Part shown: positions 1 to 64,000 of the stretch, one piece after another
Numbering within the stretch: position 1 is the stretch's first letter
Layout: the number at the start of each line of letters is the position of its first letter
Assembly: GCA_000092065.1 (NCBI GenBank)
Contig: CP000584.1
Source: Ostreococcus lucimarinus
Taxonomy: Eukaryota
Strand: one strand, 5' to 3'
Length of the DNA stretch: 64,000 bases
The notes under the pieces: model-generated
What the model saw: the letters and a program-made list of their open reading frames with translations, nothing else
The model's database searches: none
What the model was told of the DNA's origin: nothing
Position numbers and translations under genes: made by a program

Positions 1-373
1 CGCGCTCGCGCGCTCGAGCGATGCGTCCACGACGGCGTCGACGTCGTCTCGAGCGTGCGCGCGCAGAAGATTCAATGCGCGCGCGACATCGCTCGTCGTC
101 TCGTCGTCGAGAGACGACGACGCGCGCTTGAGCGACTTCGAATCGGCGTCGAAGACGACGCGAAGCGCGCTCGCGAGCGACGGCGTCGACGACGCCATCG
201 CGCGCGCGTCTGACACCGCGGTTTGCGTCTGGTTCGACAGCGCGAAGCGACGCGCAAAGTTAACAATCATTTGGCTTCAATCAATCGGTCTAAGGCGCGG
301 CGCTCGCCGCGCGCTCTATAATTTCGTGCTACTTATGCTACTGTGCTACGTCCCGCTCCTCCTCGTCGAGGTT

Positions 374-1417
374 CTACTGATTTGGTCGCCACTTGGGCGT
401 CTGCGGCGATTTCTGCAACACGCCGGATTCGCGGAAAGTCACGCTCACGCGTCTGTTTCCGTGTAAATTCTCGTTTGCGATGGAGTGCATGTAATCATAT
501 CGCGTGCTACCGCTCTGAATCTGTAAGCTTCGTCGCGGCAACCGCACGTCGACGCGCTTGCTCGCAAACTTTTCGTGAGAATACGTCATCGTACAATCGC
601 TGCAAAGCGACAGGTTAACGAGGATGTCACTCGAGAGCTGACGATCGTCACAGTGCGGAGTCAGCACCGAACCCAAGTCCTTGCGATAGTTGATCGCGTT
701 GCACTCGTTCGGAGTGAAATGCTTCAACGTCTCGTGCGCCGCGGCGAATTTTGCGACGACGAGGTCTCGTAAAATCTTCGGCATCGGCACTCGCGCGGGC
801 TCGACGCAGCGTTTCAATAGATTCGGCTCGACGCCGTACTTCTTCCCCTGATGCGCACCATTAAAACTCGAATCTCTCCACGGACCCGCGGCGATGTCGT
901 CGTCCAGCCAGTCCACTATCCGTCGCTCCTCGTCCTCCGTGATGAAATTTTCCAAGATATAGTGCCCGGGGAGTTTCACCTTTGCCTGCAATTTCGCCCC
1001 GCGCGCGAGCGCCGCGAACGCATCCGACCTCGCGCCGTCGCTCCTCGCGCCGCATTCGCCCGCGCGCGCGATCCATCCGCCCTCCAAGTCATCTTTCGCC
1101 ACGAACCCCGTCGTCGTTCGTCCCGTGTGCGCGCGCCGTCCTCTGTAATCCTCTCGCACGTCCCTCCGCTTCTCGCTCGACGGCATCTTCCCCGCCTCGT
1201 CGCGCAGGCGCGGACGCTTTCCGTCGCACGCGCTCGCGTGCGCCTCGATCACCGCGCTCGACACGTGCCGCGAGCACATCGGGCACGGCACGAGCGTCGA
1301 CGGTTTTCGCGCCGATGCCGACGGCTTTCGAACGCCACCGCGCGTCGTCGTCGTCGTCGTCGACTTGGCGCGTCGCATGAGCGCTTGAAACGCATCGCGC
1401 GCGTCGTCGCGCGTCAT
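374..1417 (-). CDS. AlkB-like 2OG-Fe(II) dioxygenase with an N-terminal Rad18-type UBZ4 (C2HC) zinc finger
   Basis: The ORF starts at an ATG (cat at 1415-1417 on the + strand). The N-terminus has CPMC-x12-H-x3-C, a C2HC zinc finger. The C-terminal half has the 2OG-oxygenase signatures HCDD (HxD), a second His (YMHSI) and RVSVTFR (RxS). The pattern NAINYRKDLGSVLTPHCDD resembles ALKBH proteins. Confidence 0.7.
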   Translation of the reverse strand: MTRDDARDAFQALMRRAKSTTTTTTRGGVRKPSASARKPSTLVPCPMCSRHVSSAVIEAHASACDGKRPRLRDEAGKMPSSEKRRDVREDYRGRRAHTGRTTTGFVAKDDLEGGWIARAGECGARSDGARSDAFAALARGAKLQAKVKLPGHYILENFITEDEERRIVDWLDDDIAAGPWRDSSFNGAHQGKKYGVEPNLLKRCVEPARVPMPKILRDLVVAKFAAAHETLKHFTPNECNAINYRKDLGSVLTPHCDDRQLSSDILVNLSLCSDCTMTYSHEKFASKRVDVRLPRRSLQIQSGSTRYDYMHSIANENLHGNRRVSVTFRESGVLQKSPQTPKWRPNQ

Positions 1418-1720
1418 CGTCCCGCGCGCGTCGCGCGCTGCCGCGCGTCGTCCGTCGTCCGTCGTCGTTGAGGGGGTCGCGATGAGTCCTCACTCAAGAA
1501 TGGATCTTCGAAGGTCCGTGTGTTACGTTGAAATGTTGAACCGTTACCGCGGGGTCGCGCTCGATCGCGCGCGCGCGCACACGACGACGCGCGCGCACGC
1601 CCGCGCACGCCCGCGAACGCACGAAGCGATCGCGCGCGCGACGATACGCGCGATCGAACGCGAACCGCGCGCGAACGCGACGGAACCGCGCGACGAACGG
1701 GCGCATTCGCGTCGAGCATT

Positions 1721-4714
1721 ATGATGATCTCTGGCGCGTCGGCGACGCTGCGACGCGACGCGACGGCGCGATGCGCGGGCGGGAGGACGACGCGCGCGCG
1801 CGCGACGATGAAACGCGCGATGGTGCGTCGGCGCGCGGTGTCGTCGACGGGAAACGCGGAGAAGGATGCGCGATCGGCGGTGTCGATCGAGATCGATACG
1901 ACGACGGAGGCGGATTACACGGTGATCCACATTCGAGACGCGCCGAATAAGCCCGGGACGCTGCGAGTGATCACCACGGCGCTGGCGGACTTGGGGTTGA
2001 ATATCGATAAGGCGATCGTGGACGCGGCGAACGACGATCGGGTGAGCGATTGCTTTCACGTGACGGATACGAGCGGGGCGAAGGTGACGGACGCGGAGGA
2101 CGTGGAGAACATTCGGACGTGCTTGGCGATGATTTTGAAGACACACTTCCAGAGCGGGAGCGATGTGGCGCGACACGATGGGGATGAACGTCGGAGCTCG
2201 GCGCCGCAAGGTACGGATGAGCGAAGACAGCACGACTTGTTGTATTCGCTCATGGACAGGTATCTGCGAAACGACGTGATGAGCGTGCAGGAGTCAATCG
2301 TGAATCACGTCGAGTACACGATGGCGAGAAATAGGTACCAGTTTGATGACTTTGAGGCGTACAACGCGGCCGCATTTTCGGTTCGCGATCGTCTCATCGA
2401 AAGCTGGAACGACACGCAGCAATACTTTCGAGAAAAGAGCCCGAAGCGCGTGTACTACATGTCGATGGAGTTTTTGATGGGTCGCTCGTTGTTGAACTCG
2501 CTGTACAACTTGGACATCAAGCCGCAGTACACCGAAGCGTTGCGTCAGCTTGGATACGAGTTAGAAACGCTCGTAGATAAGGAACGCGACGCCGCGCTCG
2601 GGAACGGTGGTTTAGGTCGCTTGGCTTCTTGCTTTTTGGACTCGATGGCGACTCAGGATCTTCCGGCGTGGGGGTACGGCATTCGATACCAGTATGGTAT
2701 GTTCCGTCAAACCGTGAACGATGGCTTCCAGCACGAGCACCCCGATTACTGGCTGAACTTTGGTAATCCTTGGGAAATCGAGCGTCCATACATCAGCTAT
2801 CCCATCAAGTTTTACGGCGGCGTAGAGAAACAAATCATCGACGGCCACGAAGTCAACAAGTGGGTGGGTGGCGAAGATATCAGCGCCGTAGCGTACGACA
2901 ACCCGATTCCGGGCTGGAACACGCCAACGACGATCAACCTCCGATTGTGGAGCGCGAAACCATCGCGGGAGTTTGACTTGGAGTCGTTTAACACCGGGGA
3001 TTACGTGCAAGCGATTTTGGCAAAGCAGCGCGCTGAAACGATTTCATCCGTGCTCTACCCGGACGATCGTACGTACCAAGGCAAAGAGCTTCGCTTGAAA
3101 CAGCAATACTTCATGGTGTCTGCCACCATCCAGGACATTATTCGCCGCTACTTGGTGAATCACGACTCGTTTGACGAGTTCCCGAACCAAGTCGCGGTGC
3201 AGCTGAACGATACGCATCCTTCTCTCGCCATCCCGGAGTTGTTGCGCCTGCTCATCGATGAGCATGGGCTTTCGGACACGAAGGCTTGGGAAATCACTTC
3301 GAAGGTCTTCAGTTTCACCAACCACACCGTGCTCGTGGATGCGCTCGAGAAATGGCCGGTCGATTTGCTCGAAAAGGTGCTCCCGCGCCACATGCAAATC
3401 ATTTACGAAATCAACTGGAAATTCATCAGCGATCTCAGCCAGAAGCGCGGCGAAGACTTTGCGCTCTTTGGTCGTACGAGCATCATCGAAGAAACTACGG
3501 AAGGAAAACTCGTGCGCATGGCGCACCTCGCCATGGTCGGCTGTCACACCGTGAATGGCGTGGCCGAGGTCCACAGCGAACTTCTCAAGACGCGCATGTT
3601 TCCAGACTTTTACGAGTTGGCGCCGGAGAAGTTTCAAAATAAGACAAACGGCGTCACCCAACGCCGCTGGCTCGCCTTCAGTAATCCGGCCCTCCGTGAT
3701 TTGATCTCCAGCAAACTTGGCGGCGACTCTTGGATTCGCGAATTGGACATGCTCCATGATTTGGACAAGTACGCTGAAGACCCCGAGTTCCAAGCGCAGT
3801 GGCGCGCCATCAAGCTCGAGAATAAGAAGAAGTTAACGAAATTGATCGAGGAAAAGACGGGGACAGTGGTGAGCCCAAACGCTTTGTTTGACATTCAAGT
3901 CAAGCGCATCCATGAGTACAAGCGTCAGTTGCTCAACGTATTCTCTGTGATTCACCGGTACAATAAGATCAAGGCGGCGACGCCGGAGGAGCGCAAAGAA
4001 ATGGTACCGCGCGTCGTCGTCATCGGCGGCAAGGCTGCGCCGGGTTACGACATGGCCAAGCGCATCATCAAGCTCGTCTGCGCGGTGGGGGAGAAGGTGA
4101 ACAACGACCCTGACGTGGGTGACTTGCTTAAGCTCGTTTTCATCCCCGACTACAACGTCAGTAGCGCCGAAGTCATCGTACCCGCTGCGGAGCTGTCCCA
4201 GCACATCTCCACCGCCGGCACGGAGGCGTCGGGAACGTCCAACATGAAGTTTGCCATGAACGGTTGCTTGATCATCGGCACCATGGACGGTTCCAACGTC
4301 GAAATCGCAGAAGAGATCGGCAAACGTAACATGTTCATCTTCGGTGCGAACTCGGCAGATGTCCCAATCTTGCGCTCGGAGCGCGCGCGCTTCAAGCCGC
4401 CGCCCGAATTCGACGGCATAGTCGAACAGATTCGCGGCGGCGCCTTTGATTGGGCAGACTTCCTCAATCCGGTGTGCGACGCCGTGCACGGTGGTGCCGA
4501 TTACTACTTGCTCGCAAACGACTTCGAGGATTACATCCGCGCCCAAGACCTCGTCGATGAAACATACAAGGATCAGGCCAAGTGGACCACGATGAGCATC
4601 AAATCCACCGCCGGTTCCGGCAAGTTTAGCAGCGACAGAACGATTCGCGAGTACGCTAAGGATATCTGGGGCATCGAACCGTGCCGCCGTCCGGAACCTG
4701 GAAATCCGCGATAA
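1721..4714 (+). CDS. Alpha-1,4-glucan (starch/glycogen) phosphorylase of family GT35, with an N-terminal presequence and ACT domain
   Basis: The 997-aa ORF has an ATG at 1721. Residues about 65-140 (YTVIHIRDAPNKPGTLRVITTALADLGLNIDKAIVD...) look like an ACT fold. The rest is a canonical phosphorylase, including the pyridoxal-phosphate motif EASGTSNMKFAMNGCLIIGTMDGSNVEI and the NGGLGRLA signature. The Arg/Ala/Thr-rich N-terminus suggests organelle targeting. Confidence 0.9.
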   Translation: MMISGASATLRRDATARCAGGRTTRARATMKRAMVRRRAVSSTGNAEKDARSAVSIEIDTTTEADYTVIHIRDAPNKPGTLRVITTALADLGLNIDKAIVDAANDDRVSDCFHVTDTSGAKVTDAEDVENIRTCLAMILKTHFQSGSDVARHDGDERRSSAPQGTDERRQHDLLYSLMDRYLRNDVMSVQESIVNHVEYTMARNRYQFDDFEAYNAAAFSVRDRLIESWNDTQQYFREKSPKRVYYMSMEFLMGRSLLNSLYNLDIKPQYTEALRQLGYELETLVDKERDAALGNGGLGRLASCFLDSMATQDLPAWGYGIRYQYGMFRQTVNDGFQHEHPDYWLNFGNPWEIERPYISYPIKFYGGVEKQIIDGHEVNKWVGGEDISAVAYDNPIPGWNTPTTINLRLWSAKPSREFDLESFNTGDYVQAILAKQRAETISSVLYPDDRTYQGKELRLKQQYFMVSATIQDIIRRYLVNHDSFDEFPNQVAVQLNDTHPSLAIPELLRLLIDEHGLSDTKAWEITSKVFSFTNHTVLVDALEKWPVDLLEKVLPRHMQIIYEINWKFISDLSQKRGEDFALFGRTSIIEETTEGKLVRMAHLAMVGCHTVNGVAEVHSELLKTRMFPDFYELAPEKFQNKTNGVTQRRWLAFSNPALRDLISSKLGGDSWIRELDMLHDLDKYAEDPEFQAQWRAIKLENKKKLTKLIEEKTGTVVSPNALFDIQVKRIHEYKRQLLNVFSVIHRYNKIKAATPEERKEMVPRVVVIGGKAAPGYDMAKRIIKLVCAVGEKVNNDPDVGDLLKLVFIPDYNVSSAEVIVPAAELSQHISTAGTEASGTSNMKFAMNGCLIIGTMDGSNVEIAEEIGKRNMFIFGANSADVPILRSERARFKPPPEFDGIVEQIRGGAFDWADFLNPVCDAVHGGADYYLLANDFEDYIRAQDLVDETYKDQAKWTTMSIKSTAGSGKFSSDRTIREYAKDIWGIEPCRRPEPGNPR

Positions 4715-4893
4715 CCTTCTTCCCACGTTTTCACTATTGCTGTATCAGTAACTACCGCTGTAATTCCATCTACACGCATCGTCCGTGCGCGCCGACCCCT
4801 CGCGTCCCGGTCAACTGTTTACTTTCAAAACGTCATCGTCGTCATCACCGGTCACCCTCAAACCTCGGCGTCGCGCGCTCGCGCGCCCCGGTC

Positions 4894-6846
4894 ATGATTC
4901 CAGACCTCTTACTCGCCCTCATGGGCGTCCCCGGCGACGTGTTCGAGCTCGATCCGACGTCGAACGACGCCGTCGTCGACCGACTCAGAGTCGCCGATGG
5001 CTTGCACTTTATAAAACGACACGAAGTCGAACGACTGAACGCCCTCGTGCGCGTCGGCGGCGCGTACCGAACGCTCGAACGCGTGACGACGATCGAAAGC
5101 ACGAAAGCGTCGTTCGCGACGACGCCGCAGTCGCTGTACCGACGAGCGCTCGCGATCGGAATTCAAGAAAGATTGCGCGAGTACGAGGAGGAAATTTTAA
5201 AACTGGAACAAGAGACGCTGCGACGAGGAACGACGAGCGGAGCGGTGAATGCGATCGAAAGCGCGCTGAGCGATGATGGTGCGGTGTTGACGATGATGTG
5301 CGAACGCTTTGTCTCGGTGTTTGAAGGGGAGAATGCGCTGAGGGGGGGAGATGTGATTCGACAAACGCGCGACGCGTGGCTTCGAGCGGGACATCCCGCG
5401 GCGCGCGAGGCGTGCGGGAGATTGTATTGGAAGGTGATGCAGGTGATGATGCAGCAATTGTTAGGGTGGTGTGCGCACGGGACGATCGTGGATCCGTACG
5501 ATGAGTTTTTCGTGCGGACGATCGCGCGGAAAGAGGGGTACGAGGTGAAGGATGACGCGAAGGATGACGGGAGCGTGATTTGGCACGAGAGCCATCGCGT
5601 GGCATTGGAACGTTTGCCGCCGGGGGTGGAGCTGTCCACGGCAGAGTCGGTGTCGTTCATCGGACGTGGCGTGCGTATACTGACACATCCGACGAGAGGT
5701 GGGAATATGCGTGGTCATTTCGATGCGGATGGGTACGCCATGCGCGCGACGTCGCGCATTCGGCGTCTCGCCGCGGCGGAGTCATTCGATCCTCGCGACT
5801 TTGAAGCGGAGGTGGAGGCTATGCGCTCGGAGATCGCGGCATCGTTGGGTGAGGTGTTGTTGAACGATTCTGGCTTGATATCGCACTTGAACGCGATGTG
5901 TGGGTTCTACTTTCTCGGAAAGGGTGACTTTTATACCACGTTTTTGGACGAGGCGCGCGAGCTCTTCTCGTTGCCACCCAAACCGGGAAGCGCGACGCGC
6001 GAGCTGTCCACGCCGTTCGCGCAAGCCGCCGTGAGTACGATCGTCGACGAAGCATTAGCATCAAGGTTTAGATTAGCGTACACGTCTGCGTTGACGCAGC
6101 AGTCTGAAGATGAAAAATCTTCGACAACCGCGACGCCGTCTAGCGCGTTTGTGCCTCGCGTGCGTATTCCCGAGTATGACGCTTGGGACGGCGTTAGCCT
6201 CGAGTGTGAGGTTCACTGGCCCATGGGTATTTTTCTCACAAACGACACCCTGGATAGATACAAGACGATATTTAAGTACCTCTTCCGGCTCAGGCGCGTG
6301 CACTTTGATCTTCAAGATGCGTGGATTCATTTACGTCGAAGCGGTTTGACGCGGACGCTTCGACTTCGTCACGTGATGGATCAGTTGATTGAAAACTGGC
6401 GCACGTATATTCAAGTCGATGTCATCGAAACGGAGTTCAAGAAAATGCTCGATAAGATTGCTGAAACGACGGATTTTAACAAGTGTGCGCTCGCACACCG
6501 GCAATATCTCGCCGCCATCATGGCGCACTCATTTCTCGACGTCGGTTCAATCATGACAATTTTCGAAGACATTTTCGGGCTCGCGCGAGAGCTGTGCGAG
6601 ACGAGCGCGCGATACGCCAACGGACAACCGCTACCTGCAGATTGGGACGAGCGCATCGCGTATCTGACTCGGCAGTTTGAAAAGAACTCTGTTGAACTTT
6701 ACGACAACTTGCGCGGCGGTTACGTCGTAGAACTGCCCGAATTGCGAGCGTTGTTGATGCGATTCAATTTCAACGAATTCTTCGAGAACACGACGTCGAT
6801 GGGGGTGAACTTGACCGCGATGAAGTTCGATAACCTAGATATGTAA
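4894..6846 (+). CDS. GCP4: Gamma-tubulin complex component 4 (GCP4, GRIP-motif protein)
   Basis: The internal ATG at 4894 gives MIPDLLLALMGVPGDVF, matching the GCP4 N-terminus (MIHELLLALSGYPGSIF). Conserved GRIP1/GRIP2 regions are present (DFYLLGRGELF-like GDFYTTFLDEA, and WPMGIFLT / YKTIFKYLFRLRRV / YIQVDVIETEF). The upstream part of the track ORF (4681-4893) overlaps the phosphorylase 3' end and is discarded. The stop lies inside TGTAA. Confidence 0.8.
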   Translation: MIPDLLLALMGVPGDVFELDPTSNDAVVDRLRVADGLHFIKRHEVERLNALVRVGGAYRTLERVTTIESTKASFATTPQSLYRRALAIGIQERLREYEEEILKLEQETLRRGTTSGAVNAIESALSDDGAVLTMMCERFVSVFEGENALRGGDVIRQTRDAWLRAGHPAAREACGRLYWKVMQVMMQQLLGWCAHGTIVDPYDEFFVRTIARKEGYEVKDDAKDDGSVIWHESHRVALERLPPGVELSTAESVSFIGRGVRILTHPTRGGNMRGHFDADGYAMRATSRIRRLAAAESFDPRDFEAEVEAMRSEIAASLGEVLLNDSGLISHLNAMCGFYFLGKGDFYTTFLDEARELFSLPPKPGSATRELSTPFAQAAVSTIVDEALASRFRLAYTSALTQQSEDEKSSTTATPSSAFVPRVRIPEYDAWDGVSLECEVHWPMGIFLTNDTLDRYKTIFKYLFRLRRVHFDLQDAWIHLRRSGLTRTLRLRHVMDQLIENWRTYIQVDVIETEFKKMLDKIAETTDFNKCALAHRQYLAAIMAHSFLDVGSIMTIFEDIFGLARELCETSARYANGQPLPADWDERIAYLTRQFEKNSVELYDNLRGGYVVELPELRALLMRFNFNEFFENTTSMGVNLTAMKFDNLDM

Positions 6847-6850
6847 AATA

Positions 6851-6922
6851 GAATGAGTGTTCATTACAACCCACTATGAAGAAATTGAATGAGTGTTCGT
6901 TACAACCCACTATGAAGAAATT
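6851..6922. repeat. Two copies of a 36-bp tandem duplication with one mismatch; copy 2 contains the last 8 codons and stop of the M20 peptidase gene
   Basis: gaatgagtgttcattacaacccactatgaagaaatt is followed directly by gaatgagtgttcgttacaacccactatgaagaaatt. Copy 2 read on the minus strand gives ...EFLHSGL*. Confidence 0.85.
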
Positions 6923-8231
6923 CGAGCGCGTACATCGCGTGCAAAGCGACGCCAGACGTCAAGACGCTTTCATCCAGAATGTACTTCGTGCTATGCAAAG
7001 GATGCGTCGCACCGGCGGTTTCGTTGTACGCTCCGAGCCACATCATGGCAGATGGGTAAGTTTCCCCGAAAAACGAGAAATCTTCCGCGGGCATGACTGG
7101 CACGACGTCGCGCGTGCTCTCGCTTCCGAACAGTTGCGCGGCGACGTTCATCGCCAACCCTGCGGCTCGCGGGTCGTTCACCGTCGGTGGATACGGAATT
7201 CGCTTCACGCCATTGTGCTCAGGTTCAAAAGATGTCGCTGCCGTGCAACCGTGCGCGCTGGCGATGGCAGAAGCCATGTCGGCAATTTTCTGTTGAAATT
7301 TCGCAAAAGTCTTCGGATTGAGCGCTCGCAACGTGCCTTGCAAACTCGCCGTGTCTGGCATGATGTTGCTCGCCGTTCCCGAGTTGAACACGGTGACGCT
7401 GATCACCACGCTATCTAACGGATCCGTCAATCGACTCACGAGCGTCTGCAACGCGGTGACGATCGCGCTACCCGCGACGATGACGTCCACGTTGTTGTGC
7501 GGCACCGCCGCGTGTCCGCCGCGTCCGACGACGACGACGTCGAAGCTCCCCGCTCCAGCCATGATCGTTCCACCGCGCGTGCCCATCGTCCCACTCGGCA
7601 TTTCAGGATACGGCCAATTATGTAATCCAAACACGCTTTCAATCGGCGGTTTCAAATCCAGCATTCCCGTCGTCCCGTCGCTCGGCCGCAACATTTCCTT
7701 CGCCCCCGCCCCGCCTTCCTCCGCCGGTTGAAATATGAACCGCACCACTCCCGGCACGGACGTCTCATCCGCGTCGTACCTCGCCTTTATCACCTTCGCC
7801 GCGCCGAGTAACATCGCCACGTGTCCATCGTGTCCACACGCGTGCATTTTTCCATCGTTCTCGCTCGCGTACGCCAACCCGGTGTCCTCGCGCAGCGGCA
7901 GCGCGTCCATATCCGCTCTCAACCCCACGCTTCGTTCGCCTCGTCCGACGCGCGCGACGATCCCCGTGGACGTCACTCGGTCGTATTCGATCCCGTGCGC
8001 GTCGAGCTCGCGCGCGATGACGTCCGCGGTGGCGCGTTCGGTCCACATGAGTTCGGGATTTTTGTGGATTTCTCGTCGCAGGTCGACGACGTAATCGTGC
8101 GTCGCGCGCGATTGCGACAGGATTTCGCGCGCATCGACGTTTGATGACGACGCGGCGATATCGCGCAGCGTCGTCGCGTCCAGGGCGAGCGCCGCGGGGA
8201 CGTGGGCGAGGAAGAACAGCGCTCTGAGCAT
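6900..8231 (-). CDS. Secreted M20-family metallopeptidase, IAA-amino acid hydrolase (ILR1)-like amidohydrolase
   Basis: The ORF is 443 aa with an ATG (cat at 8229-8231). It has an N-terminal signal peptide (MLRALFFLAHVPAALALD). M20 metal-binding motifs are present (MHACGHDGH, FQPAEEGGAGA). The overall pattern matches ILR1/amidohydrolase family members. Confidence 0.85.
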   Translation of the reverse strand: MLRALFFLAHVPAALALDATTLRDIAASSSNVDAREILSQSRATHDYVVDLRREIHKNPELMWTERATADVIARELDAHGIEYDRVTSTGIVARVGRGERSVGLRADMDALPLREDTGLAYASENDGKMHACGHDGHVAMLLGAAKVIKARYDADETSVPGVVRFIFQPAEEGGAGAKEMLRPSDGTTGMLDLKPPIESVFGLHNWPYPEMPSGTMGTRGGTIMAGAGSFDVVVVGRGGHAAVPHNNVDVIVAGSAIVTALQTLVSRLTDPLDSVVISVTVFNSGTASNIMPDTASLQGTLRALNPKTFAKFQQKIADMASAIASAHGCTAATSFEPEHNGVKRIPYPPTVNDPRAAGLAMNVAAQLFGSESTRDVVPVMPAEDFSFFGETYPSAMMWLGAYNETAGATHPLHSTKYILDESVLTSGVALHAMYALEFLHSGL

Positions 8232-8311
8232 GGCTCGAGCGTCGCGGTGTGGCGCGACGCCGCGCGCGGGACGGGACGGCTGTTCGCTACGCTACATTTT
8301 TGATGTACACG

Positions 8312-10219
8312 CTAGTCTACGATGCGTATGCTCGGCGGGTGATGCGCCACTGCGGGCGGTGCGGCGACGCGCGCGCGAGCGGTGCGCTCGGCGACGACGG
8401 CGACGGCGGGCGAGGCGACGACGGCGCCGTCAAAGGCGCCGATTTTCCAGTAAAACGCCGCCAAGAGGAGGACGACGGGCCAGATGAGCTCGAAGTTCGG
8501 ACTGCTGGCGCAGTAGACGCACAACGCGTGGATGTGTTGTGCGATGCGATAGATGACGACGGCAGCGCGCGTCACACACGGGACGAGGACGTTTCGCGCG
8601 GCGGCTCGGAGGGCGAAGTAGACGCTGCCTCCGGGCGTGGCTTCTATGGCGAGATCGACGATTGGATCGTCTTCCTCTTCTTTAAACGTCTCCAGACGCC
8701 CGTGCGGTCCTATCGAGACGTCATGAAGATTGACGTGCTCGTGTGTTTCCGATTTCGTCGCGCGTCGGCGCGCATCCGATCGCATGGGCGCTTCGCCGAC
8801 GACGGACATCGCGCGGCGATTCGCCGCCGGCCTTCGCCGCCGCGGACTTCCTAAATCTCCCGGTTCAAGGCTGTACACGGACGTCCCGTCGTCGGACATG
8901 TCGTCGACTCGACTGAGAATTTCGCCCAGATCGCTTTCGTCGTCAAACGCGCTGCCGTCTATTTGGTTCATGGCTTGCAGCCAGCGCTGCGTGGCGATTT
9001 GCCGCGACGCCTCTGAACGCGCGAGCTCGTCTTGAACGTTGGTGAGTTGTTCTTCAAGCTGCGCTCGACGCATGTTCTCATCGGCGAGCCAGACGATGAA
9101 TCGTTTACGTCCACCGACGGATCCCATTTCCTCCTCGTCCTCGTCTTCTTGACCGAACTGAAATCGCATCTCGTCGACTATGCCCGACATCGCGTTTTCC
9201 ACGATGGCGCTCAGTTCGTGATTGATGGCATCCGTGACGCTCGACACGACTTGCTCGCCCTCGCGCTTATTCGTCTGCAGCGCGGGCGAATCCATCGCGC
9301 GCTCTAACGCCGATTTCACCGTCTCCAGGACGAGCTTCTCGACTTTACCTTCCCATACCTTCACCGCCGCCGTCGTTCGCTCCAACGGCGTCCCGCCGTC
9401 TCTCCGCTCTTCGCCATCCACCTGCGAATTCGTCGTCACCGATTCCGGGGCGCCACCGCGATTCTCCGTTTCCATCACTTGCAACAACGTCGTGCGAAGC
9501 TCACCGATGATGTCCGCCGCCTGCGAAAGCTTCTTCTCTTGTTCGCGAACCGTCTCCTCGGCTTCTTCGGCGCGTCGCGTCGCGTCCTCGTCCCGCTCCT
9601 CCCCCGCCCCTCGTTCGTACTCGCTCAATTTCTCCTCCAACGCCCGTCGCGCTCGCCTTTCGCTCTCCACGAGATCGAACAGCTCCTTCACCGTCTCATC
9701 CAGCGCCTCCTCCTCCTCCTCCTCCTCGTCCCGCGTCGCCGGCGTCTCCGTCCCCCTCGCGCGCAATTCCTCCCCCAATCGCGCGTTCTCCTCGCTCAAC
9801 CGCGCGTTCTCCCCCCGCTCTCGCGCCAACATCCGCACCGCCCCCCCCGCACCGTCCCTCGCGCCCTCCCATCCCGCCCGTTCCCTCGTCCCGTCTCGCC
9901 CGTCTCGCGCGTCCCGCGCGTCCCGCTTCAGCGCCTCTTCCGCCGCCCGCGTGCTCTCCAGCACGTCCTCCACGCGCACGCGCGCCCCGACCGTTCGTTC
10001 GCCCGCGTTCGCGCTTCCCTCGCGCGTCGTCGCGCGCTTCCCTCGCGTCGTCGCGCCGTCCCGTCGCTTCGCGCGCGTCGTCGCGCCGCGCGTCTCGCGA
10101 TGGCGCGTCTTCCCCTCGTCGTCGCGGCCGACGAACGGGTACCGCGCCGACGTCGTCGGCATCGCGCGACGCGCGCGATCGATCGACGCGTCGTCGTCGA
10201 ACACGCGCGTCGTCCGCAT
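8312..10219 (-). CDS. Hypothetical acidic coiled-coil protein with a C-terminal hydrophobic segment
   Basis: A long Glu/Arg/Ala-rich heptad-like region (EEEEEEEALDETVKELFDLVESERRARRALEEKLSEYE...) is followed by a hydrophobic tail (IWPVVLLLAAFYWKIGAF). The start was placed at an internal Met (MRTTRVFDDD) because the first 100 aa of the track ORF are Arg-rich and would leave under 80 bp before the neighbouring divergent gene. Boundaries are uncertain. Confidence 0.35.
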   Translation of the reverse strand: MRTTRVFDDDASIDRARRAMPTTSARYPFVGRDDEGKTRHRETRGATTRAKRRDGATTRGKRATTREGSANAGERTVGARVRVEDVLESTRAAEEALKRDARDARDGRDGTRERAGWEGARDGAGGAVRMLARERGENARLSEENARLGEELRARGTETPATRDEEEEEEEALDETVKELFDLVESERRARRALEEKLSEYERGAGEERDEDATRRAEEAEETVREQEKKLSQAADIIGELRTTLLQVMETENRGGAPESVTTNSQVDGEERRDGGTPLERTTAAVKVWEGKVEKLVLETVKSALERAMDSPALQTNKREGEQVVSSVTDAINHELSAIVENAMSGIVDEMRFQFGQEDEDEEEMGSVGGRKRFIVWLADENMRRAQLEEQLTNVQDELARSEASRQIATQRWLQAMNQIDGSAFDDESDLGEILSRVDDMSDDGTSVYSLEPGDLGSPRRRRPAANRRAMSVVGEAPMRSDARRRATKSETHEHVNLHDVSIGPHGRLETFKEEEDDPIVDLAIEATPGGSVYFALRAAARNVLVPCVTRAAVVIYRIAQHIHALCVYCASSPNFELIWPVVLLLAAFYWKIGAFDGAVVASPAVAVVAERTARARVAAPPAVAHHPPSIRIVD

Positions 10220-10605
10220 CGCGCGCCCGCGAGTGCGCGTCGCGCGCGAATGAATGGAATGAACGAATGCGCGTCGCGAATGCGCCGAAGTGGTAAGTCC
10301 GTGTGTGAGACTTAGTCTCGAATCGTCGCGCGACCGGTCCGTGTGTGCGACTCGACGCGCGTGAGACGCGCGCGACGGCGGCGGCGCCGGCGTCGAGGCG
10401 CGCGACGACGCGACGCGGTGAACGAGTGTGCGCGCGGCGACGCGCGTTCTGAGAATACATCGTCCGAACTTGATCACGGTAATACGTGCGAGAAGGATCA
10501 CCGAACGTCGAGCGCGACGCGAGCGCATCGCGCGCGCATCGGGGCGCGGGGCGCAGAAGGAGGGATCGACGGCGACGAGAGCGACGCGCGAACGATACGG
10601 CGAGG

Positions 10606-12339
10606 ATGGCGTACCCGACGCTGACGAGCGGGGCGGCGATCGCGACGGTGGAGGCGACGACGCTGTTTTTTTTCGTCGTCGCGATGGCGTTCGCGGTGCG
10701 GAGGGAGGATGGGACGCGGATGACGGCGACTGAGTTCGCGAGGGCGGCGAAGAAGCCGAACGTGCGATGGATGTCGGCGAAGAACTCGCTGCCGTGGCAA
10801 CAGGTGGGGCTGTCGTACTTCGCGGGAGGTATGGGGGCGTGGGTGTACTACGGCACGACCGAGATGGGCGCGAACACGCGGTTGTCGTGGTGGGGGGTGT
10901 TCGGGTACTCGTTCGCGAGCGCGTCGCCGGCGATTTTGATGATCTTCATCGCGCCGACGATCAAGGCGTTCGTGGGCGACAAGAATGGGTTCTCGGTGAC
11001 TGATTTCGCGCTCACGCGATTCGGTCGTTGCATGCAACTCGTCGCCGCGTTCATGAGCACGATGTATCTGTTCATCTTCTTGTGCGCGGAAATTTCCACC
11101 ATCGCCAACGTCGCCGCGCTCTTCTCCGACGTGCAGGGTGCGGAATCCAAGTACTCTCGCGACGTCATTCTCGGCACGGTCTGCGTCATCACGCTTTCGT
11201 ACACCATGATTGCGGGTTTACCCGCGTCCGTGATCACCGATCGCGTGCAAGGCGTGATGATTACCGGTTTCATGTTGCTCTTCAGCTGCGTCGTGCTCGC
11301 GAAGAACGAAGTCACCGCGACGCAGATGCGCGCGGTGTCCAAGTCCACCACGAACGGGTTTGTCGTCATGATCACTCTGATCATCGCTACCCTCGGCGCA
11401 GAATTATTCAACGCCGGTCAGTGGCAGCGCGTGTACGCCGCCCGTTCCACGCAAGATCTTCGCAAAGGTCTCGCGTTGGGCGCCGGTATGATTTTTGTCG
11501 TCATGTGGTTCTTCGGTATTCTCGGTGTCACCGCCGTGGCCAAGTACCGCGCCGATTTCGACGACTTCTCCAGGCTCCATTACCTTGCGTTCTTCGAACT
11601 CGCCGAAGGTCTCGCAAAGGGTTGGCACGTAATCATTCTGATTTTTGCAACCTCGCTTTGCGTGAGTTCGGTGGATTCCATCCAAAACGGCTTAACTTCT
11701 GTGTTATACCGTGACATCTTGAACTACGATCTTCCAGCAAACTCGGTGCGAGTAATTTGCGCTGCGTTGAATGTCGGTGCCATTTTCGTCGCCGTCGATA
11801 AGATTGACGTCTTGTCTCTCTTTTTGATGGTTGACTTGGTGTGCGCGCTCGCCGCGCCGGCGCTCTACCTCGGTCTCATCCGCAAAGACATCAACTCCTT
11901 CATCATCGCACCGACCGAGCTCGGTGCAATCATGGGCGTTGTGTGTGGCTGCATCGCCGTCATCGTTCAAGGCGCCGTCCTCGATTTGGACGGCGCGTGG
12001 ACCGATAAGTACGGCGCGGTGCACTCCACCAGGGCCGCGGCCATGGTTAACCCGCCGATTGTTCACCGCGCGTGGGGTCCGTTTGGAAACTTTTGGCTTC
12101 CGGACGGCACAACCATCGAAGGCGGTGGCTTGCAAGCCTTTGGCGGCAAGCGCACTCTCCTCACGTTCATCCTCGCCGTCGTCTTCTCTGCTTTCGGTAC
12201 CATGTTCTTCTCTTGGCTCGACGTGTACTTTCGCGGCGAATCCGCCCGTAAACCGTTGATTAAAGTCAAGTTGCTCAAGAAGGGCAGGACAGGCATCGAG
12301 GAGAAACCTCTCGAGGCAGTCGAGACGACGACGGTGTAA
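10606..12339 (+). CDS. Polytopic membrane transporter, sodium:solute symporter (SSF)-like
   Basis: The ATG at 10606 gives MAYPTLTSG. There are about 13-15 predicted hydrophobic helices spread over 578 aa. Gly/Tyr-rich loops (LSYFAGGMGAWVYYGTTEMG) resemble SSF/DUR3-type carriers. The stop is embedded in TGTAA. Confidence 0.7.
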   Translation: MAYPTLTSGAAIATVEATTLFFFVVAMAFAVRREDGTRMTATEFARAAKKPNVRWMSAKNSLPWQQVGLSYFAGGMGAWVYYGTTEMGANTRLSWWGVFGYSFASASPAILMIFIAPTIKAFVGDKNGFSVTDFALTRFGRCMQLVAAFMSTMYLFIFLCAEISTIANVAALFSDVQGAESKYSRDVILGTVCVITLSYTMIAGLPASVITDRVQGVMITGFMLLFSCVVLAKNEVTATQMRAVSKSTTNGFVVMITLIIATLGAELFNAGQWQRVYAARSTQDLRKGLALGAGMIFVVMWFFGILGVTAVAKYRADFDDFSRLHYLAFFELAEGLAKGWHVIILIFATSLCVSSVDSIQNGLTSVLYRDILNYDLPANSVRVICAALNVGAIFVAVDKIDVLSLFLMVDLVCALAAPALYLGLIRKDINSFIIAPTELGAIMGVVCGCIAVIVQGAVLDLDGAWTDKYGAVHSTRAAAMVNPPIVHRAWGPFGNFWLPDGTTIEGGGLQAFGGKRTLLTFILAVVFSAFGTMFFSWLDVYFRGESARKPLIKVKLLKKGRTGIEEKPLEAVETTTV

Positions 12340-12558
12340 ACGACAAGATTCGTACATTTCAAGATTCGGAGACAATCCTTTGGATTTTTTCCACCTTTTC
12401 TCACAAGCGGAAGACTCAACTCAGACTCACTTAGACGTAGCTCTTTTTTAGTTGCTCAGTCGTACGGTAGGTACTGTAGCCTCACTTCCAATAATATTTA
12501 TATTTTCTACAAAACAAAGAATGTCGCTACTGCCGCGCTACTGCTACTATGCATGCTA

Positions 12559-14031
12559 CTATGTGTACTGATTTCGCTTCGAGAACGCGTCGACGAGGAC
12601 GTTTTGAGGCGTCTGCCATTCGGCGCGCACGAGCGTCTCGACGGTGCGCAACACGTCCTCTGCGCTCGTTTTCGTTGGATCGAGCTGCATCACAGACTTC
12701 ATGTGAGGCAATAAATTGGGATTCCCAGCAAACAAATATTTCACGATGGATTTAATCTTCCCCACCTTGAAGGTCTCGAGCTCTTGCGCCTGGACGCCGC
12801 TCCCGCGCTTGCCGTTTGGTTTATTTTCCGTCTTGAACACCTCCGCCGCGAAAGTTCTTAAAAAGTCAATCACGAGCTCGACTTCGAACTCGCGCTCGAA
12901 GACATCATCGCTCACTCGCACAACTCCTTGAGCGTCCCGCGAGACTGTTGCAGCGATGCGTCGAAAGATTAATGGATCTTGCACCGCCCCGCGACCGAGC
13001 ATGATGCCGTCCGCGTCGCTCACCCTGAGCAATTCAGCGGCGCGTTGCGGACTCGTGACGTCCCCATTCCCGAGCACCGGAATGTCCAAAACATCTTTCG
13101 CGAACGCGATTTCTTCCCAATTCGCTCGACCTGAGTACCCTTGCGCGCGCGTTCTCGCGTGTAGCGACACGAATCTCGCCCCCGCCTCGCGAGCCGCCAG
13201 CAAATTCTCCCGCAACAACGACGAATCGTCGTATCCGCTCCGAAGCTTCATCGTCACGTGCGCGCCGCTTCCTCTCGCCCCATCCGCCACCGCCTTCACG
13301 CACGCGTACACGTACTCGGGATCTCTCAACAGCGACGATCCCGCGCCTTTCCCCGTGACCACGTTCGCCGGGCATCCGCAATTCAAGTCGATTCGCGGCG
13401 CCGATTTCTCCGTCGCCAAATGTCTCGCCGCGAGCTCCAGCAACCACGGTTCGCTCCCCATGATCTGCGCCCCCAGCGGCACGCGCGCCGTCGCGTTGAA
13501 TCTCAACTCATCCGCGTCGTAATTTGCGCACAGATTCTTCACCAATTTCGTCGGATCCGCGCCGTTCGGCAGCGCGCCCGGAATTCTGATAAACTCTCGA
13601 CACGCCTCGTCGAAACCACCGGCGCCGTTCGCCGCGAGCGCGACGCGGAACCGCGCGTCGCCGAGCCCTTCCATCGGCGCCGCGAACGTCGGCACCGCGC
13701 CTCCGCGTCGACCGCGCGCGAACAGCGCGTCGTAGTCGAAGCGCGGCGGCGTCGACGCGCCGTCGGTGGACGCGGCGGCGGCGGCGGCGGCGCGCGTTCG
13801 AGCGTCGCGCGCGCGTCGCGCGCGCGCGCGAGGACGACCGCGCGAGGGCGACGATCGCGGCGCGCGCGAGGACGGCAGGGCGCGCATGCGGGCGCGTCGC
13901 GACGCCGCGCGCGTCGGAGTGTCGATTCGTCTGCCGAGTGTGCTATTTTGGGACGCGCGCGCGCGCGTCACTGCGCGGCGCGCGCGGCGCGTCGACGATC
14001 GAGGGCGGCGACGAGGCTTTAAAATTACCAT
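12559..14031 (-). CDS. tRNA-dihydrouridine synthase (Dus family) with an Arg/Ser-rich N-terminal extension
   Basis: Dus signatures are present: PMEGLGDARFR, IDLNCGCPANVV (catalytic Cys), VTMKLRSGYDD and HARTRAQGYSGRANWEEIA. The first ATG (cat at 14029-14031) overlaps the ATG of the divergent gene on the + strand. The true start may be an internal Met. Confidence 0.8.
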   Translation of the reverse strand: MVILKPRRRPRSSTRRARRAVTRARASQNSTLGRRIDTPTRAASRRARMRALPSSRAPRSSPSRGRPRARARRARDARTRAAAAAAASTDGASTPPRFDYDALFARGRRGGAVPTFAAPMEGLGDARFRVALAANGAGGFDEACREFIRIPGALPNGADPTKLVKNLCANYDADELRFNATARVPLGAQIMGSEPWLLELAARHLATEKSAPRIDLNCGCPANVVTGKGAGSSLLRDPEYVYACVKAVADGARGSGAHVTMKLRSGYDDSSLLRENLLAAREAGARFVSLHARTRAQGYSGRANWEEIAFAKDVLDIPVLGNGDVTSPQRAAELLRVSDADGIMLGRGAVQDPLIFRRIAATVSRDAQGVVRVSDDVFEREFEVELVIDFLRTFAAEVFKTENKPNGKRGSGVQAQELETFKVGKIKSIVKYLFAGNPNLLPHMKSVMQLDPTKTSAEDVLRTVETLVRAEWQTPQNVLVDAFSKRNQYT

Positions 14032-17000
14032 GAACGTCGCGCGCGACCGGCCGACGGTGGCGGAGGCGTACGCGCGCGCGCAGGCGCGCGTGTGCGCGAG
14101 GCTGCAGAGAGAGCAGGAAGTCGCGCGGGCGTCGAGCGCGGTGCGCGCGGTCGACGACGACGCGCGCGCGCGCGACCGCGCGACGGTGGACGTCGTTCGA
14201 GTCGTTGAACGGGGCGAGGGATCGTCGAGGCATCCGCGACGGGTGGCTCGAGAGGAGATCGGCGCGTGGCGGGTGCGCAGACTGGCGACGCGGGACGAGC
14301 GCGCGGCGGCGTACGCGGCGGCGTGCGTCGAACACGGTGCGCGCGTCAGTTCGAGAGTGCTGCGACAGTTGGAGAAAAAGTACGCCGATGTGGCGTCTTC
14401 GGGTCTGGGGTCGAGCGGCGCGAAGGCGATCGCGGCGGGCGTGGCGGAGAACGCGACGATGGAGAGCCTAAACGTGAGTCGGAATCAAATCGACGACGAC
14501 GGAGTCTCTGCGTTGTGCGCCGCGGCCGCGCGCGCGAAGGTTCTGCGGGCGCTGAATTTTAGTGAAAACAAAGTTTCGAGCGCGATCGCGCCCACGTGCG
14601 CGGAAGCGGTGAAAAAAATCAAGGTTTTGAATTTTTCGGCGTGCGGCGTCGACGACGCGTGCGCGACGGCGTTGTTCGCCGCTCTTCGGAGCAACACGTG
14701 CGGACTCGAAAGTTTGAATTTATCAAGGAATAAGTTGACCGATGCGAGTGGTCGATGCATCGGCGACGCCTTGGGCGCGGACATTTCGTTACGAGTTCTC
14801 AACGTGTCCTGGAACGCCATCGGCTCGGAGTGGTGCGCGCACGTGTCGCGCGGTCTGAAGCTGAACACGCGATTAGAATTCTTATCCTTGGCGTGGAACG
14901 GCATCGGTGACGAAGGTGGTAAACACATAGGTGACTCACTGAGCGTCAATCGATCGCTACTGGAGCTCGATTTATCGCGATGTCGATTGGGATGCGACGC
15001 GTCGATGGTCATAAGCGAAGGCTTGCGAACGAACGACGTGTTGACGACACTTCGACTAGATCACAACGCCATGGGCGAAGACGGCGGGCGGCACTTGATG
15101 TCCATGTTACTGGAAAACGATTGTCTCACAGTGCTGACGTGCTCGGGATCTTCTTTCGTGGACGTGCCGAAGAAGAAGAGGAAATCCACCACGAAACACG
15201 GCGTCGCGGCGTTCAATTCGCACAATCCAGACGGCCGATACACGCTAAATCTCGACGACACGGGTGAGCGCGCCATCGCATCAAAGTTGTGGCACTTAGA
15301 AAGCGAGAATCCTGGAAGCATGACGAGCGCTAAAAAGGTTCCTTCGGGTGTGGATGTGCTGGATGATTTCAAGCGCGAAGGCTTGAGCGGCGTCTCGCGC
15401 GGCGTGATCGAGATTCAATTCGTCACGAGCGCAGCGCGTTTGGCGAGACGGCCTGTGGTCATCGAAGACGAAGACTTTGAAAATATCTTGAGGCAACTTC
15501 GAAGCAATCGGCTTTCAGACTTCGAGCGGCTCAGTCGACTCATGCTGTTTTGCCGCAGCTACTACTTTGAAACCTCGCACGCCGCGAAACTTCTAGATAC
15601 CTTTATTCTCGAAGGCACCGATCGCTTACAAGCCGCCTCAGCTATTTACGCGCGCTTACTTGATGCTGAAAACGCTGAGAAGATGTTCACATCGAAGTTT
15701 GAGTTCGAAAAGCTTCGGAACATACTTGGTTCTTACGCACATTTTCGCGCGGCGAATCCCACAGGGCGGTACGATTTAAACTTAGCTGTCGACATAGACA
15801 GAACGATCGCTTCGACGATGATGGACAGCGCAACGTTCGAAGGGCGACGCCGAACGTGGCGAAACGTGCGATTGAATCGGACGCGAATCACGGATGTGAT
15901 GCCGTCAGGTGTTCCCGAGTCGCTCATGCGATGCATGCCAAACGTCGGCACGCTCGAATTCGATTACACGAGCAACATTCGCGCGTCAGAAAGCGCGATG
16001 GCGGAAACCGATGAGAAACTTCACACGTTTCTGCATTCAGTCGCAGTCTTGACCAACTCAACGAGCGAATGGGCGGCCGTGAGATCAGTGAGGGCGCTTT
16101 ACGCTCTTCGCGAGGCTTCGGTGCGCGTGCACGTGAACGCACGTCAATACCAGAGAGTATGCGACGCTTTTCCACCCGGTCCCGATCGCGTAGAGGCGGC
16201 CGTGATCTTATTCAATCGCGTGATCGACCACGCCAACGTACCCGCCGTCGTCGGTCGGTATTCAAGTTTCGAGCAAAGTATTTTTGGCGCTCGCATGGGA
16301 TGGAGAAACGTCCTCGGCGATTCGCCGCAGGCGTTCACGATGCACTACAGACTCGATCTGAACTGCGACGAGCAAGCGAGCGTGGCGAAGCACTTAGTCA
16401 GCGCCGCGGTGCGTGATTACAAAGACGTTCAAGTCATACGTAACGTCACCATCAACGGTCGAAGACTTCCTCGCGATCCCGTCGAGGACGACACCCTTTG
16501 GAGCGTGCTCACCGCCGAATCCTTCACCCCCGTGCTCGAATTCGACTACTTCGGCGCCGACGTCTGGGACGTCGTCCGTCGAGAGTTAAACATCACCGAA
16601 ATCCCCGACGAAAAGCCCGAGCGCGAGGCCGCGCTCAAGCGTCTCGCCTCCCGGCTCGCCTTCCTCCGAGCGTCCACCCTCCAGTGCGCCTGGATCGAGC
16701 TCGCCGCCGCCGACGCCGCCCTCCCTCATCCAACCGGCGACGCCTCGTGGCGCAAATCCTGGCACGAAACCCTCCGAATGATTTGTCGCACCGAGCACTC
16801 CCACAGCTCTAAATCTCCGCTCCGTCTCATCTTCGACTTCCTCGACGCCGACGGTTCCGCCTCCCTCTCCATCGACGAATTCGTCGCCGGCGCCTCGAGC
16901 GCCCTCGGCCGTCCGATCCCTCGCGCTTTGCTCGCGCCGTACTTCGACCCGCGCCACTTCACCGACGACAGGCACTTGGGCGTCGTTTCTTTCGACGTTT

Positions 17001-17032
17001 TCGAGGCGATTTGCGTGGAGAATTTCGCGTGA
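14030..17032 (+). CDS. Ribonuclease-inhibitor-like leucine-rich-repeat protein with a C-terminal EF-hand
   Basis: The ATG at 14030 gives MNVARD. There are about 9 RNI-type LRRs (LNVSRNQIDDDGVSALC..., LNLSRNKLTDASGRCIGDAL..., LSLAWNGIGDEGGKHIGDSL...). A long unique C-terminal region ends with an EF-hand-like loop (DADGSASLSIDEF). The track ORF begins 264 nt further upstream, and that part is Arg-rich and overlaps the Dus gene. Confidence 0.6.
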   Translation: MNVARDRPTVAEAYARAQARVCARLQREQEVARASSAVRAVDDDARARDRATVDVVRVVERGEGSSRHPRRVAREEIGAWRVRRLATRDERAAAYAAACVEHGARVSSRVLRQLEKKYADVASSGLGSSGAKAIAAGVAENATMESLNVSRNQIDDDGVSALCAAAARAKVLRALNFSENKVSSAIAPTCAEAVKKIKVLNFSACGVDDACATALFAALRSNTCGLESLNLSRNKLTDASGRCIGDALGADISLRVLNVSWNAIGSEWCAHVSRGLKLNTRLEFLSLAWNGIGDEGGKHIGDSLSVNRSLLELDLSRCRLGCDASMVISEGLRTNDVLTTLRLDHNAMGEDGGRHLMSMLLENDCLTVLTCSGSSFVDVPKKKRKSTTKHGVAAFNSHNPDGRYTLNLDDTGERAIASKLWHLESENPGSMTSAKKVPSGVDVLDDFKREGLSGVSRGVIEIQFVTSAARLARRPVVIEDEDFENILRQLRSNRLSDFERLSRLMLFCRSYYFETSHAAKLLDTFILEGTDRLQAASAIYARLLDAENAEKMFTSKFEFEKLRNILGSYAHFRAANPTGRYDLNLAVDIDRTIASTMMDSATFEGRRRTWRNVRLNRTRITDVMPSGVPESLMRCMPNVGTLEFDYTSNIRASESAMAETDEKLHTFLHSVAVLTNSTSEWAAVRSVRALYALREASVRVHVNARQYQRVCDAFPPGPDRVEAAVILFNRVIDHANVPAVVGRYSSFEQSIFGARMGWRNVLGDSPQAFTMHYRLDLNCDEQASVAKHLVSAAVRDYKDVQVIRNVTINGRRLPRDPVEDDTLWSVLTAESFTPVLEFDYFGADVWDVVRRELNITEIPDEKPEREAALKRLASRLAFLRASTLQCAWIELAAADAALPHPTGDASWRKSWHETLRMICRTEHSHSSKSPLRLIFDFLDADGSASLSIDEFVAGASSALGRPIPRALLAPYFDPRHFTDDRHLGVVSFDVFEAICVENFA

Positions 17033-17149
17033 TCGCGCGTCGAGATTTCATCAACCAGACGTTAAGCGCGGGCGCGGCGAAGAGCGACGCGCCGCGCGCG
17101 TTTCGAGAGCATCGCTTCGCCGCGCCGCGTCTCGCTCGAGCCACCCTGG

Positions 17150-19759
17150 ATGTGGCGACGCACTCCTCGCCTCGGCATCAATCAATCAATCGATCGATCG
17201 CTCGCTCGCTCGTCGACCGCGTCGGCCCTGCGCGCGTCGCGGACGCGCCCGATGTCGCGCGCGCATCAACGCGCGTCCGCGGTGCCCGCGCGCGCGCGCG
17301 CGCGCGCGTCCGCGACGCGGCGCGCGCGCGAGCGACCGGGACGCATCCGACCGGGACGCGGTGACGTCGCGGTCGCCGGCGCGCGAAACGTCGCGCTCGA
17401 CGCGTTCGGACGCGCGCGCGCGCTCGAAAACCGCGCGCGCGAACGATGGACGGCGACGAGCGACGCGCGCGCGCGCGCGCGAGGGCGCGGACGGGCGAAC
17501 GCGACGGGGGACGAGGACGTGGACGCGGCGCTGGCGCTGCTGGCGACGACGTCGTCGGTGGATGAGGCGATCGAGGACGACGCGATGACGACCACGGGGA
17601 CGAGGATCGTGCGCGTGAGCGATTCGGTCGAGCGCGGGGGGCGGAGATTGAAGAGACGGCGAAGGAGACGGCGGGACGCGTACGACGCGCTGCGCGGGGA
17701 GTTTGATAAACCAAAGTTGCTGCGATTCTTTCGACGACGACCGTTGCAAGTCGCGGGACGGTTGGCGACGATCATTCGAGTCGGACGACGGGTGATAAAA
17801 AGCTGGAAGAAGCAGGAGGATTGGGCGCCGGAGAAGCGCACGCGGGGGGCGGAGTTGAGAGCGGCGATGACGCGCTTGGGGCCGGTGTTTGTGAAAATCG
17901 GGCAGACGCTGTCGCAGCGTCCGGATTTGATCGGGGAAGAGGCGGCGGATGAATTGAAGTTGCTGCAACAAAGTAATGAGCCGTTTCCGGATCGGTTGGC
18001 GTGGAGAACGATCGTGGAAGATTTGGAATGGGATGGGCCCATCGCGCCGAATCACGCATACGTCGGCGTGAACCCAGACGCAAAGCCTTTGTTCGCAGAA
18101 TTTAGCGCGAAACCCATCGCCGCGGCGTCATTAGGACAAGTTTACAAGGCAAAGACGTGGGAAGGTGAAGACGTGGCGGTGAAGGTGCAAAGACCGAAGG
18201 TGATGCGACAAGTTGCCCTCGACTGGACGTGCTGGTCGCTCTCCCTTTCGACGCTCAAGCGCTTGTGGGGGACCACGACGGAGCTCGACGTCATCGCCGA
18301 TGAGGTCGGGCAAGGCGTTTGGCAAGAACTGGACTACACGCAAGAGGCGGCGCACATGGACGAGTTCAACGAGCGGCATAAGTGGTTGGGTTTCGTTCGC
18401 GCGCCAGAGTGGCTGCCGCAGTACACGGGACCAGAGGGTCGAGCGAGAATACTCACCACAGAGTGGATCGATGGCAATCACATCGCGGATTTAACTCAAG
18501 AGAAAAAGCTCATCATGGCGCAAATGGCGGTCGAAGCGTGCGTGGCGCAGCTGATTTACACTGGTTTTGTCCACGCGGATCCGCACGAAGGGAACATGAT
18601 GCTCGACAAAAACGACATGCTCGTATTTTTGGATTTCGGGCTCATGAGCGAAGTGGAGCCTTTCATCATGGAAGGCTTCGCAAAGGGCATTCAGCACATG
18701 ATTTCCGGGAACTGGGAGGGTTTAGTGTTGGTTTTCCAAGAGGTTGGCTTCACGCCAAAGGAAGGTTTCTTGAAGCGCGACGACCGCAGCGACACGTACA
18801 AACCGGCGACGTTGGAAGAGATGACGGCGGCGGTGGCGAAGACTTTGTCCTCGGAAGAAGGTGGTCAAAGTCGTTTTGGTGCGCTCGCGACCGGATTGGC
18901 CAAGCTCAGCGCGAACTTCAAGTTCCTGACGCCGCCTTACATCATCCTTCTCATCAGAACGTTTTTGACGCTCGAAGGCATCGCGGAGAAGGCGGATCCG
19001 AATTTTAACATTTACACCGCAGCGTTACCGTACGCTATTCGACGTGCCATGGCGCCTTCAACGCCGGAAGGTCAAAGAGCGATGCGCGAGACGTTTTTGA
19101 ACGAGTCCAACGAGTTGCGATGGGATCGCATGGAAGAGCTCGTGTTGAACGACACGGTGGACGAAGACGAGACACCCGCCACTGAAGTATCGACGACGGA
19201 TACCGAGAGCGACGTGTTCGGCGATAGCCAAGCGCTCATGGCGCAGCGCAGCAAAGAGGTTGTCGGTAGACTCTTGGGCTCGACCGAAGGTACCGCGTTG
19301 CGTCGCGTCGCGTTCGCGGCTAACACGGAACAAATCGTCGAGTACTTATCCGGTCCTCAAGGCACGGCGCTGCGCGCGAAGAGCATCAGAATGCTCAGCC
19401 GTACGCTCCAAGATCTTTGGACCGCTCGGCGTTTTGTGCGCCGAAATCCAGTCAAAGTCGCCGCTTTGCCGGTGTGGCCCGAATCCGACGAAGCGCGTCG
19501 CATTCGCGAACGCCAGGATCGCGCCCAAAAGCGCGCTCTTTCTTTTCTCTTCGGCACGCACATGTCGCGATTGATTCGCAAGCCCATCTTACTATTACGC
19601 GCCCTCGCGTTGAGCGCGCACATCGTGGCCTCCGCCTTCGTCTACGCCCTCGCGGTCACGGTTTGGGACACCATCAAATGGGTCAACGGTTTCACGCCTT
19701 GGGGATTCGTTTGGGCGCGTTTCGTCGCCTCGCGCTTGGACACATCCAAGCCCGCGTAG
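17150..19759 (+). CDS. ABC1/ADCK (UbiB-family) atypical protein kinase, probably organelle-targeted
   Basis: The ABC1 domain is clear: [51 protein letters not shown] and LDFGLM. There is an Arg/Ala-rich N-terminal presequence of about 180 aa (alternative start at an internal Met) and C-terminal hydrophobic helices. Confidence 0.85.
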
Positions 19760-19962
19760 CGACACCGCGATCGAACCCGCGATCACCACATCGATATTAC
19801 ATACCATAGATTTAATACGCAATAGACGCGACGCTCAATCCTTCCTCCCTCGCGCGTCTCGCGCGTCTCGCCTCGCGTCTCTTCGTCTCGCGCGTCGCGA
19901 CAGCCGCGCGTCGGTTTCAAACGCATCCGCACGTCTCGGCGCGCGCCGTCTCGACGCGCGTC

Positions 19963-22900
19963 ATGCGCGCGCCGCCCGAAATCCCGCCCAAGGGACAAAA
20001 AACAATCAGCAGTTTCTTCGCGCCGAATCCGCGGCCGTGCGCGGCGTCGTCGCGACGCGCGTCGAGCGAAACCGCGACGCGCGATGCGGCATCGCGAACG
20101 AACGATGACGACGAAAACGCGCCGCCGGCGGCGAAGCGCGCGAAGACTCGCGACGCGGACGATCGCGAGGATGACGTTGAGCTCACCGACGACGCGCGCG
20201 CGGACGAGGGACGACGGCGCGAGGACGCGGACGCGGACGAGGACGACGCGCGGGCGACGCTCGAGCGACTGAAACCGTCGTCGCCGACGACGCGCGCGAA
20301 GTTTATTCAAAAGCTCTCGCTCGATCGACGACGACGAGATTTAGAGGTCGATGCGGATGGAAAGACGAAGGATGGCGCGGGCGCGTCGGAGACGGGGACG
20401 AAGATGACGCCGTTGGAACAGAGCGTGAAGACGTTCAAGGCGAAATATCCGGGGACGATGCTGATGATCGAAGTCGGGTACAAGTATCACTTTTACGGCG
20501 ATGACGCGCGGGATGCGAGCAAGGTTTTGGGAATATTCGCGTATCAGTCGAGGAACTATCTCACGGCGAGCGTGCCCGTGGTGCGGTTGAACGTGTACGT
20601 GCGACGGTTGGTCAAGGCGGGGTATCGAGTGGGGGTGGTGAAACAGACGGAGACGGCGGCGTTGAAGGCGAGCGGGGAGACGGGGAATAAATCGGGGCTG
20701 TTTGAACGGAAATTGGTTGGATTGTACACGAAAGCGACGTTAGACGCGGGAGCGGCGTTGTCGGACGCGGGCGACGACGGGGAAAAGTCGAGCATGGCGT
20801 CGGGGGTGTTGTCGAATCATTTGTTGTGCGTCGCCGAGGATCGCGTCGCGGGCGGGGCGTCGACGTCGGCGTCGACGCGCGTGGGATTGGCGGCGATTGA
20901 AACAAGCACCGGGGACGTACTGAGTGGAGAGTTCATGGACACCATGCAACGACCTGGGTTGGAGTCGCGGTTGTTGTGCATTTCACCCGCGGAGATCGTT
21001 CTCGTGGAACCAATTAGCGAACCGACGGCGCGTTTAATCAAGGCGATGTACGGTTCAGGCGCGAACGCGGCGCGCGTGGAGCGCGTGACGCGAGACGAAC
21101 TCACTGGCGTCACGCTTACCGGTACCAAGGCGGAGGAGGCGACACCCTTGGTGCACACCGCACTCTGCGCGGGCGCCAAGTATCTGAGAGAATTCGGACA
21201 AGCTGATATTCTTCATCTCGACGCCGCGTTTCGCCCGCTCGAGGGCGCGGACGAAATGAAACTCTCGCCGAATGTTTTGCGTCAACTCGAGGTTTTGACG
21301 TCTTCCGCGGGAACGTACAAGGGAAGCTTACTTTGGTTGATGAATCACACCGTCACACCCATGGGTGGTCGCTTGCTGCGTCACTGGGTGAGTCATCCAC
21401 TGCGTTCAAAGTCCGCCATCGAAGGCCGACTGGACGCCGTCGACGCGCTGCGCGAGTTGACGTCGTTTGAGGAAGGATCGATGATGGACCACGACAAAGT
21501 GAGTCACAACACGTTCAACGGATTGAAGATTCAACTAAAACAGCTCCCAGATCTCGAACGAAGTCTCGCGCGCGTGTTTCACGGCACGGCAACGCCCGGT
21601 GAGTTCGTCGGGGCTTTGACGTCGCTCGCAAAATTCAGCGAGTCGTGCGCAGCGATGCGCGCGAGCGTCTCTGGGGAGATCAAGTCGACGTTGCTGGAAG
21701 CGCAAATCGAAGCCGTCACCGATCCTCTTCTTCACGCGTTAGCAGACCAGTTTTTGAACGCGCTGAATCTGGAGATTGCGTGCGTGGACAAGCCTTCGAA
21801 GACGAAGATTGGACTCTTCAAGGACGACGCGGAAAGCTTTCCGGATTTGCACGCCGCCACTGCGGCGGTGGAGGAGGCGAAGCGCGCGATGGACGATTTA
21901 CTCCCGGAACTGCGCCGTAAGCTCGGCATGCCGCGTCTTGGTTACACCACCGTAGGCGGTGTTGGCGGCGGCGAGTGGCTCATCGAAGTCCCCATGGATC
22001 GCTCGTGTCCGACGACGTGGATCAAGGTGAGTTCGAACAAGAGCAAAAAGGTTGTACGCTACCACCCGCCGGAAGTCACGGAAGCGGCGGCGGCGTTAGA
22101 ATGCGCGAATGAACGACACATGTTTGCCGCCGATGCGGCATGGAAAGAATTTCTGTCGTCGTTTCGAGACAACTACGCCGCTTTTCGATCGGCGACGTCG
22201 GCTGTGGCGACGTTGGACGCGTTGCACGCGTTGGCGATTCTGTCAAGAAACGAAGGATACGTCCGACCAGAATTGCTCGACGATTCCGCGCCACCATCTC
22301 TGCACGTTGTCGATGGTAGGCATCCAGTGCTCGACGCGCACCTTTTGGATGACTTTGTGCCAAACAGTATCGACCTCCACGGCGACCGTACGCGCGCTCT
22401 CGTGATCACCGGACCAAACATGGGTGGGAAGAGTTGCTACATTCGTCAAGTGGCGTTGTTGAGCGTGATGGCGCAGGTCGGGAGTTTTGTTCCAGCAAAA
22501 CAGGCCCGCCTCACAGTGCTCGATGCAATCTACACGCGCATGGGAGCGAGCGACAATCTCGCCATGGGTTCATCGACTTTCCTCGAGGAAATGTCCGAGG
22601 CGTCAAACATTTTAGAAATGTGCACGCCGAGATCGCTCGTCATCATGGACGAACTCGGTCGAGGGACGTCGACGCACGACGGCGTCGCCATCGCGGCCGC
22701 CACGCTCGAACACCTCGTTCGAGATGCAAAGTGTTTCACGCTATTCGTGACGCACTACCCATCGGTCGCGCGCGACGTGCAAGCCAAGTACCCGACGCAC
22801 TGCGCGTCGTGCTTCACGTCGTACGTCGAACTTGAAGGTTCGTCGGAGGAAATGCCGCGAATTCAATTCCTGTACAAGCTCACCCCGGGCGTCGCCCATC

Positions 22901-23154
22901 GCTCGTTCGGTTTAAACGTGGCTCGCATGGCGTGCTTACCGCCCGCGGTGATTCAATCCGCCGGCGTCAAGGCTTCCGAATTAGAAATCACCACCGCTCG
23001 TCGAGCGCTCGCTCGTCGAGCGTTCAACCGCGAAACCGCCGACGCGTGCGCCTCGGCGACGTCCTCCGTCCTCGCCGCCATCGCCTCGGGCGATCACGCC
23101 ACCATGATCGCCGCGCGTGCGGCCGCCACCGCCGTCCCCGACGCTCGCGTCTGA
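19963..23154 (+). CDS. MSH3: DNA mismatch repair protein MutS homolog 3 (MSH3)
   Basis: The N-terminal PIP box QKTISSFF is present. The MSH3-type mismatch-binding domain matches (TPLEQSVKTFKAKYPGTMLMIEVGYKYHFYGDDA...TASVPVVRLNVYVRRLVKAGYRVGVVKQTETAALKA). Walker A is ITGPNMGGKSCYIRQVALL and Walker B is LVIMDELGRGTSTHDG. Confidence 0.9.
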   Translation: MRAPPEIPPKGQKTISSFFAPNPRPCAASSRRASSETATRDAASRTNDDDENAPPAAKRAKTRDADDREDDVELTDDARADEGRRREDADADEDDARATLERLKPSSPTTRAKFIQKLSLDRRRRDLEVDADGKTKDGAGASETGTKMTPLEQSVKTFKAKYPGTMLMIEVGYKYHFYGDDARDASKVLGIFAYQSRNYLTASVPVVRLNVYVRRLVKAGYRVGVVKQTETAALKASGETGNKSGLFERKLVGLYTKATLDAGAALSDAGDDGEKSSMASGVLSNHLLCVAEDRVAGGASTSASTRVGLAAIETSTGDVLSGEFMDTMQRPGLESRLLCISPAEIVLVEPISEPTARLIKAMYGSGANAARVERVTRDELTGVTLTGTKAEEATPLVHTALCAGAKYLREFGQADILHLDAAFRPLEGADEMKLSPNVLRQLEVLTSSAGTYKGSLLWLMNHTVTPMGGRLLRHWVSHPLRSKSAIEGRLDAVDALRELTSFEEGSMMDHDKVSHNTFNGLKIQLKQLPDLERSLARVFHGTATPGEFVGALTSLAKFSESCAAMRASVSGEIKSTLLEAQIEAVTDPLLHALADQFLNALNLEIACVDKPSKTKIGLFKDDAESFPDLHAATAAVEEAKRAMDDLLPELRRKLGMPRLGYTTVGGVGGGEWLIEVPMDRSCPTTWIKVSSNKSKKVVRYHPPEVTEAAAALECANERHMFAADAAWKEFLSSFRDNYAAFRSATSAVATLDALHALAILSRNEGYVRPELLDDSAPPSLHVVDGRHPVLDAHLLDDFVPNSIDLHGDRTRALVITGPNMGGKSCYIRQVALLSVMAQVGSFVPAKQARLTVLDAIYTRMGASDNLAMGSSTFLEEMSEASNILEMCTPRSLVIMDELGRGTSTHDGVAIAAATLEHLVRDAKCFTLFVTHYPSVARDVQAKYPTHCASCFTSYVELEGSSEEMPRIQFLYKLTPGVAHRSFGLNVARMACLPPAVIQSAGVKASELEITTARRALARRAFNRETADACASATSSVLAAIASGDHATMIAARAAATAVPDARV

Positions 23155-23292
23155 GCGCTCGCGTCTCCTTTCCTCTTCGCGCGTTCGTCGTCTTCGTCCC
23201 GTCGTCGTTGTCAGTGTCAACGAAAAGCGCGCGAACCGCCGCCGCGCGCGCGTCGTCCACACTCGCGCGCGCTCGCCCCCGCGCTTCCCGCG

Positions 23293-24297
23293 ATGGGCGC
23301 CGACGACGACGCGCGCGCCGCCGCCGTCGCCGGCGACGTCCGCGCGTTCCTCGCGCTCGTCGAGCGCGGCGCCGACCCGACGACTCGGGACGAAAACGGC
23401 GCGCACTGCCTGCACCACGCGGCGGCGGCGAACTGCGCGGCGATCGTCGATCATCTGCTCAGCGCGGGCGTGCGATGGAACGACGTCGATGACGACGGTG
23501 ACTGCGCGGGACAGTACGCGAGCGGACACGGACACGCGGAACTGGCGCGAGCGATGATGGACCACGCGACGGCGAGCGAGGTGCGGGACGGCGAGGCGTC
23601 GATGTCGGCGACGAAGGGCGCGAGCCGAAGGAACGAAGAGAGCGAGAAATATTTAGCGACAAAGGTGAGGTATAGCGGTGATGATAAATTGTTGGACGAG
23701 CGCGGAGACGCGGTGATGATGAGCTGGGAGGCGCCGTTGATGGAGGCGCACGCGGACGCGCTGTGCGAGACGAACGGCGACGTTATGAACGTCGGTTTCG
23801 GCTTAGGGATCATCGATGGATGCATTCAGGCTCGAGAGCCGAGGAGTCACACGATCGTGGAGGCGCATCCGGACGTGCGGGCGCACATGACGCGCGCGGG
23901 ATGGGATTCGAAGGCGGGCGTGCGCGTGGAGTTTGGACGGTGGCAAGACGTGCTGCCGAGACTCGTGGAGGAAGGTCGAAAGTTTGACGCGATTTATTTC
24001 GACACGTACGGGGAAGAGTACGACGACATGCGTCGGTTTCACGCCTTTTTGCCCAAACTTTTGCGCGAGGGCGGGCTGTACAGCTACTTCAACGGCATGT
24101 GTCCCGACAACATTTTCTTTCACATGGTGTACAATCGCGTCGCCGAGGTCGAGCTCGGAGCTTTGGGTCTCAAGGTGACGTTTGAGATGAAATCCATCGA
24201 CACCGCGGATGCGAAGATTTGGGAGGGCGTCACCCGTCGATATTGGTGGGGCGACAAGTACTTCTTACCCAAGTGCGTGTTCCGAGGCAAAGTTTAG
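23293..24297 (+). CDS. RMT2-like protein arginine N-methyltransferase: ankyrin repeats plus a guanidinoacetate-N-methyltransferase-like domain
   Basis: There is an N-terminal ankyrin repeat (DENGAHCLHHAAAANCAAIVDHLLSAG). It is followed by a GAMT/RMT2 fold (VMNVGFGLGIID ... HTIVEAHPDV ... FDAIYFDTY ... GGLYSYFNG). Confidence 0.75.
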   Translation: MGADDDARAAAVAGDVRAFLALVERGADPTTRDENGAHCLHHAAAANCAAIVDHLLSAGVRWNDVDDDGDCAGQYASGHGHAELARAMMDHATASEVRDGEASMSATKGASRRNEESEKYLATKVRYSGDDKLLDERGDAVMMSWEAPLMEAHADALCETNGDVMNVGFGLGIIDGCIQAREPRSHTIVEAHPDVRAHMTRAGWDSKAGVRVEFGRWQDVLPRLVEEGRKFDAIYFDTYGEEYDDMRRFHAFLPKLLREGGLYSYFNGMCPDNIFFHMVYNRVAEVELGALGLKVTFEMKSIDTADAKIWEGVTRRYWWGDKYFLPKCVFRGKV

Positions 24298-24869
24298 AGC
24301 GACGTCGACGCGCGCGTCTCCGCGTAGACGGTATAAAGTTACAATCAGCTTACAAGCTCACAAGCGCGGATGCATTCTCTGACTCGCGACTCGCGACGTC
24401 TTCGTCCTCGGCGAGCTCAAAAACTCGACCGCTTCCTTGACGCTCTTCAAATCGAACGCGTCGCGCGCGTTCGTCTCGTCGCGCGCTCTCGCCTTGGCCG
24501 CGACTCGCAACAGTTTTTCGAGCGTCGTCTCGTCGATCCGCGCGCGCGTCTCGCGTCGAAACGCGCGCGCCTCGCGCGGTCGCGCCGCGCTCGCTCGATC
24601 GTTTTCGTTCGTCCTCGTCTTCCCGCTCGCGAACGCGCCGTCTCGCGTCGTCGTCCTCCGCGCGTCGCGCGTCGCCACGCTCCTCGCGCTGTCCACCACG
24701 TCCCTCGCCGCCGCGCGCGACGCCCGCGGAATCTCCAGCGCCGTCGGCGCGTCGCGCGTCGCCGCGACCCGTCTCGGCGGTCCGAGCGGCGATCCGCGCG
24801 CGCGTCCGCGCGTCGTCGTCGTCGCCGTCGCCGTCGCGTCGCGTCGCGCGTTCCGCGGGGTCGTCGACA

Positions 24870-24870
<1 letters not shown>

Positions 24871-24906
<36 letters not shown>
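24871..24906. repeat. (GCC)n microsatellite, about 12 units
   Basis: A perfect trinucleotide run in the intergenic/presequence region upstream of the signal peptidase gene. Confidence 0.8.
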
Positions 24907-25050
24907 GCGCGCGCGCGCGATCGCCGCCGTCGCCTCCGCGCGAAGCGCGTCGCCGTCCATCGCGCGTCGCGGCGTCGCGGCGTCGACGAGTGCGGCGTCC
25001 GTCGATGCGATGCGACGCGTCACTTCGACGCGCCGTCGACGCTCGCCGCG

Positions 25051-25977
25051 ATGCCGCCGACGCTCGCGCGGTCGACCGCGGCGCCGACGCGCGTCGTCGC
25101 GTCGTCGCGCGCCTCCGCGCGCGTCCGAGCGCGTCGCGTCGTCGCGTCGTCGCGCGCGCGGGACGACGGCGCGAGGTTCGCGACGACGCCGACGACGGCG
25201 TCGCGGCGCGCGTGGACGCGCGCGATCGAGACGCGCGCGCGAGGAGACGCGCGGGCGGCGCACGTCGCGCGCGCGCAGACGCCGAGCGCGGAGACGAAGA
25301 CGGAGGGACGCGGGCCGGGGGGCGCGGGACGCGGCGGCGGCGGGTCGAGCGACGGCGACGGCGACGACGAGTACGTCGTCGACGTCGACTACCCGGAGTG
25401 GGTGCCGGAGTTTTTGAGGTTTAATCGAGAGGATATAGCGACGGTGTTGATCACGTTCGCGGTGTCGCTGGGATTCAGACACTTTGTGGCGGAGCCGAGG
25501 TACATTCCGTCGCTGTCGATGTATCCGGTGTTCGACGTCGGCGATAGGTTGATCGCGGAGAAGCTGACGTATCGGTTCAATCGCGAGCCCATGGCGGGAG
25601 ACGTGGTGATCTTTAATCCACCGAAGACGCCGAAAACGATGAAGGTGAGCAATGAGGTGTTTATTAAGCGCGTCGTGGCGGTGGCGGGCGATACGGTGCA
25701 GGTCAAGCGCGGCGAGCTCTTCGTCAACGGCGTCTCGAGAGGGAAAGAGTTAAAGCTCGAGCCGATCAAGTATCAGTACGGCCCGTTCACCGTGCCCGAG
25801 GGCGACGTGTTCGTGATGGGCGATAACAGAAACAATTCTTTCGACTCCCACGTCTGGGGACCGCTGCCGAAAAATCGCATCATCGGCCGCGCCACGGCCA
25901 AGTATTGGCCGCCGAACAAAATCGGCGGATTACCGTCCTACGCCGCCGCCTCCGTGGGCGCTCCCGAACTGAAATAA
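25051..25977 (+). CDS. Type I signal peptidase (LepB / thylakoidal processing peptidase-like) with a Ser/Thr/Arg-rich presequence
   Basis: The ATG at 25051 gives MPPTLARSTAAPTR. The catalytic Ser box is SMYPVF and the Lys box is KRVVAVAGD. Boxes D/E are present (GDNRNNSFDSHVWGPLP). The upstream 680 nt of the track ORF is an Arg-run and was rejected. Confidence 0.8.
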   Translation: MPPTLARSTAAPTRVVASSRASARVRARRVVASSRARDDGARFATTPTTASRRAWTRAIETRARGDARAAHVARAQTPSAETKTEGRGPGGAGRGGGGSSDGDGDDEYVVDVDYPEWVPEFLRFNREDIATVLITFAVSLGFRHFVAEPRYIPSLSMYPVFDVGDRLIAEKLTYRFNREPMAGDVVIFNPPKTPKTMKVSNEVFIKRVVAVAGDTVQVKRGELFVNGVSRGKELKLEPIKYQYGPFTVPEGDVFVMGDNRNNSFDSHVWGPLPKNRIIGRATAKYWPPNKIGGLPSYAAASVGAPELK

Positions 25978-26095
25978 CCAACCGCACCGTTGAGCCACCG
26001 CGATTCGCGCGCTCGAGCGCGGACCCGCGCGTCGTCCGCGCGTCCCGCGAGCGCGTCGCTCGTCGCGTCGCACTCGTCGCCTCGCGTCGACGACG

Positions 26096-26587
26096 ATGAC
26101 CGCCATCGCTCGCGTCCACGCCCGCGCCGTCGCGCCCGCGCGCCGCGCGCGCGCGAGACCGCACCGCGCGTCGATCGCGCGCGTCGCGTCCGCGCGTCAG
26201 TGCGCCCGCGTCGCGACGCGCGCGAACGCATCGACCGATGACGTCGAGACGACGTCGACGAGCGCGGCGACGACGCCGGACGACGACGTGCCGATCTGGG
26301 AGCGCCGCGAGCTCGAGCGCAAGGCGGCGGACGCGAAGGGCGGACTTCCGTGGCCGGCGTACCTGCTGCTGAGCGTGATCGTGCTGATCGCGGCGACGGG
26401 GTCGATGTTCGAGTACGCGTATAAAAATCCAATCTTCGGCGTCGTCGGCGCGGATTCGGGGCTGTACGCGCCGATTTTGGGATGGTTCGTGTTCACGGGG
26501 TTCCCGCTGGCGGGATTCTTTTGGAAGAAAGGGATCGATGGGGCGAACGAGGCGAGCGAGGCGCAGGATAAGATGGATGGGTACTGA
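26096..26587 (+). CDS. Small hypothetical membrane protein with two predicted TM helices and an Arg/Ala-rich presequence, possibly plastid-targeted
   Basis: The ATG is at 26096. A Thr/Ala/Arg-rich leader of about 60 aa precedes two hydrophobic helices (WPAYLLLSVIVLIAATGSMF and ILGWFVFTGFPLAGFFW) and an acidic tail. Coding-like GC3 is consistent with neighbouring genes. It is not in the same frame as the neighbouring Arg-run ORFs. Confidence 0.45.
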   Translation: MTAIARVHARAVAPARRARARPHRASIARVASARQCARVATRANASTDDVETTSTSAATTPDDDVPIWERRELERKAADAKGGLPWPAYLLLSVIVLIAATGSMFEYAYKNPIFGVVGADSGLYAPILGWFVFTGFPLAGFFWKKGIDGANEASEAQDKMDGY

Positions 26588-26719
26588 GCGCGCGCGTCGC
26601 GACGCGCGCGGTTTGGGTTTGGATAACGTCGAACAGAGACGCGTCGTTTTAATCCTAGTCACGAAAGCCTTAGAATTATTAAAATCTCTACCCGTTCGCT
26701 CGCGCGCCGCGAACCGAAA

Positions 26720-28090
26720 TCATCTCTTTTTACCCGCCATCACGAGCGCGGTCGTGGAGATGATGCAAATCGTCGCCAAGACTTTTTGGGCGTCGTCGAC
26801 GAGAGGATCGCCGGCGTGTCTGTTGACGCCGAGCGACTCGCGAACGTTTTCGAGATTCCAGGCGTACAAAAAGTAGCCGAAACACAACAACCACAGGACG
26901 ATTCTGGTCGCCATGGGAATGGAGTCGTCCTCTATTTGCTCCTTGCGCATGCGTTCGGTTTCCTTGGCGATGATTTCGTCGCACGCCTCCTCGAGAGCCT
27001 CGATGCGCGCCATGGTCTCCTCGCCGTTCGGATCGCTCTTCGGGTCCACCTTGTGCACGAGTTCGTTGGCGAAGTGCTTGAAGCCGCTCGCTAACTCGAG
27101 CATGTTGTTGCACTTGAGCATGATGCGCGCGCTCAGGCCTCGGCGAATCTTGACCACGCCCTTGAAGACGTTTTCGTTGCCGTAGCACTCGGCCAACGTC
27201 GCGATGGCCATCACCTGAGGAATGGCGCAGAACCGGAAGATGGAGATCTCCTTGACTCGGCTCATGTACTTTAAGCAATCCAACGAGTGCGACAGGGCGT
27301 TGGTGATCAATTCGTTCATGCACTGCACCGCCTTTTCGCGGTTTTCCTCGTGTTGCAAATCGTCGAGCTCTTCGGCGTACTTGCTCCACACGCTCCTAGG
27401 CCAGAACATTCGCGGCGCGGGAAGCTCCTGAATGTCTTCCAAGTAATCGCGAATGATGTTCGTCTTCTGTAAAAACAATCCCATGGCGTTCGAGAGCTTT
27501 TCCTCGCCCACAAACTCCGCGCTCTCCATCTTCGACACCCCCCACAAGTTGGACAGACCGATGCCGACCAAGCCCGCGACGTAGTGGCAATACTCGTCGA
27601 AATCCGCCATGTCCATCACCTCCTTCTCGATAAACTTCGCCATCCCGTGCCCCATTCGCTTGGTGATGTCCGCGATCACCGTTCGATACTCCTTCTTCAA
27701 TCCCAAGAACACCGACGTCACGCGCGGATAATTCTTCATCAAATCCTTGTAGTGCTTCTCCCCGCAATCCGCGCTATAATTCGCGTCGTAAATGTACTCG
27801 TGAAACGCGAGCAGATCCGGCACCTTCCTCTCGATCGGTATGCTCATGTCGTCCTCCACCGTGTCCAGCGCTCGAAGCACGAGATAAAACACGCACACCG
27901 CGTCTCGCAGCTCCGCGTCCAGCCGCTGAATCACGATCGCGAACGATCTCGACACCTTATTCAGCACGTCGTAGCAGTACGCCAGATCCGGATCCTTCGG
28001 CAATCTCTTCGCCGCGTTCGCCATCATCTTCACCCGCACCAGCGGCGCGACGTCCCCCGGGTGCGACAGCACCGCCCGAAGCGCCCCCAT
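26720..28090 (-). CDS. SQS: Squalene synthase (farnesyl-diphosphate farnesyltransferase)
   Basis: Near-colinear with animal and plant SQS. Matching segments include YCYDVLNKVSRSFAIVIQRL, AVCVFYLVLRALDTVEDDMSI, YCHYVAGLVGIGLS, GLFLQKTNIIRDYLED and AIPQVMAIATLA. There is a C-terminal TM anchor, and the ATG is confirmed (cat at 28088-28090). Confidence 0.9.
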   Translation of the reverse strand: MGALRAVLSHPGDVAPLVRVKMMANAAKRLPKDPDLAYCYDVLNKVSRSFAIVIQRLDAELRDAVCVFYLVLRALDTVEDDMSIPIERKVPDLLAFHEYIYDANYSADCGEKHYKDLMKNYPRVTSVFLGLKKEYRTVIADITKRMGHGMAKFIEKEVMDMADFDEYCHYVAGLVGIGLSNLWGVSKMESAEFVGEEKLSNAMGLFLQKTNIIRDYLEDIQELPAPRMFWPRSVWSKYAEELDDLQHEENREKAVQCMNELITNALSHSLDCLKYMSRVKEISIFRFCAIPQVMAIATLAECYGNENVFKGVVKIRRGLSARIMLKCNNMLELASGFKHFANELVHKVDPKSDPNGEETMARIEALEEACDEIIAKETERMRKEQIEDDSIPMATRIVLWLLCFGYFLYAWNLENVRESLGVNRHAGDPLVDDAQKVLATICIISTTALVMAGKKR

Positions 28091-28400
28091 CCGTCGCGTC
28101 GCGCGTCTCGCGACCGAATCCGCGACCGGGTCGTCGGACGATCGATCCGCGTTCGAATCGTTCGTCGCGACGCGCGCGATCGATCGCGTCGACTCGACGC
28201 CGGACGACCCGTCGACGTCTGCCGCGCGTCCCGCCGGCGCCGGATCGACGACGCGCGACCGCGCGTGCGCGTTCGCGGGCTTCTATGTAGACACTTACCT
28301 CGCGATACTACGTCATACTGCATCGTACTGCGCACCCTGAAATATCTATGAAACCCGAAAGTTGCGACCACGCGCCTTATCCGCCGCCCGGATCGCGCGG

Positions 28401-28430
28401 CATTTTTATCCGGCGCGCGCGATAAAAATG
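28401..28430. promoter_or_regulatory. A 10-bp perfect inverted repeat with a 10-bp GC spacer, carrying GATAA motifs, in the divergent SQS/ChlH intergenic region
   Basis: The sequence is CATTTTTATC cggcgcgcgc GATAAAAATG. It lies in the only AT-rich patch of the roughly 960-bp bidirectional promoter region, about 630 bp upstream of the ChlH ATG. Confidence 0.3.
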
Positions 28431-29054
28431 ACGTCGACGCCATCTCATGGGCTTAATCGCACGCTGAATGCGAACGCGCGACGCGCGCGACGCGCGCTCG
28501 TCGTCGATCGCGCGAACGGGACGATCGCGTCGACGAACGGCGCGGCACACACGCGCGCGAGCACGCGCGATCGACGACGAGCGCTCGCGCACGGATCGTC
28601 GAGTCGAGTCCGAGCGCGCGCGCGATCTCGCGAGTCGCGGGCGCGCGAACCGGGACGATGGCGATGCGCGCCAGCGTCAGCGCGCGCGCGGCGATCGCGA
28701 CGACGACGGTGCGCGCGCGACGCGACGCGCGATGGACGCGCGAGAAAACGCGCGGGGACGCGGAAAGCGCGCGCGAGGGTTCGGATGGGATCGGCGCGCG
28801 CGATCGGGCGCGCGCGACGCGGGCGAAGAGGGACGGGGGGGGGTCGGGATCGCGGCGCGCGCGCTCTTATCTACAACCCCGCGCGGAGGCGCGCGAACCG
28901 GGACGGGCGAGGGACGCGCGAGGGATGATGGCGAGGGATGATGGCGAGGAGCGATGGCGAGGGAGACGAACGCGCGAGCGATGGGCGCGGCGAGCGACGA
29001 GGAGGCGCGAGGCGGGACGACTGACGACGCGGGGGTTTTCGAAACGCGCAGGCG

Positions 29055-32000
29055 ATGAGGGGGAAAACGACGCGCGCGGCGCGCGCGACGCGCGCGGCTC
29101 CGGTGACGCGCGCCGTCGCCACTGGACCGCGAGGACCGCTGAAGAAGAAGGGTGAGAGCGAAGAGGACAAGATCGAGGACATGTCTTCGGGATCTCGTGG
29201 GTTGTTCACGACGGTTGATCCGGAGGTGCGACGCATCGTGCCCGAGGCGAAGGGTCGCGTCGTGGTCAAGGTGACGTACGTCGTTTTGGAGGCGCAGTAC
29301 CAGTCCGCGCTGTCCGCGGCGGTGAAACAGATTAATGAAACCAACGACAAGGTGTGCGTCGAGGTTACCGGCTACTTGCTCGAGGAATTGCGCAACGCCG
29401 ATAACTTGGCGGCGCTCAAGAAGGATGTCGAGTCTTCAAACATCTTCATCGGTTCTCTCATCTTTATCGAAGAGCTCGCCGAGAAGATTGTCGAAATCGT
29501 GACGCCGTGCCGCGAAAACTTGGACGCGTGCTTGATCTTCCCGTCCATGCCGCAAGTCATGCGCTTGAACAAGCTCGGCACGTTCTCCATGGCGCAGCTC
29601 GGTCAGTCCAAGTCCGCCATCGCCTCGTTCATGCGCAAGAAGAAGGAATCCGGCGGCTTTGAGGAGGGCATGTTGAAGCTCGTCCGCACGTTGCCGAAGG
29701 TGTTGAAGTACTTGCCCTCGGACAAGGCTGCGGATGCGCGCAACTTCATGAACTCTTTGCAGTACTGGCTCGGCGGTTCCACGGACAACTTGGAGAACTT
29801 CTTGTTGATGATCTCCAAGGCGTACGTCCCCGAGCTCAAGGGCGTCGAGCTCACGGTGGCTGAGCCGGAAGTGTTCCCGGATGTTGGCATCTGGCACCCG
29901 TCCGCGCCGATGTACTACGAGGACTTGAAGGAGTACCTCAACTGGTACGACACGCGCAAGGACATCAAGTTCAAGGCGGACGCCCCGGTCATCGGTCTCG
30001 TGCTCCAGCGCTCGCACTTGGTCACGGGCGACTCTGGTCACTACGACGGTATGGTCATGGAGCTCGAAGCCAAGGGTGCGAAGGTCGTCCCGATCTTTGC
30101 CGGTGGCCTCGATTTCTCCGGCCCGATCGAGCAGTTCTTCTTTGACCCGATCACCAAGGGTGCGTACGTCGACACCGTCTTGTCGTTGACTGGTTTCGCC
30201 CTCGTCGGCGGCCCGGCGCGTCAAGATCACCCGAAGGCGATTGAATCCTTGAAGAAGCTCAACGTGCCGTACATGGTCACCGTCCCGCTCTCTTTCCAAA
30301 CCACCGAAGAGTGGAAGGATTCCACGCTCGGTTTGCACCCGGTGCAAGTCGCGCTCCAAGTCGCGCTTCCGGAACTCGACGGCGGCCTCGAGCCGATGAT
30401 CTTCTCCGGTCGCGATTCCAAGTCTGGTAAGTCTCACACTCTCGAAGATCGCGCGGCGCAAATCGCGAACCGCGCCATCAAGTGGGCTGGCCTTCGCAAG
30501 AAGACCGCCGCGGCCAAGAAGCTCGCGATCACCGTCTTCTCTTTCCCGCCGGATAAGGGCAACGTCGGTACCGCCGCGTACTTGAACGTCTTCGGTTCCA
30601 TCTACCGCGTGCTTCAAGGCTTGCGCCGCGAGGGCTACAACGTTGGTGTGCTCCCGTCCAGCGAGGAAGAGCTCATCAACTCCGTTCTCAACGACAAGGA
30701 GGCGCAATACGCGTCCCCGGACATGAACGTCGCCTACCGCATGCCGGTTGCCGAGTACCAAAAGCTCTGCCTCTACTCTGAGGACTTGCACGAGAACTGG
30801 GGCCCGCCGCCGGGCAACTTGAACACCGACGGCCAAAACTTGCTCGTGTACGGTAAGCAGTTCGGCAACGTTTTCATCGGTGTCCAGCCGACGTTCGGCT
30901 ACGAAGGTGATCCCATGCGATTGTTGTTCTCCAAGTCTGCGTCGCCGCACCACGGCTTCGCGGCGTACTACACGTTCCTCGAGCACGTGTTCCAAGCCGA
31001 CGCTGTCCTTCACTTCGGTACGCACGGTTCTCTCGAGTTCATGCCGGGTAAGCAAGTCGGTATGGCTGGTGTGTGCTACCCGGATCGCTTGATCGGTAAC
31101 ATTCCGAACATCTACTACTACGCGGCGAACAACCCCTCGGAGGCGACGATTGCCAAGCGTCGCTCTTACGCGAACACCATCTCGTACTTGACCCCGCCGG
31201 CTGAGAACGCTGGCTTGTACAAGGGCTTGAAGGAACTCAAGGAGTTGATCTCTTCTTACCAAACGTTGAAGGATTCCGGCCGTGGTCCGTCCATCGTCAA
31301 CACCATCATCTCCACCGCGATCACGTGCAACTTGGACAAGGATGTCGAGGAAATCCCGACTGATCCGGAGGCTGACGCCGCGAACTTTGATGCCGACACC
31401 CGCGATTTGATCGTCGGTAAGGTGTACCAAAAGCTCATGGAAATCGAGTCTCGTCTTTTGCCGTGCGGTCTCCACGTCGTCGGATGCCCGCCGTCCGCGG
31501 AGGAAGCCGTCGCCACGCTCGTGAACATTGCGTCCATCGACCGTGAAGACGAAAACATCACCGCGCTCCCGGGTCTCCTCGCGATGGCTGTCGGTCGCGA
31601 TATCGAGAGCATCTACAGATCCAACGATGCCGGTAACCTCGAGGACGTTCAGCTCTTGCAAGACATCACCGAGGCGTGCCGCTCGTGCGTCCGCACGTTT
31701 GTCACGGCTGCCGCCGACCCGTCTGGTCGCGTCGCCGCGGGCGCGCTCGCGAGCGTCGGCAAGCTCTTCGGTAGCGCTGCCGTCGCGGTTCCGTGGGGTG
31801 ATGCCTTGAAGGGCACCAAGTTTGAATCTGCTGATGTCGAAAAGATGCGCACTTTGTTCGATTACTTGCGCTTCTGCCTCGAGCAAGTTGTCAAGGACAA
31901 CGAGCTCGGCGCGCTCACCGAAGCCCTCGAAGGTCAATACGTGCTTCCGGGTCCGGGTGGTGACCCGATCCGTAACCCGAAGGTGTTGCCGACCGGTAAG

Positions 32001-33191
32001 AACATTCACGCTCTTGACCCGCAAGCGATCCCGACCGGTGCGGCTGTTGCCTCCGCCAAGGTTGTCGTCGATCGTTTGATTGAACGCGAGCGCGTCGAAA
32101 ACGGTGGCAAGTACCCGGAGTCCATCGCGCTCGTTCTGTGGGGTACGGACAACATTAAGACGTACGGTGAATCTTTGGCGCAAGTCATGTTGATGGTGGG
32201 TGTGCGACCTGCCCCCGATGCGCTCGGTCGGGTGAACAAGCTCGAGCTTATCAGTTTAGAAGAGCTCGGTCGCCCGCGCATCGACGTCGTCGTCAACTGC
32301 TCTGGCGTCTTCCGCGATTTGTTCGTCAACCAGATGAACTTGTTGGACCGCGCCGTCAAGCTCGCCGCTGAGCAAGACGAACCGGAGGACATGAACTTTG
32401 TCCGCAAGCACGCCGCTGAGCAAGCCGAGGAGCTTGGCTTGTCCATTCGCGAGGCGGCGACGCGCATCTTCTCCAACGCGTCTGGTTCCTACTCTTCCAA
32501 CGTCAACCTCGCGGTTGAAAACTCTTCTTGGAACGACGAGAGCCAGCTCCAAGACATGTACCTCAACCGTAAGTCTTTCGCGTTCAACTCTGATGCTCCG
32601 GGTGCTGGCATGGAAACGAGGAAGGAACTCTTCGAGTCTGCCTTGTCCAAGGTCGACGTCACCTTCCAAAACTTGGATTCTTCCGAGATTTCGCTCACCG
32701 ACGTCAGCCACTACTTCGACTCTGATCCGACCAAGCTCGTCGCCGGTGTGCGTAAGGACGGTAAGATGCCGGCTTCTTACATCGCCGATACGACCACGGC
32801 CAACGCTCAAGTGCGCTCTTTGTCCGAGACGATGCGTCTGGACTCCCGCACCAAGCTCTTGAACCCGAAGTGGTACGAAGGCATGATGGCGTCTGGCTAC
32901 GAGGGTACTCGCGAGATCCAAAAGCGTCTCAACAACACTCTCGGCTGGTCCGCCACGTCTGGTGCCGTCGACAACTGGGTGTACGAAGACGCCAACACGA
33001 CCTTCATGGCTGATCCGGAGATGCAAAAGCGCTTGATGGAGTCCAACCCGAACTCGTTCCGCAAGATGGTCGCCAACTTCTTGGAAGCCAACGGCAGAGG
33101 TTACTGGGAGACGTCCGAAGAGAACATCGATCGTTTGCGACAGCTCTATATGGAGGTCGAAGATAAAATCGAGGGCGTCGACAACGCGTGA
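29055..33191 (+). CDS. CHLH: Magnesium-chelatase subunit H (ChlH / GUN5-type, CobN family), plastid precursor
   Basis: The 1378-aa ORF is colinear with plant ChlH from the transit peptide onward. Matching segments include [82 protein letters not shown] and [24 protein letters not shown] lies about 190 nt after the stop. Confidence 0.95.
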
Positions 33192-33532
33192 GCGGCCGCC
33201 GGGCGCCCGACGGCCGTCGGCGGCGCGGCCGCCGACAAATTTTATTACACAGACGCTTCGCGTTCCGGAGGGTTGGTTCTGAACTCTCTCGCGGGGTGAG
33301 ATGGGTGGTGGTTACGTCCACTCATGGCAAACGCCGAATTACATTCTTAATTTTACTTGGGATAGAAATCGTACGTTTATGTAACGACGCGCATTACAAA
33401 AATATTACAAACTGCACCTCTAGCCGCTGCCGTTACGAGCCCCACTTCTAGACGGTACGTGCGCTGTCATTTGAGAGTCGTGCCTAGGTAGAGCGCGATG
33501 CGTTGTTTTGGTCCGATTCACATGCCCGGAGG

Positions 33533-34054
33533 TCATAAGCATACGCACGTGCGGTCGATCGCGTACGATTCGCTCGGAGTGAATCGTTCGTAATCTCCAA
33601 CTTTTTCCACCAATACGAACAACGTAGGGGTCGCACCATGACCACCGCGTACTCCGAGACACATTGCCCTACACTGAAGACCCATATCGGAGAGCTTCTT
33701 GTTTTTGTTTTCCTCCAACACTTTGCTGAATTCTTCGACCAATTCGGGCGTGACGAAATCCGGGTTCCAGCAGCCGCCGCAACAGCACGCGCTCGCGGTA
33801 CACTTGAGACGAGGCTCTTCCACCGCGCCTTCCGTTCGCTCCATCGCGCGGTCCAAGAACTCCTCGAGCTCGACGCGCAAGGCGCCACCCCTTTTCCACG
33901 CCTTGTCTTTAAACCTCCACGCGACGTTGCCCAGATCGTCCCAGTGGTAGGTACTCCCACATCCGATCTCTTGGCATCCCACGCGCGGGCCGAACGTGAC
34001 CGCCCCGAGGAGCTCGTCGTGCCAGTATTTAGGCTTGCAGCAGTTCTGGCCCAT
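33533..34054 (-). CDS. Small hypothetical Cys-rich protein with an N-terminal myristoylation/palmitoylation motif (MGQNCC) and a C-terminal CVCL
   Basis: The ATG is confirmed (cat at 34052-34054). The 173-aa ORF has coding-like codon usage. It has Gly2 plus Cys5/Cys6 and multiple Cys clusters (CCCGGC). I recognise no homolog. Confidence 0.45.
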   Translation of the reverse strand: MGQNCCKPKYWHDELLGAVTFGPRVGCQEIGCGSTYHWDDLGNVAWRFKDKAWKRGGALRVELEEFLDRAMERTEGAVEEPRLKCTASACCCGGCWNPDFVTPELVEEFSKVLEENKNKKLSDMGLQCRAMCLGVRGGHGATPTLFVLVEKVGDYERFTPSESYAIDRTCVCL

Positions 34055-34459
34055 GTCACGTCACGCCTTCCGCGCGGTTTCACGTCGACGAGTGGCGCCG
34101 ACGACGAGATCTGCCCGGCGACATCTGCCACGGCGAGGTGCTACCGTGTAAAGATCTTCCTAAAAGATTATCATATCATACATGGGACTTTTATCTTTTA
34201 AAGGCGTACCTACAGCCGATACATTGTTCTATGAAAAAGATGAAAAGACAGACGTCTGCGTCGCTCGACGACGGCGTCGTCGCGCGCCTTTGCGCCAGAC
34301 GCCCGTCCGCGTCGTCGCTCTTCCGCGCGTCGCCTCGTCGTTCAAACCCATCGCGCGCGCGCACCGCGCGCACCGCGACGCCCTCGCGCGTCGTCCTCGC
34401 GCCGCGCGTCGTCCGCGACGTTTCGATTCCCATCGGGGGAACGAATCCGAAACGAACGA

Positions 34460-37156
34460 ATGTCGCGCGCCGTCGCCTCGCCGCTTCGCGACGTCAACGG
34501 CGCCGCCGCGCGTCGACCGGTGCGTCTCAAGCGTCGCGCGCTGTCCGACTCGTCCGACGACGACGCGTCGGACGAGGACGCGCCGGCGCCGGCGACGAAC
34601 GTCGACGCCGTCGCGGCGACGAACGTCGACGCCGTCGCGGCGACGCGCAAGCCCCTGCGATTGAAGGGCAAGGACGGCGGGCCGAAGTTTGAGCTCGACG
34701 CGGCGCTCGCGTCGAGGCTGTACGATCATCAGCGCGACGGCGTGCGTTGGATGTGGGGATTGCACTTGGCCGGGCGAGGCGGGATTCTCGCCGACGACAT
34801 GGGCCTGGGCAAGACGCTTCAGGCGTGCGCGTTCGTCGCCGGTTTGTTGCGCAGCGGCGCGGCGAAGCGCGTGCTCGTGCTCGCGCCGACGACGTTGCTG
34901 CCGCATTGGTTGAAAGAGCTCGAGACGTGCGGGCTGAGGCGAGGGGAGACGGTGTTTAAGTACTACGGCGGCTCGCGAGGGGCGCTCGACAAACAGTTGC
35001 GCGCGTGCGCGACGGGTCGAGGCGCGCTCTTGGCGTCGTACGGGATGGTGACGTCTCGCGCGAGCGAGCTCGGCGCGCCGAGCGACGAGGACGAAGCCGA
35101 GAGAGCGAGCGCGCGCGAGGGGCGCGGCGTCGCGCCGAAAGATTTCGCGGGCGAATTTCGCTGGGATTGGATCGTCATGGACGAAGGACACGCGTTGAAG
35201 AACGCGACGACGCGGCTCGCGCAAAAGGTTCGACAACTGCCCGCCAATCTGCGCATGATTGTCACCGGAACGCCGGTGCAAAACGCGCTCGGCGAACTGT
35301 GGTCGCTGTACGACTTGACGTGTCCGGGGCTTCTCGGCGGCGAAAACGAGTTTCGTCGACGATTCGCCAACAAGATCGCCGCCGGTCAAGCCGCGTCGGC
35401 GACGCAAAAACAACGATCGGAATCGAAAGAGCTCACGGCGACGCTGCGTCAAATGACTCGTCCGTACTTTTTGCGCCGCGACAAGAAGGAGGTCTTACTA
35501 GCCAAAGAGGATGTCGCGCCCGTCGACGACGCGAAGAAACCGAATAGCGCGGCCGCGACGTCGTGGAAGCACGTCAAGAACGCGCCTTCGGCGCTCGGGC
35601 AGAAGAACGATTTCATCGCGTGGATACCGCTTGAGCCGGCGCAATCGGCGCTGTACTCAAAATTCTTAGCCTCGAAACCCGTTCAGGACGCCATCAACAA
35701 AACCGGTTCGGCGATTTCGTGCATGAACGCTCTGAAGAGAATTTGCGATCACCCGACGCTGTGCGTCGCGGCGCGGGACGACGCCGACGTCGACGCGTCG
35801 CCGCCCGCGGAGGAGGAGGAGGAAATCGAAGACGAAGAAGACGCCGAATTGAAGAAGAGCTGCGCGGGCGAAGCCGCCGCGGCGGCAGCGGCGGCCGTTC
35901 GCGAGTGCGATTTCGACGCCGACGCTCTCGCCCGCGGCGCGTCGAGTTTGAGCGCCAAATCTAGATTTCTCATGGCCATGTTGGATCGGTTTCGCGCCGA
36001 AGGACGTCGCACGTTGGTCTTCTCTCAGTCGCAGGCGACACTGAACGTTGTTGAAGCGTGCATTCGCGAAGCGAACATCAAGTTCGTGCGAATCGACGGT
36101 AAAGTAAACGTCGACGAGCGAGATCGTCGCGTGACGCAGTTCCGTTCGAACGCAGACATTCCCGTCATGCTTCTCACCGCTCGCGTCGGCGGTCTCGGTT
36201 TGACGCTGACGGAGGCGACGCGCGTCATCATTTACGATCCGGCGTGGAATCCAACGACGGACAATCAATCCGTCGATCGCGCGTACCGCATTGGGCAAAC
36301 CAAAGACGTCGTGGTGTATCGTCTCGTCACGTGCGGAACGGTGGAGGAAAAGATTTACCGTCGTCAAGTCTTCAAGGGCGGCGTGTCCAAGTCGGCGACG
36401 GACGGCGTGAGCGGGAAGCAATACTTTGGCGCGGACGACGCGACTCAGCTGTTCGAAACGCGCGAAAACGCCATGCGCGCGAGCGATACGATGAAACAAT
36501 TGAACGCGTTGCACGCGGCGGATCGCAAGTGGACGGATGAGCTTCGCGCCGAGTTGCCGTATGTCGAGTCGCTGCCTTTTGTCTGCGGCGTGAGCGATCA
36601 CGATTTGTTGTTCAGCAAAGACGACGAAGCGACGACGAGCGGGTCGAAATCAAGCAGTGCCGCCGCAAAATCAGCGCCCGCGGGGGCGGCGACGACGCCG
36701 AAGGGAAAGGCGCCCGGCGGCGCGGCTTGGAAAAACGTCAACGCCGGGTGGGGAGGCGACGGCGGTTTGCTCGGCGGCGCCTTGCTCGCGGCGCTGACGC
36801 CACCGAAGGAAACGAAAAGCGCGACAAAGATGAAAATCGACGACGACGAGTCGCCCGAGCCCGTCTCCGGGGAGGCGAAGCTTAAAGCAAAAATCAAACA
36901 CATCGAAGACGACTGCGCCAAGTTGGGCGTGATTTTGAGCATGCCCGACGTCGTCGCCAAGATGCCCGACAAAGGCGAGAGCACTCGAAGGGCGATCGAA
37001 AAACAACTCGCCGAAAAATGCGTGCTCGAGGCCGAATACAACGCCAAGTACGCGGTCTCTGAGACGTTCTACACCCCTCAGAGTTCACCCAAAGGTTCGC
37101 CGCCGCCGGAAACCGTCGCCTCGTTGGCGCAATCCATCGATTCTTTCGAAATGTAA
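34460..37156 (+). CDS. SNF2-family DNA-dependent ATPase, ERCC6/Rad26 (CSB)-like
   Basis: Motif I is ILADDMGLGKTLQ and the DEGH box is WIVMDEGHALKN. Helicase-C motifs (LLTARVGGLGLTLTEATRVIIYDPAWNPTTDNQSVDRAYRIGQTKDVVVYRLVTCGTVEEKIYRRQVFK) align closely with CSB. There is an internal 24-bp tandem duplication (ATNVDAVA x2). The stop is inside TGTAA. Confidence 0.85.
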   Translation: MSRAVASPLRDVNGAAARRPVRLKRRALSDSSDDDASDEDAPAPATNVDAVAATNVDAVAATRKPLRLKGKDGGPKFELDAALASRLYDHQRDGVRWMWGLHLAGRGGILADDMGLGKTLQACAFVAGLLRSGAAKRVLVLAPTTLLPHWLKELETCGLRRGETVFKYYGGSRGALDKQLRACATGRGALLASYGMVTSRASELGAPSDEDEAERASAREGRGVAPKDFAGEFRWDWIVMDEGHALKNATTRLAQKVRQLPANLRMIVTGTPVQNALGELWSLYDLTCPGLLGGENEFRRRFANKIAAGQAASATQKQRSESKELTATLRQMTRPYFLRRDKKEVLLAKEDVAPVDDAKKPNSAAATSWKHVKNAPSALGQKNDFIAWIPLEPAQSALYSKFLASKPVQDAINKTGSAISCMNALKRICDHPTLCVAARDDADVDASPPAEEEEEIEDEEDAELKKSCAGEAAAAAAAAVRECDFDADALARGASSLSAKSRFLMAMLDRFRAEGRRTLVFSQSQATLNVVEACIREANIKFVRIDGKVNVDERDRRVTQFRSNADIPVMLLTARVGGLGLTLTEATRVIIYDPAWNPTTDNQSVDRAYRIGQTKDVVVYRLVTCGTVEEKIYRRQVFKGGVSKSATDGVSGKQYFGADDATQLFETRENAMRASDTMKQLNALHAADRKWTDELRAELPYVESLPFVCGVSDHDLLFSKDDEATTSGSKSSSAAAKSAPAGAATTPKGKAPGGAAWKNVNAGWGGDGGLLGGALLAALTPPKETKSATKMKIDDDESPEPVSGEAKLKAKIKHIEDDCAKLGVILSMPDVVAKMPDKGESTRRAIEKQLAEKCVLEAEYNAKYAVSETFYTPQSSPKGSPPPETVASLAQSIDSFEM

Positions 37157-37245
37157 ATCACACGCACCATTCATTCGCGCGCGCATCGTTGACATTCTAC
37201 GCATACGAAATGTAACATCACAACAAAATATTGGCGACGCGGGCA

Positions 37246-37968
37246 TCAATCCCTCGGGTTCGCCCGCAACGCCTCCCGCAAGACGGCGTCGAATCGATTA
37301 CACCCCGCCGCGCACGCGTCCAACGCGCGCTCCGTCTCGTCCGCGTTCCACCGCCCGAACGTCTCCGTCTTCGCGTACGCCTCCATCGACGACATCTGCG
37401 CTAAAAACACCATCCCATCGCTCGTCTCGATCTCCTCGCGCGTCGGATCGAGCATCATCCTCTCCCCCGCCCGCGCGCACTCGCACGCGCTCACCAAGTC
37501 TCGGCACGCCACCCCCGCGCGCGCCAACGCCGCGGACGCCGCCAGCACGCACGCCACCGCCTCGCCCCCCCGCGCGTCCAGCACCGTCACGCACGCGTCC
37601 ACCTGCGTCTTCGGGAAGCTTTCCGTCAGCACGCTCGCGCTGAGCGCCTCCTTCACCGTCCGCGCCAAGCCGTCGTCCGCCGTCCTCGCGCCGCGTCCTC
37701 GCGCGCGCGCTCGGTTCGCCCCATCCAGCGCCCGCGCGCCCGTCGCGAACGGCGCGCGGTACGCGTCGACGTCCAGCGTCCCTCGATCGACGCCCGCGAG
37801 CTCGGCGCGGCCGCGGCGCGGGCCGTAGACGGCGCACGACGCCTTGGTGTCGCCGAGCTCGACGTACGCGGAACCGGCGGCGGCGGGGACGACGTCGAGG
37901 GCGACGACGAGGGCGCGGCAGTGCGCGTCGGCGCGCGCGTCTTCGCGAGGCGCGAGCGACGAGGGCAT
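37246..37968 (-). CDS. Exosome complex RNase PH-like subunit (Rrp46/Mtr3/Rrp41 class)
   Basis: The ATG is confirmed. The RNase PH fold signature AGSAYVELGDTKASCAVYGPRRG and the length of about 240 aa fit non-catalytic exosome ring subunits. Confidence 0.7.
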   Translation of the reverse strand: MPSSLAPREDARADAHCRALVVALDVVPAAAGSAYVELGDTKASCAVYGPRRGRAELAGVDRGTLDVDAYRAPFATGARALDGANRARARGRGARTADDGLARTVKEALSASVLTESFPKTQVDACVTVLDARGGEAVACVLAASAALARAGVACRDLVSACECARAGERMMLDPTREEIETSDGMVFLAQMSSMEAYAKTETFGRWNADETERALDACAAGCNRFDAVLREALRANPRD

Positions 37969-38194
37969 CCGCGCGGTGGGGAGTGCGGACGACGACGGCG
38001 GCGAGCGGGACGCGGCGAACGGGCGAACGCCGCGGCGATCGGGCGCGACGCGGCGAGCGCGCGCGGGACAAAAAAGAGGGTGATTTCGATAAAAAAGCTA
38101 CGTCTTGATGGTACACGCGACCGGGCGTCGGGAGGTGGGGAATGCGTGGAAGGAGGCCACGCGCGGGGGCTCGGTTTGACGAAAATCCAAATCC

Positions 38195-38230
38195 TCAGCG
38201 CGCGCGGCGGAGACCGCGCGCGGATGCATC

Positions 38231-38265
<35 letters not shown>

Positions 38266-38725
38266 AAGATGCGATCATTTCGTTGAAGAAGGCGGATTCG
38301 TACGACGAGCTCGTCGATGGCTCGTGATCGAACGACGACGAGAGATTGCGCTGGAATCGTTCCCTGGCGCGACGCGCGGCGTCCGACGGCGTCGAGCGCT
38401 CGCGCGGCGGCGGCGGCGGCGGCGGTTCGTCGCGAGAGGACGGCGACGCGTCGACGTCTTTGCTTCCGAATCCAAACAAGTTGACCGTTTGCATGCTTCC
38501 GCGCGGGGCGGTGCCGGACAGCGTCTTGCTCGAGCGGTTGGCTCGCGACGCCTTTAAAATATCTCGCGCGTTGTTTCCGATGTGCGTCTCCAACGACGCG
38601 CCGCCCATGGCGATCAAGACTTCGGTGGAGATGTGTTGATGCTTCGGTTTCGGCGGCGTTCGCGGTAACAGACGCTCTTTGGGCTCGAACTTTCGCAAAA
38701 TCTCCTCGCGCGGATCTCGCGTCGC

Positions 38726-38757
<32 letters not shown>

Positions 38758-39925
38758 CGCTCGCCGCGACGCCGTTGAGCGCGGGATCGTCGAATCCCTC
38801 GGCGTGCTGTCTGTACGCCGCGCGAGACTTCCACTGACTCGGTCCCGTGGACGGTGGTCGACGCCCATCGCGCGCGTCGAAGCTCGAATCGTCCATCGAG
38901 GACATCTCTCGCCGGAAATCCGCCGGAGTCTTGTGCGTCCCCCACTCGTCGCTCGACGCCGCGGCGCCGTCTCTTCCGCCCCACCTACCCGGCGCCCGCG
39001 GATCCACCACCGGCACTTCGGGTCGCCACTCGCCAAAGCTGAAACTCTTGCCCTCGTCCAACCGCGCGCGTTCGCCTCGATCGTCTTCGCGCGCCGCCGC
39101 GCCTCGACGAGGGGAACGAAGCGTCGCCGTCTCGCGCGTCGCCGTCGACCTCGCGCGTCGCCGCGGCCGACCCGCGTCCCGCGCGCGTCGCCCGACGACG
39201 GCGTTCACCATCGTTCGCTTCGCGTACATCCACATCAGCGTCACCCCGCTGACGCACGCGCTCGCCGCGGCGAAAATCAACGCGCACACCCCGAGCGTCG
39301 TGCCGACCAAGAGCGACCCGCTCAGCGCGCTCAACAATCCCTCCGTCCCCGCGTTCGCCGCCGCCGCGGCCCAGCACGCGAGTCCACCGGTCGTGGGAAG
39401 TCCCCATCGCACGAACCCGCACGCCTGCGCGAACACCCCTCGCAGCGCCGTCGTCACCGCGTCTTCGCCCTCGCGCGCGTCTTCCCGTCTCGCGTCGTCG
39501 TCGTCGTCGTCCCGCGTCTCGCGTCTCGCGTCTCGCCGCACCGCCCGACGCGCGCGCTCGTCGTCGCGCGCGCTTCGAAACGCGCTCTTTCGCGTCGCGC
39601 GCGCCGTCGGCATCGCGCGTCGTCGTCCCGCGCCGCGTCCCGGCGCCGCGCGAACCGTCGTCGGTCGTCGAATCGTCGCGCGAATCGTCGCGCGAATCGT
39701 CGCGCGGTCGCGCGTTCGATGCATCGTCGTCGTTCGCGTCGTCGCCGTCGGCGTCCGCGTCGGCATCGCGAGCATCGTCGTCGTCGTCGTCGTCGCGAAT
39801 TCGCGTCGCGCGCCGCGTCGACGACTGACCGCGTCGAATCGTTTCGACGCCAGCGAATCGATTAAAGTTTCGACGCTTCGTCCCCCTGGCGACGAAAACC
39901 GGACGACCACCGAGGGCGGACCCAA
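38195..39925 (-). CDS. Hypothetical low-complexity protein with one TM segment and a poly-Asp C-terminus, weakly supported
   Basis: The reading frame contains non-Arg-run sequence (SMQTVNLFGFGSKDVDASPSS..., EILRKFEPKERLLPRTPPKPK) and a TM helix (LLVGTTLGVCALIFAAASACVSGVTLMWMY). The C-terminal (GAC)n gives D12. The start is unclear, and the overlapping + strand ORFs are Arg-runs. Confidence 0.3.
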
Positions 39926-39994
39926 GATAGCACTATAACGGATCCAAATACCACTAAAGCGGACCCAAACTACTTAAAGCGGACCCAAACGAAC

Positions 39995-40011
39995 TAGGGT
40001 TTAGGGTTTAG
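39995..40011. repeat. Interstitial plant-type telomere-like repeat (TTTAGGG, about 2.4 copies; a telo-box on the opposite strand), preceded by three 'cggacccaaa' direct repeats at 39940-39990
   Basis: The sequence tagggtttagggtttag occurs in an intergenic region between two minus-strand genes. Confidence 0.7.
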
Positions 40012-40098
40012 AAGCGCGGCGTCGATCGGCGTCTCCTCTCGATCGATCGCTCGACCGCGCGCGCGCTCGACCGCGCGCGCGTCGATCGACGCGTCCGC

Positions 40099-40122
40099 GT
40101 CGACCCTCGATCGAGGGTCGAC
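40099..40122. repeat. Perfect 24-bp palindrome GTCGACCCTCGATCGAGGGTCGAC inside a larger GC-rich dyad-symmetric region (40020-40160)
   Basis: Confirmed by direct reverse-complement. It lies downstream of the CSC1-like gene's 3' region and could form a stable hairpin. Confidence 0.8.
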
Positions 40123-40749
40123 GCGCGACGGCGGACGCGTCGTCCGCGTCGTCGCGCGACACGGCGACGCGCGATGCGGATCGACGCGCGCGCGCCGACG
40201 CCGCCGCTGTGGGCGACGGCGCCGCCGAGACCGAGACGACGCGAATCGACGCGCGACGCGTCCGCGCGCGACGACGCGGACGCGGACGACGACGACGCGT
40301 TCGAGTGCGCGTACGAATTGGACGCGGCGTGGGCGGCGCGATTCGCGGCGACGGCGAAAAAACGAGCGGCGCGACGCGGGAGGGCGCGCGCGGGGCGAGG
40401 GCGGGCGCGGGACGGGACGAGGGCGGTGGGCTCGGGGGACGACGGGACGCGCGCGCGCGCGGAGGCGGCGGCGAGACGCGCGGAGACGCTGGCGCGAGCG
40501 GCGGCGACGGCGCGGGCGAAGCGCGCGGGCGAGGGCGAGGAGGAGGACGAGGAGGGAAGAGACGCGTGGTACGGCGCGGGAGGGGCGGCGGCGGTGGCGA
40601 TGGCGGAGGGGAAGTTGAACGCGGCGTTCGACGCGTGGTTGGACGCGGGCGAAGCGCGTTGGTGGCCGAGCGGTTTGCGATGAACGGCGAAGTTCATTCG
40701 GGTAGTTTAGGTAGCTTAGCTCGTGTTAATTTAGGTGGTTTAGACTTTA

Positions 40750-43700
40750 CTACTTGGTCGAGCCAGCTCGAGTGTCGGCTTTCTCGGCTTCCTCGGCGGC
40801 GCGCTTCTGTCGAAGTTGCTTCACGTACGGCGAGGTGGATTTTCGAAGAATGGCTTCCGCGGCGGAGTCGCGCACTTGTTTCCTGAGCGCCAAATCTTTG
40901 ATGACTGCCTTCTTTCTCTGGTCGTCGTCGGGTAAGTGCGCCACGGCGGCCAACATGTCTGCTTCGACTTGCTTTCGCGCCTTGATTTGTTTCCAGCGAC
41001 GCAAGAAAATGGAACCGGCAGACTTCTCGGCGGCGAGTGGCCACAACACGCTCGGCGCGTACGTTTGCCAGATTCCCTTCTTCACTTTGTACTCGATCTC
41101 AGCTTTTCCTTGCTCTCGAGTGTTTTCGAGAATATTCTTTTGCCGGCGTGTGCTCTTTTTCATTTCTTCCACCGGCACGATGCCGCGCATAACCTTCCTC
41201 TTCCTTGAATCACCGATTCGCGTCGTGCTCACGAAGATTTCTTGCCGAGCGTCTTCCTCGAGCGCTGGAACATCCGATCTCGAAGCCGATCTCGAAGCGA
41301 AGTATTCGTCGTCCGAGTCTTCTTCATGCTTGCCGCTTCTGCGCTTCAACGCTGCGCCAGCCGCGTGTACCGGCACCCTGAACGCATCGTTGAGGATGGT
41401 ATTCACGCGCGACCATTCGAGAAGGGTGAATAAAACGAGAGGTATGATGAAGACACGATACTTCATCGTGTTGAAGCCGAGCGTCGGAAGACCGAAAGCG
41501 ACCATGATTTGGCTGAACACGAGGCTGAAATACATCTTTCCGACGAGCCACGCCCACATGGACGTCCCCGCGGAGTACTGTTGGATGTAGTGATAGACCA
41601 TGTTGTGCTTCCAGAAAATGTAGAAAAAACCGAAGAAGACGCCGCACACCGGAAGTAAAACTGGTGCGACGACGGTGTAAATTATGCCGATGAAGAACAC
41701 CAACATCGTTTGCGCGGGAACCCGATGGCTCGGCGTGGGCGTCGGTTGAGCCCAGATGAGTCTCTTTGCGAAAGCCGGCCACGTGCGCGCTCGACTGCGG
41801 TATAGCAAGCACTTTGTGACGAAGCCGAGGAGTACCGGAGGATGGATCAACTCGAGAACCGGTGAAGTCGCGGTACGAAGCATGACGAACTGGAGGAAGA
41901 AAGTACTGGTATTCATCAACCTCAAGATGAACTGGTACGTGAACAAGTGCGGCTTTTGCATCCACACGAGGACGTCCTTCCACAGGGGCGTCGTGTTCAG
42001 GTTGGAAAAGACCAAGTTGAGAATGAGAAGCCAAAAGTACATAGACGCACCGAATGAGTCCATAGCGCTGACCGAGACGTAGCCAGTTTGCCGACTCACG
42101 ACCAAGCTTAAAATGTGACCGACGACGAGGAACACCGTCAACACAATTGACAGGATGATGTTGTAAATAGACTCGCCAAACACGCTCACGAGAGAGTCCT
42201 TGACGTCGGCGACAGCCGCGACAGCGATATTGACAGGGTACATGAAGAATAGAGAAATGGCCACGGCGATAAAAAAAGCCTGAGTCGTCTTTTTTGCGCG
42301 TTCGACGGATGTCAAGGAGAGATTGTGCCACACGACATCAGAGTTGCCTGGCGCCGGTTCGGTGACCCACTGCCCGGGAACGTCGTCAATTTGAATTTGA
42401 GAGGCTATGACGGCGTCCATTTGTCTCGCAAATACCACGACCGCACTACACGCGGGTCGGTGGTTGTTGATGTATTCATCGCGAGTGGAGATGAAAACAT
42501 CGAAGCGTTGCGCCTCGGCTCTCTTCAACGAATCCATATCTTTCAACGCTTTCGCAAGTTGAGTCGATTCCCCCCAGCTGAGTCCTCCAGTCTTTTCGGT
42601 CTCTTGTAAGTCGGCGATCGCTTGCATGTTCTGTGTGACGTGCTCGCGGGCATTCGCCCAGGCTTTCGCGGCGCTATCAAGCTTTCGAGTATCCGAGGCG
42701 AGCATTTTGAAAGCGATGCAGTCTTTGCCGAGGACGCTCTCAAACTTGCTGATGACAAGGTTCATCGACTCCTCCTTGTATAAAAGCCGAAGCTTGGCGG
42801 AATCACCGGAAGATTGCACGGTGCCATCGTTGAGTAAAAGCTTAAATCTCCCCAGGCAGCCGACTTCTTCGTCGTCGAAGATTTTGTCGAGTTTCTTCAC
42901 AGAACCTCGCACACTCTTTTTGACTTTAAGAATATCTTTGACGCTGCCGGTGTTAAGCTGTTCAAACTTTTTCGGTGCCGGAGCCGTGGTTAACAAGGGC
43001 ATATCCTTGACGAGGATTGCGTTCGCTTTAATACCAGTCTTATCGGGATCCACCGTCCACATCATGTGGACGTACTTACGCGACTCGACGCGAATCAAAG
43101 AAATCAGGAAGAGACTTGTGATCCAGGTGAAAGCCATGGCGGCCGCGAAAGAAGATTCGGTTCGAGCATTGAGCAGTGTGTATTTCGCGATACCGCTCTT
43201 TTCGAGAGTTGTAAGTATCTTCGAGCCCGCATCTGCGCTTGGTACGGTATCGGCGGCGTACAAACTCATGAGAATTGGACAACATACGGCGCCGGCGGTG
43301 AAGAAGAAGCGACTGGATAACTTGAACCAGCGGACGAGCATGTACTCGTCTGGGGTGGTGAACTCTTTCATCCAATTATTATCGCGGTGATAAGCGTCAT
43401 AAAGCCACGACCATGCATTGTCGTCTCTCGGTTTGGGAATCTGAATTTCTCGCGGCGGGTACTTGGGGTTGCCCTTTTCAACCCACGCCGCCGAGTCGAT
43501 CGCCATCCGGAGCCATACGATTTTACGCAACATAACAAAGAGGATGAGAAGGAATGAAAACAGACCCGCGTAAGACCCTACCAGCGTCCCCACTTCGGAC
43601 ATTGCGATCTGCGTATCGCAGGAGTCGTCGTTGTCACAAATCTCCAGATAATAGCACGAAATACCCGCGCCCGTTTGCTTGATACCTTCGATAGAAAAGT

Positions 43701-44115
43701 CGCCAGCGTACACCACCGGATAGTATCCAGCACCAGTATCGCACGCGATGCAGTCCATCTGATCCGACGGCGGACACCCACCCATGACGCGATAACTCGA
43801 CGCGTTCACCTGCGCCACCTTACCCCACGGCGCCACGTTACCCGCGTTCAAGCTCACCATCGGCGGATTCGACGTGCTTTGCAGCGTGTGAATCGTTCGC
43901 AGGTCGTTATCCTTCTCATTAAACAACCAATGCGAGCGCACCGCGCAATCCCCGGCGCATCCCGGCGGGCACGGACACCGTTGGCCTTGCTCGTCCAACA
44001 GCGTCGCCGTGATCCACGCCGCCGAGTCCCACGGCGTTCGCGTTCGCGGCGGTTGCACCTTCGTGAGCTCGCTCGTCGGCGTCGCGCCGTAGTTTTCTTG
44101 CGTCGGCGTCGCCAT
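40750..44115 (-). CDS. OSCA/CSC1/TMEM63-family mechanosensitive or hyperosmolality-gated cation channel with an extended Cys-rich N-terminal ectodomain
   Basis: The ATG is confirmed (cat at 44113-44115). TM0/TM1/TM2 are followed by the family-specific cytosolic domain (ILVKDMP ... SAVVVFARQMDAVIASQIQ ... QWVTEPAPGNSDVVWHNL). This is followed by the 7-TM RSN1 region (QAFFIAVAISLFF ... MLVFFIGIIYTVVAPVLLPVCGVFFGFFYIFWKHNMVYHY). About 300 aa precede the first TM and contain CPCPPGCAGDC-type clusters. Confidence 0.8.
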   Translation of the reverse strand: MATPTQENYGATPTSELTKVQPPRTRTPWDSAAWITATLLDEQGQRCPCPPGCAGDCAVRSHWLFNEKDNDLRTIHTLQSTSNPPMVSLNAGNVAPWGKVAQVNASSYRVMGGCPPSDQMDCIACDTGAGYYPVVYAGDFSIEGIKQTGAGISCYYLEICDNDDSCDTQIAMSEVGTLVGSYAGLFSFLLILFVMLRKIVWLRMAIDSAAWVEKGNPKYPPREIQIPKPRDDNAWSWLYDAYHRDNNWMKEFTTPDEYMLVRWFKLSSRFFFTAGAVCCPILMSLYAADTVPSADAGSKILTTLEKSGIAKYTLLNARTESSFAAAMAFTWITSLFLISLIRVESRKYVHMMWTVDPDKTGIKANAILVKDMPLLTTAPAPKKFEQLNTGSVKDILKVKKSVRGSVKKLDKIFDDEEVGCLGRFKLLLNDGTVQSSGDSAKLRLLYKEESMNLVISKFESVLGKDCIAFKMLASDTRKLDSAAKAWANAREHVTQNMQAIADLQETEKTGGLSWGESTQLAKALKDMDSLKRAEAQRFDVFISTRDEYINNHRPACSAVVVFARQMDAVIASQIQIDDVPGQWVTEPAPGNSDVVWHNLSLTSVERAKKTTQAFFIAVAISLFFMYPVNIAVAAVADVKDSLVSVFGESIYNIILSIVLTVFLVVGHILSLVVSRQTGYVSVSAMDSFGASMYFWLLILNLVFSNLNTTPLWKDVLVWMQKPHLFTYQFILRLMNTSTFFLQFVMLRTATSPVLELIHPPVLLGFVTKCLLYRSRARTWPAFAKRLIWAQPTPTPSHRVPAQTMLVFFIGIIYTVVAPVLLPVCGVFFGFFYIFWKHNMVYHYIQQYSAGTSMWAWLVGKMYFSLVFSQIMVAFGLPTLGFNTMKYRVFIIPLVLFTLLEWSRVNTILNDAFRVPVHAAGAALKRRSGKHEEDSDDEYFASRSASRSDVPALEEDARQEIFVSTTRIGDSRKRKVMRGIVPVEEMKKSTRRQKNILENTREQGKAEIEYKVKKGIWQTYAPSVLWPLAAEKSAGSIFLRRWKQIKARKQVEADMLAAVAHLPDDDQRKKAVIKDLALRKQVRDSAAEAILRKSTSPYVKQLRQKRAAEEAEKADTRAGSTK

Positions 44116-44525
44116 GGCGGCGCGCGACGCCTTTTATCGCGCGCGCGCGTCGTCGCACCACCCGCGACGGTTTCGATGCTCAACCACCCTCGCCGGCGTC
44201 GTTCGCGTCGCGCGCCGAACGCGCGCGCCGCGCGCGAGACCGCGACGGCGCGCTCGAAAACGCTCGCACTCTCGCGCGCGGGGCTCTCGGGGCGATCGCG
44301 CGGGAGGGCGCGAGGCAGTGCGGCGCGATCGGCGCGCGATGCGGTCGGTCGCGCATTCCGACGCGGCGAAGATTTTAACATTTTCGCACAGGGGTGAGGG
44401 TCGAGGGGGCGCGCGCGCGGGGCGGCGGGCGAGGGACGCGCGCGCGCGCGAACGAACGAACGAACGGACGAACGAATCGCGATGAATGTGGTGGTGTTAA
44501 ACTCTAAGCGTCGCGCGGGCGCGGA

Positions 44526-47500
44526 TCAGCCGCGACGCTTGCTCAATCGCCACGCGTTCGGATCGTTGTAGCGATCGTACAGGGGCTCGATTTTCTCGCT
44601 CTTTTTGCGCTTGCTCAGATGGCGAGGGTCGCTGAGCTTGAAAAAGCGCGGAGCGAGCTCGACGAGCCATTTGGGGTCGATGGCGCAGACTTCACGCATG
44701 TACTCCTTGGTCGTGAGCACGAGCTCGTGGTAGATGACCCAGTCGGGCTGACGTTGGAAGAGCGCGCTCGAGGGGTGAATGTACGTCGGAGTCTGCTCGA
44801 CGATGGTTTTGTAACCCTCCTGCGGATCTTTCTTGGCGCCGTGGAAGAAGAAACCCGAGCAGATGGCTTTGCGAACTTTGTTGTAGTTGCGTCCAGCGCT
44901 CGTGGTGCCGAGCTTGTATCGATCCATGATGGTGAGAAGTTGTTTACGGACGTCTTGCGCGCGCTTCATCGAACGCGCCTGTAAAAAGTTCTCGTAACAC
45001 CAAGGTTCGCTGAAACCTTGAGCCTTCCACGCCTCATACACCGACAACAATGTCAAATGGTCGCCTTCGGCTTGGAAAAACTTGTTCTTCTTCGCGTCCG
45101 CCTGCGCTTGCTTTTCCTTCGGGCGGTGGAAGATATTTTGAGCGCTCAGCATGGCGACGATGGTCAAAATTTCCTCAGAACACCCGAGATCAACGCTCGC
45201 GATGAGCATCTTACTCATCGGCGGCTCCAATGGAAACTCTGCCATCTTGCGCCCGAGTCGAGTGAGCAAGCCTTCCTCATCTAACGCGCCTAAATTGTAC
45301 AGTTGCTCCAAAGCCGTGACGAGCGTCGCCGGTGGAGGCGGGTCCATGAAATCAAAATTAATCAAGTCGTTGATCCCCATAGCTTTCATCGTCAGCACCG
45401 TCATGCTCAGGTTCGTCCTTTGAATTTCTGGCACCGATGTCGGGAGCATTTCGTTCTTGAACGCACTTTCCGTGTACAATCTATAACACTTGCCGGGACC
45501 TGTACGACCGGCGCGACCGGCTCGCTGTCGAGCTGAAGCCTGTGAAATCGGAGCCACGATGAGAGAGTCCATGGAAATCTTAGGATTGTACACTTTTTGT
45601 TTTGAAAACCCGGGATCGACGACGTAGAAGATGCCGTCAATAGTGAGCGAGGCTTCGGCAATGTTTGTCGCGATGACGCACTTGCGACTGCCGGGCGGCG
45701 CCGGCTCAAAAATGCGCGTCTGCTGTTCGCTAGGAAGAGCAGAGTACACCGGCAAGACGTGTAACTCTGGAACCGCTGGACCTAATGCGCGCATACGATC
45801 GAATAGAATCTCCGCAGCCGCATCAATCTCTTCTTGACCCGTGAGGAACAGTAAGATGTCGCCCTCGGGCTCTGTGAGGTGGATTTGCATCACCGTGATC
45901 AAAGCGGCATCAAGATAGTCGCTCTCGGGAGCTTTAGTATACAATACTTCGACAGGAAACGTTCGACCAGGAATGGTGAAAATGGGGCAATCGAAAAAGT
46001 ACGTCGAAAACTTTTCGGCGTCCAAAGTAGCTGACGTCACGATGATTTTCAAGTCTTTTCGCTTTGCGCAGCACTTCTTCAGCAATCCGAACAATACGTC
46101 CGTGTGGATCGTTCTTTCGTGTGCCTCATCGAGCATGATGACGCAATACTGCGATAACAAGTCATCCAACAAAGCCTCGCGAAGTAGCATACCATCGGTC
46201 ATGTACTTGATAACTGTGTCCTGTGACGTGCAGTCTTCGAAACGAATCGCGTAACCAACCTCTTCACCGAGTCGACAGCCGTACTCCTCGGCGACACGCT
46301 TGGCTACGGACATTGCGGCCACACGCCTTGGTTGCGTGCATCCTATTCTACCCCGTGACGTATACCCAGCCTCGGCCAAGTATTGGGTCATCTGCGTCGT
46401 TTTCCCCGAACCCGTCTCGCCAATCACCACTAAAATCTGATTTTCATTCACCGCTTGAATCAATTGATCGCGCAGTTTATAAATCGGTAGCGTCTGCCGT
46501 AATTGATGAATGGGCATCGTCTGTGGCTGGCCCATCCTTTGACCTTGGCCCATGGACTTGGCCTTCCAAGCGGGCATATCGCGGCCTCCGCGACTGCCGC
46601 CGTACTGTCGAGCCTCCTCTGTCAACGACGCATCGCCCTGTCTTCTCATCGGATCCTCCCACGGACGCGCCGCTACTTGACCCTCGGCCTCAGTATTTGC
46701 TCGCTGCTGCTGATCGCGAAGCTCGCGTCGCTCTTTCGCCAGCGTGGCTTGCGTCATGGCGGCGCGTTGCATGGAACCATCTGGGTTTTTGACAATTTTA
46801 ATCGGCGAAACGTCACCCGTGCTCGCCGCAGTTTGTCCCTGCAAGAACGGCGCCTCGTCTTCGTTGATCTCGATTTCAACTTCCTCTTCAGCTTCTTCTT
46901 CGTAGGATAGCATGCCGTCGTTTTCCGGATCGAATTGCGGATAGTCTTGCACCTTCAACACCCCGCTCGCGATGAGCTGCCGAGCTTCCCACAGCTCCGG
47001 CGAACTCAGCCTCTTTGCAGGTCGTTTGCGCGAGGCTGTGTTTGCTTCATCCAAAGTGCTGGCATCGATGCCAGAAAGGCCTTTAAGTGACGCCATTCCC
47101 CCTGCTGCTGACGGCCCGGGTGGCGGTAAATTCCTCGGCGCTGGATTACTTCTGTTACCGCCAAACGTGGCGCGCGCAGTCTCCTTCCCCGAGATTTGGT
47201 CCACATCCTTCATCGACAGCGATATCTTGTTTCCGTTACGATTCAAAACTTTGACAAACACGCTCTCACCTCGCCTCGCGCCGTCCTTTGCGCTTTTCAG
47301 GTGTCGATCGGTAATGGCGCTCACGTGCACCAAGCCCTCCGCCTTGCGCTTGAACTCCACCAACTCCACAAAGGCTCCGAAATCCATCACATTTGTCACC
47401 CTTCCGCGGTACACCCCACCCACACTTGGCTCACCATCTCGCGTCTTCTCATCGCTCTTCGTCTGCGCGCTCGCAAGCGAGTGCGAAACCTCCCTCTCGT

Positions 47501-47933
47501 TCGCCCGTTCGCTCTTGCTCGGGTCGTCCGCCGCGTTTGCGAGCGCGTCCCGGTCCCCGTATAATTCCCTCGTCAACGCCTTCGCGTGCGAATCATCGTC
47601 CCGCACCGCAAGTCCAGGAAAGTTTGCGTCGCCGCTCGACCTTCCAGACGTCCCCGCGCTTCCCGCAGTCGCCGCATTTGTCCCGCGCGCCGTCCCGCTC
47701 GGCTTCTTCCGCATCCGCTGAATCAGCCCAAGCAAAGATTCCGCGAACGCATCGTCCACTTCTGCGCCGACCGCGCCAAGCGCCTTCCGAAACGTCACCG
47801 GAGTGTCGTTTTCGTCCGTGAGCGCGATGACGAACTCGCTCAGCGTCTTATCGGCGATCCCGAGGTGATTTTCGAGCTCCTTCGTGACTTTGTTCACGAG
47901 CGAGAGCTGCGCGAGTTTGGCGAGCGCCGCCAT
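44526..47933 (-). CDS. DHX8: Pre-mRNA-splicing factor ATP-dependent RNA helicase DHX8/Prp22 (DEAH-box)
   Basis: The start was placed at the internal ATG (cat at 47931-47933) giving [16 protein letters not shown]. The listed ORF begins at a TTG. The S1 domain is [25 protein letters not shown] helicase motifs are present ([27 protein letters not shown]), plus the HA2 and OB C-terminus. Confidence 0.9.
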
Positions 47934-48118
47934 CGGGACGCCGAGCGGGCGCGCCGTGACGCGCGGTGATGAGTTTCGCGATCGCACGGCCGCACGCGCG
48001 AGATGCGGGTGGACTGGACGCGAGTCACGATGTGAGGATCGAGCAATGCCAGGGACGACGGCTGGACGACGGCTGGCGACGAGCGCAGTGGTGCGCAAGG
48101 CGTTACAAATACAATGGG

Positions 48119-50869
48119 TTATAAGTCGATCAAGTTGCCGGTGGCGGGTCCAGATGCGTCCGATGGCGGTTGCGAGGACGTCGACGGCGCTGACGGAAAC
48201 GCAGGGGCGAAGAGAGTCCAATTCGGGGTGAAAATTGACGTCTCAGCGGCTTGAACTTCGTGCGCGCGGTACGAGTCGATGAAAGAGGGATGGCATCCCG
48301 CGAGCGCACCGACGAAGGCAACGCGACGGCGTGATGGCTCATCGGCGCTGTCATCAGATTCTGCGAAAAAGCACCGGGCGAAGGTCGCGCACACGGCGGC
48401 GGTGTCGGTGGGCAAACTTGTTTGCGCACGCTCGTCGTCGATGCGCTTGATGAGCGTCGCCGCGTGTGCGAGCGCCGCTCTCGTCTTCCCCGAGACGTGC
48501 TTGTTAAGGACGCTGTTGATGAAATCTCTGGTTGGGAAAGAATCCAGAGGCATGGAGTCCACGACGCTCGTAATTTCTGGCTTTTCCAGCACGCGCTGCG
48601 GGAGCGCGGAGAAGAGCGAGATGAGTGCTTCACCGACGTCGTACGCGTTGCCGCCGATGGCGCTCAGTTTCACCGAATTCGCTCGATTAGTGTGGAATGC
48701 ATTGGCAATCTTCGCAAGTACCCCTCGTGTACGAACATTCTCAAAGGGTACGCGGAAAAGTCCCGGCGCCGCACTCACTTTCTCGTGTAGAAAGTCTACG
48801 AGACTTGTCACGACTTGCGGAACGTTTGGCGGAATCGCCGACGTTGGAAGATCTTCGAAAGGCGTGCCAAACGTGCATGGTTGGTACGTCCCTTGGACAG
48901 AAACGAAAAAATCCCTCCCACCCTCGAGCCTGACGACCAAAATCGCGTCGACATGCTTTGGTTTGGCATCCACGTGTATGAGCGAGTCGTCGCCGTATCT
49001 CGTCAGCGAATCGTGACTAAACGCGCTCGGACCCGACCTTCGTCCACCCCGAACGCATGCGGTGACGTTCAGAATGACTTCCTCACCTGGTAACAAGCTA
49101 CCACTCATCGGGTAGACGGACATCCAACCGGGAGTCGCCGGACCACCCGGTATCGGAGAAACGAGACTGAAGTTGGCCGGGACGTCGCCGACGTTTGAAA
49201 GCCTAAACTTACCGGCCACTTCCTCGGAGTAGCGCAAACGGCCCAAATCGACGCTTGCGTTCTCTATTGCGCATACCGGCATAGACGCCATCTCGACGTG
49301 ATCAAGCTTTCGACGCAAATCGAACAAAAGGCTGTGCAGTTTTTTTGGTTCAAGCTCTCGAACCACTAGCGAAAATACGGCGTACACTGGCTTGTGATCT
49401 GAGTGCGTCAGCTCGGCACGGCCATACTCCAACAGGTTGATATCAAAATCACCGTTCCACAGCACTCGATCGCACCAGGCTGGAGTGCGTTTCTTCTCCT
49501 CCTCTTTTCTCTGAGAGCCGCCAACTTCGTCCAGATCCGCATCGCCCGCTCCGCTATAAATGTTTGTGCCCGGTCTATACTTGTACGTCGGCGCGAAAGT
49601 GACTTCGCTTTCGTGCCATCCTCTAAATGCACGCCCGGCACTGCGTTCGATGTTCAGTTGATCAGACGCCAGTAGGCTCGAATAGTTTCCCGCGGCGATT
49701 GACTTGCGCACGACGTCGTCGGACAACGTCAATCGATAGTTCAAGTCCCCCATCCAGATCGAGCTCGCAGCATCCGCGACGGAATACTCCGACGCATCCG
49801 CGCCTTCGGGCGGCAAAAATCTCAGCTGGTCCATAATTGTGCTATAATCTTCGTTCCGCTTGATTTCATCGCCCGGTTTCGAGCCCGCGCTCAAGTGCGA
49901 GCACACGAAAACCAAAGGCGTGCTGTAAAGTTTCATCCAAACAGCGCACGCACCCTTGTTTCCTAGTATACCGACGCCAATATTAAACCCAGTCGCCACC
50001 GTTCCAACGCGTACGTCTTGGATATGCGGCAGCAGCGATGCCTTCACCCACACGGTTATGTACACGCCGACGAGTTGCTTCTGCGCCACAGGTCTATACT
50101 TCGCGGCGCCCTGTTTCGACTTTGGCGGCCTCCAACTCGAACCCTCACGAATCGCAAAGTCACTTATATCTTCCTCCTCGTCACCACCGTCGAAGGATAC
50201 CCATTTCACCGTCTCGGGCGTTGCTTGCCCCGACGTCGTCGCGAACGACGCCTCCGTCGCGTCGTCGGCGTCAAACTCCGCGGTGTAATCACTCAGCACC
50301 CCGCGTCGCTTCGTCGCCGGCTGATTCGCCGCCGAGCCATTCAACGCCTTATCCAGCACGCGTTCCCACGCCTCCGTCATCGCGCTGTCCTCTCCCACGA
50401 GCACCTTGCCAACGTTGAGCGGGACGATTTCCTGAAAACCAACCGCCACGACGTCCGCCGCGTCGTCGTCGTCCCACGTCCCTCCCTCGCCCTCGTCCAA
50501 CCTCCCGCGATTGCGCACCCACTCCTTGACGTCCGCGTCCGCCCTCGGCGCTTTCCCATTCGTGTTCCACGTCCCCGCGAACACCCGCAGCGGTCGTCGC
50601 TCCGTGTACGCGTCGATGGATTCATTCAAAAACTCTCTCCGCACCGCCGTCGACGCGATCCGCCGTCCCCACTCGCGCGCCAGCGGATGCGCGCGTTCCG
50701 TCGTCGTCGCCGTCGTCGTCGCCGTCGCGCGCGCGTCGTCGCTCGCGCTCGGGCCGTCGAAATCGCGCACCCACGCGCTCGTCGCCTCGCGCGCGCGCTC
50801 GCCGTCTCGCGCGCCGCTCGCGCTTCGCTCGCGCTCGCTCGCCGTCGCGCTCGCGAAGAGCGCGCGCAT
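48119..50869 (-). CDS. Inositol polyphosphate 5-phosphatase (OCRL/INPP5B-like) with a C-terminal ASH/RhoGAP-like region
   Basis: The ATG is confirmed. 5-phosphatase catalytic motifs are present ([34 protein letters not shown]). The RhoGAP-like C-terminus is [22 protein letters not shown]. Confidence 0.85.
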
Positions 50870-51020
50870 CTCGCGAGCGCCGCGCGCGTCGCGCCGCCGT
50901 CGCTCCGCGCGCCGCGCGACCGGTGCGCGCGGCGCAGTGCCGCGCGCGTCACTGCGCCGCGTCGAATCCGACGACGACGACGACGACGACGCGCGGCGAC
51001 GACGCGCGACGACGCGCGCG

Positions 51021-51029
51021 ACATGTCCG
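51021..51029 (+). CDS. VTI1: Putative 9-nt first exon (ATG TCC GCG) of the Vti1 gene, speculative
   Basis: The Vti1 reading frame has no in-frame ATG before the conserved IFESYEREF. The sequence ATGTCCGCG|gtgcgcgcg...gacgcag|ATATTC would give MSA-IFESYEREF using a 204-nt GT..AG intron. The donor type GTGCG is the same as in the verified SmD1 intron. Confidence 0.25.
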
Positions 51030-51233
51030 CGGTGCGCGCGCGACGCGACGCGACGCGCCTCGGACGCGCGCGACGGCGCGCGACGGCGCGAGAAGACGCG
51101 CGAGACGTTCGCGACGGCGCCGCCGACGACGCGACGACGACGCGCCGACGACGCGACGCGACGGGACGCGACGCGACGGGACGGGAGAGAGAGACTGACG
51201 ACGACGACCGCGACGCGACGGACGCGGACGCAG

Positions 51234-51902
51234 ATATTCGAGAGCTACGAGCGGGAGTTTTGCGAGTTCTCGAGCTCGATCCACCGAGGCGTCGACGGCG
51301 TGAAGACGGCGGCGGACGCGACGACGCGAGGACGACACGCGAAAGCGATCGAGGCGGATGTGGCGGAGTGCGAGGCGTTGGTGCGAAGGATGGATCTCGA
51401 GGCGCGGTCGGTGAGCGATCCGGCGGTGAAGACGCCGATGTTGAATAAGCTGAGGGACTATAAGAGCGAGTTGGCGAAGCTGAAGCGAGACGCGCGAGAG
51501 GCGAGCGCCAAAGCGGCGGAGACGGACGCGCGAGACGAGTTGTTGAACACGGCTGAGCGTGGAAACGCCGCGGGGGCGTCGGACGGGGGGATGTCCGGAC
51601 AGGCGATGGAGACGACCGAACGGTTGGCGCGCACGGGCGAGCGCATTAAAGATAGCCGCCGGTCGCTGCTGGAGACGGAGGACTTGGGCGTGAGCATTCT
51701 GCAAGACTTACAGGGACAGCGGGAAACCATCGAGCGAAGCCGCGAAGCGCTGCACGGCGCGGATGACACGATCGGGCGGTCGAGAAAGATCCTCAGCAAC
51801 ATGAGTCGTCGCGCGCAGGCAAACAAGTTTGCGTTTTACGGCGTGAGCGCGTTACTCTTCATCGCCATCTTGACCGTCATCGTGCATCGATGGAGTCGTT
51901 GA
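51234..51902 (+). CDS. VTI1: Vesicle transport v-SNARE Vti1 (Qb-SNARE), main exon
   Basis: The N-terminal Habc-like region is IFESYEREFCEF. The Qb-SNARE motif LLETEDLGVSILQDLQGQRETIERSREALHGADDTIGRSRKILSNMSRR is followed by a TM anchor FAFYGVSALLFIAILTVIV. The stop is at 51900-51902. Confidence 0.75.
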   Translation: MFESYEREFCEFSSSIHRGVDGVKTAADATTRGRHAKAIEADVAECEALVRRMDLEARSVSDPAVKTPMLNKLRDYKSELAKLKRDAREASAKAAETDARDELLNTAERGNAAGASDGGMSGQAMETTERLARTGERIKDSRRSLLETEDLGVSILQDLQGQRETIERSREALHGADDTIGRSRKILSNMSRRAQANKFAFYGVSALLFIAILTVIVHRWSR

Positions 51903-51957
51903 TCGTTTACGCGCTGTCATCATACATGTACAACCAAATTACAGCTGAACTACAACC

Positions 51958-52878
51958 CTACGCATCGTCGTCGGCGCTTTTATCGACTGAAAAGTCGGCG
52001 ATTTCGCTGACGAGATATATTCTTCCTTTGCCCGTCACGCGCCAAGGCGACGTCTCTCGACGTTCAAACTGCGTTTCGAACACGATTTTCCTACCACACA
52101 CGTGGCACTCCGTGCGTTCTCGCGCCTGCCCTCGCCGTACGGGTAAAAACGCGTACACATCCTCGTGACACGCCGGACACTCACCCGTCATCGCGAGCGT
52201 CTCGCCCGTCGACGCCGCGTTCAACTTTTCCAGTCCGCGCGAAATCAAACCTAATCCCACCAAGCCAACGATCGGGACGCGAAACTGCGGCACATTAGGC
52301 CCGTGATCACCGAGCACGACCGAAAAAACCGCGCGCAAGTCGTCCCCGAAATCCACCAACGCGAAGAGCGTCCCCAGCGCCAAAATCGCCAGGTACGACG
52401 TCTGCAGCGCGCGCATCTGCGCCTCATCCACCACGCAATCCGAATACACCGCCTTCCCGCGCACCGAGCACCGCGGATACTTTTTCACCACCCCACTCCC
52501 CGCGTACGACAACTTCGCCTCCAGCGCATCGAAATATTCATCGCTCACCGCCGGCGCGCCCGTAAAGTACTTCTCCTTGCACGCCACGTACAGCGTCTCC
52601 AACTCCTCTTGCGTCGCCGCGTCGAGGTTTTCGATCACCGCGATCGACGACGACGCCTCCGCCTCCGCGTCCGCGTTCGCTTCACCGTCCGCGTCTCGTC
52701 CGTTCGCCTCGCGCGCGACGCACCGCGCGTCCGCGTCCGCGTCCCGCTCGAGTCGTCGTTTCGCACCCTTTCGCGTCGTTCGCGTCCGCGTCCGCGTCGT
52801 TCGCGTCGCGACGCCCGCGCGCCGGCGCGGACGCGTCGTCGTCGCCGTCGTCGTCGTCGCGCGCGCGCCGAGCGTCAT
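51958..52878 (-). CDS. PGRL1: PGR5-like protein 1 (PGRL1), a thylakoid cyclic-electron-flow component, plastid precursor
   Basis: The match to PGRL1 runs through KKYPRCSVRGKAVYSDCVVD (plant GPRCSLRSKKVYSD). There are two TM helices, and C-terminal Cys pairs GECPACHEDVYAF ... TECHVCGRKIVFE (plant CPNCG ... CTNCG). The start was placed at the internal Met of the Thr/Arg-rich presequence. A TGTAA lies 15 nt after the stop. Confidence 0.8.
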   Translation of the reverse strand: MTLGARATTTTATTTRPRRRAGVATRTTRTRTRTTRKGAKRRLERDADADARCVAREANGRDADGEANADAEAEASSSIAVIENLDAATQEELETLYVACKEKYFTGAPAVSDEYFDALEAKLSYAGSGVVKKYPRCSVRGKAVYSDCVVDEAQMRALQTSYLAILALGTLFALVDFGDDLRAVFSVVLGDHGPNVPQFRVPIVGLVGLGLISRGLEKLNAASTGETLAMTGECPACHEDVYAFLPVRRGQARERTECHVCGRKIVFETQFERRETSPWRVTGKGRIYLVSEIADFSVDKSADDDA

Positions 52879-53073
52879 CGCCGACGTCGCGCGACCGCGC
52901 GCGCGCGCGTGCCGTCGCGTTCGTATGGCGCGCAGTGAGAAACGGTTTTTCGACACCCGGGATGCCGCAGACGCGCGCGCGCTGGGTCGACGACGACGAC
53001 GATGACGACGCGAACGGAACGTCGCCGACGTGGATTCGATGATTCGGTCGAACGTTCGGCGCGCGCGCGCGCG

Positions 53074-56000
53074 ATGTGGACGCGCGCGAGCGCCGCCGGC
53101 GCGATGGTTTCGCTCGCGATGGCGAGCGGGACGGCCGTCGCGTACACGGCGGGGACGGCGTGTTACCCCGAAGCGGCGTGCGAGTCGGGCGGAAGCAACA
53201 CGTTCGATAAATACCAGCGAAGAGTGTGTCAAATGCTCGCGGACACGAGCAAGTATTGCATCATCCCGAGCGAACCGACGGACGAATTGAGTGGGTGTTC
53301 GCGCGAGCTGCTGTATCACGGTTGGTGCGACGCGAACAAGTACGTCTTTGAATCGGGATGTTTGGCCAAACATCCGACGACGGATTCTTCGGCGTGCTCG
53401 AATTGCAATTTCGATTCGTATCCGACAGCGTATTGGAGCGTGGGGGCGCCATATCCTCTACACCCTGGAATGGTTAATCACGCTTTCCGAGAGTGCGTGG
53501 TCGATTACGTCAAGGCGAAGATCGAAGAAGGTTTTGCCGCTGAAGGTATGACCGCGGATGCGACATCGCTTCAGCAGCTCGCAGAGCAAGAATTTCCGGT
53601 GGAACAAATGGTGGACGTTGACGATTACAAAGAGCAGTATTCAAGTTATTACTTAGATGATGGAGACTTCGACGAGTTGGACGAAGAGATGACCGATGAA
53701 CACCTCGACGACGTCTCCGGATCCGTTGACGAAAGCGTCATGACGAAGACAGTAACGGCTTCGTGCTCTTCGCCCTCAGACGACAAAATCTGCTACAAAA
53801 TGTGCGCTGGTGACCTCGGTCTTAATCTCGAGTATAAGATCAAGGTGCCGAAAGTCTGCGCTAAAATCAAAATTCTCGGGAAGAAGTTTAAGAAATGCAT
53901 CAGAGTCCCGACGACGAAGTTTAAAATTCCAAACAAGTGCACGAACTTGTGCGTCAATATTCCAGGTTACTGCGAGATGCAAGAAGCGGCGAGTGCGATT
54001 ACACAGATAAAGAACATCAGATCACTCGGTGATTTGGCATTACCCTGCAAAACACTGGGTGGGCCGGGCGATGTCTGTAATCTGCTCGAAGAAGCCGACG
54101 ACGCGTTTAGAGCGATGGAGTCGATGGCGAAAATAGCCACGACGTCAACGGTCGACGCCTTTCTCGATCTGCGAGTGTTACCGTCGATATTGCAAAACGT
54201 CCTCGACGAAGCTACGGACGCTTTGGAGGACATCGCCAACGGCCTCGAAAATAAACTCCGCAACTTGGTGGAACATGTCTGGGGTACGGTTGCGAGCTCG
54301 TCGTCCGAAGTCGTATCGTTCATCGAAAATAACGTCAAGGGTTCAATATGCGCATCGTCGAGTTCCACGGCATCGCTCGGAGCCGCGCGCGAAGAGCGAC
54401 GACTCGCCCTCGTAAATGACATTCATCGCGGCGTGCGCGCTGCGTTCCGGGGCGACTCGACTCCGACGCACTCAGCGCGTCCAATCGTTCCTAATCTAGG
54501 CGCTGGGCAGTGTTGCTATCACATCCCGTTCGCGTGTAGCAGCGAGGTGGATTTCCCAATGCCTTGGCCGAAGGCCTTGGAGAATATATCGGACTCACCG
54601 GGTGCCGTCGTTGTGAACATGCCGGGCCTGGAATTCAACATCTGTGGCGAGATCACGCAGTTTAAGGTGGACGAGAAAGTTGCGACGAAACTGGTGAATG
54701 CTTTTGGTGATATGTTCGAAGCGCTCTTTGCAGCACTTTACGAAGAGAGCGGACTGAAAAAAGTCGTGGATGACGTGAAAGATCTGACAAAGGACATGTT
54801 TGGGTCGTCGGCGGCGCTCGGATCGTATGATCGACCGTCTTTCTCCACCGACGACCGCAAACATCTGTTGAGGAAATACGTCGAAGTCAAAAACCGGATG
54901 GCAGAGACGGAGACAATCGTTCTGGAGGAACTTTTGAAAATATCTGACACCATTCATTCGCCCGAATACTTGACGCATACAACACGGACGCCGTCGCGCG
55001 ATGACGTGCCGTCTCTGGGCGGCGAGAACTTGTTCGAAAAGGTCCTGAATGATTTCGCCGACGATTTGCAGACGGCTCTTAAATCTATGGCAGACACGAC
55101 AGTCGTGAAGGCGGATATGTCAATCAACGTGAAAGGAGACACGTCCATCAATGCGAAGGCGAGCGTCTACAAGATCGGCGACATCATCGACAAGCTCGAT
55201 ATTCCAAATAGCTTTGCGGGCGTCCACGTCGCCCCTCTGTTTCCCGGTTTAACCGCGGCGCTTCAATACGACGTGTTGCTTTCGATGCCATATTACGTCA
55301 ACATCGACATGGAGGCATCTTTTGCCTTGGGTCTCGATATCGATATCCCGATATCTCTCGAACTTTCGAATACACCAAACTTCGCCATGGGCTCGCCCGC
55401 CGTGAACTTGGTTCCGACGTACACCGCAGCCGGTAAGTCGAGCGCGCAGGTAGGCGCGAGTGTTGAGATAAAGAAAGGCTGGATAGCGCTGTGCGCGGGG
55501 ACTCACTGCGTCGGCCCATGGATCAAAGCGCGCCAAGACGTCTACGTCGGGGTCGACACCTGGGCTTTCGCCAACTGCGACTCGGGATATGGCGAGCTCG
55601 TGCCAAAATGGACCGACGGATTCTCTTATTCGAGCAAAAATCAAGCAGCATGCGCAGGTTCACTCGCAGGCGCTGGTGGCTACGCGCAAGTGCCGAAGAC
55701 GGGCAATATTCTCGCTCAGGTACTGTTCGCCCCCATGCCGATCATGCCCTCGGGCGCGAGCGCCGCCTCGCAATCCGCGGCGCGTCTCGGCGACGACGAC
55801 GACGAGTGCGAGGCTCAGCCAATGGGTATGATACTGGCCGATTACACCAACACCGTGCATAACGCCGTCATGGCGGGCGGCGATAACTGGTACACGACGG
55901 ATTTGTTTGCCGAGTGCCCGTCCGCGGGCAAGTGCCCCGCGCCGTCACCGCCGCAACCGTACACGCCAACGGCGAACACAAAGCTTGCCAAGTACAACGC

Positions 56001-56394
56001 CCGGTGCTGCGGCAACTCCGGCGATTCGCGCTGCGCCGCAGCGATCGAAGGTACGTACGAAACGCTCTGCGCCCAGCTCTGCGACGCCTGCGCGGGTTGT
56101 GTCGCCTTCGACTACCAAGCCAGCAAGAACAAATGCGGCTTCAGCAAAAGCGATAGCACGGAGGACCGGGTGGGATTCACGCACTTCGGTCACGGCGCGA
56201 CGCCCGCGTCCAAATCTTCCCTCGGCTCTCGCATGCGTTTCAGCGCGCGCGCGTCGTCGCCAACGTCACCATCCGCGCTCACCGCCGTCTTCGTCGTCGC
56301 CTTCGCCGCCGCCTTCGCCTCGGCCGCGTTTCGCCGCCGCCGCCTCGACGACGCTCGCCGCGCGCGCGTCGACGATTACGGCGCGTTCGACTGA
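53074..56394 (+). CDS. Large hypothetical Cys-rich secreted protein with a C-terminal membrane anchor; codon-usage outlier
   Basis: The ATG at 53074 gives the signal peptide [23 protein letters not shown]. There are over 60 Cys in clusters. A PAN/apple-like Cys pattern occurs near the C-terminus ([37 protein letters not shown]...C). The final hydrophobic stretch [18 protein letters not shown] is followed by RRRR. The region is visibly more AT-rich at third codon positions than its neighbours. Confidence 0.6.
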
Positions 56395-56735
56395 TCGACG
56401 CGTCCCTCCGGCGCGTCTCGCGCTCGAGCGTTCGAGTCGATCATCGCTCCACTCATCTCTGTATTTTCTCATATTTCCTCACATTTTCTCCATCGCGCGC
56501 CTCCCCGCCGTGTCGCGCGTCGCGCTCGGCCCGGTTCGCTGGGCGCGGTCGCCGCCGGCGCGATTCTGGATTTTGGATTCTCGTTTCGCCGCACTCGTCG
56601 TCGCGCTTTGCCGCGCGCACCGACGCGCGCGCCCGAGAACGAGCGCGGCTCGAGAACGCGGACGCGCACCGACGCCGTCGCGCGAACGTCGCGCGCGCGG
56701 TGCGCGTCGACGACGCTCGAAGGCGACGCGACGCC

Positions 56736-56826
56736 ATGAAGCTCGTGCGGTTTTTGCAGAAACTCTCCAACGAAAGCGTGACGATAGAGCTCAAGAACGG
56801 CACCACGGCGCACGGGACGATCATGG
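56736..56826 (+). CDS. SMD1: Small nuclear ribonucleoprotein SmD1, exon 1
   Basis: The sequence [31 protein letters not shown] matches SmD1 ([31 protein letters not shown]). The reading frame collapses right after this point unless it is spliced. Confidence 0.85.
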
Positions 56827-57045
56827 GTGCGTGCACGATGACGACGACGGCGCGCGACGCGCGAGGACGACGCGCGAGGACGAACGAGAGAAGCGCGAAT
56901 GCGAAACGCGGGAAACGCGGCGACGATCGGGACGCGGCGAGAAGACTCGACGGGAGACGAGACGCGAGAGGGACGAGACGCAGGGCGAGCGACGCGAGCG
57001 AAGACTGACGAGCGCGAAAATCACGGCGTCGCGCGCGATCGACAG
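56827..57045 (+). other. SMD1: Spliceosomal intron of SmD1 (219 nt, phase 1, GTGCGTG...GACAG)
   Basis: Joining 56826 to 57046 restores the exact SmD1 sequence ...HGTIMG|[18 protein letters not shown]... with GT/AG boundaries. Confidence 0.8.
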
Positions 57046-57299
57046 GCGTGGACGTGAGCATGAACACGCACCTGAAGCAGGTGAAGCTCACGCTCAAGGG
57101 TAAAAACCCGACGGCGGTCGAACACCTGAGCGTTCGAGGGAACACGATTCGGTATTACATCCTTCCGGACTCTTTGAATCTGGACACTTTGTTAGTAGAC
57201 GACACGCCCAAGCAAGGGAAACCGCGCGCGAAGGCGGCGGCGAGCGCCGGTCGAGGGCGCGGTCGCGGTCGAGGGCGCGGGCGCGCGCGGCCGACGTAG
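57046..57299 (+). CDS. SMD1: SmD1 exon 2, the Sm fold remainder plus a C-terminal (RG)n tail
   Basis: The sequence [54 protein letters not shown]...[16 protein letters not shown] is the Sm2 motif and the RG-repeat tail typical of SmD1. Confidence 0.85.
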
Positions 57300-57512
57300 T
57301 CGGTCCGCCGTCGGCGTCCGAGCGCGTAGTCGCCGCGTCGCGCGCGATTCGACGTCGAGCGCGCCGTCGCGCCGCAGTTGTTTGTTTTATACGATATCCA
57401 GCGATTAGATAGATCTCCGTCGCCGCGTCGACCTCGTCGCGTCCGTCGTCGCCGCGTCGACTTTCAATTTCAAACCGACCGAACCGACAGGTGGCGCCAT
57501 TCCGCGACGCCC

Positions 57513-58289
57513 ATGCCCGCGTCCGCGCGCGCGCTCGAGCGCGCGCGCGCGGCCGTCGAACTCGACGTCGCGCGAGACTTCCCCGCCGCCGCGCGCGCGT
57601 ACAGAGACGCCGCGGCGGCGCTCGACGCCGACGCCGACGCCGACGCCGACGGCGCCGATGGATTGCGACGGAAAGCGCGCGAATACCGCGCGCGCGCGGA
57701 CGAATTAGAGGCGACGACGCGCGAGACGACGGTTGATTACACCTCGCTCGTCGGCGTCGCGAGCGGGGCGGCGCGCGCGAAGACGACGATGGAGACGAAG
57801 ACGCGCGACGCCGGCGGCGCGCGCGTCGTCGGCGGCGCCGCCGCGGTCGGCGCGTGCGCGGGATTCGCGTTGCTCGGACCGGTGAGCGCCGTCGTCGGCG
57901 CGGGGGCGATGGCATACGGCACGACGCGGCGCGACGGCGTCGGGAGCGCGTGCTCGGGGGCGGGAAAGATGGCGGCGAACGCGTACTCGAGCGTGAAGAG
58001 ATGGAATCGCGAGCACGCCGTCACGACGAAAGCCGCCGCCGCGTGCGCGACGGGCGCCAAGGCGGTGAAAAAGCTGGACGACGAGTATAAGATACGCGAG
58101 AAGACGGCCAAGGCGGTGACCGGCACCGCGAGGGCGGCGAGCGAATTTAACGAAAAGCACGGCGTGACGAAGAAAATCGGCGAGGGCGTCTCCGTCGGTC
58201 TCGACGTCGTGACGAAGAAGCTCGGCGGCGTCGACGCGCGCGACGAGGCGTCGAGCGAGGGCGCGCGTTTGCCATCCGCGCCGCGTTGA
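57513..58289 (+). CDS. Hypothetical MIT-domain-like protein with a Gly/Ala-rich C-terminal half
   Basis: The ATG is at 57513. An N-terminal three-helix MIT-like region (ARALERARAAVELDVARDFPAAARAYRDAAAAL...RRKAREYRARADEL) is followed by low-complexity and hydrophobic sequence. Homology assignment is weak. Confidence 0.4.
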   Translation: MPASARALERARAAVELDVARDFPAAARAYRDAAAALDADADADADGADGLRRKAREYRARADELEATTRETTVDYTSLVGVASGAARAKTTMETKTRDAGGARVVGGAAAVGACAGFALLGPVSAVVGAGAMAYGTTRRDGVGSACSGAGKMAANAYSSVKRWNREHAVTTKAAAACATGAKAVKKLDDEYKIREKTAKAVTGTARAASEFNEKHGVTKKIGEGVSVGLDVVTKKLGGVDARDEASSEGARLPSAPR

Positions 58290-58438
58290 TCGCGCCTAGC
58301 GTCCTTGTACATTTACATCACACCGCACGACTCGCAGTCGCCTCGGCGTCGACAGTCTGACGGGACAGTTACGACGGTTACTCCGCACAGTCGCGCGCTC
58401 GCGCCGCGCGCGACGCGCGAGCGCGAGCGCGACGAGCG

Positions 58439-58483
<45 letters not shown>

Positions 58484-58680
58484 GCGCGCGCGACGCGACG
58501 ACGATGCGTTCGCGCGCGGAGAGGACGGCGCGGCGGTCGAGACGACGCGAGACGACGAGACGACGCGCGGCGGCGGCGTGGCCGGACGACGCGCGCGCGA
58601 AGACGCTGTTCACGGCGCGGGGCTCGCGCGAAAAACCGACGCGGTACGATTATCGGAGTCGAGTGCGAGGCGTGGTGGGG

Positions 58681-61503
58681 ATGGAAAAGTTTAGCGACGA
58701 CGAGTTGGACTCGGCGAGCGAATCGGAGGAAGAGTGGCTCGTCGACGAGGACGACGACGAGGCGAGCGGAGGCGACGATGAAAGGCGGAGCGGAAGCGAC
58801 GACGAAGATGGTGAGGAGGATGACGACGACGGTGTTCGTGCGGTCCGTCGACGAAGGCGGATGAAAGCTTCGAATCCATTCGAATCGGACGACGACGACG
58901 ACGGTGTTCGTGCGGTCCGTCGACGAAGGCGGATGAAAGCTTCGAATCCATTCGAATCGGACGACGACGACGACGACGACGACGACGATTTCAAGCCGAT
59001 TCGTAAACGTAGAAGAGTGTCGACGAAGAGACAAAAGGACGAAGAAAAAACCGTGAGAGTCGAGACGCCGCGACGCGCGAGCACACGAGTGGGCGCGAGG
59101 GCGAAACGAAAAGCGGCCGACGCGGCGAGACACGTCTCTTCATTGTTGCGTCCAACGATGGATGTGGACGACGAATCAATCGTCGAGGACGACGCGTCGT
59201 CTTCGGATTCTTCCGAATTGGATTTTGTCGTCGACGACGACGAGGACGAGACTGCGACTGAAGTTGACTTCACGCCTCGAAGAACCCGGCTGAGTCTGGG
59301 ATCGAGCGTTGACGAGGCTCTGAGCATCGACGACGTCGCAGCGTTGAAACGCGCTCTCTCACGTCTAGAGGAGACACCTCGACCGGGTCGCGTGCTCATC
59401 TCCGCGGCCGCGCACAACGCCATAAACGTAGCGAGCGAGTTCTTGGCGAATGGTATTCGAGTAAATGGTCAGTTGAACGAGAGGGGATCCAAGAAACCGC
59501 ACATCACGGACATCGCCGACGCGCTTCACATCGCGTGCGAACGAGGCAACGTGGATTTCGTTCACGCCGTGAGGGACCAAATCGGATTGGCGCAGTTCTG
59601 TCGAGGTGGTGACACCGGCGGTTGGCCGACCTCAGCGACGGGCGGCACACTCGTCCATTCGGCGGCGGATAACGAAAAAGCGAGCGCGGAGTGCGTTGCA
59701 GCGGCGATTATGGCGGAGTCACCACCGAAAGGGCGCGTCATGCCCGTGGCTGCGGTGTTCGACGAAGACGCTCGCGGCGCACGCACGCCGTTGATGATCG
59801 CTGCGGGTGCAGGTCCCGAGTGGGGGTCTTGCGTTGAAGCGCTCTTGAGGGATGCCAGAACATACGGCCAACGCGCAGTGCGAATCGCGATACGATGTCA
59901 AGAGCCACAAGAAGGATGTTCTGCGGTGCACATCGCCGCCGTCGCCGGAAATGTGGTTTGTTTGGAGAAATTTCTAAAGGAAGATCCATCGTGCTTAAAG
60001 GTGAAAGACTACAACGATTCGACGCCATTGCATTGGGCATCTATGGAAGGACGGCACGAGACGATCCGAGTGTTGCTCGAGAAGGGCGCCAACAGACTAG
60101 CGATTGACAAAATGGGTTGGATTCCGTTGCTCTACGCCAATTTTCACGAAAAGAGTGAGGCAGTTTTATACTTGCTCGAGAAACAAGTCTCGGAGCAATT
60201 GCAGACCATGTTCACTGCGGTGGCATCGGAGGACGATGGGAAGTCCAAGTTGCAGGTACAAAAGGTTTTGAATTTGCTCGCAGCCAAACCAGCGTACTAC
60301 GATGCGATAAACAACTGCATCAGGAGAGACATGTCGCTCTTGGGCCCTGTCATGAACATGCTGCGCGAATGTGGAGCGATTACTATTATCAATTTGGCCA
60401 ACCGCGTGTCGTTCTTGCGCAATACGTGGCTCAATGAATATGGATTGCAAAATTTAGCTCTCTCGAAAAGTTTCACCTTGTCTGCGCAAGACGCTTGGCA
60501 CGACTTTTTCGTAAATGTCTGGTCCGTCTCGCCAAAGATTTTGAAGATTCGACATCTCAGTTGGGGCTTGCGGCAGCCATCGGGGGATGTTTCAGTAGGT
60601 CCGGGACCAACGCGTGAAGCGTTCAGCTTGATGGCGAACGAGTTGTGCGATGGAAACAGAGCCGACCGCCAGCTATTTACACAGGATGACGCGCGCACGT
60701 ACAAACGTAAGGAAGGTATCGACCGCCCGAGCGTGCTGAAAGAGCTCCAGTGTTTCGGCGAACTTCTGGCGCACGTGGTGCTCTTCGGCAGCGCCGTTTT
60801 ACCGATTCCGTTCTCCAAAGTCTTCCTGAGGCGCGTCATCGCCAACGAAAAATGTGACGCGTTCACTCTAGACGATCTCGCCGACGTTGAGCCCGCAGTG
60901 GTGAAGTCGATCAAGGTTGTGCTTGAAACCGACGACGTCGAATCGCTCTGTCTCACGTTTATCGATCCGACGACGAACGAAGAGACAGACGTCACGAAGG
61001 CAAACTTGCAAGCATTCAAGCGACAAAAAATTCGCGAAATGGTGTCGAGCATCGTAGACGACGCATCCGTGCACGCGATCCGCACAGGTTTGCTCCAAAT
61101 CATGCGAAAATCACAGATCGAGGTGCTGGCGCCCGAAGAGTTTGGCCTCGTCGCCGCCGGCTCGCAATCGATCGACCCCAAGGAATGGCGCCGACACGCC
61201 TCCTTCTCACCAAGTCCAGAGATGGAATGGTTTTGGGACGTGGTCGAACGCATGAACAACGACGACAAATCTCGTCTCCTCCAATTCTCCACCGGGAGTA
61301 GTTTACTTCCGGTCGGTTCTTTCGCCGCGCTGTGTCCTCCGTGGAGCATCGAAGTCGGTCTTCACCGCGACGCCAGTAAGCTCCCCACCGCCTGGACGTG
61401 CTTCAACACGCTTCAAATGCCGCGCTACCCATCGAAAGAATTGCTCGAAGAGCGCTTGTTTTGCGCGCTGCGCCACGGAAGCGCTGGATTCGCCTTTGCG
61501 TGA
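58681..61503 (+). CDS. HECT-type E3 ubiquitin ligase with ankyrin repeats and an acidic repeat-containing N-terminus
   Basis: The ATG at 58681 gives MEKFSDDELD. There are ankyrin repeats (TPLMIAAGAG..., SAVHIAAVAGNVVCLEKFL, TPLHWASMEGRHETIRVLLEKGAN). The C-terminal HECT domain ends LPTAWTCFNTLQMPRYPSKELLEERLFCALRHGSAGFAFA, which contains the catalytic Cys. A TGTAA lies 36 nt after the stop. Confidence 0.85.
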   Translation: MEKFSDDELDSASESEEEWLVDEDDDEASGGDDERRSGSDDEDGEEDDDDGVRAVRRRRRMKASNPFESDDDDDGVRAVRRRRRMKASNPFESDDDDDDDDDDFKPIRKRRRVSTKRQKDEEKTVRVETPRRASTRVGARAKRKAADAARHVSSLLRPTMDVDDESIVEDDASSSDSSELDFVVDDDEDETATEVDFTPRRTRLSLGSSVDEALSIDDVAALKRALSRLEETPRPGRVLISAAAHNAINVASEFLANGIRVNGQLNERGSKKPHITDIADALHIACERGNVDFVHAVRDQIGLAQFCRGGDTGGWPTSATGGTLVHSAADNEKASAECVAAAIMAESPPKGRVMPVAAVFDEDARGARTPLMIAAGAGPEWGSCVEALLRDARTYGQRAVRIAIRCQEPQEGCSAVHIAAVAGNVVCLEKFLKEDPSCLKVKDYNDSTPLHWASMEGRHETIRVLLEKGANRLAIDKMGWIPLLYANFHEKSEAVLYLLEKQVSEQLQTMFTAVASEDDGKSKLQVQKVLNLLAAKPAYYDAINNCIRRDMSLLGPVMNMLRECGAITIINLANRVSFLRNTWLNEYGLQNLALSKSFTLSAQDAWHDFFVNVWSVSPKILKIRHLSWGLRQPSGDVSVGPGPTREAFSLMANELCDGNRADRQLFTQDDARTYKRKEGIDRPSVLKELQCFGELLAHVVLFGSAVLPIPFSKVFLRRVIANEKCDAFTLDDLADVEPAVVKSIKVVLETDDVESLCLTFIDPTTNEETDVTKANLQAFKRQKIREMVSSIVDDASVHAIRTGLLQIMRKSQIEVLAPEEFGLVAAGSQSIDPKEWRRHASFSPSPEMEWFWDVVERMNNDDKSRLLQFSTGSSLLPVGSFAALCPPWSIEVGLHRDASKLPTAWTCFNTLQMPRYPSKELLEERLFCALRHGSAGFAFA
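58832..58975. repeat. Perfect 72-bp tandem duplication (2 copies) inside the HECT ligase N-terminal coding region, preceded by a (GACGACGGC)n 9-mer run (12-nt period) at 58440-58480
   Basis: ggtgttcgtgcggtccgtcgacgaaggcggatgaaagcttcgaatccattcgaatcggacgacgacgacgac is repeated exactly. It encodes GVRAVRRRRRMKASNPFESDDDDD twice. Confidence 0.85.
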
Positions 61504-61593
61504 CGTTCGCCGAACGCGCCTCGCCTCGTAAACGCGCGTGTAACACGCTTTGATTCGCCTCGCGTCTCGTCACACACCGCCGTCATCGCGACG

Positions 61594-62316
61594 ATGCGCC
61601 CGTACGACGCCGACGCCGACGCCTGGGATGACACCGCGCTCGTCCGCGCGTACGACGACGCGATCGCGAGGCACGGCGCGCCGTCGAACGCGCCGACGGC
61701 GCGACGACGAGGCTCGAACGAGGACGAGCGCGCGAACGACGCGCCGACGCGCTCGGGCGACGCGCGGCGCGAGGCGACGCCGCGGTCGAGCGAACACACG
61801 CGCGCGCGGGCGTCGCCGGTGCCGCATTACTACGCCGAGACGTCGTACGGGGACGAGTACGAGTACGAGTACGGCCGTCGCGCGCCGCCGCCGCCGCCGC
61901 CGCCGAGACGAGGCCACGACCCGTACGACGCGTACGGTGGGTACTACGCCGCGCGAGATGAAGACTATGGGTACTTTGAGGATGAGTTTGCGGCGTTCTC
62001 GCCGTTTAGACGCGGAAGAGGACCGCCGCGAGGACCGCCGCGAGGACCGCCGCGAGGACCGCCGCCGTCGCCCGGCGAATACGGTGGGTATCCTCATCGC
62101 GCGCCGCCGATGACGCCGCGAGGGATTCGCGCGACGCCACCGCGCGCGCCTCCGGATATGACGGAGTCCGCGCTCGAGACGGCGCGGTCGTACGAAGACG
62201 ACGGGTACGACCCGGACGAGCTCGCGAATTTACTCTTGAGTTGGTACTACGCGGGGTACTACACGGGAAGTTTTTCCCGACAGCCCCCGCCGCAGCCGTC
62301 GTCGTATCCGGGATGA
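61594..62316 (+). CDS. SMN: SMN (survival motor neuron)-like protein, Tudor-less, with an N-terminal Gemin2-binding motif and a C-terminal YG box
   Basis: WDDTALVRAYDDAIARH compares with human SMN WDDTALIKAYDKAVASF. At the C-terminus, ELANLLLSWYYAGYYTGSF compares with the SMN YG box MLISWYMSGYHTGYY. In between there are Pro-rich tracts (PPPPPPP, GPPRGPPRGPPRGPP). It starts only 90 bp after the HECT gene stop. Confidence 0.65.
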   Translation: MRPYDADADAWDDTALVRAYDDAIARHGAPSNAPTARRRGSNEDERANDAPTRSGDARREATPRSSEHTRARASPVPHYYAETSYGDEYEYEYGRRAPPPPPPPRRGHDPYDAYGGYYAARDEDYGYFEDEFAAFSPFRRGRGPPRGPPRGPPRGPPPSPGEYGGYPHRAPPMTPRGIRATPPRAPPDMTESALETARSYEDDGYDPDELANLLLSWYYAGYYTGSFSRQPPPQPSSYPG

Positions 62317-62407
62317 GGACGAAGTTCATCGTAGAAAGTTAATATAGATGTTGTTATACCGTTCGAACGCGCTAAGCGGCGTAGTACCACGGACAGGACG
62401 GGCGCGC

Positions 62408-62914
62408 CTAGTAGAGGTCGCGTTCCGTGTTCACGGAATTCTTCATCGACGCCGACGCTATTCTCGCCTTGTCTTCAAGCTTCTTCTGTTTCGCCCTCTC
62501 TCGTTTGCGCTCATTCTTCCTCTGCGATTTCGACTTCTCCGCCCCTCCGTCGCCGTTGTCTCCTCCGTTCCCCTCCGTCGCCGGCTTCGGTTTCGGAATC
62601 GTCTTCACCCCCTTCGCCGTCGGTTTCGCCACGCTCTCGACCGCGGCTTCCATCTCTTTCACCATCGCGTCGTCCACCTTGGACGGTTTCGCGATCGGCG
62701 TTCCCGGAGCGTCGCCTCCTTTCCCGCGTTTGCCGCCGCCGCCGGCTTTCGGGCTCAGGCTCACCTCTTGAAAATCGCTCGCCGCCGCGCCCTTCGCGCC
62801 CTTCGCCGCCGCCGCGCTCTCGGGCGCTTTCGCCTCGCTCGACGACTTGCCGGACGTCGCGTCCGCGTCGACCGTCGGCGCGTCCACGGCGGGTTTGGAG
62901 CTCAAACAACCCAT
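62408..62914 (-). CDS. Small hypothetical N-myristoylated/palmitoylated (MGCLSSK) Lys/Ala/Gly-rich protein
   Basis: The ATG is confirmed (cat at 62912-62914). The 168-aa ORF has an MGCxxS dual-acylation motif, a low-complexity charged body, and coding-like GC3. I recognise no homolog. Confidence 0.45.
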   Translation of the reverse strand: MGCLSSKPAVDAPTVDADATSGKSSSEAKAPESAAAAKGAKGAAASDFQEVSLSPKAGGGGKRGKGGDAPGTPIAKPSKVDDAMVKEMEAAVESVAKPTAKGVKTIPKPKPATEGNGGDNGDGGAEKSKSQRKNERKRERAKQKKLEDKARIASASMKNSVNTERDLY

Positions 62915-63196
62915 CGCGAGGGTTCGTCGGGGACGCGATCGAACGGTCGACGCGCGCGCGAGTCCTCGCGGTGCGCGCTCGAGCGCGCGCGCGCGCGTCG
63001 CACGCGCGTTTTACGACGCGACTGACCGCTCGCGGGCGTCGCGCGACGTCGAGACGTCGCGGTGTGGGGCGCGAACGGCCGAATGTGAGCAGAGGGGAAA
63101 CAGCGCGCCGACGCGGCGAGACGCGAATCGACGACGAAGGGCGGCGTCGCGGGTCGTGATTACAATTCGACGCGTTTTCGGAGACGCCGTCGGGCG

Positions 63197-64000
63197 CTAA
63201 GAATCGGCGCCAAACGTCGGTCTCGCGGGCGTGGGCTGGGCGAATTCGGCAAAGGCGAGGCGCAAATTTTGCAGCTCGCGGAGCGTCGGACTGGCGCTCT
63301 GGTCGGCGCGCGACGACTTGGGCGGCGGCGTCGGGAACGGGGCGAGGCTGGCGCGCGCCGGTGGCGCGATTTCGGAAGTTTGCGTCGATGATTCGCGAGC
63401 GGTCGTTCGGGCGTGAATTTCACGCACGGCGAGCTCGGATTCGCGGCGGCGGAGCTCGCGGCGAGAGTGCTCGGCGACGCGAGCGCTCGCCTCGGCGTTC
63501 CGGCGCGCGTCGGCGCACAGCTCGGTGATGGTTTCGGTGGCTTCTTCCGCGGCGACGGCGCGACGCTCGGCCATGGTGGCGCGAGATTCGGCCTGAGCGA
63601 GGTGTAAGCGGTACACCTCCGCGGCTTCCTCGGCGATGGCGTACGCCTCCGAGGTTTCCTCCCGCGCTTCCGCGGCGGCGGAGACGGCGCGCTTGAGCGA
63701 AAACACCACCGCGTGCGTCAAAGCGCACATGCGCGCCATGAGCTCGCGCAGCGTCACCGCGTGCTCTTCATCGTCGACGAGTTCGACGGCTTCGAGCCAG
63801 CGCACGAGCTGCTCGAGCGTGGGATCGGGATCGCGCAAATCCGCCGCCGCCGCCGACCACGAACGTTTCGTCTCGACGTCGTCCTCATCCGTCGACATCG
63901 CCGCGTCGTCCACGGAGGCCAGCTCGCTCGCGCGCTCTAAGACCATCATCACTCGCTTCATGAGCTCGACGACGGTCGAATACGCTTCGCTCTGCGCCAC
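63197..64000 (-). CDS. Hypothetical coiled-coil protein, 5' partial, running off the window end
   Basis: This Ala/Glu/Arg-rich helical ORF is on the opposite strand of short Arg-run ORFs. The N-terminus is not in the window, and the listed first codon is a non-ATG. Confidence 0.3.
   Translation of the reverse strand: MAQSEAYSTVVELMKRVMMVLERASELASVDDAAMSTDEDDVETKRSWSAAAADLRDPDPTLEQLVRWLEAVELVDDEEHAVTLRELMARMCALTHAVVFSLKRAVSAAAEAREETSEAYAIAEEAAEVYRLHLAQAESRATMAERRAVAAEEATETITELCADARRNAEASARVAEHSRRELRRRESELAVREIHARTTARESSTQTSEIAPPARASLAPFPTPPPKSSRADQSASPTLRELQNLRLAFAEFAQPTPARPTFGADS

Follow-up and report, generated by a model that had tools for sequence, protein, structure and literature searches.

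The redirection of carbon into starch by algae once nitrogen is exhausted has long been a question of basic as well as applied interest. Among the alpha-glucan phosphorylases of family GT35, the animal glycogen phosphorylase (GP) is regulated at its extreme N-terminus, at the dimer interface, by Ser14 phosphorylation and AMP allostery, and land plants have a plastidial Pho1/PHS1 (L-type), which carries the L80 (L78) insertion, and a cytosolic Pho2/PHS2 (H-type). The PhoB/STA4-PHO3 subclade is defined by an N-terminal ACT domain and the absence of the L78/L80 insertion (PMC5005325). Two of its members, Chlamydomonas reinhardtii PhoB (STA4, Cre12.g552200) and Lotus japonicus LjPHO3, were experimentally located in the plastid, and a phenotype of sta4 has been reported under nitrogen starvation (PMC5005325). 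PhoB is described as active on zymograms; purified LjPHO3 was inactive (PMC5005325). Another starch enzyme of Chlamydomonas, the alpha-amylase AMA2, is activated by glutamine via an N-terminal, GlnD/ACR-like ACT domain, which its authors aligned with that of STA4 (PMC11190351). The response of GlnD (PII uridylyltransferase) to glutamine also needs its ACT domains, according to work cited in PMC11190351. Amino-acid regulation of the phosphorylase through its ACT was a speculation in 2016 (PMC5005325) and appeared again as an open question in 2024, in a paper stating that the effect of the ACT on STA4 phosphorylase activity had not been analysed (PMC11190351); a 2025 review on plastidial phosphorylase passes over the ACT module.

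We analysed a 64,000-nucleotide stretch of the Ostreococcus lucimarinus contig CP000584.1 (the window). Positions 1721..4714 of its + strand contain a complete open reading frame without introns (997 aa plus the stop codon), which the ORF list, Pfam and NCBIfam point to as an alpha-glucan (starch) phosphorylase with an ACT domain, of the PhoB/PHO3 class. Our overall model, to which we give a probability of roughly 0.85, is that of a prasinophyte (Ostreococcus-type) orthologue of PhoB/STA4-PHO3 with a GlnD/ACR-type ACT at the start of the mature protein. No identical 997-aa product was found by exact-sequence look-up; the closest records are a cluster member named 'starch phosphorylase' (P0270, with NCBI among its sources) that differs by 1 residue, a 996-aa version counted from the second Met, with 2 mismatches, and further cluster members 1-3 residues off. 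The gene is surrounded by those for an AlkB-like oxygenase, a gamma-tubulin complex protein and an M20 peptidase and, more distantly, Mg-chelatase H, MutS and others, which is an ordinary eukaryotic nuclear arrangement without functional linkage.

Most of the product corresponds to a GT35 glycogen/starch phosphorylase body (aa 187-985; 2279..4675, +), delimited by TIGR02093 and structure alignments. TIGR02093 matched it in one stretch (profile positions 3-804 of 804; 1117.7 bits, cutoff 552.9) and PF00343 did so over the entire profile (positions 1-713 of 713; 1033 bits, cutoff 27). The EASGTSNMK motif is present (TAGTEASGTSNMKFAMNG), and its Lys843 (codon at 4247..4249, +), invariant in 50 of 50 sequences, is what we take from established GT35 knowledge to be the pyridoxal-phosphate (PLP) lysine, equivalent to Lys680 of rabbit GP. 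Judged by these full-length HMMs and the PLP-lysine motif, the product is a member of the GT35 phosphorylases. Arabidopsis PHS2 and animal GP can each be aligned to its body in one stretch; the Pho1 structures need two. The L80 (L78) insertion of the land-plant Pho1/PHS1 is absent here, and an insertion of at least 15 aa at this position was seen in no family member.

The best full-length matches were green-lineage proteins bearing an ACT (1229-2302 bits), C. reinhardtii Q2VA41 included, and the Pho1 and Pho2 structures, which have the same GT35 body (5lr8, 8r48, 9lpw and 4bqe; ~930 bits in phmmer), rank below them in what is a comparison of scores and not a tree. Q2VA41, most likely PhoB and not PhoA to go by the ACT annotation in PMC11190351, is 61-62% identical over 97% of the length, and its ACT block matches that of Ostreococcus column for column. 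Both defining traits of the PhoB/PHO3 subclade, the N-terminal ACT and the lack of the L78/L80 insertion, are found in the product, which shares with PhoB and LjPHO3 the succession of (here probable) transit peptide, N-terminal ACT, linker and GT35 body; a published tree places an O. lucimarinus PHOB within this subclade (PMC5005325). We therefore regard its assignment to the PhoB/PHO3-class ACT-phosphorylases as nearly certain. The same N-terminal ACT block occurred in all 50 aligned full-length homologues, from C. reinhardtii, Volvox, Gonium, Chlorella, Ulva, Bryopsis and Cymbomonas to Klebsormidium, Mesostigma, Chlorokybus, Marchantia, Riccia, Sphagnum, the fern Adiantum and the conifer Araucaria, and sequence comparison indicates that the class has been kept from prasinophytes through to seed plants. 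This distribution rests on a full-length search and an index-free representative search; when just the ACT region served as query, a word-indexed search retrieved a single fragment and was uninformative in this respect. An ACT-alignment profile search yielded short ACT fragments only and no new fusion architectures; some of these fragments were named PII uridylyltransferase and one came from Limisphaerales.

The first-pass annotation had recognised from the letters alone an ACT domain fused to a phosphorylase and proposed looking for the same fusion in other algae, where it indeed occurs across the green lineage. The novelty that it implied did not survive this search, since the fusion is already known as the PhoB/PHO3 class of green algae and many plants, with an O. 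lucimarinus member in print (PMC5005325), and its statement that canonical plant phosphorylases are never ACT-regulated overlooked that class. A set of ~760-830-aa matches with 71-75% identity might have suggested an ACT-less close paralogue in Mamiellophyceae. We rejected this candidate because these sequences start at an internal Met within the conserved core (MDSYAKNDVLSVQ, MRDRLIESW) and are, thus, truncated gene calls.

The N-terminal 54 aa (1721..1882, +) are probably a plastid transit peptide, as their disorder, composition and low conservation suggest. They contain 12 Ala, 11 Arg, 6 Thr and 5 Ser for only 3 acidic residues, vary in length between orthologues, and are predicted with pLDDT <30 over aa 1-51. 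The earlier proposal of a plastid-type presequence is, therefore, plausible; the plastidial location of LjPHO3 and Chlamydomonas PhoB leads us to expect the same of the Ostreococcus protein, which would be plastidial like Pho1.

The ACT module follows at aa 55-144 (1883..2152, +), and here the initial claims held: PF01842 (ACT) matched with 28.9, 32.2 and 34.2 bits, above the gathering cutoff of 27, the segment was predicted to be folded and not disordered (pLDDT 88), and no stop codon interrupts the reading frame that runs from it into a complete GT35 body. The predicted model shows a ferredoxin-like fold, an antiparallel sheet of four strands with both helices on the same side. PF01842 was also matched by 30 of the 34 family members used for profile counts on ACT segments (E <= 0.01). 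The closest sequence relatives of the module are the C-terminal ACTs of GlnD and the plant ACR proteins. In fact, the ACT region matched positions 818-929 of 940 of the GlnD model PRK05092 (NCBIfam, E 1.7e-12), and GlnD models were the sole NCBIfam matches in 34/34 segments, all falling on the C-terminal ACT, the best of them with E 6e-17. Among the Pfam ACR-type models, PF24931 matched 25/34 and PF24914 7/34, and PF26956 (ACT_ACR_D1) had a weak precomputed match to the module. By these profile matches, it belongs to the GlnD/ACR-type ACT subfamily. GlnD itself differs in carrying its ACTs as a C-terminal tandem pair that controls a nucleotidyltransferase/HD enzyme, whereas a single N-terminal ACT is found here on a glucan phosphorylase.

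Directly behind a presequence-like stretch, and missing from several metagenomic gene calls for orthologues, the ACT segment might be suspected to have no function in the mature protein, either as a piece of a long transit peptide that is cleaved off or as an artefact of a gene model with a wrong start. However, the short orthologue calls are truncated models of the kind described above, and the segment is folded, in frame and kept in 50/50 green-lineage homologues, unlike the true presequence. This explanation is extremely improbable and in effect already refuted. Identity between orthologues falls and rises along the protein (presequence 0.14, ACT 0.36-0.38, linker 0.16-0.24, helix 0.5, body 0.7), and this graded conservation shows that selection acts on the ACT as a domain.

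Between the ACT and the body lie a variable, disordered linker (aa 145-164; 2153..2212, +), recognised by pLDDT (<50), identity (16-24%) and its many indels, and a conserved pre-core helix (aa 165-186; 2213..2278, +) with the pattern LLYxLMDxYxxNDV. The linker includes R151, a nearly invariant Arg kept in at least 90% of members. The helix, predicted at aa 165-180 and conserved at ~50% identity with nearly invariant L177, M178, D179, Y181, N184 and D185, connects the ACT module with helix alpha-1 of the phosphorylase core. It precedes the first query residue that any solved phosphorylase matches (about 184-190), and no solved chain, Pho1 and Pho2 included, aligns to the ACT region. Since query aa ~185 aligns with residue ~23 of rabbit GP, the ACT, linker and helix stand where animal GP has residues 1-22, with a folded domain of the ligand-binding type instead of a phosphorylatable peptide; there is no Ser14-type peptide here. 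Phosphorylases are obligate dimers, and, as the ACT occupies the position of the Ser14 regulatory peptide, each dimer would most likely have its two ACTs paired at the subunit interface. In the mechanism that we propose, removal of the transit peptide would leave a mature protein beginning with the GlnD/ACR-type ACT, which the flexible linker and conserved helix would couple to helix alpha-1 of the PLP-dependent GT35 body. The paired ACTs might bind a small metabolite reporting nitrogen status, glutamine being the best candidate, and binding would change activity, substrate affinity or complex formation, so that starch synthesis and phosphorolysis would be coupled to nitrogen supply.

That the ACT module acts as a small-molecule sensor is the reading that we somewhat favour. 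The first-pass idea of control by an amino acid through the ACT would be reasonable. Glutamine as its ligand is a tentative choice, suggested by the glutamine-activated AMA2. In the published description, AMA2 too carries its ACT at the N-terminus, the topology being bbabba, and helices join it to a starch-degrading catalytic domain, although its catalytic domain is a GH13 hydrolase and not a GT35 phosphorylase, and the demonstrated glutamine response is that of AMA2. Alternatively, the ACT-like domain could be mainly a ligand-independent module for protein-protein interaction or dimerisation, as in plant bHLH factors, steadying the phosphorylase dimer or tetramer or bringing in branching enzyme or starch synthase. 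We consider this rather unlikely: the sequence affinity is strongest, and exclusive among NCBIfam families, to the GlnD ACT, G79 in the beta-alpha loop is nearly invariant (as is F112, the Phe of the D-x-F-x-V strand), a loop glycine being typical of ligand-binding ACTs, and AMA2, of the same topology, responds to glutamine (PMC11190351). The interaction and sensor roles are, in any case, compatible with each other.

The ACT might also sense a metabolite of carbon or energy status, such as ADP-glucose, glucose-1-phosphate, cGMP or a nucleotide, that would set the direction of the reversible reaction. Some ACT domains bind ligands other than amino acids, which speaks for such a role. STA4 was held on a cGMP affinity resin (PMC11190351), and ADP-glucose inhibits the Chlamydomonas phosphorylases according to work cited there. 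However, nucleotides affected none of the three tested cGMP-captured enzymes, and the ACT sequence type is that of GlnD/ACR. Moreover, rice Pho1, an L80-bearing enzyme of the Pho1 type to which the literature attributes no ACT domain (PMC5005325), is likewise cited as ADP-glucose-inhibited (PMC11190351), which implies that the ACT is unnecessary for this inhibition. A carbon or energy sensor is, therefore, improbable.

Returning to glutamine, a switch of the phosphorylase between starch build-up and breakdown states by an ACT reading nitrogen status is a possible but doubtful extension of the sensor role. If the enzyme did read glutamine directly via its ACT, starch metabolism would follow nitrogen status by a simple post-translational route, which could account for the sta4 phenotype under nitrogen starvation and would form, together with AMA2, an ancient enzyme-level carbon/nitrogen coupling of the green lineage, lost by Arabidopsis and rice. 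The ACT class of PhoB/PHO3 has been noticed in print, and the intron-less Ostreococcus gene offers a convenient construct for its biochemistry. In the Ostreococcus clade, the beta-alpha loop of the ACT is one residue longer and reads PGTL where the consensus has PGLL.

The open reading frame at 1721-4714 (plus strand) runs uninterrupted for 997 codons and encodes a complete GT35 catalytic body at aa 187-985 (mean identity to the window protein 0.69). The carbohydrate phosphorylase family PF00343 of Pfam matched aa 274-985 over the entire profile (1033 bits), and the NCBIfam model for glycogen/starch/alpha-glucan phosphorylases, TIGR02093, matched aa 187-985 in one stretch (1117.7 bits; cutoff 552.9). 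The motif around the pyridoxal-phosphate lysine, EASGTSNMK, is intact; all 50 aligned homologues keep Lys843, and nothing in the sequence suggests a dead enzyme. Structures of Pho1, the plastidial land-plant phosphorylase with the L80 insertion (barley 5lr8, potato 8r48 and 9lpw), aligned with the window protein in two separate stretches; Arabidopsis PHS2, the cytosolic form, and animal glycogen phosphorylase (GP) aligned in one. No insertion of at least 15 aa was found at the L80 position in any family member, and the window protein lacks the L80 insertion. A member of the same protein cluster (P0270), named 'starch phosphorylase', with NCBI among its sources and present on 363 contigs, is one residue off the window protein, and an ENA metagenome scaffold differs from the gene at 8 of 2991 nucleotides.

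Upstream of this body, PF01842 (ACT) matched aa 73-121 with 28.9 bits on the full-length sequence, 32.2 on its first 200 aa and 34.2 on the 96-aa segment alone, each above the gathering score of 27 bits. The AlphaFold2 model based on the 50-sequence alignment (mean pLDDT 79.5) showed disorder at aa 1-51 and 145-164 and, between them, a well-defined domain (strands 55-59 and 67-75, helix 80-90, strands 94-104 and 107-115, helix 125-144); modelled in isolation with a 34-sequence alignment, the domain reached a pLDDT of 88.4 with the same secondary-structure elements. This folded ACT domain (aa 55-144) has a mean identity to the window protein of 0.38, with conserved core residues, and its permuted variant has also been described for AMA2, a Chlamydomonas alpha-amylase with an N-terminal ACT, for tyrosine hydroxylase and for plant bHLH ACT-like domains (PMC11190351). 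The secondary structure that the first-pass annotation had read from the raw sequence was thus correct. That the segment is part of a transit peptide or an artefact of the gene model is effectively excluded: it matches a profile, is predicted to be ordered and is distinct from the preceding presequence. The latter (aa 1-54; mean identity to the window protein 0.14, variable length) contains 12 Ala, 11 Arg, 6 Thr and 5 Ser among its 54 residues, with only 3 acidic ones, and has the features expected of a transit peptide.

In NCBIfam, the N-terminal region matched only models of GlnD, the PII uridylyltransferase, at their C-terminal ACT (best match PRK05092, positions 818-929 of 940, E 1.7e-12). 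The affinity extends across the family: 34 of the 34 ACT segments that we aligned matched GlnD models, with a best E of 6e-17, and none matched a further NCBIfam family at E <= 0.001. The Pfam matches of these segments were to PF01842 (30/34), the ACR9-like PF24931 (25/34), the bHLH ACT-like PF22754 (24/34) and ACR10_N (7/34), and the precomputed annotation of a near-identical metagenomic protein gives PF26956 as ACT_ACR_D1. The GlnD-only NCBIfam matches and the ACR-type Pfam matches place the module in the GlnD/ACR branch of the ACT clan.

The loop between beta1 and alpha1 classically serves as the ligand loop in ACT domains. At aa 70-81 (window 1928-1963, HIRDAPNKPGTL) it is one residue longer in the five nearest, Ostreococcus-like sequences (the window protein and its homologues P0003, P0004, P0007 and P0008), which read IRDAPNKPGTL against a family consensus V.-A.N.PGLL and carry a Thr that is replaced by Leu, Ile, Met or Val in almost every other member. 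Since these differences fall in the ligand loop, the Ostreococcus-like lineage may have an altered affinity or specificity for the ligand.

The same fusion, sought in other algal proteomes, was found across Viridiplantae, where the best full-length matches are proteins of ~950-1070 aa. They comprise Mamiellophyceae-like metagenomic sequences (66-87% identity), chlorophytes (Chlamydomonas reinhardtii, UniProt Q2VA41; C. schloesseri, Gonium, Volvox, Pleodorina, Astrephomene, Chlorella, Micractinium, Auxenochlorella, Ulva, Bryopsis, Cymbomonas and one pedinophyte), streptophyte algae (Klebsormidium, Chara, Closterium, Mesostigma and Chlorokybus) and land plants (Marchantia, Riccia, Sphagnum, Adiantum and Araucaria). 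All members of the 50-sequence alignment, including those without PF01842 in their precomputed Pfam annotation, possess the N-terminal block (consensus YTVI.V.A.N.PGLL...T..F.DLGLDV.KA.V......D.FYV....G.K.). An index-free search of 1.84 billion representatives yielded only about a dozen clusters (50% identity) aligned over ACT and core, which fits a single family.

Homologues of ~760-830 aa (71-75% identity) were considered as ACT-less paralogues and rejected as truncated gene calls starting at an internal Met, based on inspection of P0017, P0041, P0055, P0085 and P0103. These five, together with P0052 and P0076, are among the many metagenomic or MMETSP calls of orthologues from related picoalgae that lack the ACT domain for this reason; in those genomes an upstream intron may be responsible. 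Because many orthologue calls begin in this way, automated domain-architecture surveys would undercount the fusion.

The window protein almost certainly belongs to the class of PhoB (STA4) of C. reinhardtii and PHO3 of land plants. LjPHO3 of Lotus japonicus is a chloroplast protein with an N-terminal ACT and no L78; its over-expression lowered leaf starch, the purified recombinant protein was inactive, and amino-acid regulation via the ACT 'could not be excluded' (Qin et al., PMC5005325). In AMA2, L-glutamine activates via the N-terminal ACT, a response almost abolished in the L110G variant, and its ACT was aligned with those of GlnD, ACR11 and STA4/PhoB (Scholtysek et al. 2024, PMC11190351). 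A 2025 review of plastidial phosphorylases cites Qin et al. and leaves the ACT module undiscussed (PMC12267944). The domain call of the first-pass annotation therefore stands; the novelty that it implied does not, as the fusion, Ostreococcus member included, is already in print and would not surprise a specialist in starch metabolism. The regulatory idea appears sound, and the gene offers a good, simple substrate for an acknowledged question, namely what the PhoB/PHO3 ACT senses and to what effect.

Two elements separate the ACT domain from the core. The linker (aa 145-164, 2153-2212; mean identity to the window protein 0.16) is disordered, with many indels; amid its unconserved residues, Arg151 (window 2171-2173) is kept in at least 90% of members, mostly as Arg-Pro; its possible roles include those of contact point, processing site or hinge. 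The pre-core helix (aa 165-186, window 2213-2278; 0.50) has the motif LLYxLMDxYxxNDV, with L177, M178, D179, Y181, N184 and D185 near-invariant. No solved phosphorylase chain matched upstream of residue ~184-190, the counterpart of residue ~23 in the rabbit muscle enzyme, so that the ACT domain, the linker and the helix occupy the place where animal GP has instead its Ser14 regulatory peptide. On the established structure of GP, this site lies close to the subunit interface, where helix alpha-1 has its N-terminal end. The pre-core helix is a candidate for transmitting a signal from the ACT domain to the core.

Like all known GT35 enzymes, the mature, presumably plastidial enzyme would be a dimer. 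To the observed architecture, fold, attachment point on the catalytic core, GlnD-type affinity and family-wide conservation, we would add a model in which the ACT domains at its two N-termini pair close to the subunit interface, like those in the AlphaFold prediction for AMA2 (PMC11190351), and bind a nitrogen-status metabolite, most likely glutamine. The signal would reach alpha-1 by way of the conserved pre-core helix and alter activity, glucan affinity or partner binding. Hints of a sensor are the near-invariant Gly79 in the beta-alpha loop and Phe112 in the D-x-F-x-V strand, the latter most likely equivalent, judging from the description in the AMA2 paper, to the 'strictly conserved' Phe141 of AMA2, as well as the nitrogen starvation context of the sta4 phenotype (PMC5005325). 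We give a small-molecule sensor a probability of roughly 55%; glutamine as its ligand is a tentative assignment, short of even odds, and a carbon or nucleotide ligand is improbable. The main rival is a ligand-independent module for dimerisation or partner binding, for which the bHLH ACT-like dimerisation domains, the closest structural neighbours of the window ACT, and the proposed work of PhoB inside a multienzyme complex (PMC5005325) both speak. We consider it less likely than a sensor, and the two roles are mutually compatible.

The window is gene-dense (~60% G+C) and holds an ordinary green-algal nuclear gene set, whose large ORFs look intron-less, as expected of an Ostreococcus-type nuclear genome. 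They include the Mg-chelatase subunit H (CobN/Mg_chel in Pfam; 29055-33191, plus strand, 1378 aa), a MutS homologue, an ABC1 kinase, an LRR/DUF4476 protein, an RSN1/OSCA-type channel, an OCRL-like inositol 5-phosphatase, a Dus dihydrouridine synthase and an ankyrin-HECT ubiquitin ligase. Two ORFs, 8312-10528 (minus, 738 aa) and 10486-12339 (plus, 617 aa), had no Pfam match at E <= 1e-5. Lineage-specific proteins are one possibility; in view of the high G+C, spurious ORFs are another. The immediate neighbours of the phosphorylase gene, encoding an AlkB-like 2OG-Fe(II) oxygenase, a gamma-tubulin complex protein and an M20 peptidase, carry no functional information for it. A mechanical ORF with a GTG start (4681-6846, plus strand) overlaps its stop codon by 34 nt; this is an ORF-listing artefact, since on a near-identical metagenome scaffold the called gene, a 650-aa gamma-tubulin complex protein (GCP_N/GCP_C), starts ~180 nt past the phosphorylase stop. 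The oxygenase gene (374-1417, minus strand; PF13532 on the equivalent metagenome locus) is divergent from the phosphorylase gene, with start codons ~300 bp apart (1418-1720), and the two probably share a bidirectional promoter region.

Follow-up and report, generated by a model that had tools for sequence, protein, structure and literature searches.

The window analysed here, a stretch of 64,000 nucleotides from Ostreococcus lucimarinus (contig CP000584.1), carries at 40750-44115 on the minus strand a single uninterrupted ORF of 1121 aa, whose ATG (context GCCGCCATGG) is the first start past an in-frame TAA located 21 nt upstream. A DHX8/PRP22-like helicase gene is the upstream neighbour of this OSCA gene in three lineages (Table 1). 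OSCA/TMEM63/CSC1 proteins (TC 1.A.17-type) are cation channels gated by membrane tension or hyperosmolality and display 11 TM helices. The best explanation overall, which we consider likely, is that the gene product belongs to a small, divergent subfamily of these proteins bearing two subfamily-specific added modules.

Table 1. Features of the OSCA-family locus (positions of the window; residue numbers refer to the encoded protein)
Feature	Position	Strand	Evidence or remark
OSCA-family ORF, complete, single exon, 1121 aa	40750..44115	-	stop codon 40750-40752; RNA-seq contig identity
C-terminal cytosolic module, conserved, residues 1001-1100, contains GIWQTYAPSVLWPLAAEKSAGSIFLRRWKQIKARK	40816..41115	-	72% mean identity
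TM3-TM10 pore and channel core, residues 611-912	41380..42285	-	PF02714; PDB 6oce; Foldseek
E755, aligned to pore-facing E531 of AtOSCA1.2	41851..41853	-	alignment with OSCA1.2
Cytosolic domain TM2-TM3, residues 342-610, long helices (AlphaFold2 model)	42286..43092	-	PF14703 at 474-598, sub-cutoff
RSN1_TM region (TM0-TM2), residues 178-341	43093..43584	-	PF13967, 48.3 bits
TM0, ~residues 176-198	43522..43590	-	Kyte-Doolittle 2.3; RSN1_TM match from 178 (profile position 5)
Cys-rich ectodomain core, residues 29-170 (~140 aa), 10 invariant Cys, N104-A-S sequon	43606..44031	-	homologue alignments
Cys cluster 3: C154-x5-C160-x5-C166	43618..43656	-	invariant in all sequences reaching the cluster
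Cys cluster 2: C114-PP-x5-C122-x2-C125	43741..43776	-	invariant in 13/13 sequences of the wider alignment (A3)
Cys cluster 1: C47-x-C49-x3-C53-x3-C57 (CPCPxGCxxDC)	43945..43977	-	invariant in 13/13 sequences of the wider alignment (A3)
N-terminal tail of variable sequence (residues 1-28), without signal-peptide character	44032..44115	-	28% mean identity among homologues
Intergenic region, 410 nt, separating the ATG from the upstream DHX8/PRP22-like helicase gene; holds promoter and 5′UTR	44116..44525	-	GC 0.72

Gene model and transcript evidence

One may object that the first ~175 codons are part of a 5′UTR or of a different gene and that the true start lies near TM0, given that canonical OSCAs begin a few residues ahead of TM0 and that the tail formed by residues 1-28 is weakly conserved. 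This artefact is already contradicted by the data and is hardly credible. Indeed, the ORF is continuous and its GC3 periodicity stays in frame (codons 1-178 show a GC3 of 0.74 in the same frame as the remaining ORF), no Met occurs between residues 1 and 86, and the later M86, M111 and M120 fall inside the conserved Cys-rich domain. Contig L005 of an RNA-seq assembly is identical to positions 40740-44152 of the window, colinear and unspliced, and thus spans the whole OSCA ORF, while two MMETSP transcript ORFs labelled ‘complete’ (P0058 and P0016) use the same start Met. Note that L005 derives from run SRR847308, which was assigned to O. lucimarinus by reading in order the RNA-seq run list of a preprint that covers B. 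prasinos, O. lucimarinus CCE9901 and M. commoda. The mis-joined gene or upstream exon feared in the earlier note is therefore not borne out, since L005 and the MMETSP contigs carry the whole ORF from one Met and the gene model holds: the N-terminal Cys-rich domain is translated within the same protein as the OSCA core.

This architecture is common to 12 homologues (57–99% identity), in which M1 and the N-terminal domain are conserved, and to a full-length orthologue of 29% identity (P0074), which is encoded in one ORF of a genomic contig, contains RSN1_TM and is colinear with our protein over residues 29-1051. An upstream exon encoding a signal peptide was also considered and rejected, since the transcript contigs begin 37 nt upstream of the ATG and the three-frame translation of 44116..44525 gave no Met with a hydrophobic stretch behind it, i.e., no signal-peptide-like coding potential.

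The OSCA core and its known counterparts

The OSCA/CSC1-type architecture read in the earlier note from the succession of TM0-TM2, cytosolic domain and RSN1_7TM was largely recovered by profile searches. RSN1_TM (PF13967) matches residues 178-341 with 48.3 bits for a cutoff of 27 (E 1.1e-12, profile positions 5-153 of 156) and RSN1_7TM (PF02714) matches residues 648-872 with 74.2 bits for a cutoff of 28.7 (E 1.5e-20), while PHM7_cyt (PF14703, residues 474-598) remains just below its cutoff (25.5 bits vs 27). The phmmer search against PDB retrieved the structures of OSCA1.2, 1.1, 3.1 and 2.3 with E-values from 3e-26 to 2e-11, the best match being OSCA1.2 (6oce, E 3.1e-26). In addition, the top seven Foldseek matches of the full-length AlphaFold2 model, which is of low confidence (pLDDT 43), are OSCA structures (OSCA1.2, 1.1, 3.1 and 2.3), the first five with E ≤ 0.001, followed by OSCA3.1 (E 3.3e-3) and OSCA2.3 (E 2.5e-2). 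Hydropathy and the helices of this same low-confidence model suggest TM0, TM1, TM2 and about eight more helices in residues 603-911.

Plant OSCAs are the best matches of the protein in both sequence (E 3e-26) and fold, and the part order (TM0-TM2, putative cytosolic IL2 domain, TM3-TM10) is shared with OSCA1.2/CSC1 of Arabidopsis and rice (PDB 6MGV, 6IJZ, 6OCE) and with OSCA1.1, 3.1 and 2.3. Residues 537-600 align convincingly with the strands of IL2 and with the WxTExAP motif in OSCA1.2, the motif ahead of TM3 reads WVTEPAPGNSDVVWHNL where OSCA1.2 has WITEWAPEPRDVYWNNL, and E755, invariant in the 12 homologues, corresponds to E531, the pore-facing and conductance-determining glutamate of AtOSCA1.2 (PMC6235563). 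However, the aligned cores share only ~15–23% identity and plant OSCAs measure ~720–780 aa, compared to 1121 aa here. As the earlier note stated for the family, plant OSCAs begin a few residues before TM0 and they have no structured extracellular domain (PMC6235563), whereas our protein adds a Cys-rich domain of ~175 aa, a cytosolic domain ~100 aa longer and a conserved C-terminal module of ~200 aa. In the latter, residues 1001-1100 gave no Pfam match, and the module is still recognisable in the 29%-identical orthologue. Channel activity would be expected from homology to the solved OSCAs, at ~15–23% identity.

Animal TMEM63A/B/C belong to the same superfamily and follow its 11-TM plan, but the PDB sequence search returned no TMEM63 chain at E ≤ 0.01, so the protein is closer to plant OSCAs. 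TMEM63 N-termini ahead of TM0 span only a few tens of residues and are not known to contain a Cys-rich fold. The extracellular domain of TMEM16A (anoctamin-1) is built from inter-TM loops and not from an N-terminal extension ahead of an extra TM0, and no sequence relationship was found between this domain and our Cys-rich domain. TMEM16A serves as an analogy only, through its related fold (TMEM16/OSCA superfamily) and its structured extracellular domain, and TMEM16 proteins, unlike the protein described here, have no TM0 (PMC6235563). A regulatory C-terminal tail is reported for TMEM63B (PMC13332465), and the C-terminal module may be analogous to it.

The Cys-rich domain and its topology

The Cys-rich extension announced in the earlier note is real and conserved, but its size before TM0 is ~175 aa and not ~300 aa, since residue 178 pairs with position 5 of the RSN1_TM profile and residues 174-207 form the first TM-like segment; the larger figure probably results from a count run through to TM1 (~266-289). 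The Cys clusters quoted there are all present, i.e., CPCPPGCAGDCAV (residues 47-59), MGGCPPSDQMDCIACDTGAGYY (111-132) and ICDNDDSCD (159-167). Cys represents 5.6% of residues 1-178 vs 0.7% of the remainder, and 10/10 domain Cys are invariant in the 12 homologues, against only ~32% of all domain positions, so that this enrichment is not due to chance. In the wider alignment (A3, 13 sequences, including relatives at 25–37% identity), seven of the 10 Cys could be scored in all sequences and are invariant, and the other three are invariant wherever the sequence reaches them, while the non-Cys residues W29, W34, RTI, CPP, GYYP and SIEGI are conserved down to 25–37% identity. The ectodomain nevertheless evolves faster than the channel core (56% vs 74% identity).

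The distribution of this domain is narrow: a profile search of 1.84 billion (1.84e9) representatives found it in only 12 proteins, and all the matches long enough to judge run on into OSCA TM0 / RSN1_TM. The word-indexed homologue search returned one fragment only with the N-terminal 208 aa alone and four short proteins with the wider alignment, and the viral contigs, scanned with the idea of prasinovirus carriage, provided no relative of the domain. Residues 1-178 matched neither Pfam nor PDB sequences and showed no significant profile or fold match to the described Cys-rich families of Pfam/PDB (EGF, PSI, TNFR, furin-like and others). Literature searches for an N-terminal or Cys-rich ectodomain in OSCAs, and for OSCA surveys in green algae, gave nothing relevant. 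The AlphaFold2 model of the ectodomain is of low confidence (pLDDT 46). Since no Cys available for pairing occurs in the outer loops predicted for the channel, the 10 Cys of the domain presumably form five intradomain disulfides.

An extracellular or luminal placement, the former proposed in the earlier note, is supported by the family topology, in which the N-terminus lies outside (PMC6235563), and by the charges flanking TM0, as five acidic residues on its N-side and R197/K198/R202 on its C-side fit an outward N-terminus; moreover, residues 1-173 contain no extra TM segment able to flip the orientation. Distant relatives (P0074, P0073 and P0078) place a classical signal peptide (12-aa hydropathy of 2.5–3.1) before the same domain, which indirectly shows that the domain is exoplasmic, whether extracellular or luminal. 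It should be mentioned that the contigs of the signal-peptide-bearing orthologues have a GC content of ~48% (L006) and 44% (L007). One might still take the region for a domain that binds a metal (Zn or Cu) in the cytosol, and not for an ectodomain, since the CxCxxxCxxxC cluster looks like metal-binding motifs and the protein itself has no signal peptide. This is very improbable given the extracellular N-terminus of the family (PMC6235563), the lack of an additional TM segment in residues 1-173, the acidic-then-basic residues around TM0 and the cleavable-type signal peptide that immediately precedes the domain in distant relatives, to which we add the sequon at the N104 position, kept in 8/12 homologues.

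By hydropathy, no signal peptide was detected in the protein or in its 11 closest homologues: over its first ~70 residues (windows starting at 1-60), the best 12-aa Kyte-Doolittle window of the protein reaches 0.83, with a maximum of 1.12 among the homologues. This absence, overlooked in the earlier note, is unusual for an N-terminal exoplasmic domain so long. An organelle transit peptide was rejected on inspection, the tail having acidic residues and not being Arg/Ser-rich. In the signal-peptide-less Ostreococcus-type protein, TM0 may function as a reverse signal-anchor, taking the still unfolded domain across the ER membrane, after which the Cys-rich domain would oxidise and fold; we infer such a translocation for an N-terminal domain of 175 aa, although it would be unusual.

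Possible roles and significance of the ectodomain

The TM0 of characterised OSCAs is a lipid-embedded, peripheral helix that is mobile and touches TM6 near the gate; it was found mobile in OSCA2.3, and crosslinking its residue F22 in OSCA1.2 blocks reopening. Because TM0 is mobile and contacts TM6 near the gate, a domain carried on its outer end could affect gating. Only ~8–10 residues separate the end of Cys cluster 3 from TM0, and a compact domain fixed there might define or adjust the threshold tension of the channel, or let the gate sense an external cue. This action on TM0 gating, proposed by analogy with the characterised channels, is the least certain step of our interpretation and we grant it somewhat less than an even chance. 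Ostreococcus cells are naked, bearing neither wall nor scales, and the ‘cell covering’ suggested in the earlier note as a cue is thus unlikely for this organism. A bolder proposal, in which an OSCA/TMEM63-type channel is gated via a dedicated folded extracellular sensor as a receptor-channel hybrid, and not as a pure force-from-lipid sensor, is unlikely; there, the disulfide-rich domain on the mobile TM0 would turn an external cue (ligand, redox, or contact with a particle, a cell or a virus) into opening.

The ectodomain could also have no gating role and instead serve biogenesis or assembly (folding and quality control, sorting to a given membrane, oligomerisation) or simply shield the outer face of the channel in a wall-less cell. 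Among the 1.84e9 representatives, the domain was seen exclusively in fusion with this OSCA subfamily, as expected for a dedicated structural appendage and not for a ligand-binding module open to reuse. Its sequence also changes faster than that of the channel core, and it matches no known ligand-binding family. However, the Cys skeleton and many non-Cys residues are kept at 25–37% identity, which is beyond the needs of a passive spacer, and the very short link to TM0, a gating-implicated helix, favours functional coupling. We consider this possibility rather unlikely; note that it is compatible with the TM0-coupling explanation. In another alternative, the protein would mainly be a mechanically activated lipid scramblase modulated by its ectodomain, as scramblase activity or potential is reported for OSCA/TMEM63 proteins (PMC11534332, PMC11753361, PMC13013810). 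The sequence does not discriminate between channel and scramblase activity, but the closest solved relatives (OSCA1.2, 1.1 and 3.1) are characterised as mechanically activated ion channels and the conductance-determining glutamate is conserved (E755 = E531), making a predominant scramblase function quite unlikely.

Altogether, the preferred reading remains that of a divergent OSCA whose ectodomain may act on TM0. OSCA/TMEM63 channels are understood as force-from-lipid sensors, essentially without a structured extracellular part (PMC6235563), and the Cys-rich domain, previously undescribed, occupies a site on the outer membrane side where known OSCA members have no folded domain. A compact domain on the outer end of the gating-implicated TM0 represents a natural experiment on whether TM0 position controls opening, and the subfamily could show if the OSCA fold can be placed under extracellular control. 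In addition, one clade has lost the signal peptide while retaining the 175-aa exoplasmic domain, which constitutes a small puzzle of membrane-protein topogenesis. The domain-bearing OSCA subfamily occurs in Ostreococcus-type picoalgae. These naked, minimal marine cells are ecologically dominant and amenable to genetic work, and their osmo- and mechanosensing is poorly understood. If the receptor-channel hybrid proved true, it would be the first OSCA/TMEM63-type channel with gating coupled to a dedicated extracellular sensor, in a wall-less picoalga.

OSCA-family reading frame and its neighbourhood

The OSCA/CSC1-type assignment proposed in an earlier note is upheld by the Pfam domains RSN1_TM and RSN1_7TM, by phmmer and by Foldseek. 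Indeed, OSCA proteins were the sole phmmer matches among PDB sequences (rice OSCA1.2, E 3.1e-26; AtOSCA1.2/CSC1, 4e-19; AtOSCA1.1, 8e-19; and, more weakly, OSCA3.1/ERD4, 5e-14, and OSCA2.3, 2e-11), with the WxTExAP...W.NL motif ahead of TM3 inside the alignment and with E755 opposite the pore-facing E531 of AtOSCA1.2 (PMC6235563) and invariant across all homologues. Since no TMEM63 chain was found at E 0.01 in the phmmer search of PDB sequences, the protein lies nearer to plant OSCAs, though it is highly divergent. The full-length AlphaFold model is of low confidence (pLDDT 43), yet OSCA1.2, 1.1, 3.1 and 2.3 fill the first seven places among its Foldseek matches; places one to five reach significance (E<=0.001), and places six and seven score weakly (E 3.3e-3 and 2.5e-2). 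Judged by sequence, the protein passes as an OSCA/TMEM63/CSC1 member, with PHM7_cyt marginal.

Features of the OSCA gene, its protein and the surrounding ORFs
Feature	Window position	Strand	Residues	Basis
OSCA-family ORF, uninterrupted, 1121 aa	40750-44115	-		ORF translation
RSN1_TM			178-341	Pfam 48.3 bits, cutoff 27
PHM7_cyt			474-598	Pfam 25.5 bits, slightly below cutoff 27
RSN1_7TM			648-872	Pfam 74.2 bits, cutoff 28.7
Conserved C-terminal cytosolic module beyond TM10	40816-41115	-	1001-1100	72% mean identity
DHX8/PRP22-type helicase (S1 + DEAH + HA2 + OB), immediately upstream of the OSCA gene	44526-48221	-		
Glucan phosphorylase	1721-4714	+		PF00343, 1033 bits
N-terminal ACT domain of the glucan phosphorylase ORF			73-121	PF01842, 28.9 bits
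1130-aa ORF	53002-56394	+		no Pfam family at E<=1e-5

Several results speak against the two possibilities that the earlier note had allowed for, a wrongly joined gene and an N-terminal stretch that is not translated. The start codon is the first ATG after an in-frame TAA located 21 nt upstream (context GCCGCCATGG), no Met occurs between residues 1 and 86, and later Mets lie inside conserved sequence. GC3 of codons 1-178 in the OSCA frame (0.74) is close to that of the rest of the ORF (0.62-0.73), and none of the frames of the 410-nt upstream spacer could encode anything like a signal peptide. Two Logan contigs encode exactly this protein, one being L005 from run SRR847308; neither L005 (3413 nt) nor L004 (6897 nt) differs from the window. 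L005 is gap-free and colinear with 40740-44152, running from 37 nt ahead of the ATG to 10 nt past the stop, the pattern that an unspliced mRNA should give, although RNA-seq assemblies can include genomic carry-over. A preprint lists SRR1300453, SRR847308 and SRR17220685 as RNA-seq runs for B. prasinos RCC1105, O. lucimarinus CCE9901 and M. commoda RCC299 (bioRxiv 10.1101/2025.04.21.649811); if its runs and organisms pair in list order, SRR847308 is the O. lucimarinus run, and the window belongs to that species or to something that cannot be told apart from it. In addition, two MMETSP transcript ORFs flagged 'complete', P0058 (1123 aa, same 90% cluster) and P0016 (sister cluster), start at the same Met and continue through the Cys-rich region into TM0. 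The alignment with homologues suggested in the earlier note revealed the extension in 12 proteins (1093-1204 aa, 57-99% identity) aligned from M1 to the C-terminus.

Other long ORFs encode Mg-chelatase subunit H, glucan phosphorylase, MutS, SNF2, HECT/ankyrin, an OCRL-like 5-phosphatase and the helicase, all intron-free in DNA of ~60% GC; the window is thus nuclear DNA from a photosynthetic eukaryote of compact type. The helicase, with equivalents on assembly contigs L001 (89-3490) and L008 (1-2573), is separated from the OSCA gene by about 400-500 nt on the same strand, and three lineages with OSCA proteins just 57-58% identical to this one have a DHX8-like helicase upstream of the OSCA gene as well, an arrangement that indicates long-lived microsynteny. 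Local GC falls to 0.525 at 42001-44000, against about 0.60-0.65 in adjoining DNA; a foreign origin was rejected, since the low GC of hydrophobic TM regions at codon positions 1 and 2 (GC2 0.36-0.41) accounts for the dip.

Extent, conservation and distribution of the N-terminal domain

By hydropathy, the first segment that looks like a TM helix spans residues 174-207, and RSN1_TM profile position 5 aligns with residue 178; the extension ahead of TM0 hence measures ~175 aa and not the ~300 aa first estimated. The three Cys-rich strings originally quoted were found at residues 47-59, 111-132 and 159-167, and Cys content reaches 5.6% in residues 1-178 vs 0.7% in the remainder. Mean identity among homologues is 28% in the variable residues 1-28, 56% in residues 29-170, 64% in TM0-TM2 and 74% in the TM3-TM10 core. 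An extra conserved Cys-rich domain is thus confirmed, as all 10 Cys (C47, C49, C53, C57, C114, C122, C125, C154, C160 and C166) are invariant across homologues. About 32% of the domain positions are invariant (W29, W34, R73-T74-I75, C114-P-P, G130-x-Y-P and S141-I-E-G-I among them), and by our own arithmetic on these invariance counts the hypergeometric probability of 10/10 Cys is roughly 5e-6.

The domain matched nothing in Pfam at E<=1 and nothing among PDB sequences (best E 0.63). When 1.84 billion cluster representatives were searched exhaustively with a HMMER profile (E<=1e-3), only 12 proteins matched, of which P0080, a low-complexity repeat, is probably spurious. All matches long enough to judge run on into TM0 or RSN1_TM, so that no setting of the domain other than the front end of this OSCA subfamily is known. 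P0075, a variant gene call of 93 aa from an ENA contig of 353 kb, matches the protein at its residues 1-13 and 46-89, while for residues 14-45 the same DNA is read in a different frame (compare window ORF 43919-44161), likely because of an indel or an error of assembly or gene calling.

Membrane side of the domain

Three distant profile-search relatives (P0073, P0074 and P0078) begin with classical signal peptides (12-aa hydropathy 2.5-3.1; h-regions IAVSICALLLTL, IAIAILALLLTV and LLCFLAVSSCLF), and in P0074 and P0073 a Ser/Thr/Pro-rich linker separates the signal peptide from the 10-Cys domain. P0074 (1169 aa) is colinear with the OSCA protein described here over residues 29-1051 of the latter at 29% identity, C-terminal motif included, and the compact genomic contig of 15.6 kb that encodes it does so in a single ORF; on contig L006, P0073 is directly followed by a same-frame RSN1_7TM ORF. 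Because a signal peptide precedes the domain in these relatives, it should be exported, and this decisive evidence points to the exoplasmic side. The extracellular placement originally proposed agrees with family topology (the OSCA1.2 N-terminus is outside, with no structured extracellular domain; PMC6235563), with the TM0 flanks, acidic before (DNDDSCD...SE) and basic after (R197, K198, R202), and with a sequon at the N104 position kept in 8/12 homologues.

That residues 1-173 hold no further hydrophobic segment likewise favours the exoplasmic side. By hydropathy, neither the protein (best 12-aa value 0.83) nor 11 close homologues (<=1.12) has a signal peptide. In these proteins TM0 would act as an N-exo signal-anchor, a role that we infer and that is unusual for a 175-aa domain. 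In the Ostreococcus-type clade, a short hydrophilic tail (residues 1-28) stands in place of the signal peptide and Ser/Thr-rich linker (P0074 residues 1-70). Note that the signal-peptide-bearing orthologue on L006 (3.6-kb contig, ENA ERZ16303046 NODE_1819598) holds a lone in-frame TAG at 841-843, past which the frame is unchanged (LDR*KTEYENVPKLQPAIEGYFGFGW vs LDRTRIENANVPPLERAIEGYFGFGW in P0074); the TAG may reflect an error in sequencing, a pseudogene, readthrough of the stop or codon reassignment.

C-terminal module and possible effects on gating

The C-terminal module, with its near-invariant stretch GIWQTYAPSVLWPLAAEKSAGSIFLRRWKQIKARK, has no Pfam match and is recognisable even in the 29%-identical P0074. 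Its basic amphipathic helix could be a candidate regulatory element, either calmodulin-binding or autoinhibitory, the latter by analogy with the TMEM63B C-tail (PMC13332465). Compared to all solved OSCA members, the protein adds an N-terminal ectodomain and a conserved C-terminal module and has a longer cytosolic domain; no OSCA architecture of this kind was found described in the searchable literature.

The TM0 helix of characterised OSCAs lies at the periphery, embedded in lipid, and takes up different positions from structure to structure (OSCA2.3, PMC10312710); its residue F22 touches the TM6 gate region, and crosslinking of F22 blocks reopening (PMC12346119). With 8-10 residues between its end and TM0, the domain is in a good position to act on threshold or gate. 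If rigid and held by disulfides, it could bias TM0 from the outer end of this helix, and hence the tension threshold, or, alternatively, relay an outside event to the gate. A serious rival to such gating is that the ectodomain serves structure or biogenesis alone, and scramblase in place of channel function is conceivable for this protein, as for any OSCA/TMEM63 member.

Ostreococcus cells have neither wall nor scales, and the 'cell covering' cue first imagined for the domain is therefore unlikely. Altogether, our results show a protein of the OSCA type that keeps the pore glutamate and carries a conserved N-terminal domain which is exported. The function that we propose is entirely inferred, whereas the ectodomain-bearing architecture, unusual among OSCA proteins, stands on firm ground.

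Follow-up and report, generated by a model that had tools for sequence, protein, structure and literature searches.

A fast-evolving, cysteine-rich predicted membrane protein of Ostreococcus lucimarinus and its lineage-restricted family

Closest described systems

The PAN/apple proteins (PF00024), the class I fusion or S1P-processed glycoproteins such as spike S2 and the arenavirus GPC, and HAP2/GCS1 are the described systems closest to the Ostreococcus lucimarinus protein considered here. In common with PAN/apple proteins, it has a C-terminal module of ~70 aa with PAN-like cysteine spacing, but this is a single module accounting for ~6% of the protein, and the remainder is unrelated. As in spike S2 and the arenavirus GPC, the predicted topology is type I and the ectodomain rich in helices, and relatives of the protein carry RRLL, the canonical S1P/SKI-1 recognition sequence, in an exposed loop; however, no sequence or fold match to these glycoproteins reached significance (BFVD/PDB, Foldseek), the protein itself lacks RRLL, and neither a fusion peptide nor a pair of heptad repeats was established in it. 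With HAP2/GCS1 it shares a general format, a green-algal single-pass protein of comparable size whose ectodomain is rich in cysteines. The closest likeness lies within Ostreococcus, where family members share an ectodomain core, conserved cysteines, x-L-G loops and a cytosolic YGA-type motif, although many of these paralogues are type II proteins anchored at the N-terminus and bear other distal modules, namely a ricin-type lectin or three C-terminal repeats of ~110 aa. A literature search by accession number returned no paper naming those of this gene, and at the level of titles and abstracts, searches for PAN domains in Ostreococcus or Micromonas and for HAP2 in Ostreococcus gave nothing bearing on the protein.

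Gene model and predicted protein

The gene lies in a 64,000-nucleotide stretch of O. lucimarinus contig CP000584.1, which was analysed as a whole and is referred to as the window. Its open reading frame is uninterrupted and intron-less, and exact-sequence look-up identified the product as XP_001417232.1 (= ABO95525.1 = A4RVZ2), annotated as 'predicted protein' of O. lucimarinus CCE9901. We placed the start at position 53074 instead of the upstream ATG at 53002, in agreement with the aligned orthologue P0002, which begins MWTRAS. A preliminary description of the window had reported a 1107-aa cysteine-rich surface protein; the frame is indeed real, annotated and cysteine-rich, but its length is 1106 aa plus a stop codon. 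The locus is probably a functional nuclear gene; its product would be a disulfide-rich membrane protein with type I topology that enters the secretory pathway and belongs to an uncharacterised multigene family. Coordinates of all features are collected in Table 1.

Table 1. Positions of the gene, its predicted protein features and its surroundings in the window
Feature	Position	Strand	Basis
Segment shared with the close sister lineage, missing between the CPXG-like gene and SmD1 in L008 and L009	52852..56735	.	synteny tables, tblastn
Complete CDS	53074..56394	+	ORF list, exact look-up, P0002 start
Signal-peptide-like N-terminus, aa 1-23, ...AVA then YT	53074..53142	+	read from sequence
N-terminal Cys-rich domain, aa 26-150, 10 Cys	53149..53523	+	alignment
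Acidic linker, aa 151-235, 25 D/E	53524..53778	+	segment composition; low model confidence
Lys/Cys-rich beta-hairpin module, aa 236-300	53779..53973	+	conserved in orthologues; strands predicted
Conserved ectodomain core, aa ~380-950	54211..55923	+	profile search, 31-sequence alignment, AF2 model
First x-L-G loop motif, ASLGA, L435 G436	54370..54384	+	31-sequence alignment
Further x-L-G motifs	54490-54504, 54811-54825, 55009-55023, 55780-55794, 56215-56229	+	sequence coordinates
PAN/apple-like module, aa 961-1030	55954..56163	+	PAN_1 profile, alignment
Single transmembrane helix, aa 1068-1086	56275..56331	+	hydropathy peak 2.23
Cytosolic tail, 20 residues, with conserved YGA(F) at 56377-56388	56332..56391	+	alignment
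Downstream neighbour SmD1 (LSM), two exons	56736..57299	+	exon 1 56736-56826, intron 56827-57045, exon 2 57046-57299

The dozens of clustered cysteines noted earlier amount to 40 (3.6% of residues) in five clusters at aa 30-141, 231-335, 480-524, 807-860 and 912-1021. As for the claimed signal peptide, the N-terminus looks like one on our reading of the sequence, in which n-, h- and c-regions are visible and A-V-A occupies positions -3 to -1. At the other end, the hydrophobic anchor already described as single is followed by RRRR, which puts positive charges on the cytosolic side, and this arrangement is common to all nine orthologues. The N-terminal cysteine-rich domain has no Pfam match, and eight of its ten cysteines (C30, C36, C52, C62, C75, C85, C96 and C141) are invariant in the nine orthologues.

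The conserved core was modelled with AF2 as helical bundles combined with long amphipathic beta-hairpins that together form a large sheet (aa 676-890). This model is of moderate confidence only (pLDDT 69, pTM 0.52; 75-86 pLDDT in the beta region), and a full-length AF2 model from nine sequences was discarded for its low quality (pLDDT 45). Conserved cysteines of the core are C481, C524, C807, C812, C835, C860 and C948, and the N-x-S/T sequon at N504 is kept in 9/9 orthologues.

The PAN/apple-like module, which falls outside the confident part of the structure model, is present as the preliminary description proposed but is a borderline case: in the O. lucimarinus protein itself it stays below the Pfam gathering threshold for PAN_1 (18.3 bits, E = 0.0021, against 21.4 bits). 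Two orthologues pass that threshold (P0004, 22.9 bits; P0005, 23.3 bits), P0002 scores 16.8 bits and P0003 gives no match. In the alignment, orthologues P0006-P0009 lack the module altogether, whereas the five orthologues carrying it retain its cysteines at 978/979, 987, 999, 1003, 1006, 1009 and 1021.

Several short motifs are conserved as well. The x-L-G motifs lie in or beside loops of low model confidence and also in juxtamembrane stalks, and across 31 family sequences the residue pairs L435/G436, L475/G476 and L648/G649 show 90% conservation or more. The cytosolic tail reads YGAF here. All nine orthologues have Y1102 and G1103, but the fourth position varies: some have F, V or L, and others A, S, C or the end of the protein. 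Type II paralogues likewise carry YGA or YA[SA], in their case in the N-terminal cytosolic tail, and several of these tails additionally bear E-x-x-x-L-[LIV]. The YGA-Phi motif resembles a tyrosine-based (YxxPhi) adaptor sorting signal and may act as one, although motifs this short can also be structural. A further loop motif, R-[RK]-L-L, is found in P0004-P0009 and in nearly all paralogues and has been lost in the O. lucimarinus protein, P0002 and P0003. At this site, in a loop of low model confidence, the O. lucimarinus protein has 10 other residues, and the S1P/subtilase cleavage motif R-x-hydrophobic-L was not found in it.

A lineage-restricted family and its possible role

The preliminary description had recognised no homologue. 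Databases do hold them: orthologues at 83, 60 and 41-44% identity, each with the frame intact over ~1100 codons, and distant paralogues that include three O. tauri proteins (XP_022839709.1, XP_003082227.2 and XP_022839997.1). A profile search of 1.8 billion proteins recovered 49 cluster representatives at E ≤ 1e-3, with the best-matching stretches at profile positions ~400-930; for the Ostreococcus members the E values lie between 0 (orthologues) and 1e-22 (XP_022839997.1 cluster). Mean column identity in the 31-sequence family alignment is 16%, and a second, word-indexed homologue search with this alignment returned nothing beyond the nine orthologues. All named family members are from Ostreococcus, among them a transcript of Ostreococcus sp. 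RCC789 (MMETSP0929), and the others are marine metagenome sequences or transcripts. The suggestion of a lineage-specific protein holds for this cysteine-rich, single-pass, PAN-like-module-bearing protein in the sense of a lineage-restricted one. What defines the family is an ectodomain core of ~570 residues, around which lineage-variable putative binding modules are set, those of the O. lucimarinus protein being the N-terminal cysteine-rich domain, the Lys/Cys-rich hairpin and the PAN/apple-like module.

Beyond the family, no Pfam, PDB-sequence, PDB-fold or viral relative of the core was found. Pfam gave nothing significant over the whole protein, and a PDB sequence search with the protein alone gave nothing. 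Among the 31 family members, scattered coiled-coil-type Pfam matches (DUF948, Baculo_PEP_C, Apolipoprotein and others), none of them in more than three members, were put down to composition.

Could the protein be a membrane-active fusogen or pore-former whose helical bundles and amphipathic hairpins rearrange after proteolytic priming, for instance in gamete fusion? The type I topology, the abundance of helices in the ectodomain, the long beta-hairpins in which polar and hydrophobic residues alternate on our reading of the sequence, and the conservation of protease-like loop motifs all speak in its favour, as do the best non-significant matches, which include pore-state beta-toxins/MakA and the HR1 region of coronavirus spike (whole-sequence E = 1.2e-3). 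The spike entries were the only PDB matches at or below 0.01 with the family profile, but they dissolve on inspection, with per-stretch E values of 0.36-4.6 and alignments broken by long gaps. Hydropathy shows no hydrophobic, fusion-peptide-like segment besides the anchor, no HAP2-GCS1 Pfam match was found in the protein at E ≤ 1, and no class II fusogen stood among the fold matches. Of the beta pore-forming toxins and MACPF proteins, LukGH, C9 and MAC matched only at E = 0.4-1, with TM-scores ≤0.14. We consider a fusogen or pore-former decidedly unlikely. An open amphipathic beta-sheet like that of lipovitellin, MTP, LolA or JlpA would instead make the core a module binding lipids or other hydrophobic ligands. 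For a query of 725 residues, however, none of the fold scores reaches what is commonly regarded as a meaningful level, and porins and TonB-dependent receptors score equally, so the signal amounts to 'long antiparallel strands'. The matches to JlpA, porins, lipovitellin/MTP and pore-state beta-toxins are non-significant, with high rmsd, short alignments and no sequence similarity, and this resemblance is generic; we regard lipid binding as very improbable.

Our best reading is that the gene encodes a predicted recognition protein, restricted to this lineage and sorted by adaptors, at the cell surface or in the endomembrane system. Such a protein would be delivered to the cell surface and might cycle through endosomal compartments by means of its tail motif, serving there as a receptor for recognition or adhesion, and its exposed modules would be under diversifying or relaxed constraint. 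Cleavage or shedding could occur at the conserved x-L-G motifs of the loops and the juxtamembrane region. In the family at large the R-[RK]-L-L loop motif, which is nearly universal but lost in the O. lucimarinus subgroup, resembles a site-1-protease/subtilase site. The proposed association with scales is unlikely, because Ostreococcus is a naked picoalga and yet carries several family members.

To our knowledge, Ostreococcus has no known virus receptor and no known mating machinery. A bolder version of the recognition reading, which we hold to be unlikely, is an undescribed surface system of the Ostreococcus group with a new fold, in which a processed, adaptor-sorted ectodomain would contact prasinovirus or serve in gamete recognition or fusion. 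If this were true, the rapid evolution, the swapped distal lectin-like modules and the repeated relocation within a genome that is otherwise syntenic would be the footprint of an arms race. Gene targeting is feasible in O. tauri, and the family, whose large, fast-evolving membrane proteins have a conserved core, variable putative binding modules, conserved loop and cytosolic motifs and no recognisable relatives, is a reasonable candidate for testing there.

Codon composition, evolution and locus

The gene had drawn attention by a third-position GC content (GC3) described as clearly lower than that of its neighbours. This holds only against three short adjacent genes (Vti1, 0.805; CPXG, 0.762; MIT, 0.880). 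With a GC3 of 0.680 the gene ranks fifth lowest among the 27 genes of the window (z = -1.22), below it being HECT (0.656), DHX8 (0.658), GCP (0.671) and CSC1 (0.676). The CSC1-like, DHX8 and HECT genes had been credited with a milder version of the same shift, but all three have the lower value. GC3 falls with gene length across the window (Spearman -0.74, p = 9e-6), and after a length fit the gene is 0.54 SD below expectation; it is no compositional outlier of the sort represented by the low-GC outlier chromosomes of Ostreococcus. Codon by codon, the reported enrichment stands for AAA and AAT, and ATA and TAT are also used relatively more than in other genes; TTT and GAT are not raised, and ATT is used less. 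The stretch 53820-54010, cited as an example of the codon shift and contained in the Lys/Cys-rich hairpin module, is AT-rich (GC1 0.36, GC2 0.34, GC3 0.59) mostly because it encodes a conserved Lys/Ile/Asn-rich peptide of 35 residues.

Optimal codons in O. tauri are almost all G- or C-ending, and codon bias there increases with expression (PMC3673656). By this trend, low expression, one of the causes suggested earlier, is the ordinary reading of fewer G/C-ending codons, and the reduced GC3 would be the usual weaker codon bias of long, probably modestly expressed genes. The apparent anomaly is ordinary for a long gene here: in O. lucimarinus long genes look 'AT-shifted' to the eye, since GC3 drops with length.

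Against a close sister lineage the gene has a dN of 0.095 and a dN/dS of 0.635, the highest of eight syntenic genes (the others range from 0.02 to 0.58), which supports the earlier suggestion of a fast-evolving protein. Resolved by domain, dN/dS is 1.6 in the PAN-like module (not significant) and 1.06 in the beta domain, values above 1 behind which there are few substitutions, ~1 or higher in the tail, and 0.2-0.6 in most domains. Overall dN/dS is below 1, a value that relaxed constraint explains no less well than diversifying selection does. The protein does not stand out at deeper divergence, its 61.5% identity to the L006 orthologue standing beside 57% (5-phosphatase), 53% (CSC1) and 36% (HECT) for the L008/L009 counterparts of neighbouring genes, in a comparison that spans different contigs and maybe not the same lineage.

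Relaxed selection on a dispensable or nearly dead gene would explain both weak codon bias and fast protein evolution, and the block-wide maximum in dN/dS, the values of about 1 or more in the beta domain, PAN-like module and tail, and the loss of the R-[RK]-L-L motif are what such decay would produce. However, neither this gene, with its 1106 codons, nor any orthologue shows a broken frame. Most of the cysteines do not vary, nor do the x-L-G motifs and the YGA tail, and dN/dS is 0.2-0.6 in most domains. Moreover, the 99% cluster of the protein contains 187 near-identical environmental sequences, many of them full length. Decay is quite improbable on this evidence, and we retain the reading of a functional gene.

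The orthologue at 83% identity is fully syntenic with the window, but in two related lineages, L008 and L009, the slot between the CPXG-like gene and SmD1 is empty, and homologues elsewhere occupy different genomic neighbourhoods. Recent acquisition from a virus or another organism, with composition still donor-like, would account for an empty slot and for a GC3 below that of the three short adjacent genes. Against it, four window genes have a still lower GC3 and the length trend accounts for the value; with a GC content of 61.1% in the whole window and orthologues whose GC3 is ordinary relative to their own neighbouring genes, nothing compositional points to foreign acquisition. Homologues are spread at graded identities across related picoalgae, including O. 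tauri, and neither IMG/VR viral contigs, searched with two pattern sets, nor predicted viral structures (BFVD, Foldseek) yielded a relative. Together with the synteny of the 83% orthologue, this makes foreign acquisition extremely unlikely.

The position of the gene is lineage-specific, and the idea of a recent arrival at this locus survives in part, with the gene coming by relocation within the lineage and not from a foreign source. The nearest neighbour of L008 is L009 and not the window, a pattern that suits insertion and loss at the slot alike. A search of the surroundings of the gene for transposon ends or target-site duplications found only low-complexity, CG-rich repeats. With its lineage-specific occupancy, the CPXG-SmD1 slot illustrates cleanly and on a small scale how a gene can be relocated within a compact genome.

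The SmD1 gene that bounds the locus downstream is not part of the gene described here. Its product matches Pfam LSM (E = 4e-17), and its two-exon structure comes from splice reconstruction and conserved blocks in an alignment with L003.

A conserved gene of ordinary base composition

By exact-sequence look-up, we found that the ORF corresponds to XP_001417232.1 (ABO95525.1; UniRef A4RVZ2), annotated as 'predicted protein' of Ostreococcus lucimarinus CCE9901. The gene is real and conserved, and its product is a functionally uncharacterised member of an undescribed family. The ORF encodes 1106 aa plus stop. An alternative in-frame ATG at 53002 would yield 1130 aa, but the 83% identical orthologue begins (MWTRAS...) at the equivalent of 53074, not 53002. 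Several features named in the preliminary description were recovered: 40 cysteines in five clusters, a sole hydrophobic helix (aa 1068-1086) followed by RRRR, and a hydrophobic, Ala-rich N-terminus ending in A-V-A that resembles a signal peptide. The proposed PAN/apple module is borderline, since PAN_1 scores 18.3 bits against a cut-off of 21.4, although the homologous module of two orthologues reaches 22.9 and 23.3 bits; four other orthologues lack it.

The gene had been singled out because its third-position GC appeared clearly lower than that of its neighbours. We delimited 27 genes in the window (61.1% GC; tightly packed, mostly intron-less ORFs) using long ORFs and Pfam matches, and computed GC3 gene by gene. 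With a GC3 of 0.680, compared to a mean of 0.761 (SD 0.066) for the other genes, the target is fifth lowest (z = -1.22) and is clearly lower only than three short flanking genes (Vti1, 0.805; CPXG-like, 0.762; MIT, 0.880). HECT (0.656), DHX8 (0.658), GCP (0.671) and CSC1 (0.676) lie below it, and hence CSC1, DHX8 and HECT, to which a milder shift had been ascribed, are at least as shifted. GC3 falls steeply with gene length across the 27 genes (Spearman -0.74, p = 9e-6), from up to 0.88-0.92 in short genes to 0.66-0.79 in those of ~1000 codons, so that long genes look AT-shifted by eye. Since regression on log length gives the target an expected GC3 of 0.705, its residual is only -0.54 SD; four-fold-site GC agrees with this picture. 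Among the codons cited as frequent, AAA and AAT are indeed relatively commoner than in the pooled other genes, as are ATA and TAT, but TTT and GAT are not raised and ATT is relatively rarer. The AT-rich example, 53820-54010, does have a GC3 of 0.59, yet GC1 (0.36) and GC2 (0.34) are lower still; it encodes a Lys/Ile/Asn/Phe-rich peptide conserved in all orthologues, and its AT-richness is mostly amino-acid driven. On four other contigs, orthologue GC3 lies within the normal range of its own neighbours. The optimal codons of O. tauri almost all have G or C at the third position, and usage becomes more biased as expression rises (PMC3673656). That the gene is long and probably modestly expressed is an ordinary and adequate explanation, and we conclude that the compositional anomaly is not real.

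A lineage-specific location and rapid evolution

The 83% orthologue occurs in complete synteny in a metagenome lineage that diverges little from O. lucimarinus (dS 0.06-0.18), with the block comprising CSC1, DHX8, 5-phosphatase, Vti1, CPXG-like, target, SmD1, MIT, HECT and SMN. The 60% orthologue adjoins DUF789, homeodomain, TPR and OTU genes, all absent from the window, and four further homologues, among them the O. tauri-type one, are each found in yet another neighbourhood. With the neighbouring CPXG-like gene as query, we recovered contigs of two more distant lineages, L008 and L009, both of which retain the CPXG-like gene as well as CSC1, DHX8, 5-phosphatase and Vti1; MIT, HECT and SMN are likewise kept on L009, while L008 stops just past SmD1. 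In both, the CPXG-like gene and SmD1 stand head to head, about 180-250 bp apart, and no trace of the target was found between them. Given this absence and the placement of other homologues elsewhere, the ~3.9-kb segment is specific to the lucimarinus clade at this position. Because L008 and L009 resemble one another more than either resembles the window, parsimony prefers neither insertion here nor loss there; that the homologues lie in such diverse contexts favours relocation. The target is not flanked by transposon-like termini. The apparent 1.1-kb gene-free gap 3' of the target contains SmD1, which ORF scanning misses (219-nt GT..AG intron) and which two nearly invariant blocks in the sister-lineage alignment revealed.

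Coordinates of features (window positions unless a contig is named)
Feature	Position	Strand	Remarks
Target ORF	53074-56391	+	
Loop with R-[RK]-L-L in nearly all members	54805-54840		target aa 578-589; motif lost in target
YGA of target	56377-56388		
CPXG-like-SmD1 segment	52852-56735		contains target
Counterpart gap, L008	1119-1301		
Counterpart gap, L009	9747-10001		
SmD1 (LSM-domain) gene	56736-57299	+	two exons: 56736-56826, 57046-57299
72-nt tandem repeat	58782-58975	+	HECT/ankyrin gene, N-terminal region
CG-rich repeats (examples)	50689-51231, 52795-52909, 58392-58508		
Overlapping ORF calls (examples)	50018-51448, 56453-57145, 57094-57915		
Dus-like longest ORF	12559-14031	-	
LRR longest ORF	13886-17032	+	

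Of eight gene pairs compared with the close sister lineage, that of the target shows the greatest dN (0.095) and dN/dS (0.635), the other seven ratios ranging from 0.022 (DHX8) to 0.578 (MIT); it is thus the fastest-evolving gene of its block. When the protein is split into domains, the ratio reaches 1.6 for the PAN-like module and 1.06 for the beta domain but stays at 0.18-0.58 in the rest, on small counts for which we claim no significance. Environmental variants of the 99% cluster form two haplotype groups, one differing from the reference by 0-3 changes and the other by about 15. At deeper divergence the target is not exceptional: it shares 61.5% identity with the orthologue on contig L006, while CSC1 and 5-phosphatase share 53-57% with their L008/L009 counterparts and HECT 36% (L009), on contigs that may stem from another lineage than L006. 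Decay under relaxed selection, to which a raised dN/dS might also point, has a low probability; the reading frame is uninterrupted.

An Ostreococcus-centred family and its conserved motifs

The target, for which no homologue had been recognised, is not an orphan. A word-indexed search yielded nine clusters, all of 1100-1200 aa, at 99% (187 sequences), 83%, 60% and, for six, 41-44% identity, and a profile search of 1.84 billion representatives gave 49 proteins at E <= 1e-3 (22 at E <= 1e-30), matching best over profile positions ~400-930. All named members are from Ostreococcus, namely O. tauri XP_022839709.1 (in a 41% cluster), the distant O. tauri paralogues XP_003082227.2 and XP_022839997.1, and an Ostreococcus sp. 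RCC789 transcript; the others are marine metagenome contigs, some with eukaryotic, Mamiellales-like neighbour genes, and one MMETSP transcript. The family is thus multigenic and vertically inherited, and lineage-restricted as judged by names. Foreign acquisition, which an atypical composition and a lineage-specific location might have suggested, therefore has a low probability, and two scans of IMG/VR viral contigs (subfamily motifs; core motifs) found no relatives. The family is uncharacterised and Ostreococcus-centred, with a conserved core. In three members (P0056, P0057 and P0060), the core is followed in the C-terminal half by an unrecognised module of ~110 aa that is repeated three times in tandem and has no Pfam match (W-x-D-x-G-I ... 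S-G-x-M-S-W ... L-H-x-A-G-H-A); it occurs in some type II (N-terminally anchored) paralogues.

Pfam gave no match on the target and no consistent match on 31 family members, and a PDB sequence search with the target found none. Family profile matches to the PDB at <= 0.01 were solely coronavirus spike HR1 segments, which we rejected as gapped, low-scoring helical alignments (per-stretch E 0.36-4.6). AF2 modelling of the whole protein from nine sequences performed poorly (pLDDT 45). For aa 236-960, a 33-sequence alignment gave a pLDDT of 69 and pTM of 0.52 (beta region 75-86). The predicted structure has two helical regions, a small module of hairpin type and, at aa ~676-890, an extensive sheet built from very long hairpins; judging from the sequence, polar and hydrophobic residues alternate along its strands. 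Such a sheet might evoke a fusogen or pore-former, or a lipid binder; we assign each a low probability, and Foldseek returned no significant match in the PDB or among predicted viral structures.

In 31 sequences with a mean column identity of 16%, C481, C524, C807, C812, C835, C860 and C948 each show at least 90% conservation, a set that fits a disulfide-bonded luminal or extracellular domain; the sequon N504 (N-I-S) is kept in 9/9 orthologues. Equally conserved (at least 90%) are L435/G436, L475/G476 and L648/G649 of the x-L-G motif, [small]-x-L-G-[small], which recurs at fixed positions. L905/G906 and G1051 are invariant among orthologues, with Leu preceding G1051 in every alignment row, and the target has 11 LG dipeptides compared to 5.5 +/- 2.1 in shuffles. 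The motifs are predicted within or beside low-confidence model loops (model residues 193-198, 237-242, 343-354, 399-416 and 658-677; target aa 428-433, 472-477, 578-589, 634-651 and 893-912). The juxtamembrane stalk always holds one copy, which precedes the C-terminal anchor of type I members and follows the N-terminal one of type II paralogues. Nearly all members carry R-[RK]-L-L in the third of these loops. Site-1 protease and plant S1P-type subtilases classically recognise RRLL, and the family motif is a putative, site-1-protease-like cleavage site. It is replaced in the target and in orthologues P0002 and P0003, which have ...AALGS... directly upstream of the lost site.

Y-G-[AS] lies within the last five tail residues of 9/9 type I orthologues (Y1102 and G1103 invariant). 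Inspecting the N-terminal cytosolic tails of type II paralogues (P0053-P0075), we found YGA among the first 27 residues in seven, YA[SA] among the first 12 in four more, and E-x-x-x-L-[LIV] in several. That a cytosolic motif is kept in both topologies points to a putative adaptor-dependent sorting signal. On balance, we favour a fast-evolving type I secretory protein of ordinary composition in an Ostreococcus-centred family, which would cycle between surface and endosomes through its YGA-Phi tail, may be processed or shed at x-L-G motifs, and could act in recognition or adhesion with variable modules. The specific reading as a recognition receptor is, taken alone, rather less likely than not. 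A few features of the family deserve specialist follow-up.

Other observations in the window

The tandem repeat of the HECT/ankyrin gene (2.7 copies, 85% match) encodes the duplicated peptide DDDDGVRAVRRRRRMKASNPFESDDDD. CG-rich low-complexity repeats, (CGN)n with 65-70% GC, make up intergenic DNA and gene ends and create long spurious Arg-rich ORFs in several frames, and overlapping ORF calls. The Dus-like and LRR longest ORFs overlap by 146 bp at their 5' ends, and hence their true starts probably lie further downstream.

Follow-up and report, generated by a model that had tools for sequence, protein, structure and literature searches.

The window, the whole stretch of 64,000 nucleotides of nuclear DNA from the green alga Ostreococcus lucimarinus that was analysed, carries on its plus strand a SmD1 gene (56736-57299) and a SMN-like gene (61594-62316), with 4.3 kb between the stop codon of the former (57299) and the start of the latter (61594). 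The first-pass annotation had reported the shared strand and this spacing, both of which hold, and had placed the SMN-like gene two genes downstream of SmD1; the strand is right, but the SMN-like gene is the third gene downstream, as two other genes intervene. The first of these (57513..58289, +) encodes 258 amino acids from its first ATG and matches the Pfam MIT domain with an E-value of 2e-6 and a score of 28.2 bits, slightly below the cutoff of 30; a gene of 258 aa with a weak MIT match lies at the same position in the related loci L009-L011. The second (58504..61503, +) encodes an ankyrin-repeat HECT E3 ubiquitin ligase (Pfam HECT 1e-50, Ank_2 3e-20), whose start codon is uncertain, the relatives being called at 913-923 aa.

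The SmD1 gene has two exons and one intron, and its spliced product of 114 aa starts at the ATG at 56736. Exon 1 (56736..56826, +), read directly from the sequence, comprises 30 codons plus one nucleotide. It is followed by a GT..AG intron of 219 nt (56827..57045, +), with the donor GTGCGT at 56827 and a CAG acceptor ending at 57045, and by exon 2 with the stop codon (57046..57299, +), which is supported by Pfam LSM and PDB matches. Splicing the intron out gives the frame ...IMGVDVSMN..., identical residue for residue to human SmD1. Exon 1 was also found by tblastn in the related loci L005-L008, and a GTGCG donor follows it in all relatives. The spliced product matches Pfam LSM (E 4.2e-17), and the best matches of a PDB search, about ten in number, were all SmD1 (5e-49 to 3e-34), with the paralogues scoring far lower (SmD3 4.5e-11, LSm2 about 1e-7); by Pfam and PDB together, the LSM fold is nearest to SmD1 and not to other Sm/LSm paralogues. 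The short C-terminal RG tail described earlier is indeed there: six GR dipeptides are coded by 57249-57284 (+), or five if the same register is read as RG, followed by ARPT, and the tail is the same in L005, L006 and L008. In animals, the GR-repeat tail of SmD1 is a substrate of PRMT5. Judged by its sequence, this is an ordinary SmD1 gene.

Motifs of the SMN-like protein

The SMN-like gene is a single intronless ORF of 240 aa (61594-62316, +), with 90 bp to the stop codon of the HECT gene on one side and 91 bp to the next gene, on the minus strand, on the other. Its exact 240-aa product is on record from three metagenome contigs only. The orthologues (n=17) measure 232-336 aa, and the 16 that are reliably translated have a common architecture; identity among them ranges from 42 to 97%, the motif residues being invariant and the remainder divergent. 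The nearest relatives are about 97% identical in DNA, with differences that are mostly repeat indels, and the distant relatives are saturated.

The N-terminus holds a Gemin2-binding helix (aa 5-27, DADADAWDDTALVRAYDDAIARH; 61606..61674, +), as had been proposed for this ORF. The Pfam model SMN_G2-BD (PF20636) matches residues 5-27 (33.1 bits, the cutoff being 22.2; E 3.8e-8) and is found in 16 of the 17 orthologues. Both phmmer and hhalign agree with it: the former aligns the N-terminus with residues 26-51 of human SMN (5xjl_M, 2leh_B), where 5xjl and 2leh show this peptide crystallised together with Gemin2, and the latter, run with the alignment of the orthologues against a fungal SMN alignment, gave a probability of 97% and reported the N-terminal match alone. 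The AF2 model has a helix at aa 13-27, and W11, D13, Y20 and I24 are invariant among the orthologues.

The C-terminal module (62152..62277, +), comprising a pre-helix of aa 187-200 and the YG box of aa 205-228, YDPDELANLLLSWYYAGYYTGSFS, was defined by phmmer, HMM and AF2. In the phmmer search its match was S. pombe Smn1, at the YG box (7bb3, E 6e-4; also 4rg5). As hhalign had reported nothing beyond the N-terminus, the YG box was assayed separately with an in-house fungal YG HMM, which scored 32.8 bits on the SMN-like ORF (E 1.4e-9), the sole match among the 846 six-frame ORFs of the window. AF2 predicts helices at 190-199 and 207-224 with pLDDT above 90. The core SWYYAGYYTG is present, and in a set of 22 SMNs that spans green algae, fungi, ciliates and one stramenopile, W217, Y218, A220, G221 and Y222 do not vary. 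The Pfam YG-box model (PF20635) finds no match in the protein itself and matches 2 of the 17 orthologues weakly (E 0.016). An interdigitated YxxxYxxxY and GxxxGxxxG zipper, the YG box is present in every SMN orthologue known so far (PMC8287954). Two of its three Y-G pairs (Y218/G221 and Y222/G225) are kept here and the third zipper glycine is replaced by R229, so that oligomerisation of the protein may be weaker or different. The feature would thus be present in substance, as a shortened zipper. The first-pass annotation called the YG box clear, a word that suits the matches to Smn1 and the fungal HMM but not the miss by Pfam or the absent third glycine.

The middle of the protein is disordered in the AF2 model (pLDDT <50). 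It includes a perfect tandem repeat of four 12-bp units (62018..62065, +; TRF, 100% matches) that codes for (RGPP)4, whose copy number varies in frame between closely related environmental sequences. It also includes conserved, lineage-specific aromatic/acidic motifs at aa 108-138, DPYDAYGGYYA...YFEDEFAAFSPF (61915..62007, +), in which none of the 17 sequences departs from Y111, D112, Y114, E129, F132, F135 and F138. AF2 places just a short low-confidence helix at 125-133 in this region, Pfam matched no known domain to it, and the motifs do not occur in the fungal/protist SMNs of the comparison alignment.

Tudor domain and family membership

A central Tudor domain belongs to the canonical metazoan architecture of SMN and is not universal in the family. 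The statement that the SMN-like protein lacks one is borne out at each level searched. A profile search of 61594-62316 matched SMN_G2-BD and no Tudor HMM, and neither PF06003 nor any other Tudor model was found by Pfam in any of the 17 orthologues at E<=10. AF2 predicts no beta strands, no hidden Tudor was found in overlapping or antisense ORFs or in the flanks, and the short intergenic gaps (90 and 91 bp) leave no room for a missing Tudor exon. Likewise, no gene for Gemin2 (SIP1) or for a Tudor/SPF30 protein was found by Pfam in the window, where the search covered the gene ORFs and 32 further ORFs (27 large and 5 overlapping or flanking). Without a Tudor domain by Pfam and AF2, the protein does not belong to SPF30/SMNDC1. 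Since the SMNs of fungi and trypanosomes also lack the Tudor domain (PMC8287954), its absence is compatible with SMN membership.

For family retrieval, the orthologues and short fungal/protist SMNs were combined into a joint profile, in which the short sequences outnumber the long ones and the low-complexity middle therefore drops out. At E<=0.001 it retrieved 1796 representative proteins, among which the listed top matches are mostly 110-236 aa long; among the matches are a spider SMN that has a Tudor domain and entries annotated as 'SMN family protein Smn1'. Nineteen of the listed top matches were identified by source name or Pfam scan, and all of these are fungal and Tudor-less save the one spider SMN. 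No named plant or other green-algal match from outside the Ostreococcus group occurs among the listed top 120, and the 25 matches richest in Ala, Gly, Pro and Arg among the listed top 150 representatives also look fungal.

As R, A, S, P or G make up 57% of its residues, the ORF could be read as a low-complexity protein, and not an SMN orthologue, that has matched two short motifs of about 20 residues each by chance, a reading that the failure of the Pfam YG-box model would also favour. However, chance would have had to put two independent SMN motifs at the right termini and in the right order, to carry the Gemin2-binding match past a curated cutoff, and to confine the YG match to a single ORF when all 846 share the same composition. 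It would further have to account for orthologues in which the invariant residues are those of the motifs while the rest diverges, and for a joint profile that retrieves annotated SMN proteins by the hundred over its whole length, which makes such a coincidence barely credible. The SMN-like ORF is, as far as profiles and models can tell, a genuine SMN-family protein of a minimal, Tudor-less type. Its membership is based on the two motifs in correct order, the lack of a Tudor domain and the conservation across relatives.

Gene order around SmD1 and SMN

Three other lineages (L005, L006/L007 and L008) share the order SmD1-MIT-HECT-SMN, and the collinear neighbourhood also keeps genes for an OCRL-like phosphatase, a V-SNARE, DAGK, DnaJ and a kinase. 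In every related locus, O. tauri included, SMN is directly preceded by the HECT gene, and in O. tauri a small minus-strand gene also follows SMN as it does in O. lucimarinus. O. tauri has retained SMN and has no SmD1 within 10 kb, a gene for a 4177-aa EF-hand protein lying upstream in place of SmD1 and MIT. The order itself is judged, from this comparison of loci, to be ancestral in the Ostreococcus group.

The first-pass annotation took the proximity of the two genes as a possible sign of co-regulation. In its stronger form, this would make SmD1 and SMN a functional neighbourhood selected for a shared step of snRNP assembly, and there are observations in its favour: the common strand and the 4.3 kb, the retention of the order in three other lineages, one of them with a HECT protein 35% identical, a further splicing gene (Prp22/DHX8) 9 kb upstream of SmD1, and a chance of well under 1%, by a rough estimate of our own, that a specific pair lies so close in a genome of about 13 Mb. 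This pair, though, was chosen post hoc from about 35 genes of the window. Two unrelated genes, MIT and HECT, stand between its members, each with intergenic regions of its own, and the MIT gene has no part in snRNP assembly. The collinearity runs from the OCRL-like phosphatase and V-SNARE to DAGK, DnaJ and the kinase and does not single out SmD1 and SMN, whose linkage does not exceed background synteny, being kept within the larger block and lost in O. tauri. A search for a shared upstream motif of the two genes returned only CpG-rich k-mers of background type, none of them common to all lineages, and their apparent excess is not meaningful as the control sequences were shuffled without regard to dinucleotides. 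Co-regulation is thus not borne out by proximity, and a neighbourhood selected for snRNP assembly is highly unlikely. The nearness of SmD1 and SMN would be best described as gene order inherited with the rest of a larger collinear block, a functional reason for it being unsupported. As the order persists even in the most divergent relative found (L006), some selective retention is, in the strict sense, thinkable.

Sm recognition, known systems and the green lineage

In the established model, the SmD1/D2/F/E/G proteins are held by Gemin2 and not by the Tudor domain of SMN, and a Tudor-less SMN with Gemin2-mediated Sm binding is textbook for fission yeast. The S. pombe SMN, with 152 aa, is Tudor-less, ICln with SMN/Gemin2/Gemin6-8 suffices to assemble the Sm core in vitro, and it is Gemin2 that accepts the five Sm proteins (PMC10470402). 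By analogy, the N-terminal helix of the O. lucimarinus protein would bind Gemin2, the YG-box helix at its C-terminus would self-associate, and the long disordered Pro/Arg/Tyr-rich linker would join the two. The protein most likely serves a small SMN complex as its oligomeric scaffold, like fission-yeast Smn1, and in this complex Gemin2, and not SMN, would grip the SmD1/D2/F/E/G pentamer and load it onto snRNA; a contact between a Tudor domain and dimethylarginines of the (GR)6 tail of SmD1 would then be unneeded. Gemin2 binding, oligomerisation and a role in the Sm core are all carried over by analogy, and the Gemin2 partner, which has no gene in the window, is assumed. Quite probably, the locus holds a minimal Tudor-less SMN that would scaffold Gemin2, with an ordinary SmD1 gene nearby through inherited order. 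Tudor-independent recognition of SmD1, which had been put forward as an implication of this locus, is overstated and not new, since in the established model Gemin2 holds the pentamer and S. pombe provides the precedent (PMC10470402).

The reading of the Sm RG tail might instead have moved, either to the aromatic/acidic motifs of aa 108-138 or to a separate SPF30-like Tudor protein acting in trans. The residues invariant between Y111 and F138 stand within a fast-evolving disordered linker, in motifs absent from the minimal SMNs of fungi and protists, and the strict conservation of the SmD1 (GR)6 tail in the same lineages suggests that something reads it. However, the region has no domain match and low AF2 confidence, GR tails have purposes unrelated to SMN too, and Arabidopsis SmD1b with its tail arginines changed to lysines still complements the mutant (PMC13596061), so that such a move is unlikely. 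It is quite unlikely as well that Mamiellophyceae keep an ancestral green SMN in which the linker of aa 108-138 replaces the Tudor domain as the (GR)6 contact; if this were true, Ostreococcus would be tractable for the question of how plants came to manage without SMN.

A near counterpart of the protein is S. pombe Smn1 (Yab8; 7bb3, 4rg5), which also has an N-terminal Gemin2-binding helix and a C-terminal YG box with the WYYAGYYTG core, likewise lacks a Tudor domain and has a disordered linker; S. pombe also has a GR-tailed SmD1 (3jb9_F, among the SmD1 matches). The O. lucimarinus protein differs in its length (240 aa against 152), in a linker with polyproline, (RGPP)4 and aromatic/acidic motifs not seen in fungi, in the extra conserved helix of aa 187-200 ahead of the YG box, and in the missing third zipper glycine (S. 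pombe ...TGLAEG). The function of Smn1 has been tested, whereas that of O. lucimarinus SMN is a prediction. Human SMN has almost the same Gemin2-binding helix along DxWDDTALxxAYDxA, and metazoan SMNs including the human one share with O. lucimarinus a proline-rich tract ahead of the YG box and interdigitated Y/G residues, the zipper being shorter in O. lucimarinus. Unlike human SMN, the algal protein has no Tudor domain and hence no aromatic-cage reader of symmetric dimethylarginine, and the tail of its SmD1 client counts six GR repeats where human SmD1 has nine, the present alignment covering a part of the human tail. The O. tauri orthologue (CAID01000004.2, 410767-411516) is 56% identical with the same architecture, and PF20636 has already been assigned to this 'unnamed product' in public precomputed annotation.

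Much of this is already known, including Tudor-less SMN in fungi and trypanosomes, Gemin2-mediated Sm binding and the O. tauri domain annotation. What gives the O. lucimarinus SMN a modest interest is the apparent lack in Arabidopsis of SMN, the presence of which in the green lineage at all is an unsettled question. Arabidopsis has GEMIN2 and no convincing SMN; AtSPF30 (At2g02570; SPF30/SMNDC1), like the algal protein a proposed SMN-related snRNP/spliceosome factor in the green lineage, showed no yeast two-hybrid interaction with Arabidopsis GEMIN2 (PMC13596061). What links SPF30 to SMN is the Tudor domain alone, whereas O. lucimarinus SMN is the reverse, with the Gemin2 helix and YG box and no Tudor domain. 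A SMN with both of these motifs in Ostreococcus and its relatives places the gene in early green algae, which suggests that on the line leading to Arabidopsis SMN either disappeared or changed too much to be recognised. Being small and intronless, the gene is also handy for cross-species tests of Gemin2 binding.

A Tudor-less member of the SMN family

The SMN-like gene (61594-62316, + strand) is a single unbroken ORF of 240 codons. The Pfam Gemin2-binding domain of SMN (PF20636) matches residues 5-27 with 33.1 bits, above the curated cutoff of 22.2. In phmmer searches of the PDB, DADAWDDTALVRAYDDAIAR aligned with the human SMN peptide of 5xjl and 2leh, which was solved in complex with Gemin2, and LLLSWYYAGYYTGS aligned with the YG box of S. 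pombe Smn1 in 7bb3 (E 6e-4) and 4rg5. The Pfam YG-box model found no match in the protein and weak matches in just 2 of 17 orthologues; hence, a custom HMM of 32 positions was derived from 12 fungal SMNs whose YG boxes do match the Pfam model, and it was run, filters off, on the 846 ORFs of the window in six frames. Its sole match was the SMN-like ORF (32.8 bits, E 1.4e-9). The protein has the pairs Y218/G221 and Y222/G225, and the alignment ends ahead of the third zipper glycine, with an Arg at position 229. The first-pass annotation had called both motifs clear, which stands for the Gemin2-binding domain, while the YG box, missed by the Pfam model, appears genuine yet shortened. By homology, the protein would bind Gemin2, oligomerise and act in snRNP assembly.

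The same annotation had described the protein as lacking a Tudor domain, which was confirmed. Tudor models of Pfam gave no match at E<=10 in the protein or in any of 16 orthologues. AlphaFold2, run on the alignment of orthologues, modelled helices at residues 13-27, 125-133, 190-199 and 207-224, with pLDDT <50 across residues 31-96 and zero beta strands; a Tudor barrel is built from strands. Other-frame ORFs overlapping the gene and the flanks had no Pfam matches. The gaps to the upstream HECT gene (90 bp) and to the next gene on the opposite strand (91 bp) leave no space for a missing exon. Neither a Gemin2 nor a Tudor gene was found within the 64-kb window.

Relatives and novelty

A homologue search returned 18 close relatives of 193-336 aa, which carry PF20636 at most and a Tudor domain in no case (0/18); the sole named one is an O. 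tauri 'unnamed product' (56% identical). The orthologue alignment has invariant residues in the N-terminal helix and a long conserved block at the C-terminus (PPDMTESA.ETARSY.DDGYDPDELANLLLAWYYAGYYTGSFS). The otherwise variable middle holds lineage-specific aromatic/acidic motifs (YYYAE.SYG, YDPYDAYGGYYA and FE.EFA.FSPF), and these invariant linker motifs might be the only place for something new, for example a direct contact with GR tails. A profile of both termini matched many short fungal proteins (80-140 aa) with both motifs, some of them named 'SMN family protein Smn1', as well as a stramenopile and ciliates. A mixed alignment, searched exhaustively with HMMER, yielded 1796 cluster representatives at E<=0.001, of which 509 reach E<=1e-10; the best 150 are mostly 110-236 aa. 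For ten of the longer representatives a Pfam scan was run, and for eight of these also a look-up by name. Nine combine the Gemin2-binding domain and YG box with no Tudor domain, the named ones all being fungal; the remaining one, a spider SMN, does carry a Tudor domain. The ORF is hence a member of the SMN family, and a Tudor-less architecture is common.

The S. pombe SMN has 152 aa and no Tudor domain, ICln with SMN/Gemin2/Gemin6-8 is enough for Sm-core assembly in vitro, and the acceptor of SmD1/D2/F/E/G is Gemin2 (PMC10470402). Hence, 'Tudor-independent recognition of SmD1' is the behaviour already expected of a minimal SMN complex rather than a new inference; the observation was confirmed and its interpretation partly supported. 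The mildly interesting aspect is the lineage. According to recent literature, Arabidopsis has no obvious SMN orthologue, its SPF30 showed no yeast two-hybrid interaction with GEMIN2, and GEMIN2 may be the sole conserved component (PMC13596061; preprint 10.1101/2023.09.06.556483). No description of a green-algal SMN was found in the literature searched, nor any named plant or other green-algal protein among the SMN profile matches listed.

The exact 240-aa product is recorded only from three ENA metagenome contigs (2-5 kb), and no NCBI or UniProt record was found. Neighbouring window proteins, by contrast, match O. lucimarinus RefSeq entries exactly, and the gene may be absent from the reference annotation or modelled differently there. 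One homologue from a Logan assembly (P0003) resembles the same protein altered by systematic A>V, P>L/S, R>C/W and T>M substitutions, the pattern that C-to-T conversion of the DNA would give; it was probably assembled from bisulfite-treated reads rather than being a genuine variant. In the related locus L008 a 1-bp deletion near 10290 (column 297 of the alignment) breaks the SMN ORF into 193 + 52 aa. The contig is otherwise 97% identical, and since several further genes on it are fragmented too, the breaks probably stem from errors in assembly, not from pseudogenes. Within the SMN gene, a perfect 12-bp x4 repeat (62018-62065) encodes (RGPP)4 and a GACGCC repeat (61603-61623) encodes DADADA near the N-terminus; both show in-frame copy-number variation between near-identical environmental sequences (L008 and L009).

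SmD1 and the gene order

The SmD1 gene (+ strand) has exon 1 from the ATG at 56736 to 56826 (30 codons), a GT..AG intron (56827-57045), and exon 2, which opens at 57046 and closes with the TAG at 57297-57299. The spliced product of 114 aa matches Pfam LSM (4e-17), and its best PDB matches are SmD1 chains only (5e-49 to about 1e-35), with SmD3 and LSm proteins of solved structure at about 1e-10 or worse. The C-terminus carries six GR dipeptides, and the orthologous genes at three related loci have this same tail. The human SmD1 tail is longer (nine GR), and the tail here is close to that of the top PDB match, 8xi2 chain c. The earlier description of an SmD1 with a short RG tail is correct.

The proximity of SmD1 and SMN had been ascribed to possible co-regulation, which gained no support. 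Between them lie the genes of a MIT-domain protein (57513-58289, +) and an ankyrin-HECT ubiquitin ligase (58504-61503, +), and the order SmD1-MIT-HECT-SMN recurs in the SMN loci of relatives, L008 (HECT 92% identical), L005 (44%) and L006/L007 (35%). In O. tauri (HECT 48% identical), tblastn found no SmD1 within 10 kb. There, the place directly upstream of HECT, held by SmD1 and MIT in the other lineages, is taken by a gene of 4177 aa whose only matches are faint ones to EF-hands (CAID01000004.2, 1-6724); it marks the synteny break. The arrangement is therefore ancestral in the compared loci and was broken once, with SMN retained. Collinearity in L005-L008 extends to an OCRL-like phosphatase and a V-SNARE on one side, and to a small minus-strand gene, DAGK, DnaJ and cNMP-kinase on the other; the pair is kept no better than its neighbours. 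The k-mers shared by the SmD1 and SMN upstream regions are CpG-rich only, and none is common to all lineages.

The window is compact eukaryotic DNA with 61% G+C. A second spliceosome gene, the DHX8/Prp22 helicase (DEAH-box, S1 domain; 44526-47933, -), lies about 9 kb upstream of SmD1 and is identical to XP_001417493.1 of O. lucimarinus CCE9901. Similarly, squalene synthase (26720-28090, -) is identical to XP_001417488.1 of that strain. These two identities mark the window as nuclear DNA of O. lucimarinus or of a nearly identical strain. An exosome-type RNase PH gene is found at 37246-37968 (-). Between the V-SNARE neighbourhood and SmD1 lies a cysteine-rich ORF of 1130 aa (53002-56394, +) with no significant Pfam match. 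The matching interval in L005 and L006/L007 has no gene call of comparable size, and the ORF may thus have been inserted in the O. lucimarinus lineage alone. The HECT gene contains a 72-bp tandem repeat (58782-58975; 2.7 copies, 85% matches) in its acidic N-terminal region, with the duplicated peptide DDDDGVRAVRRRRRMKASNPFESDDDDD.
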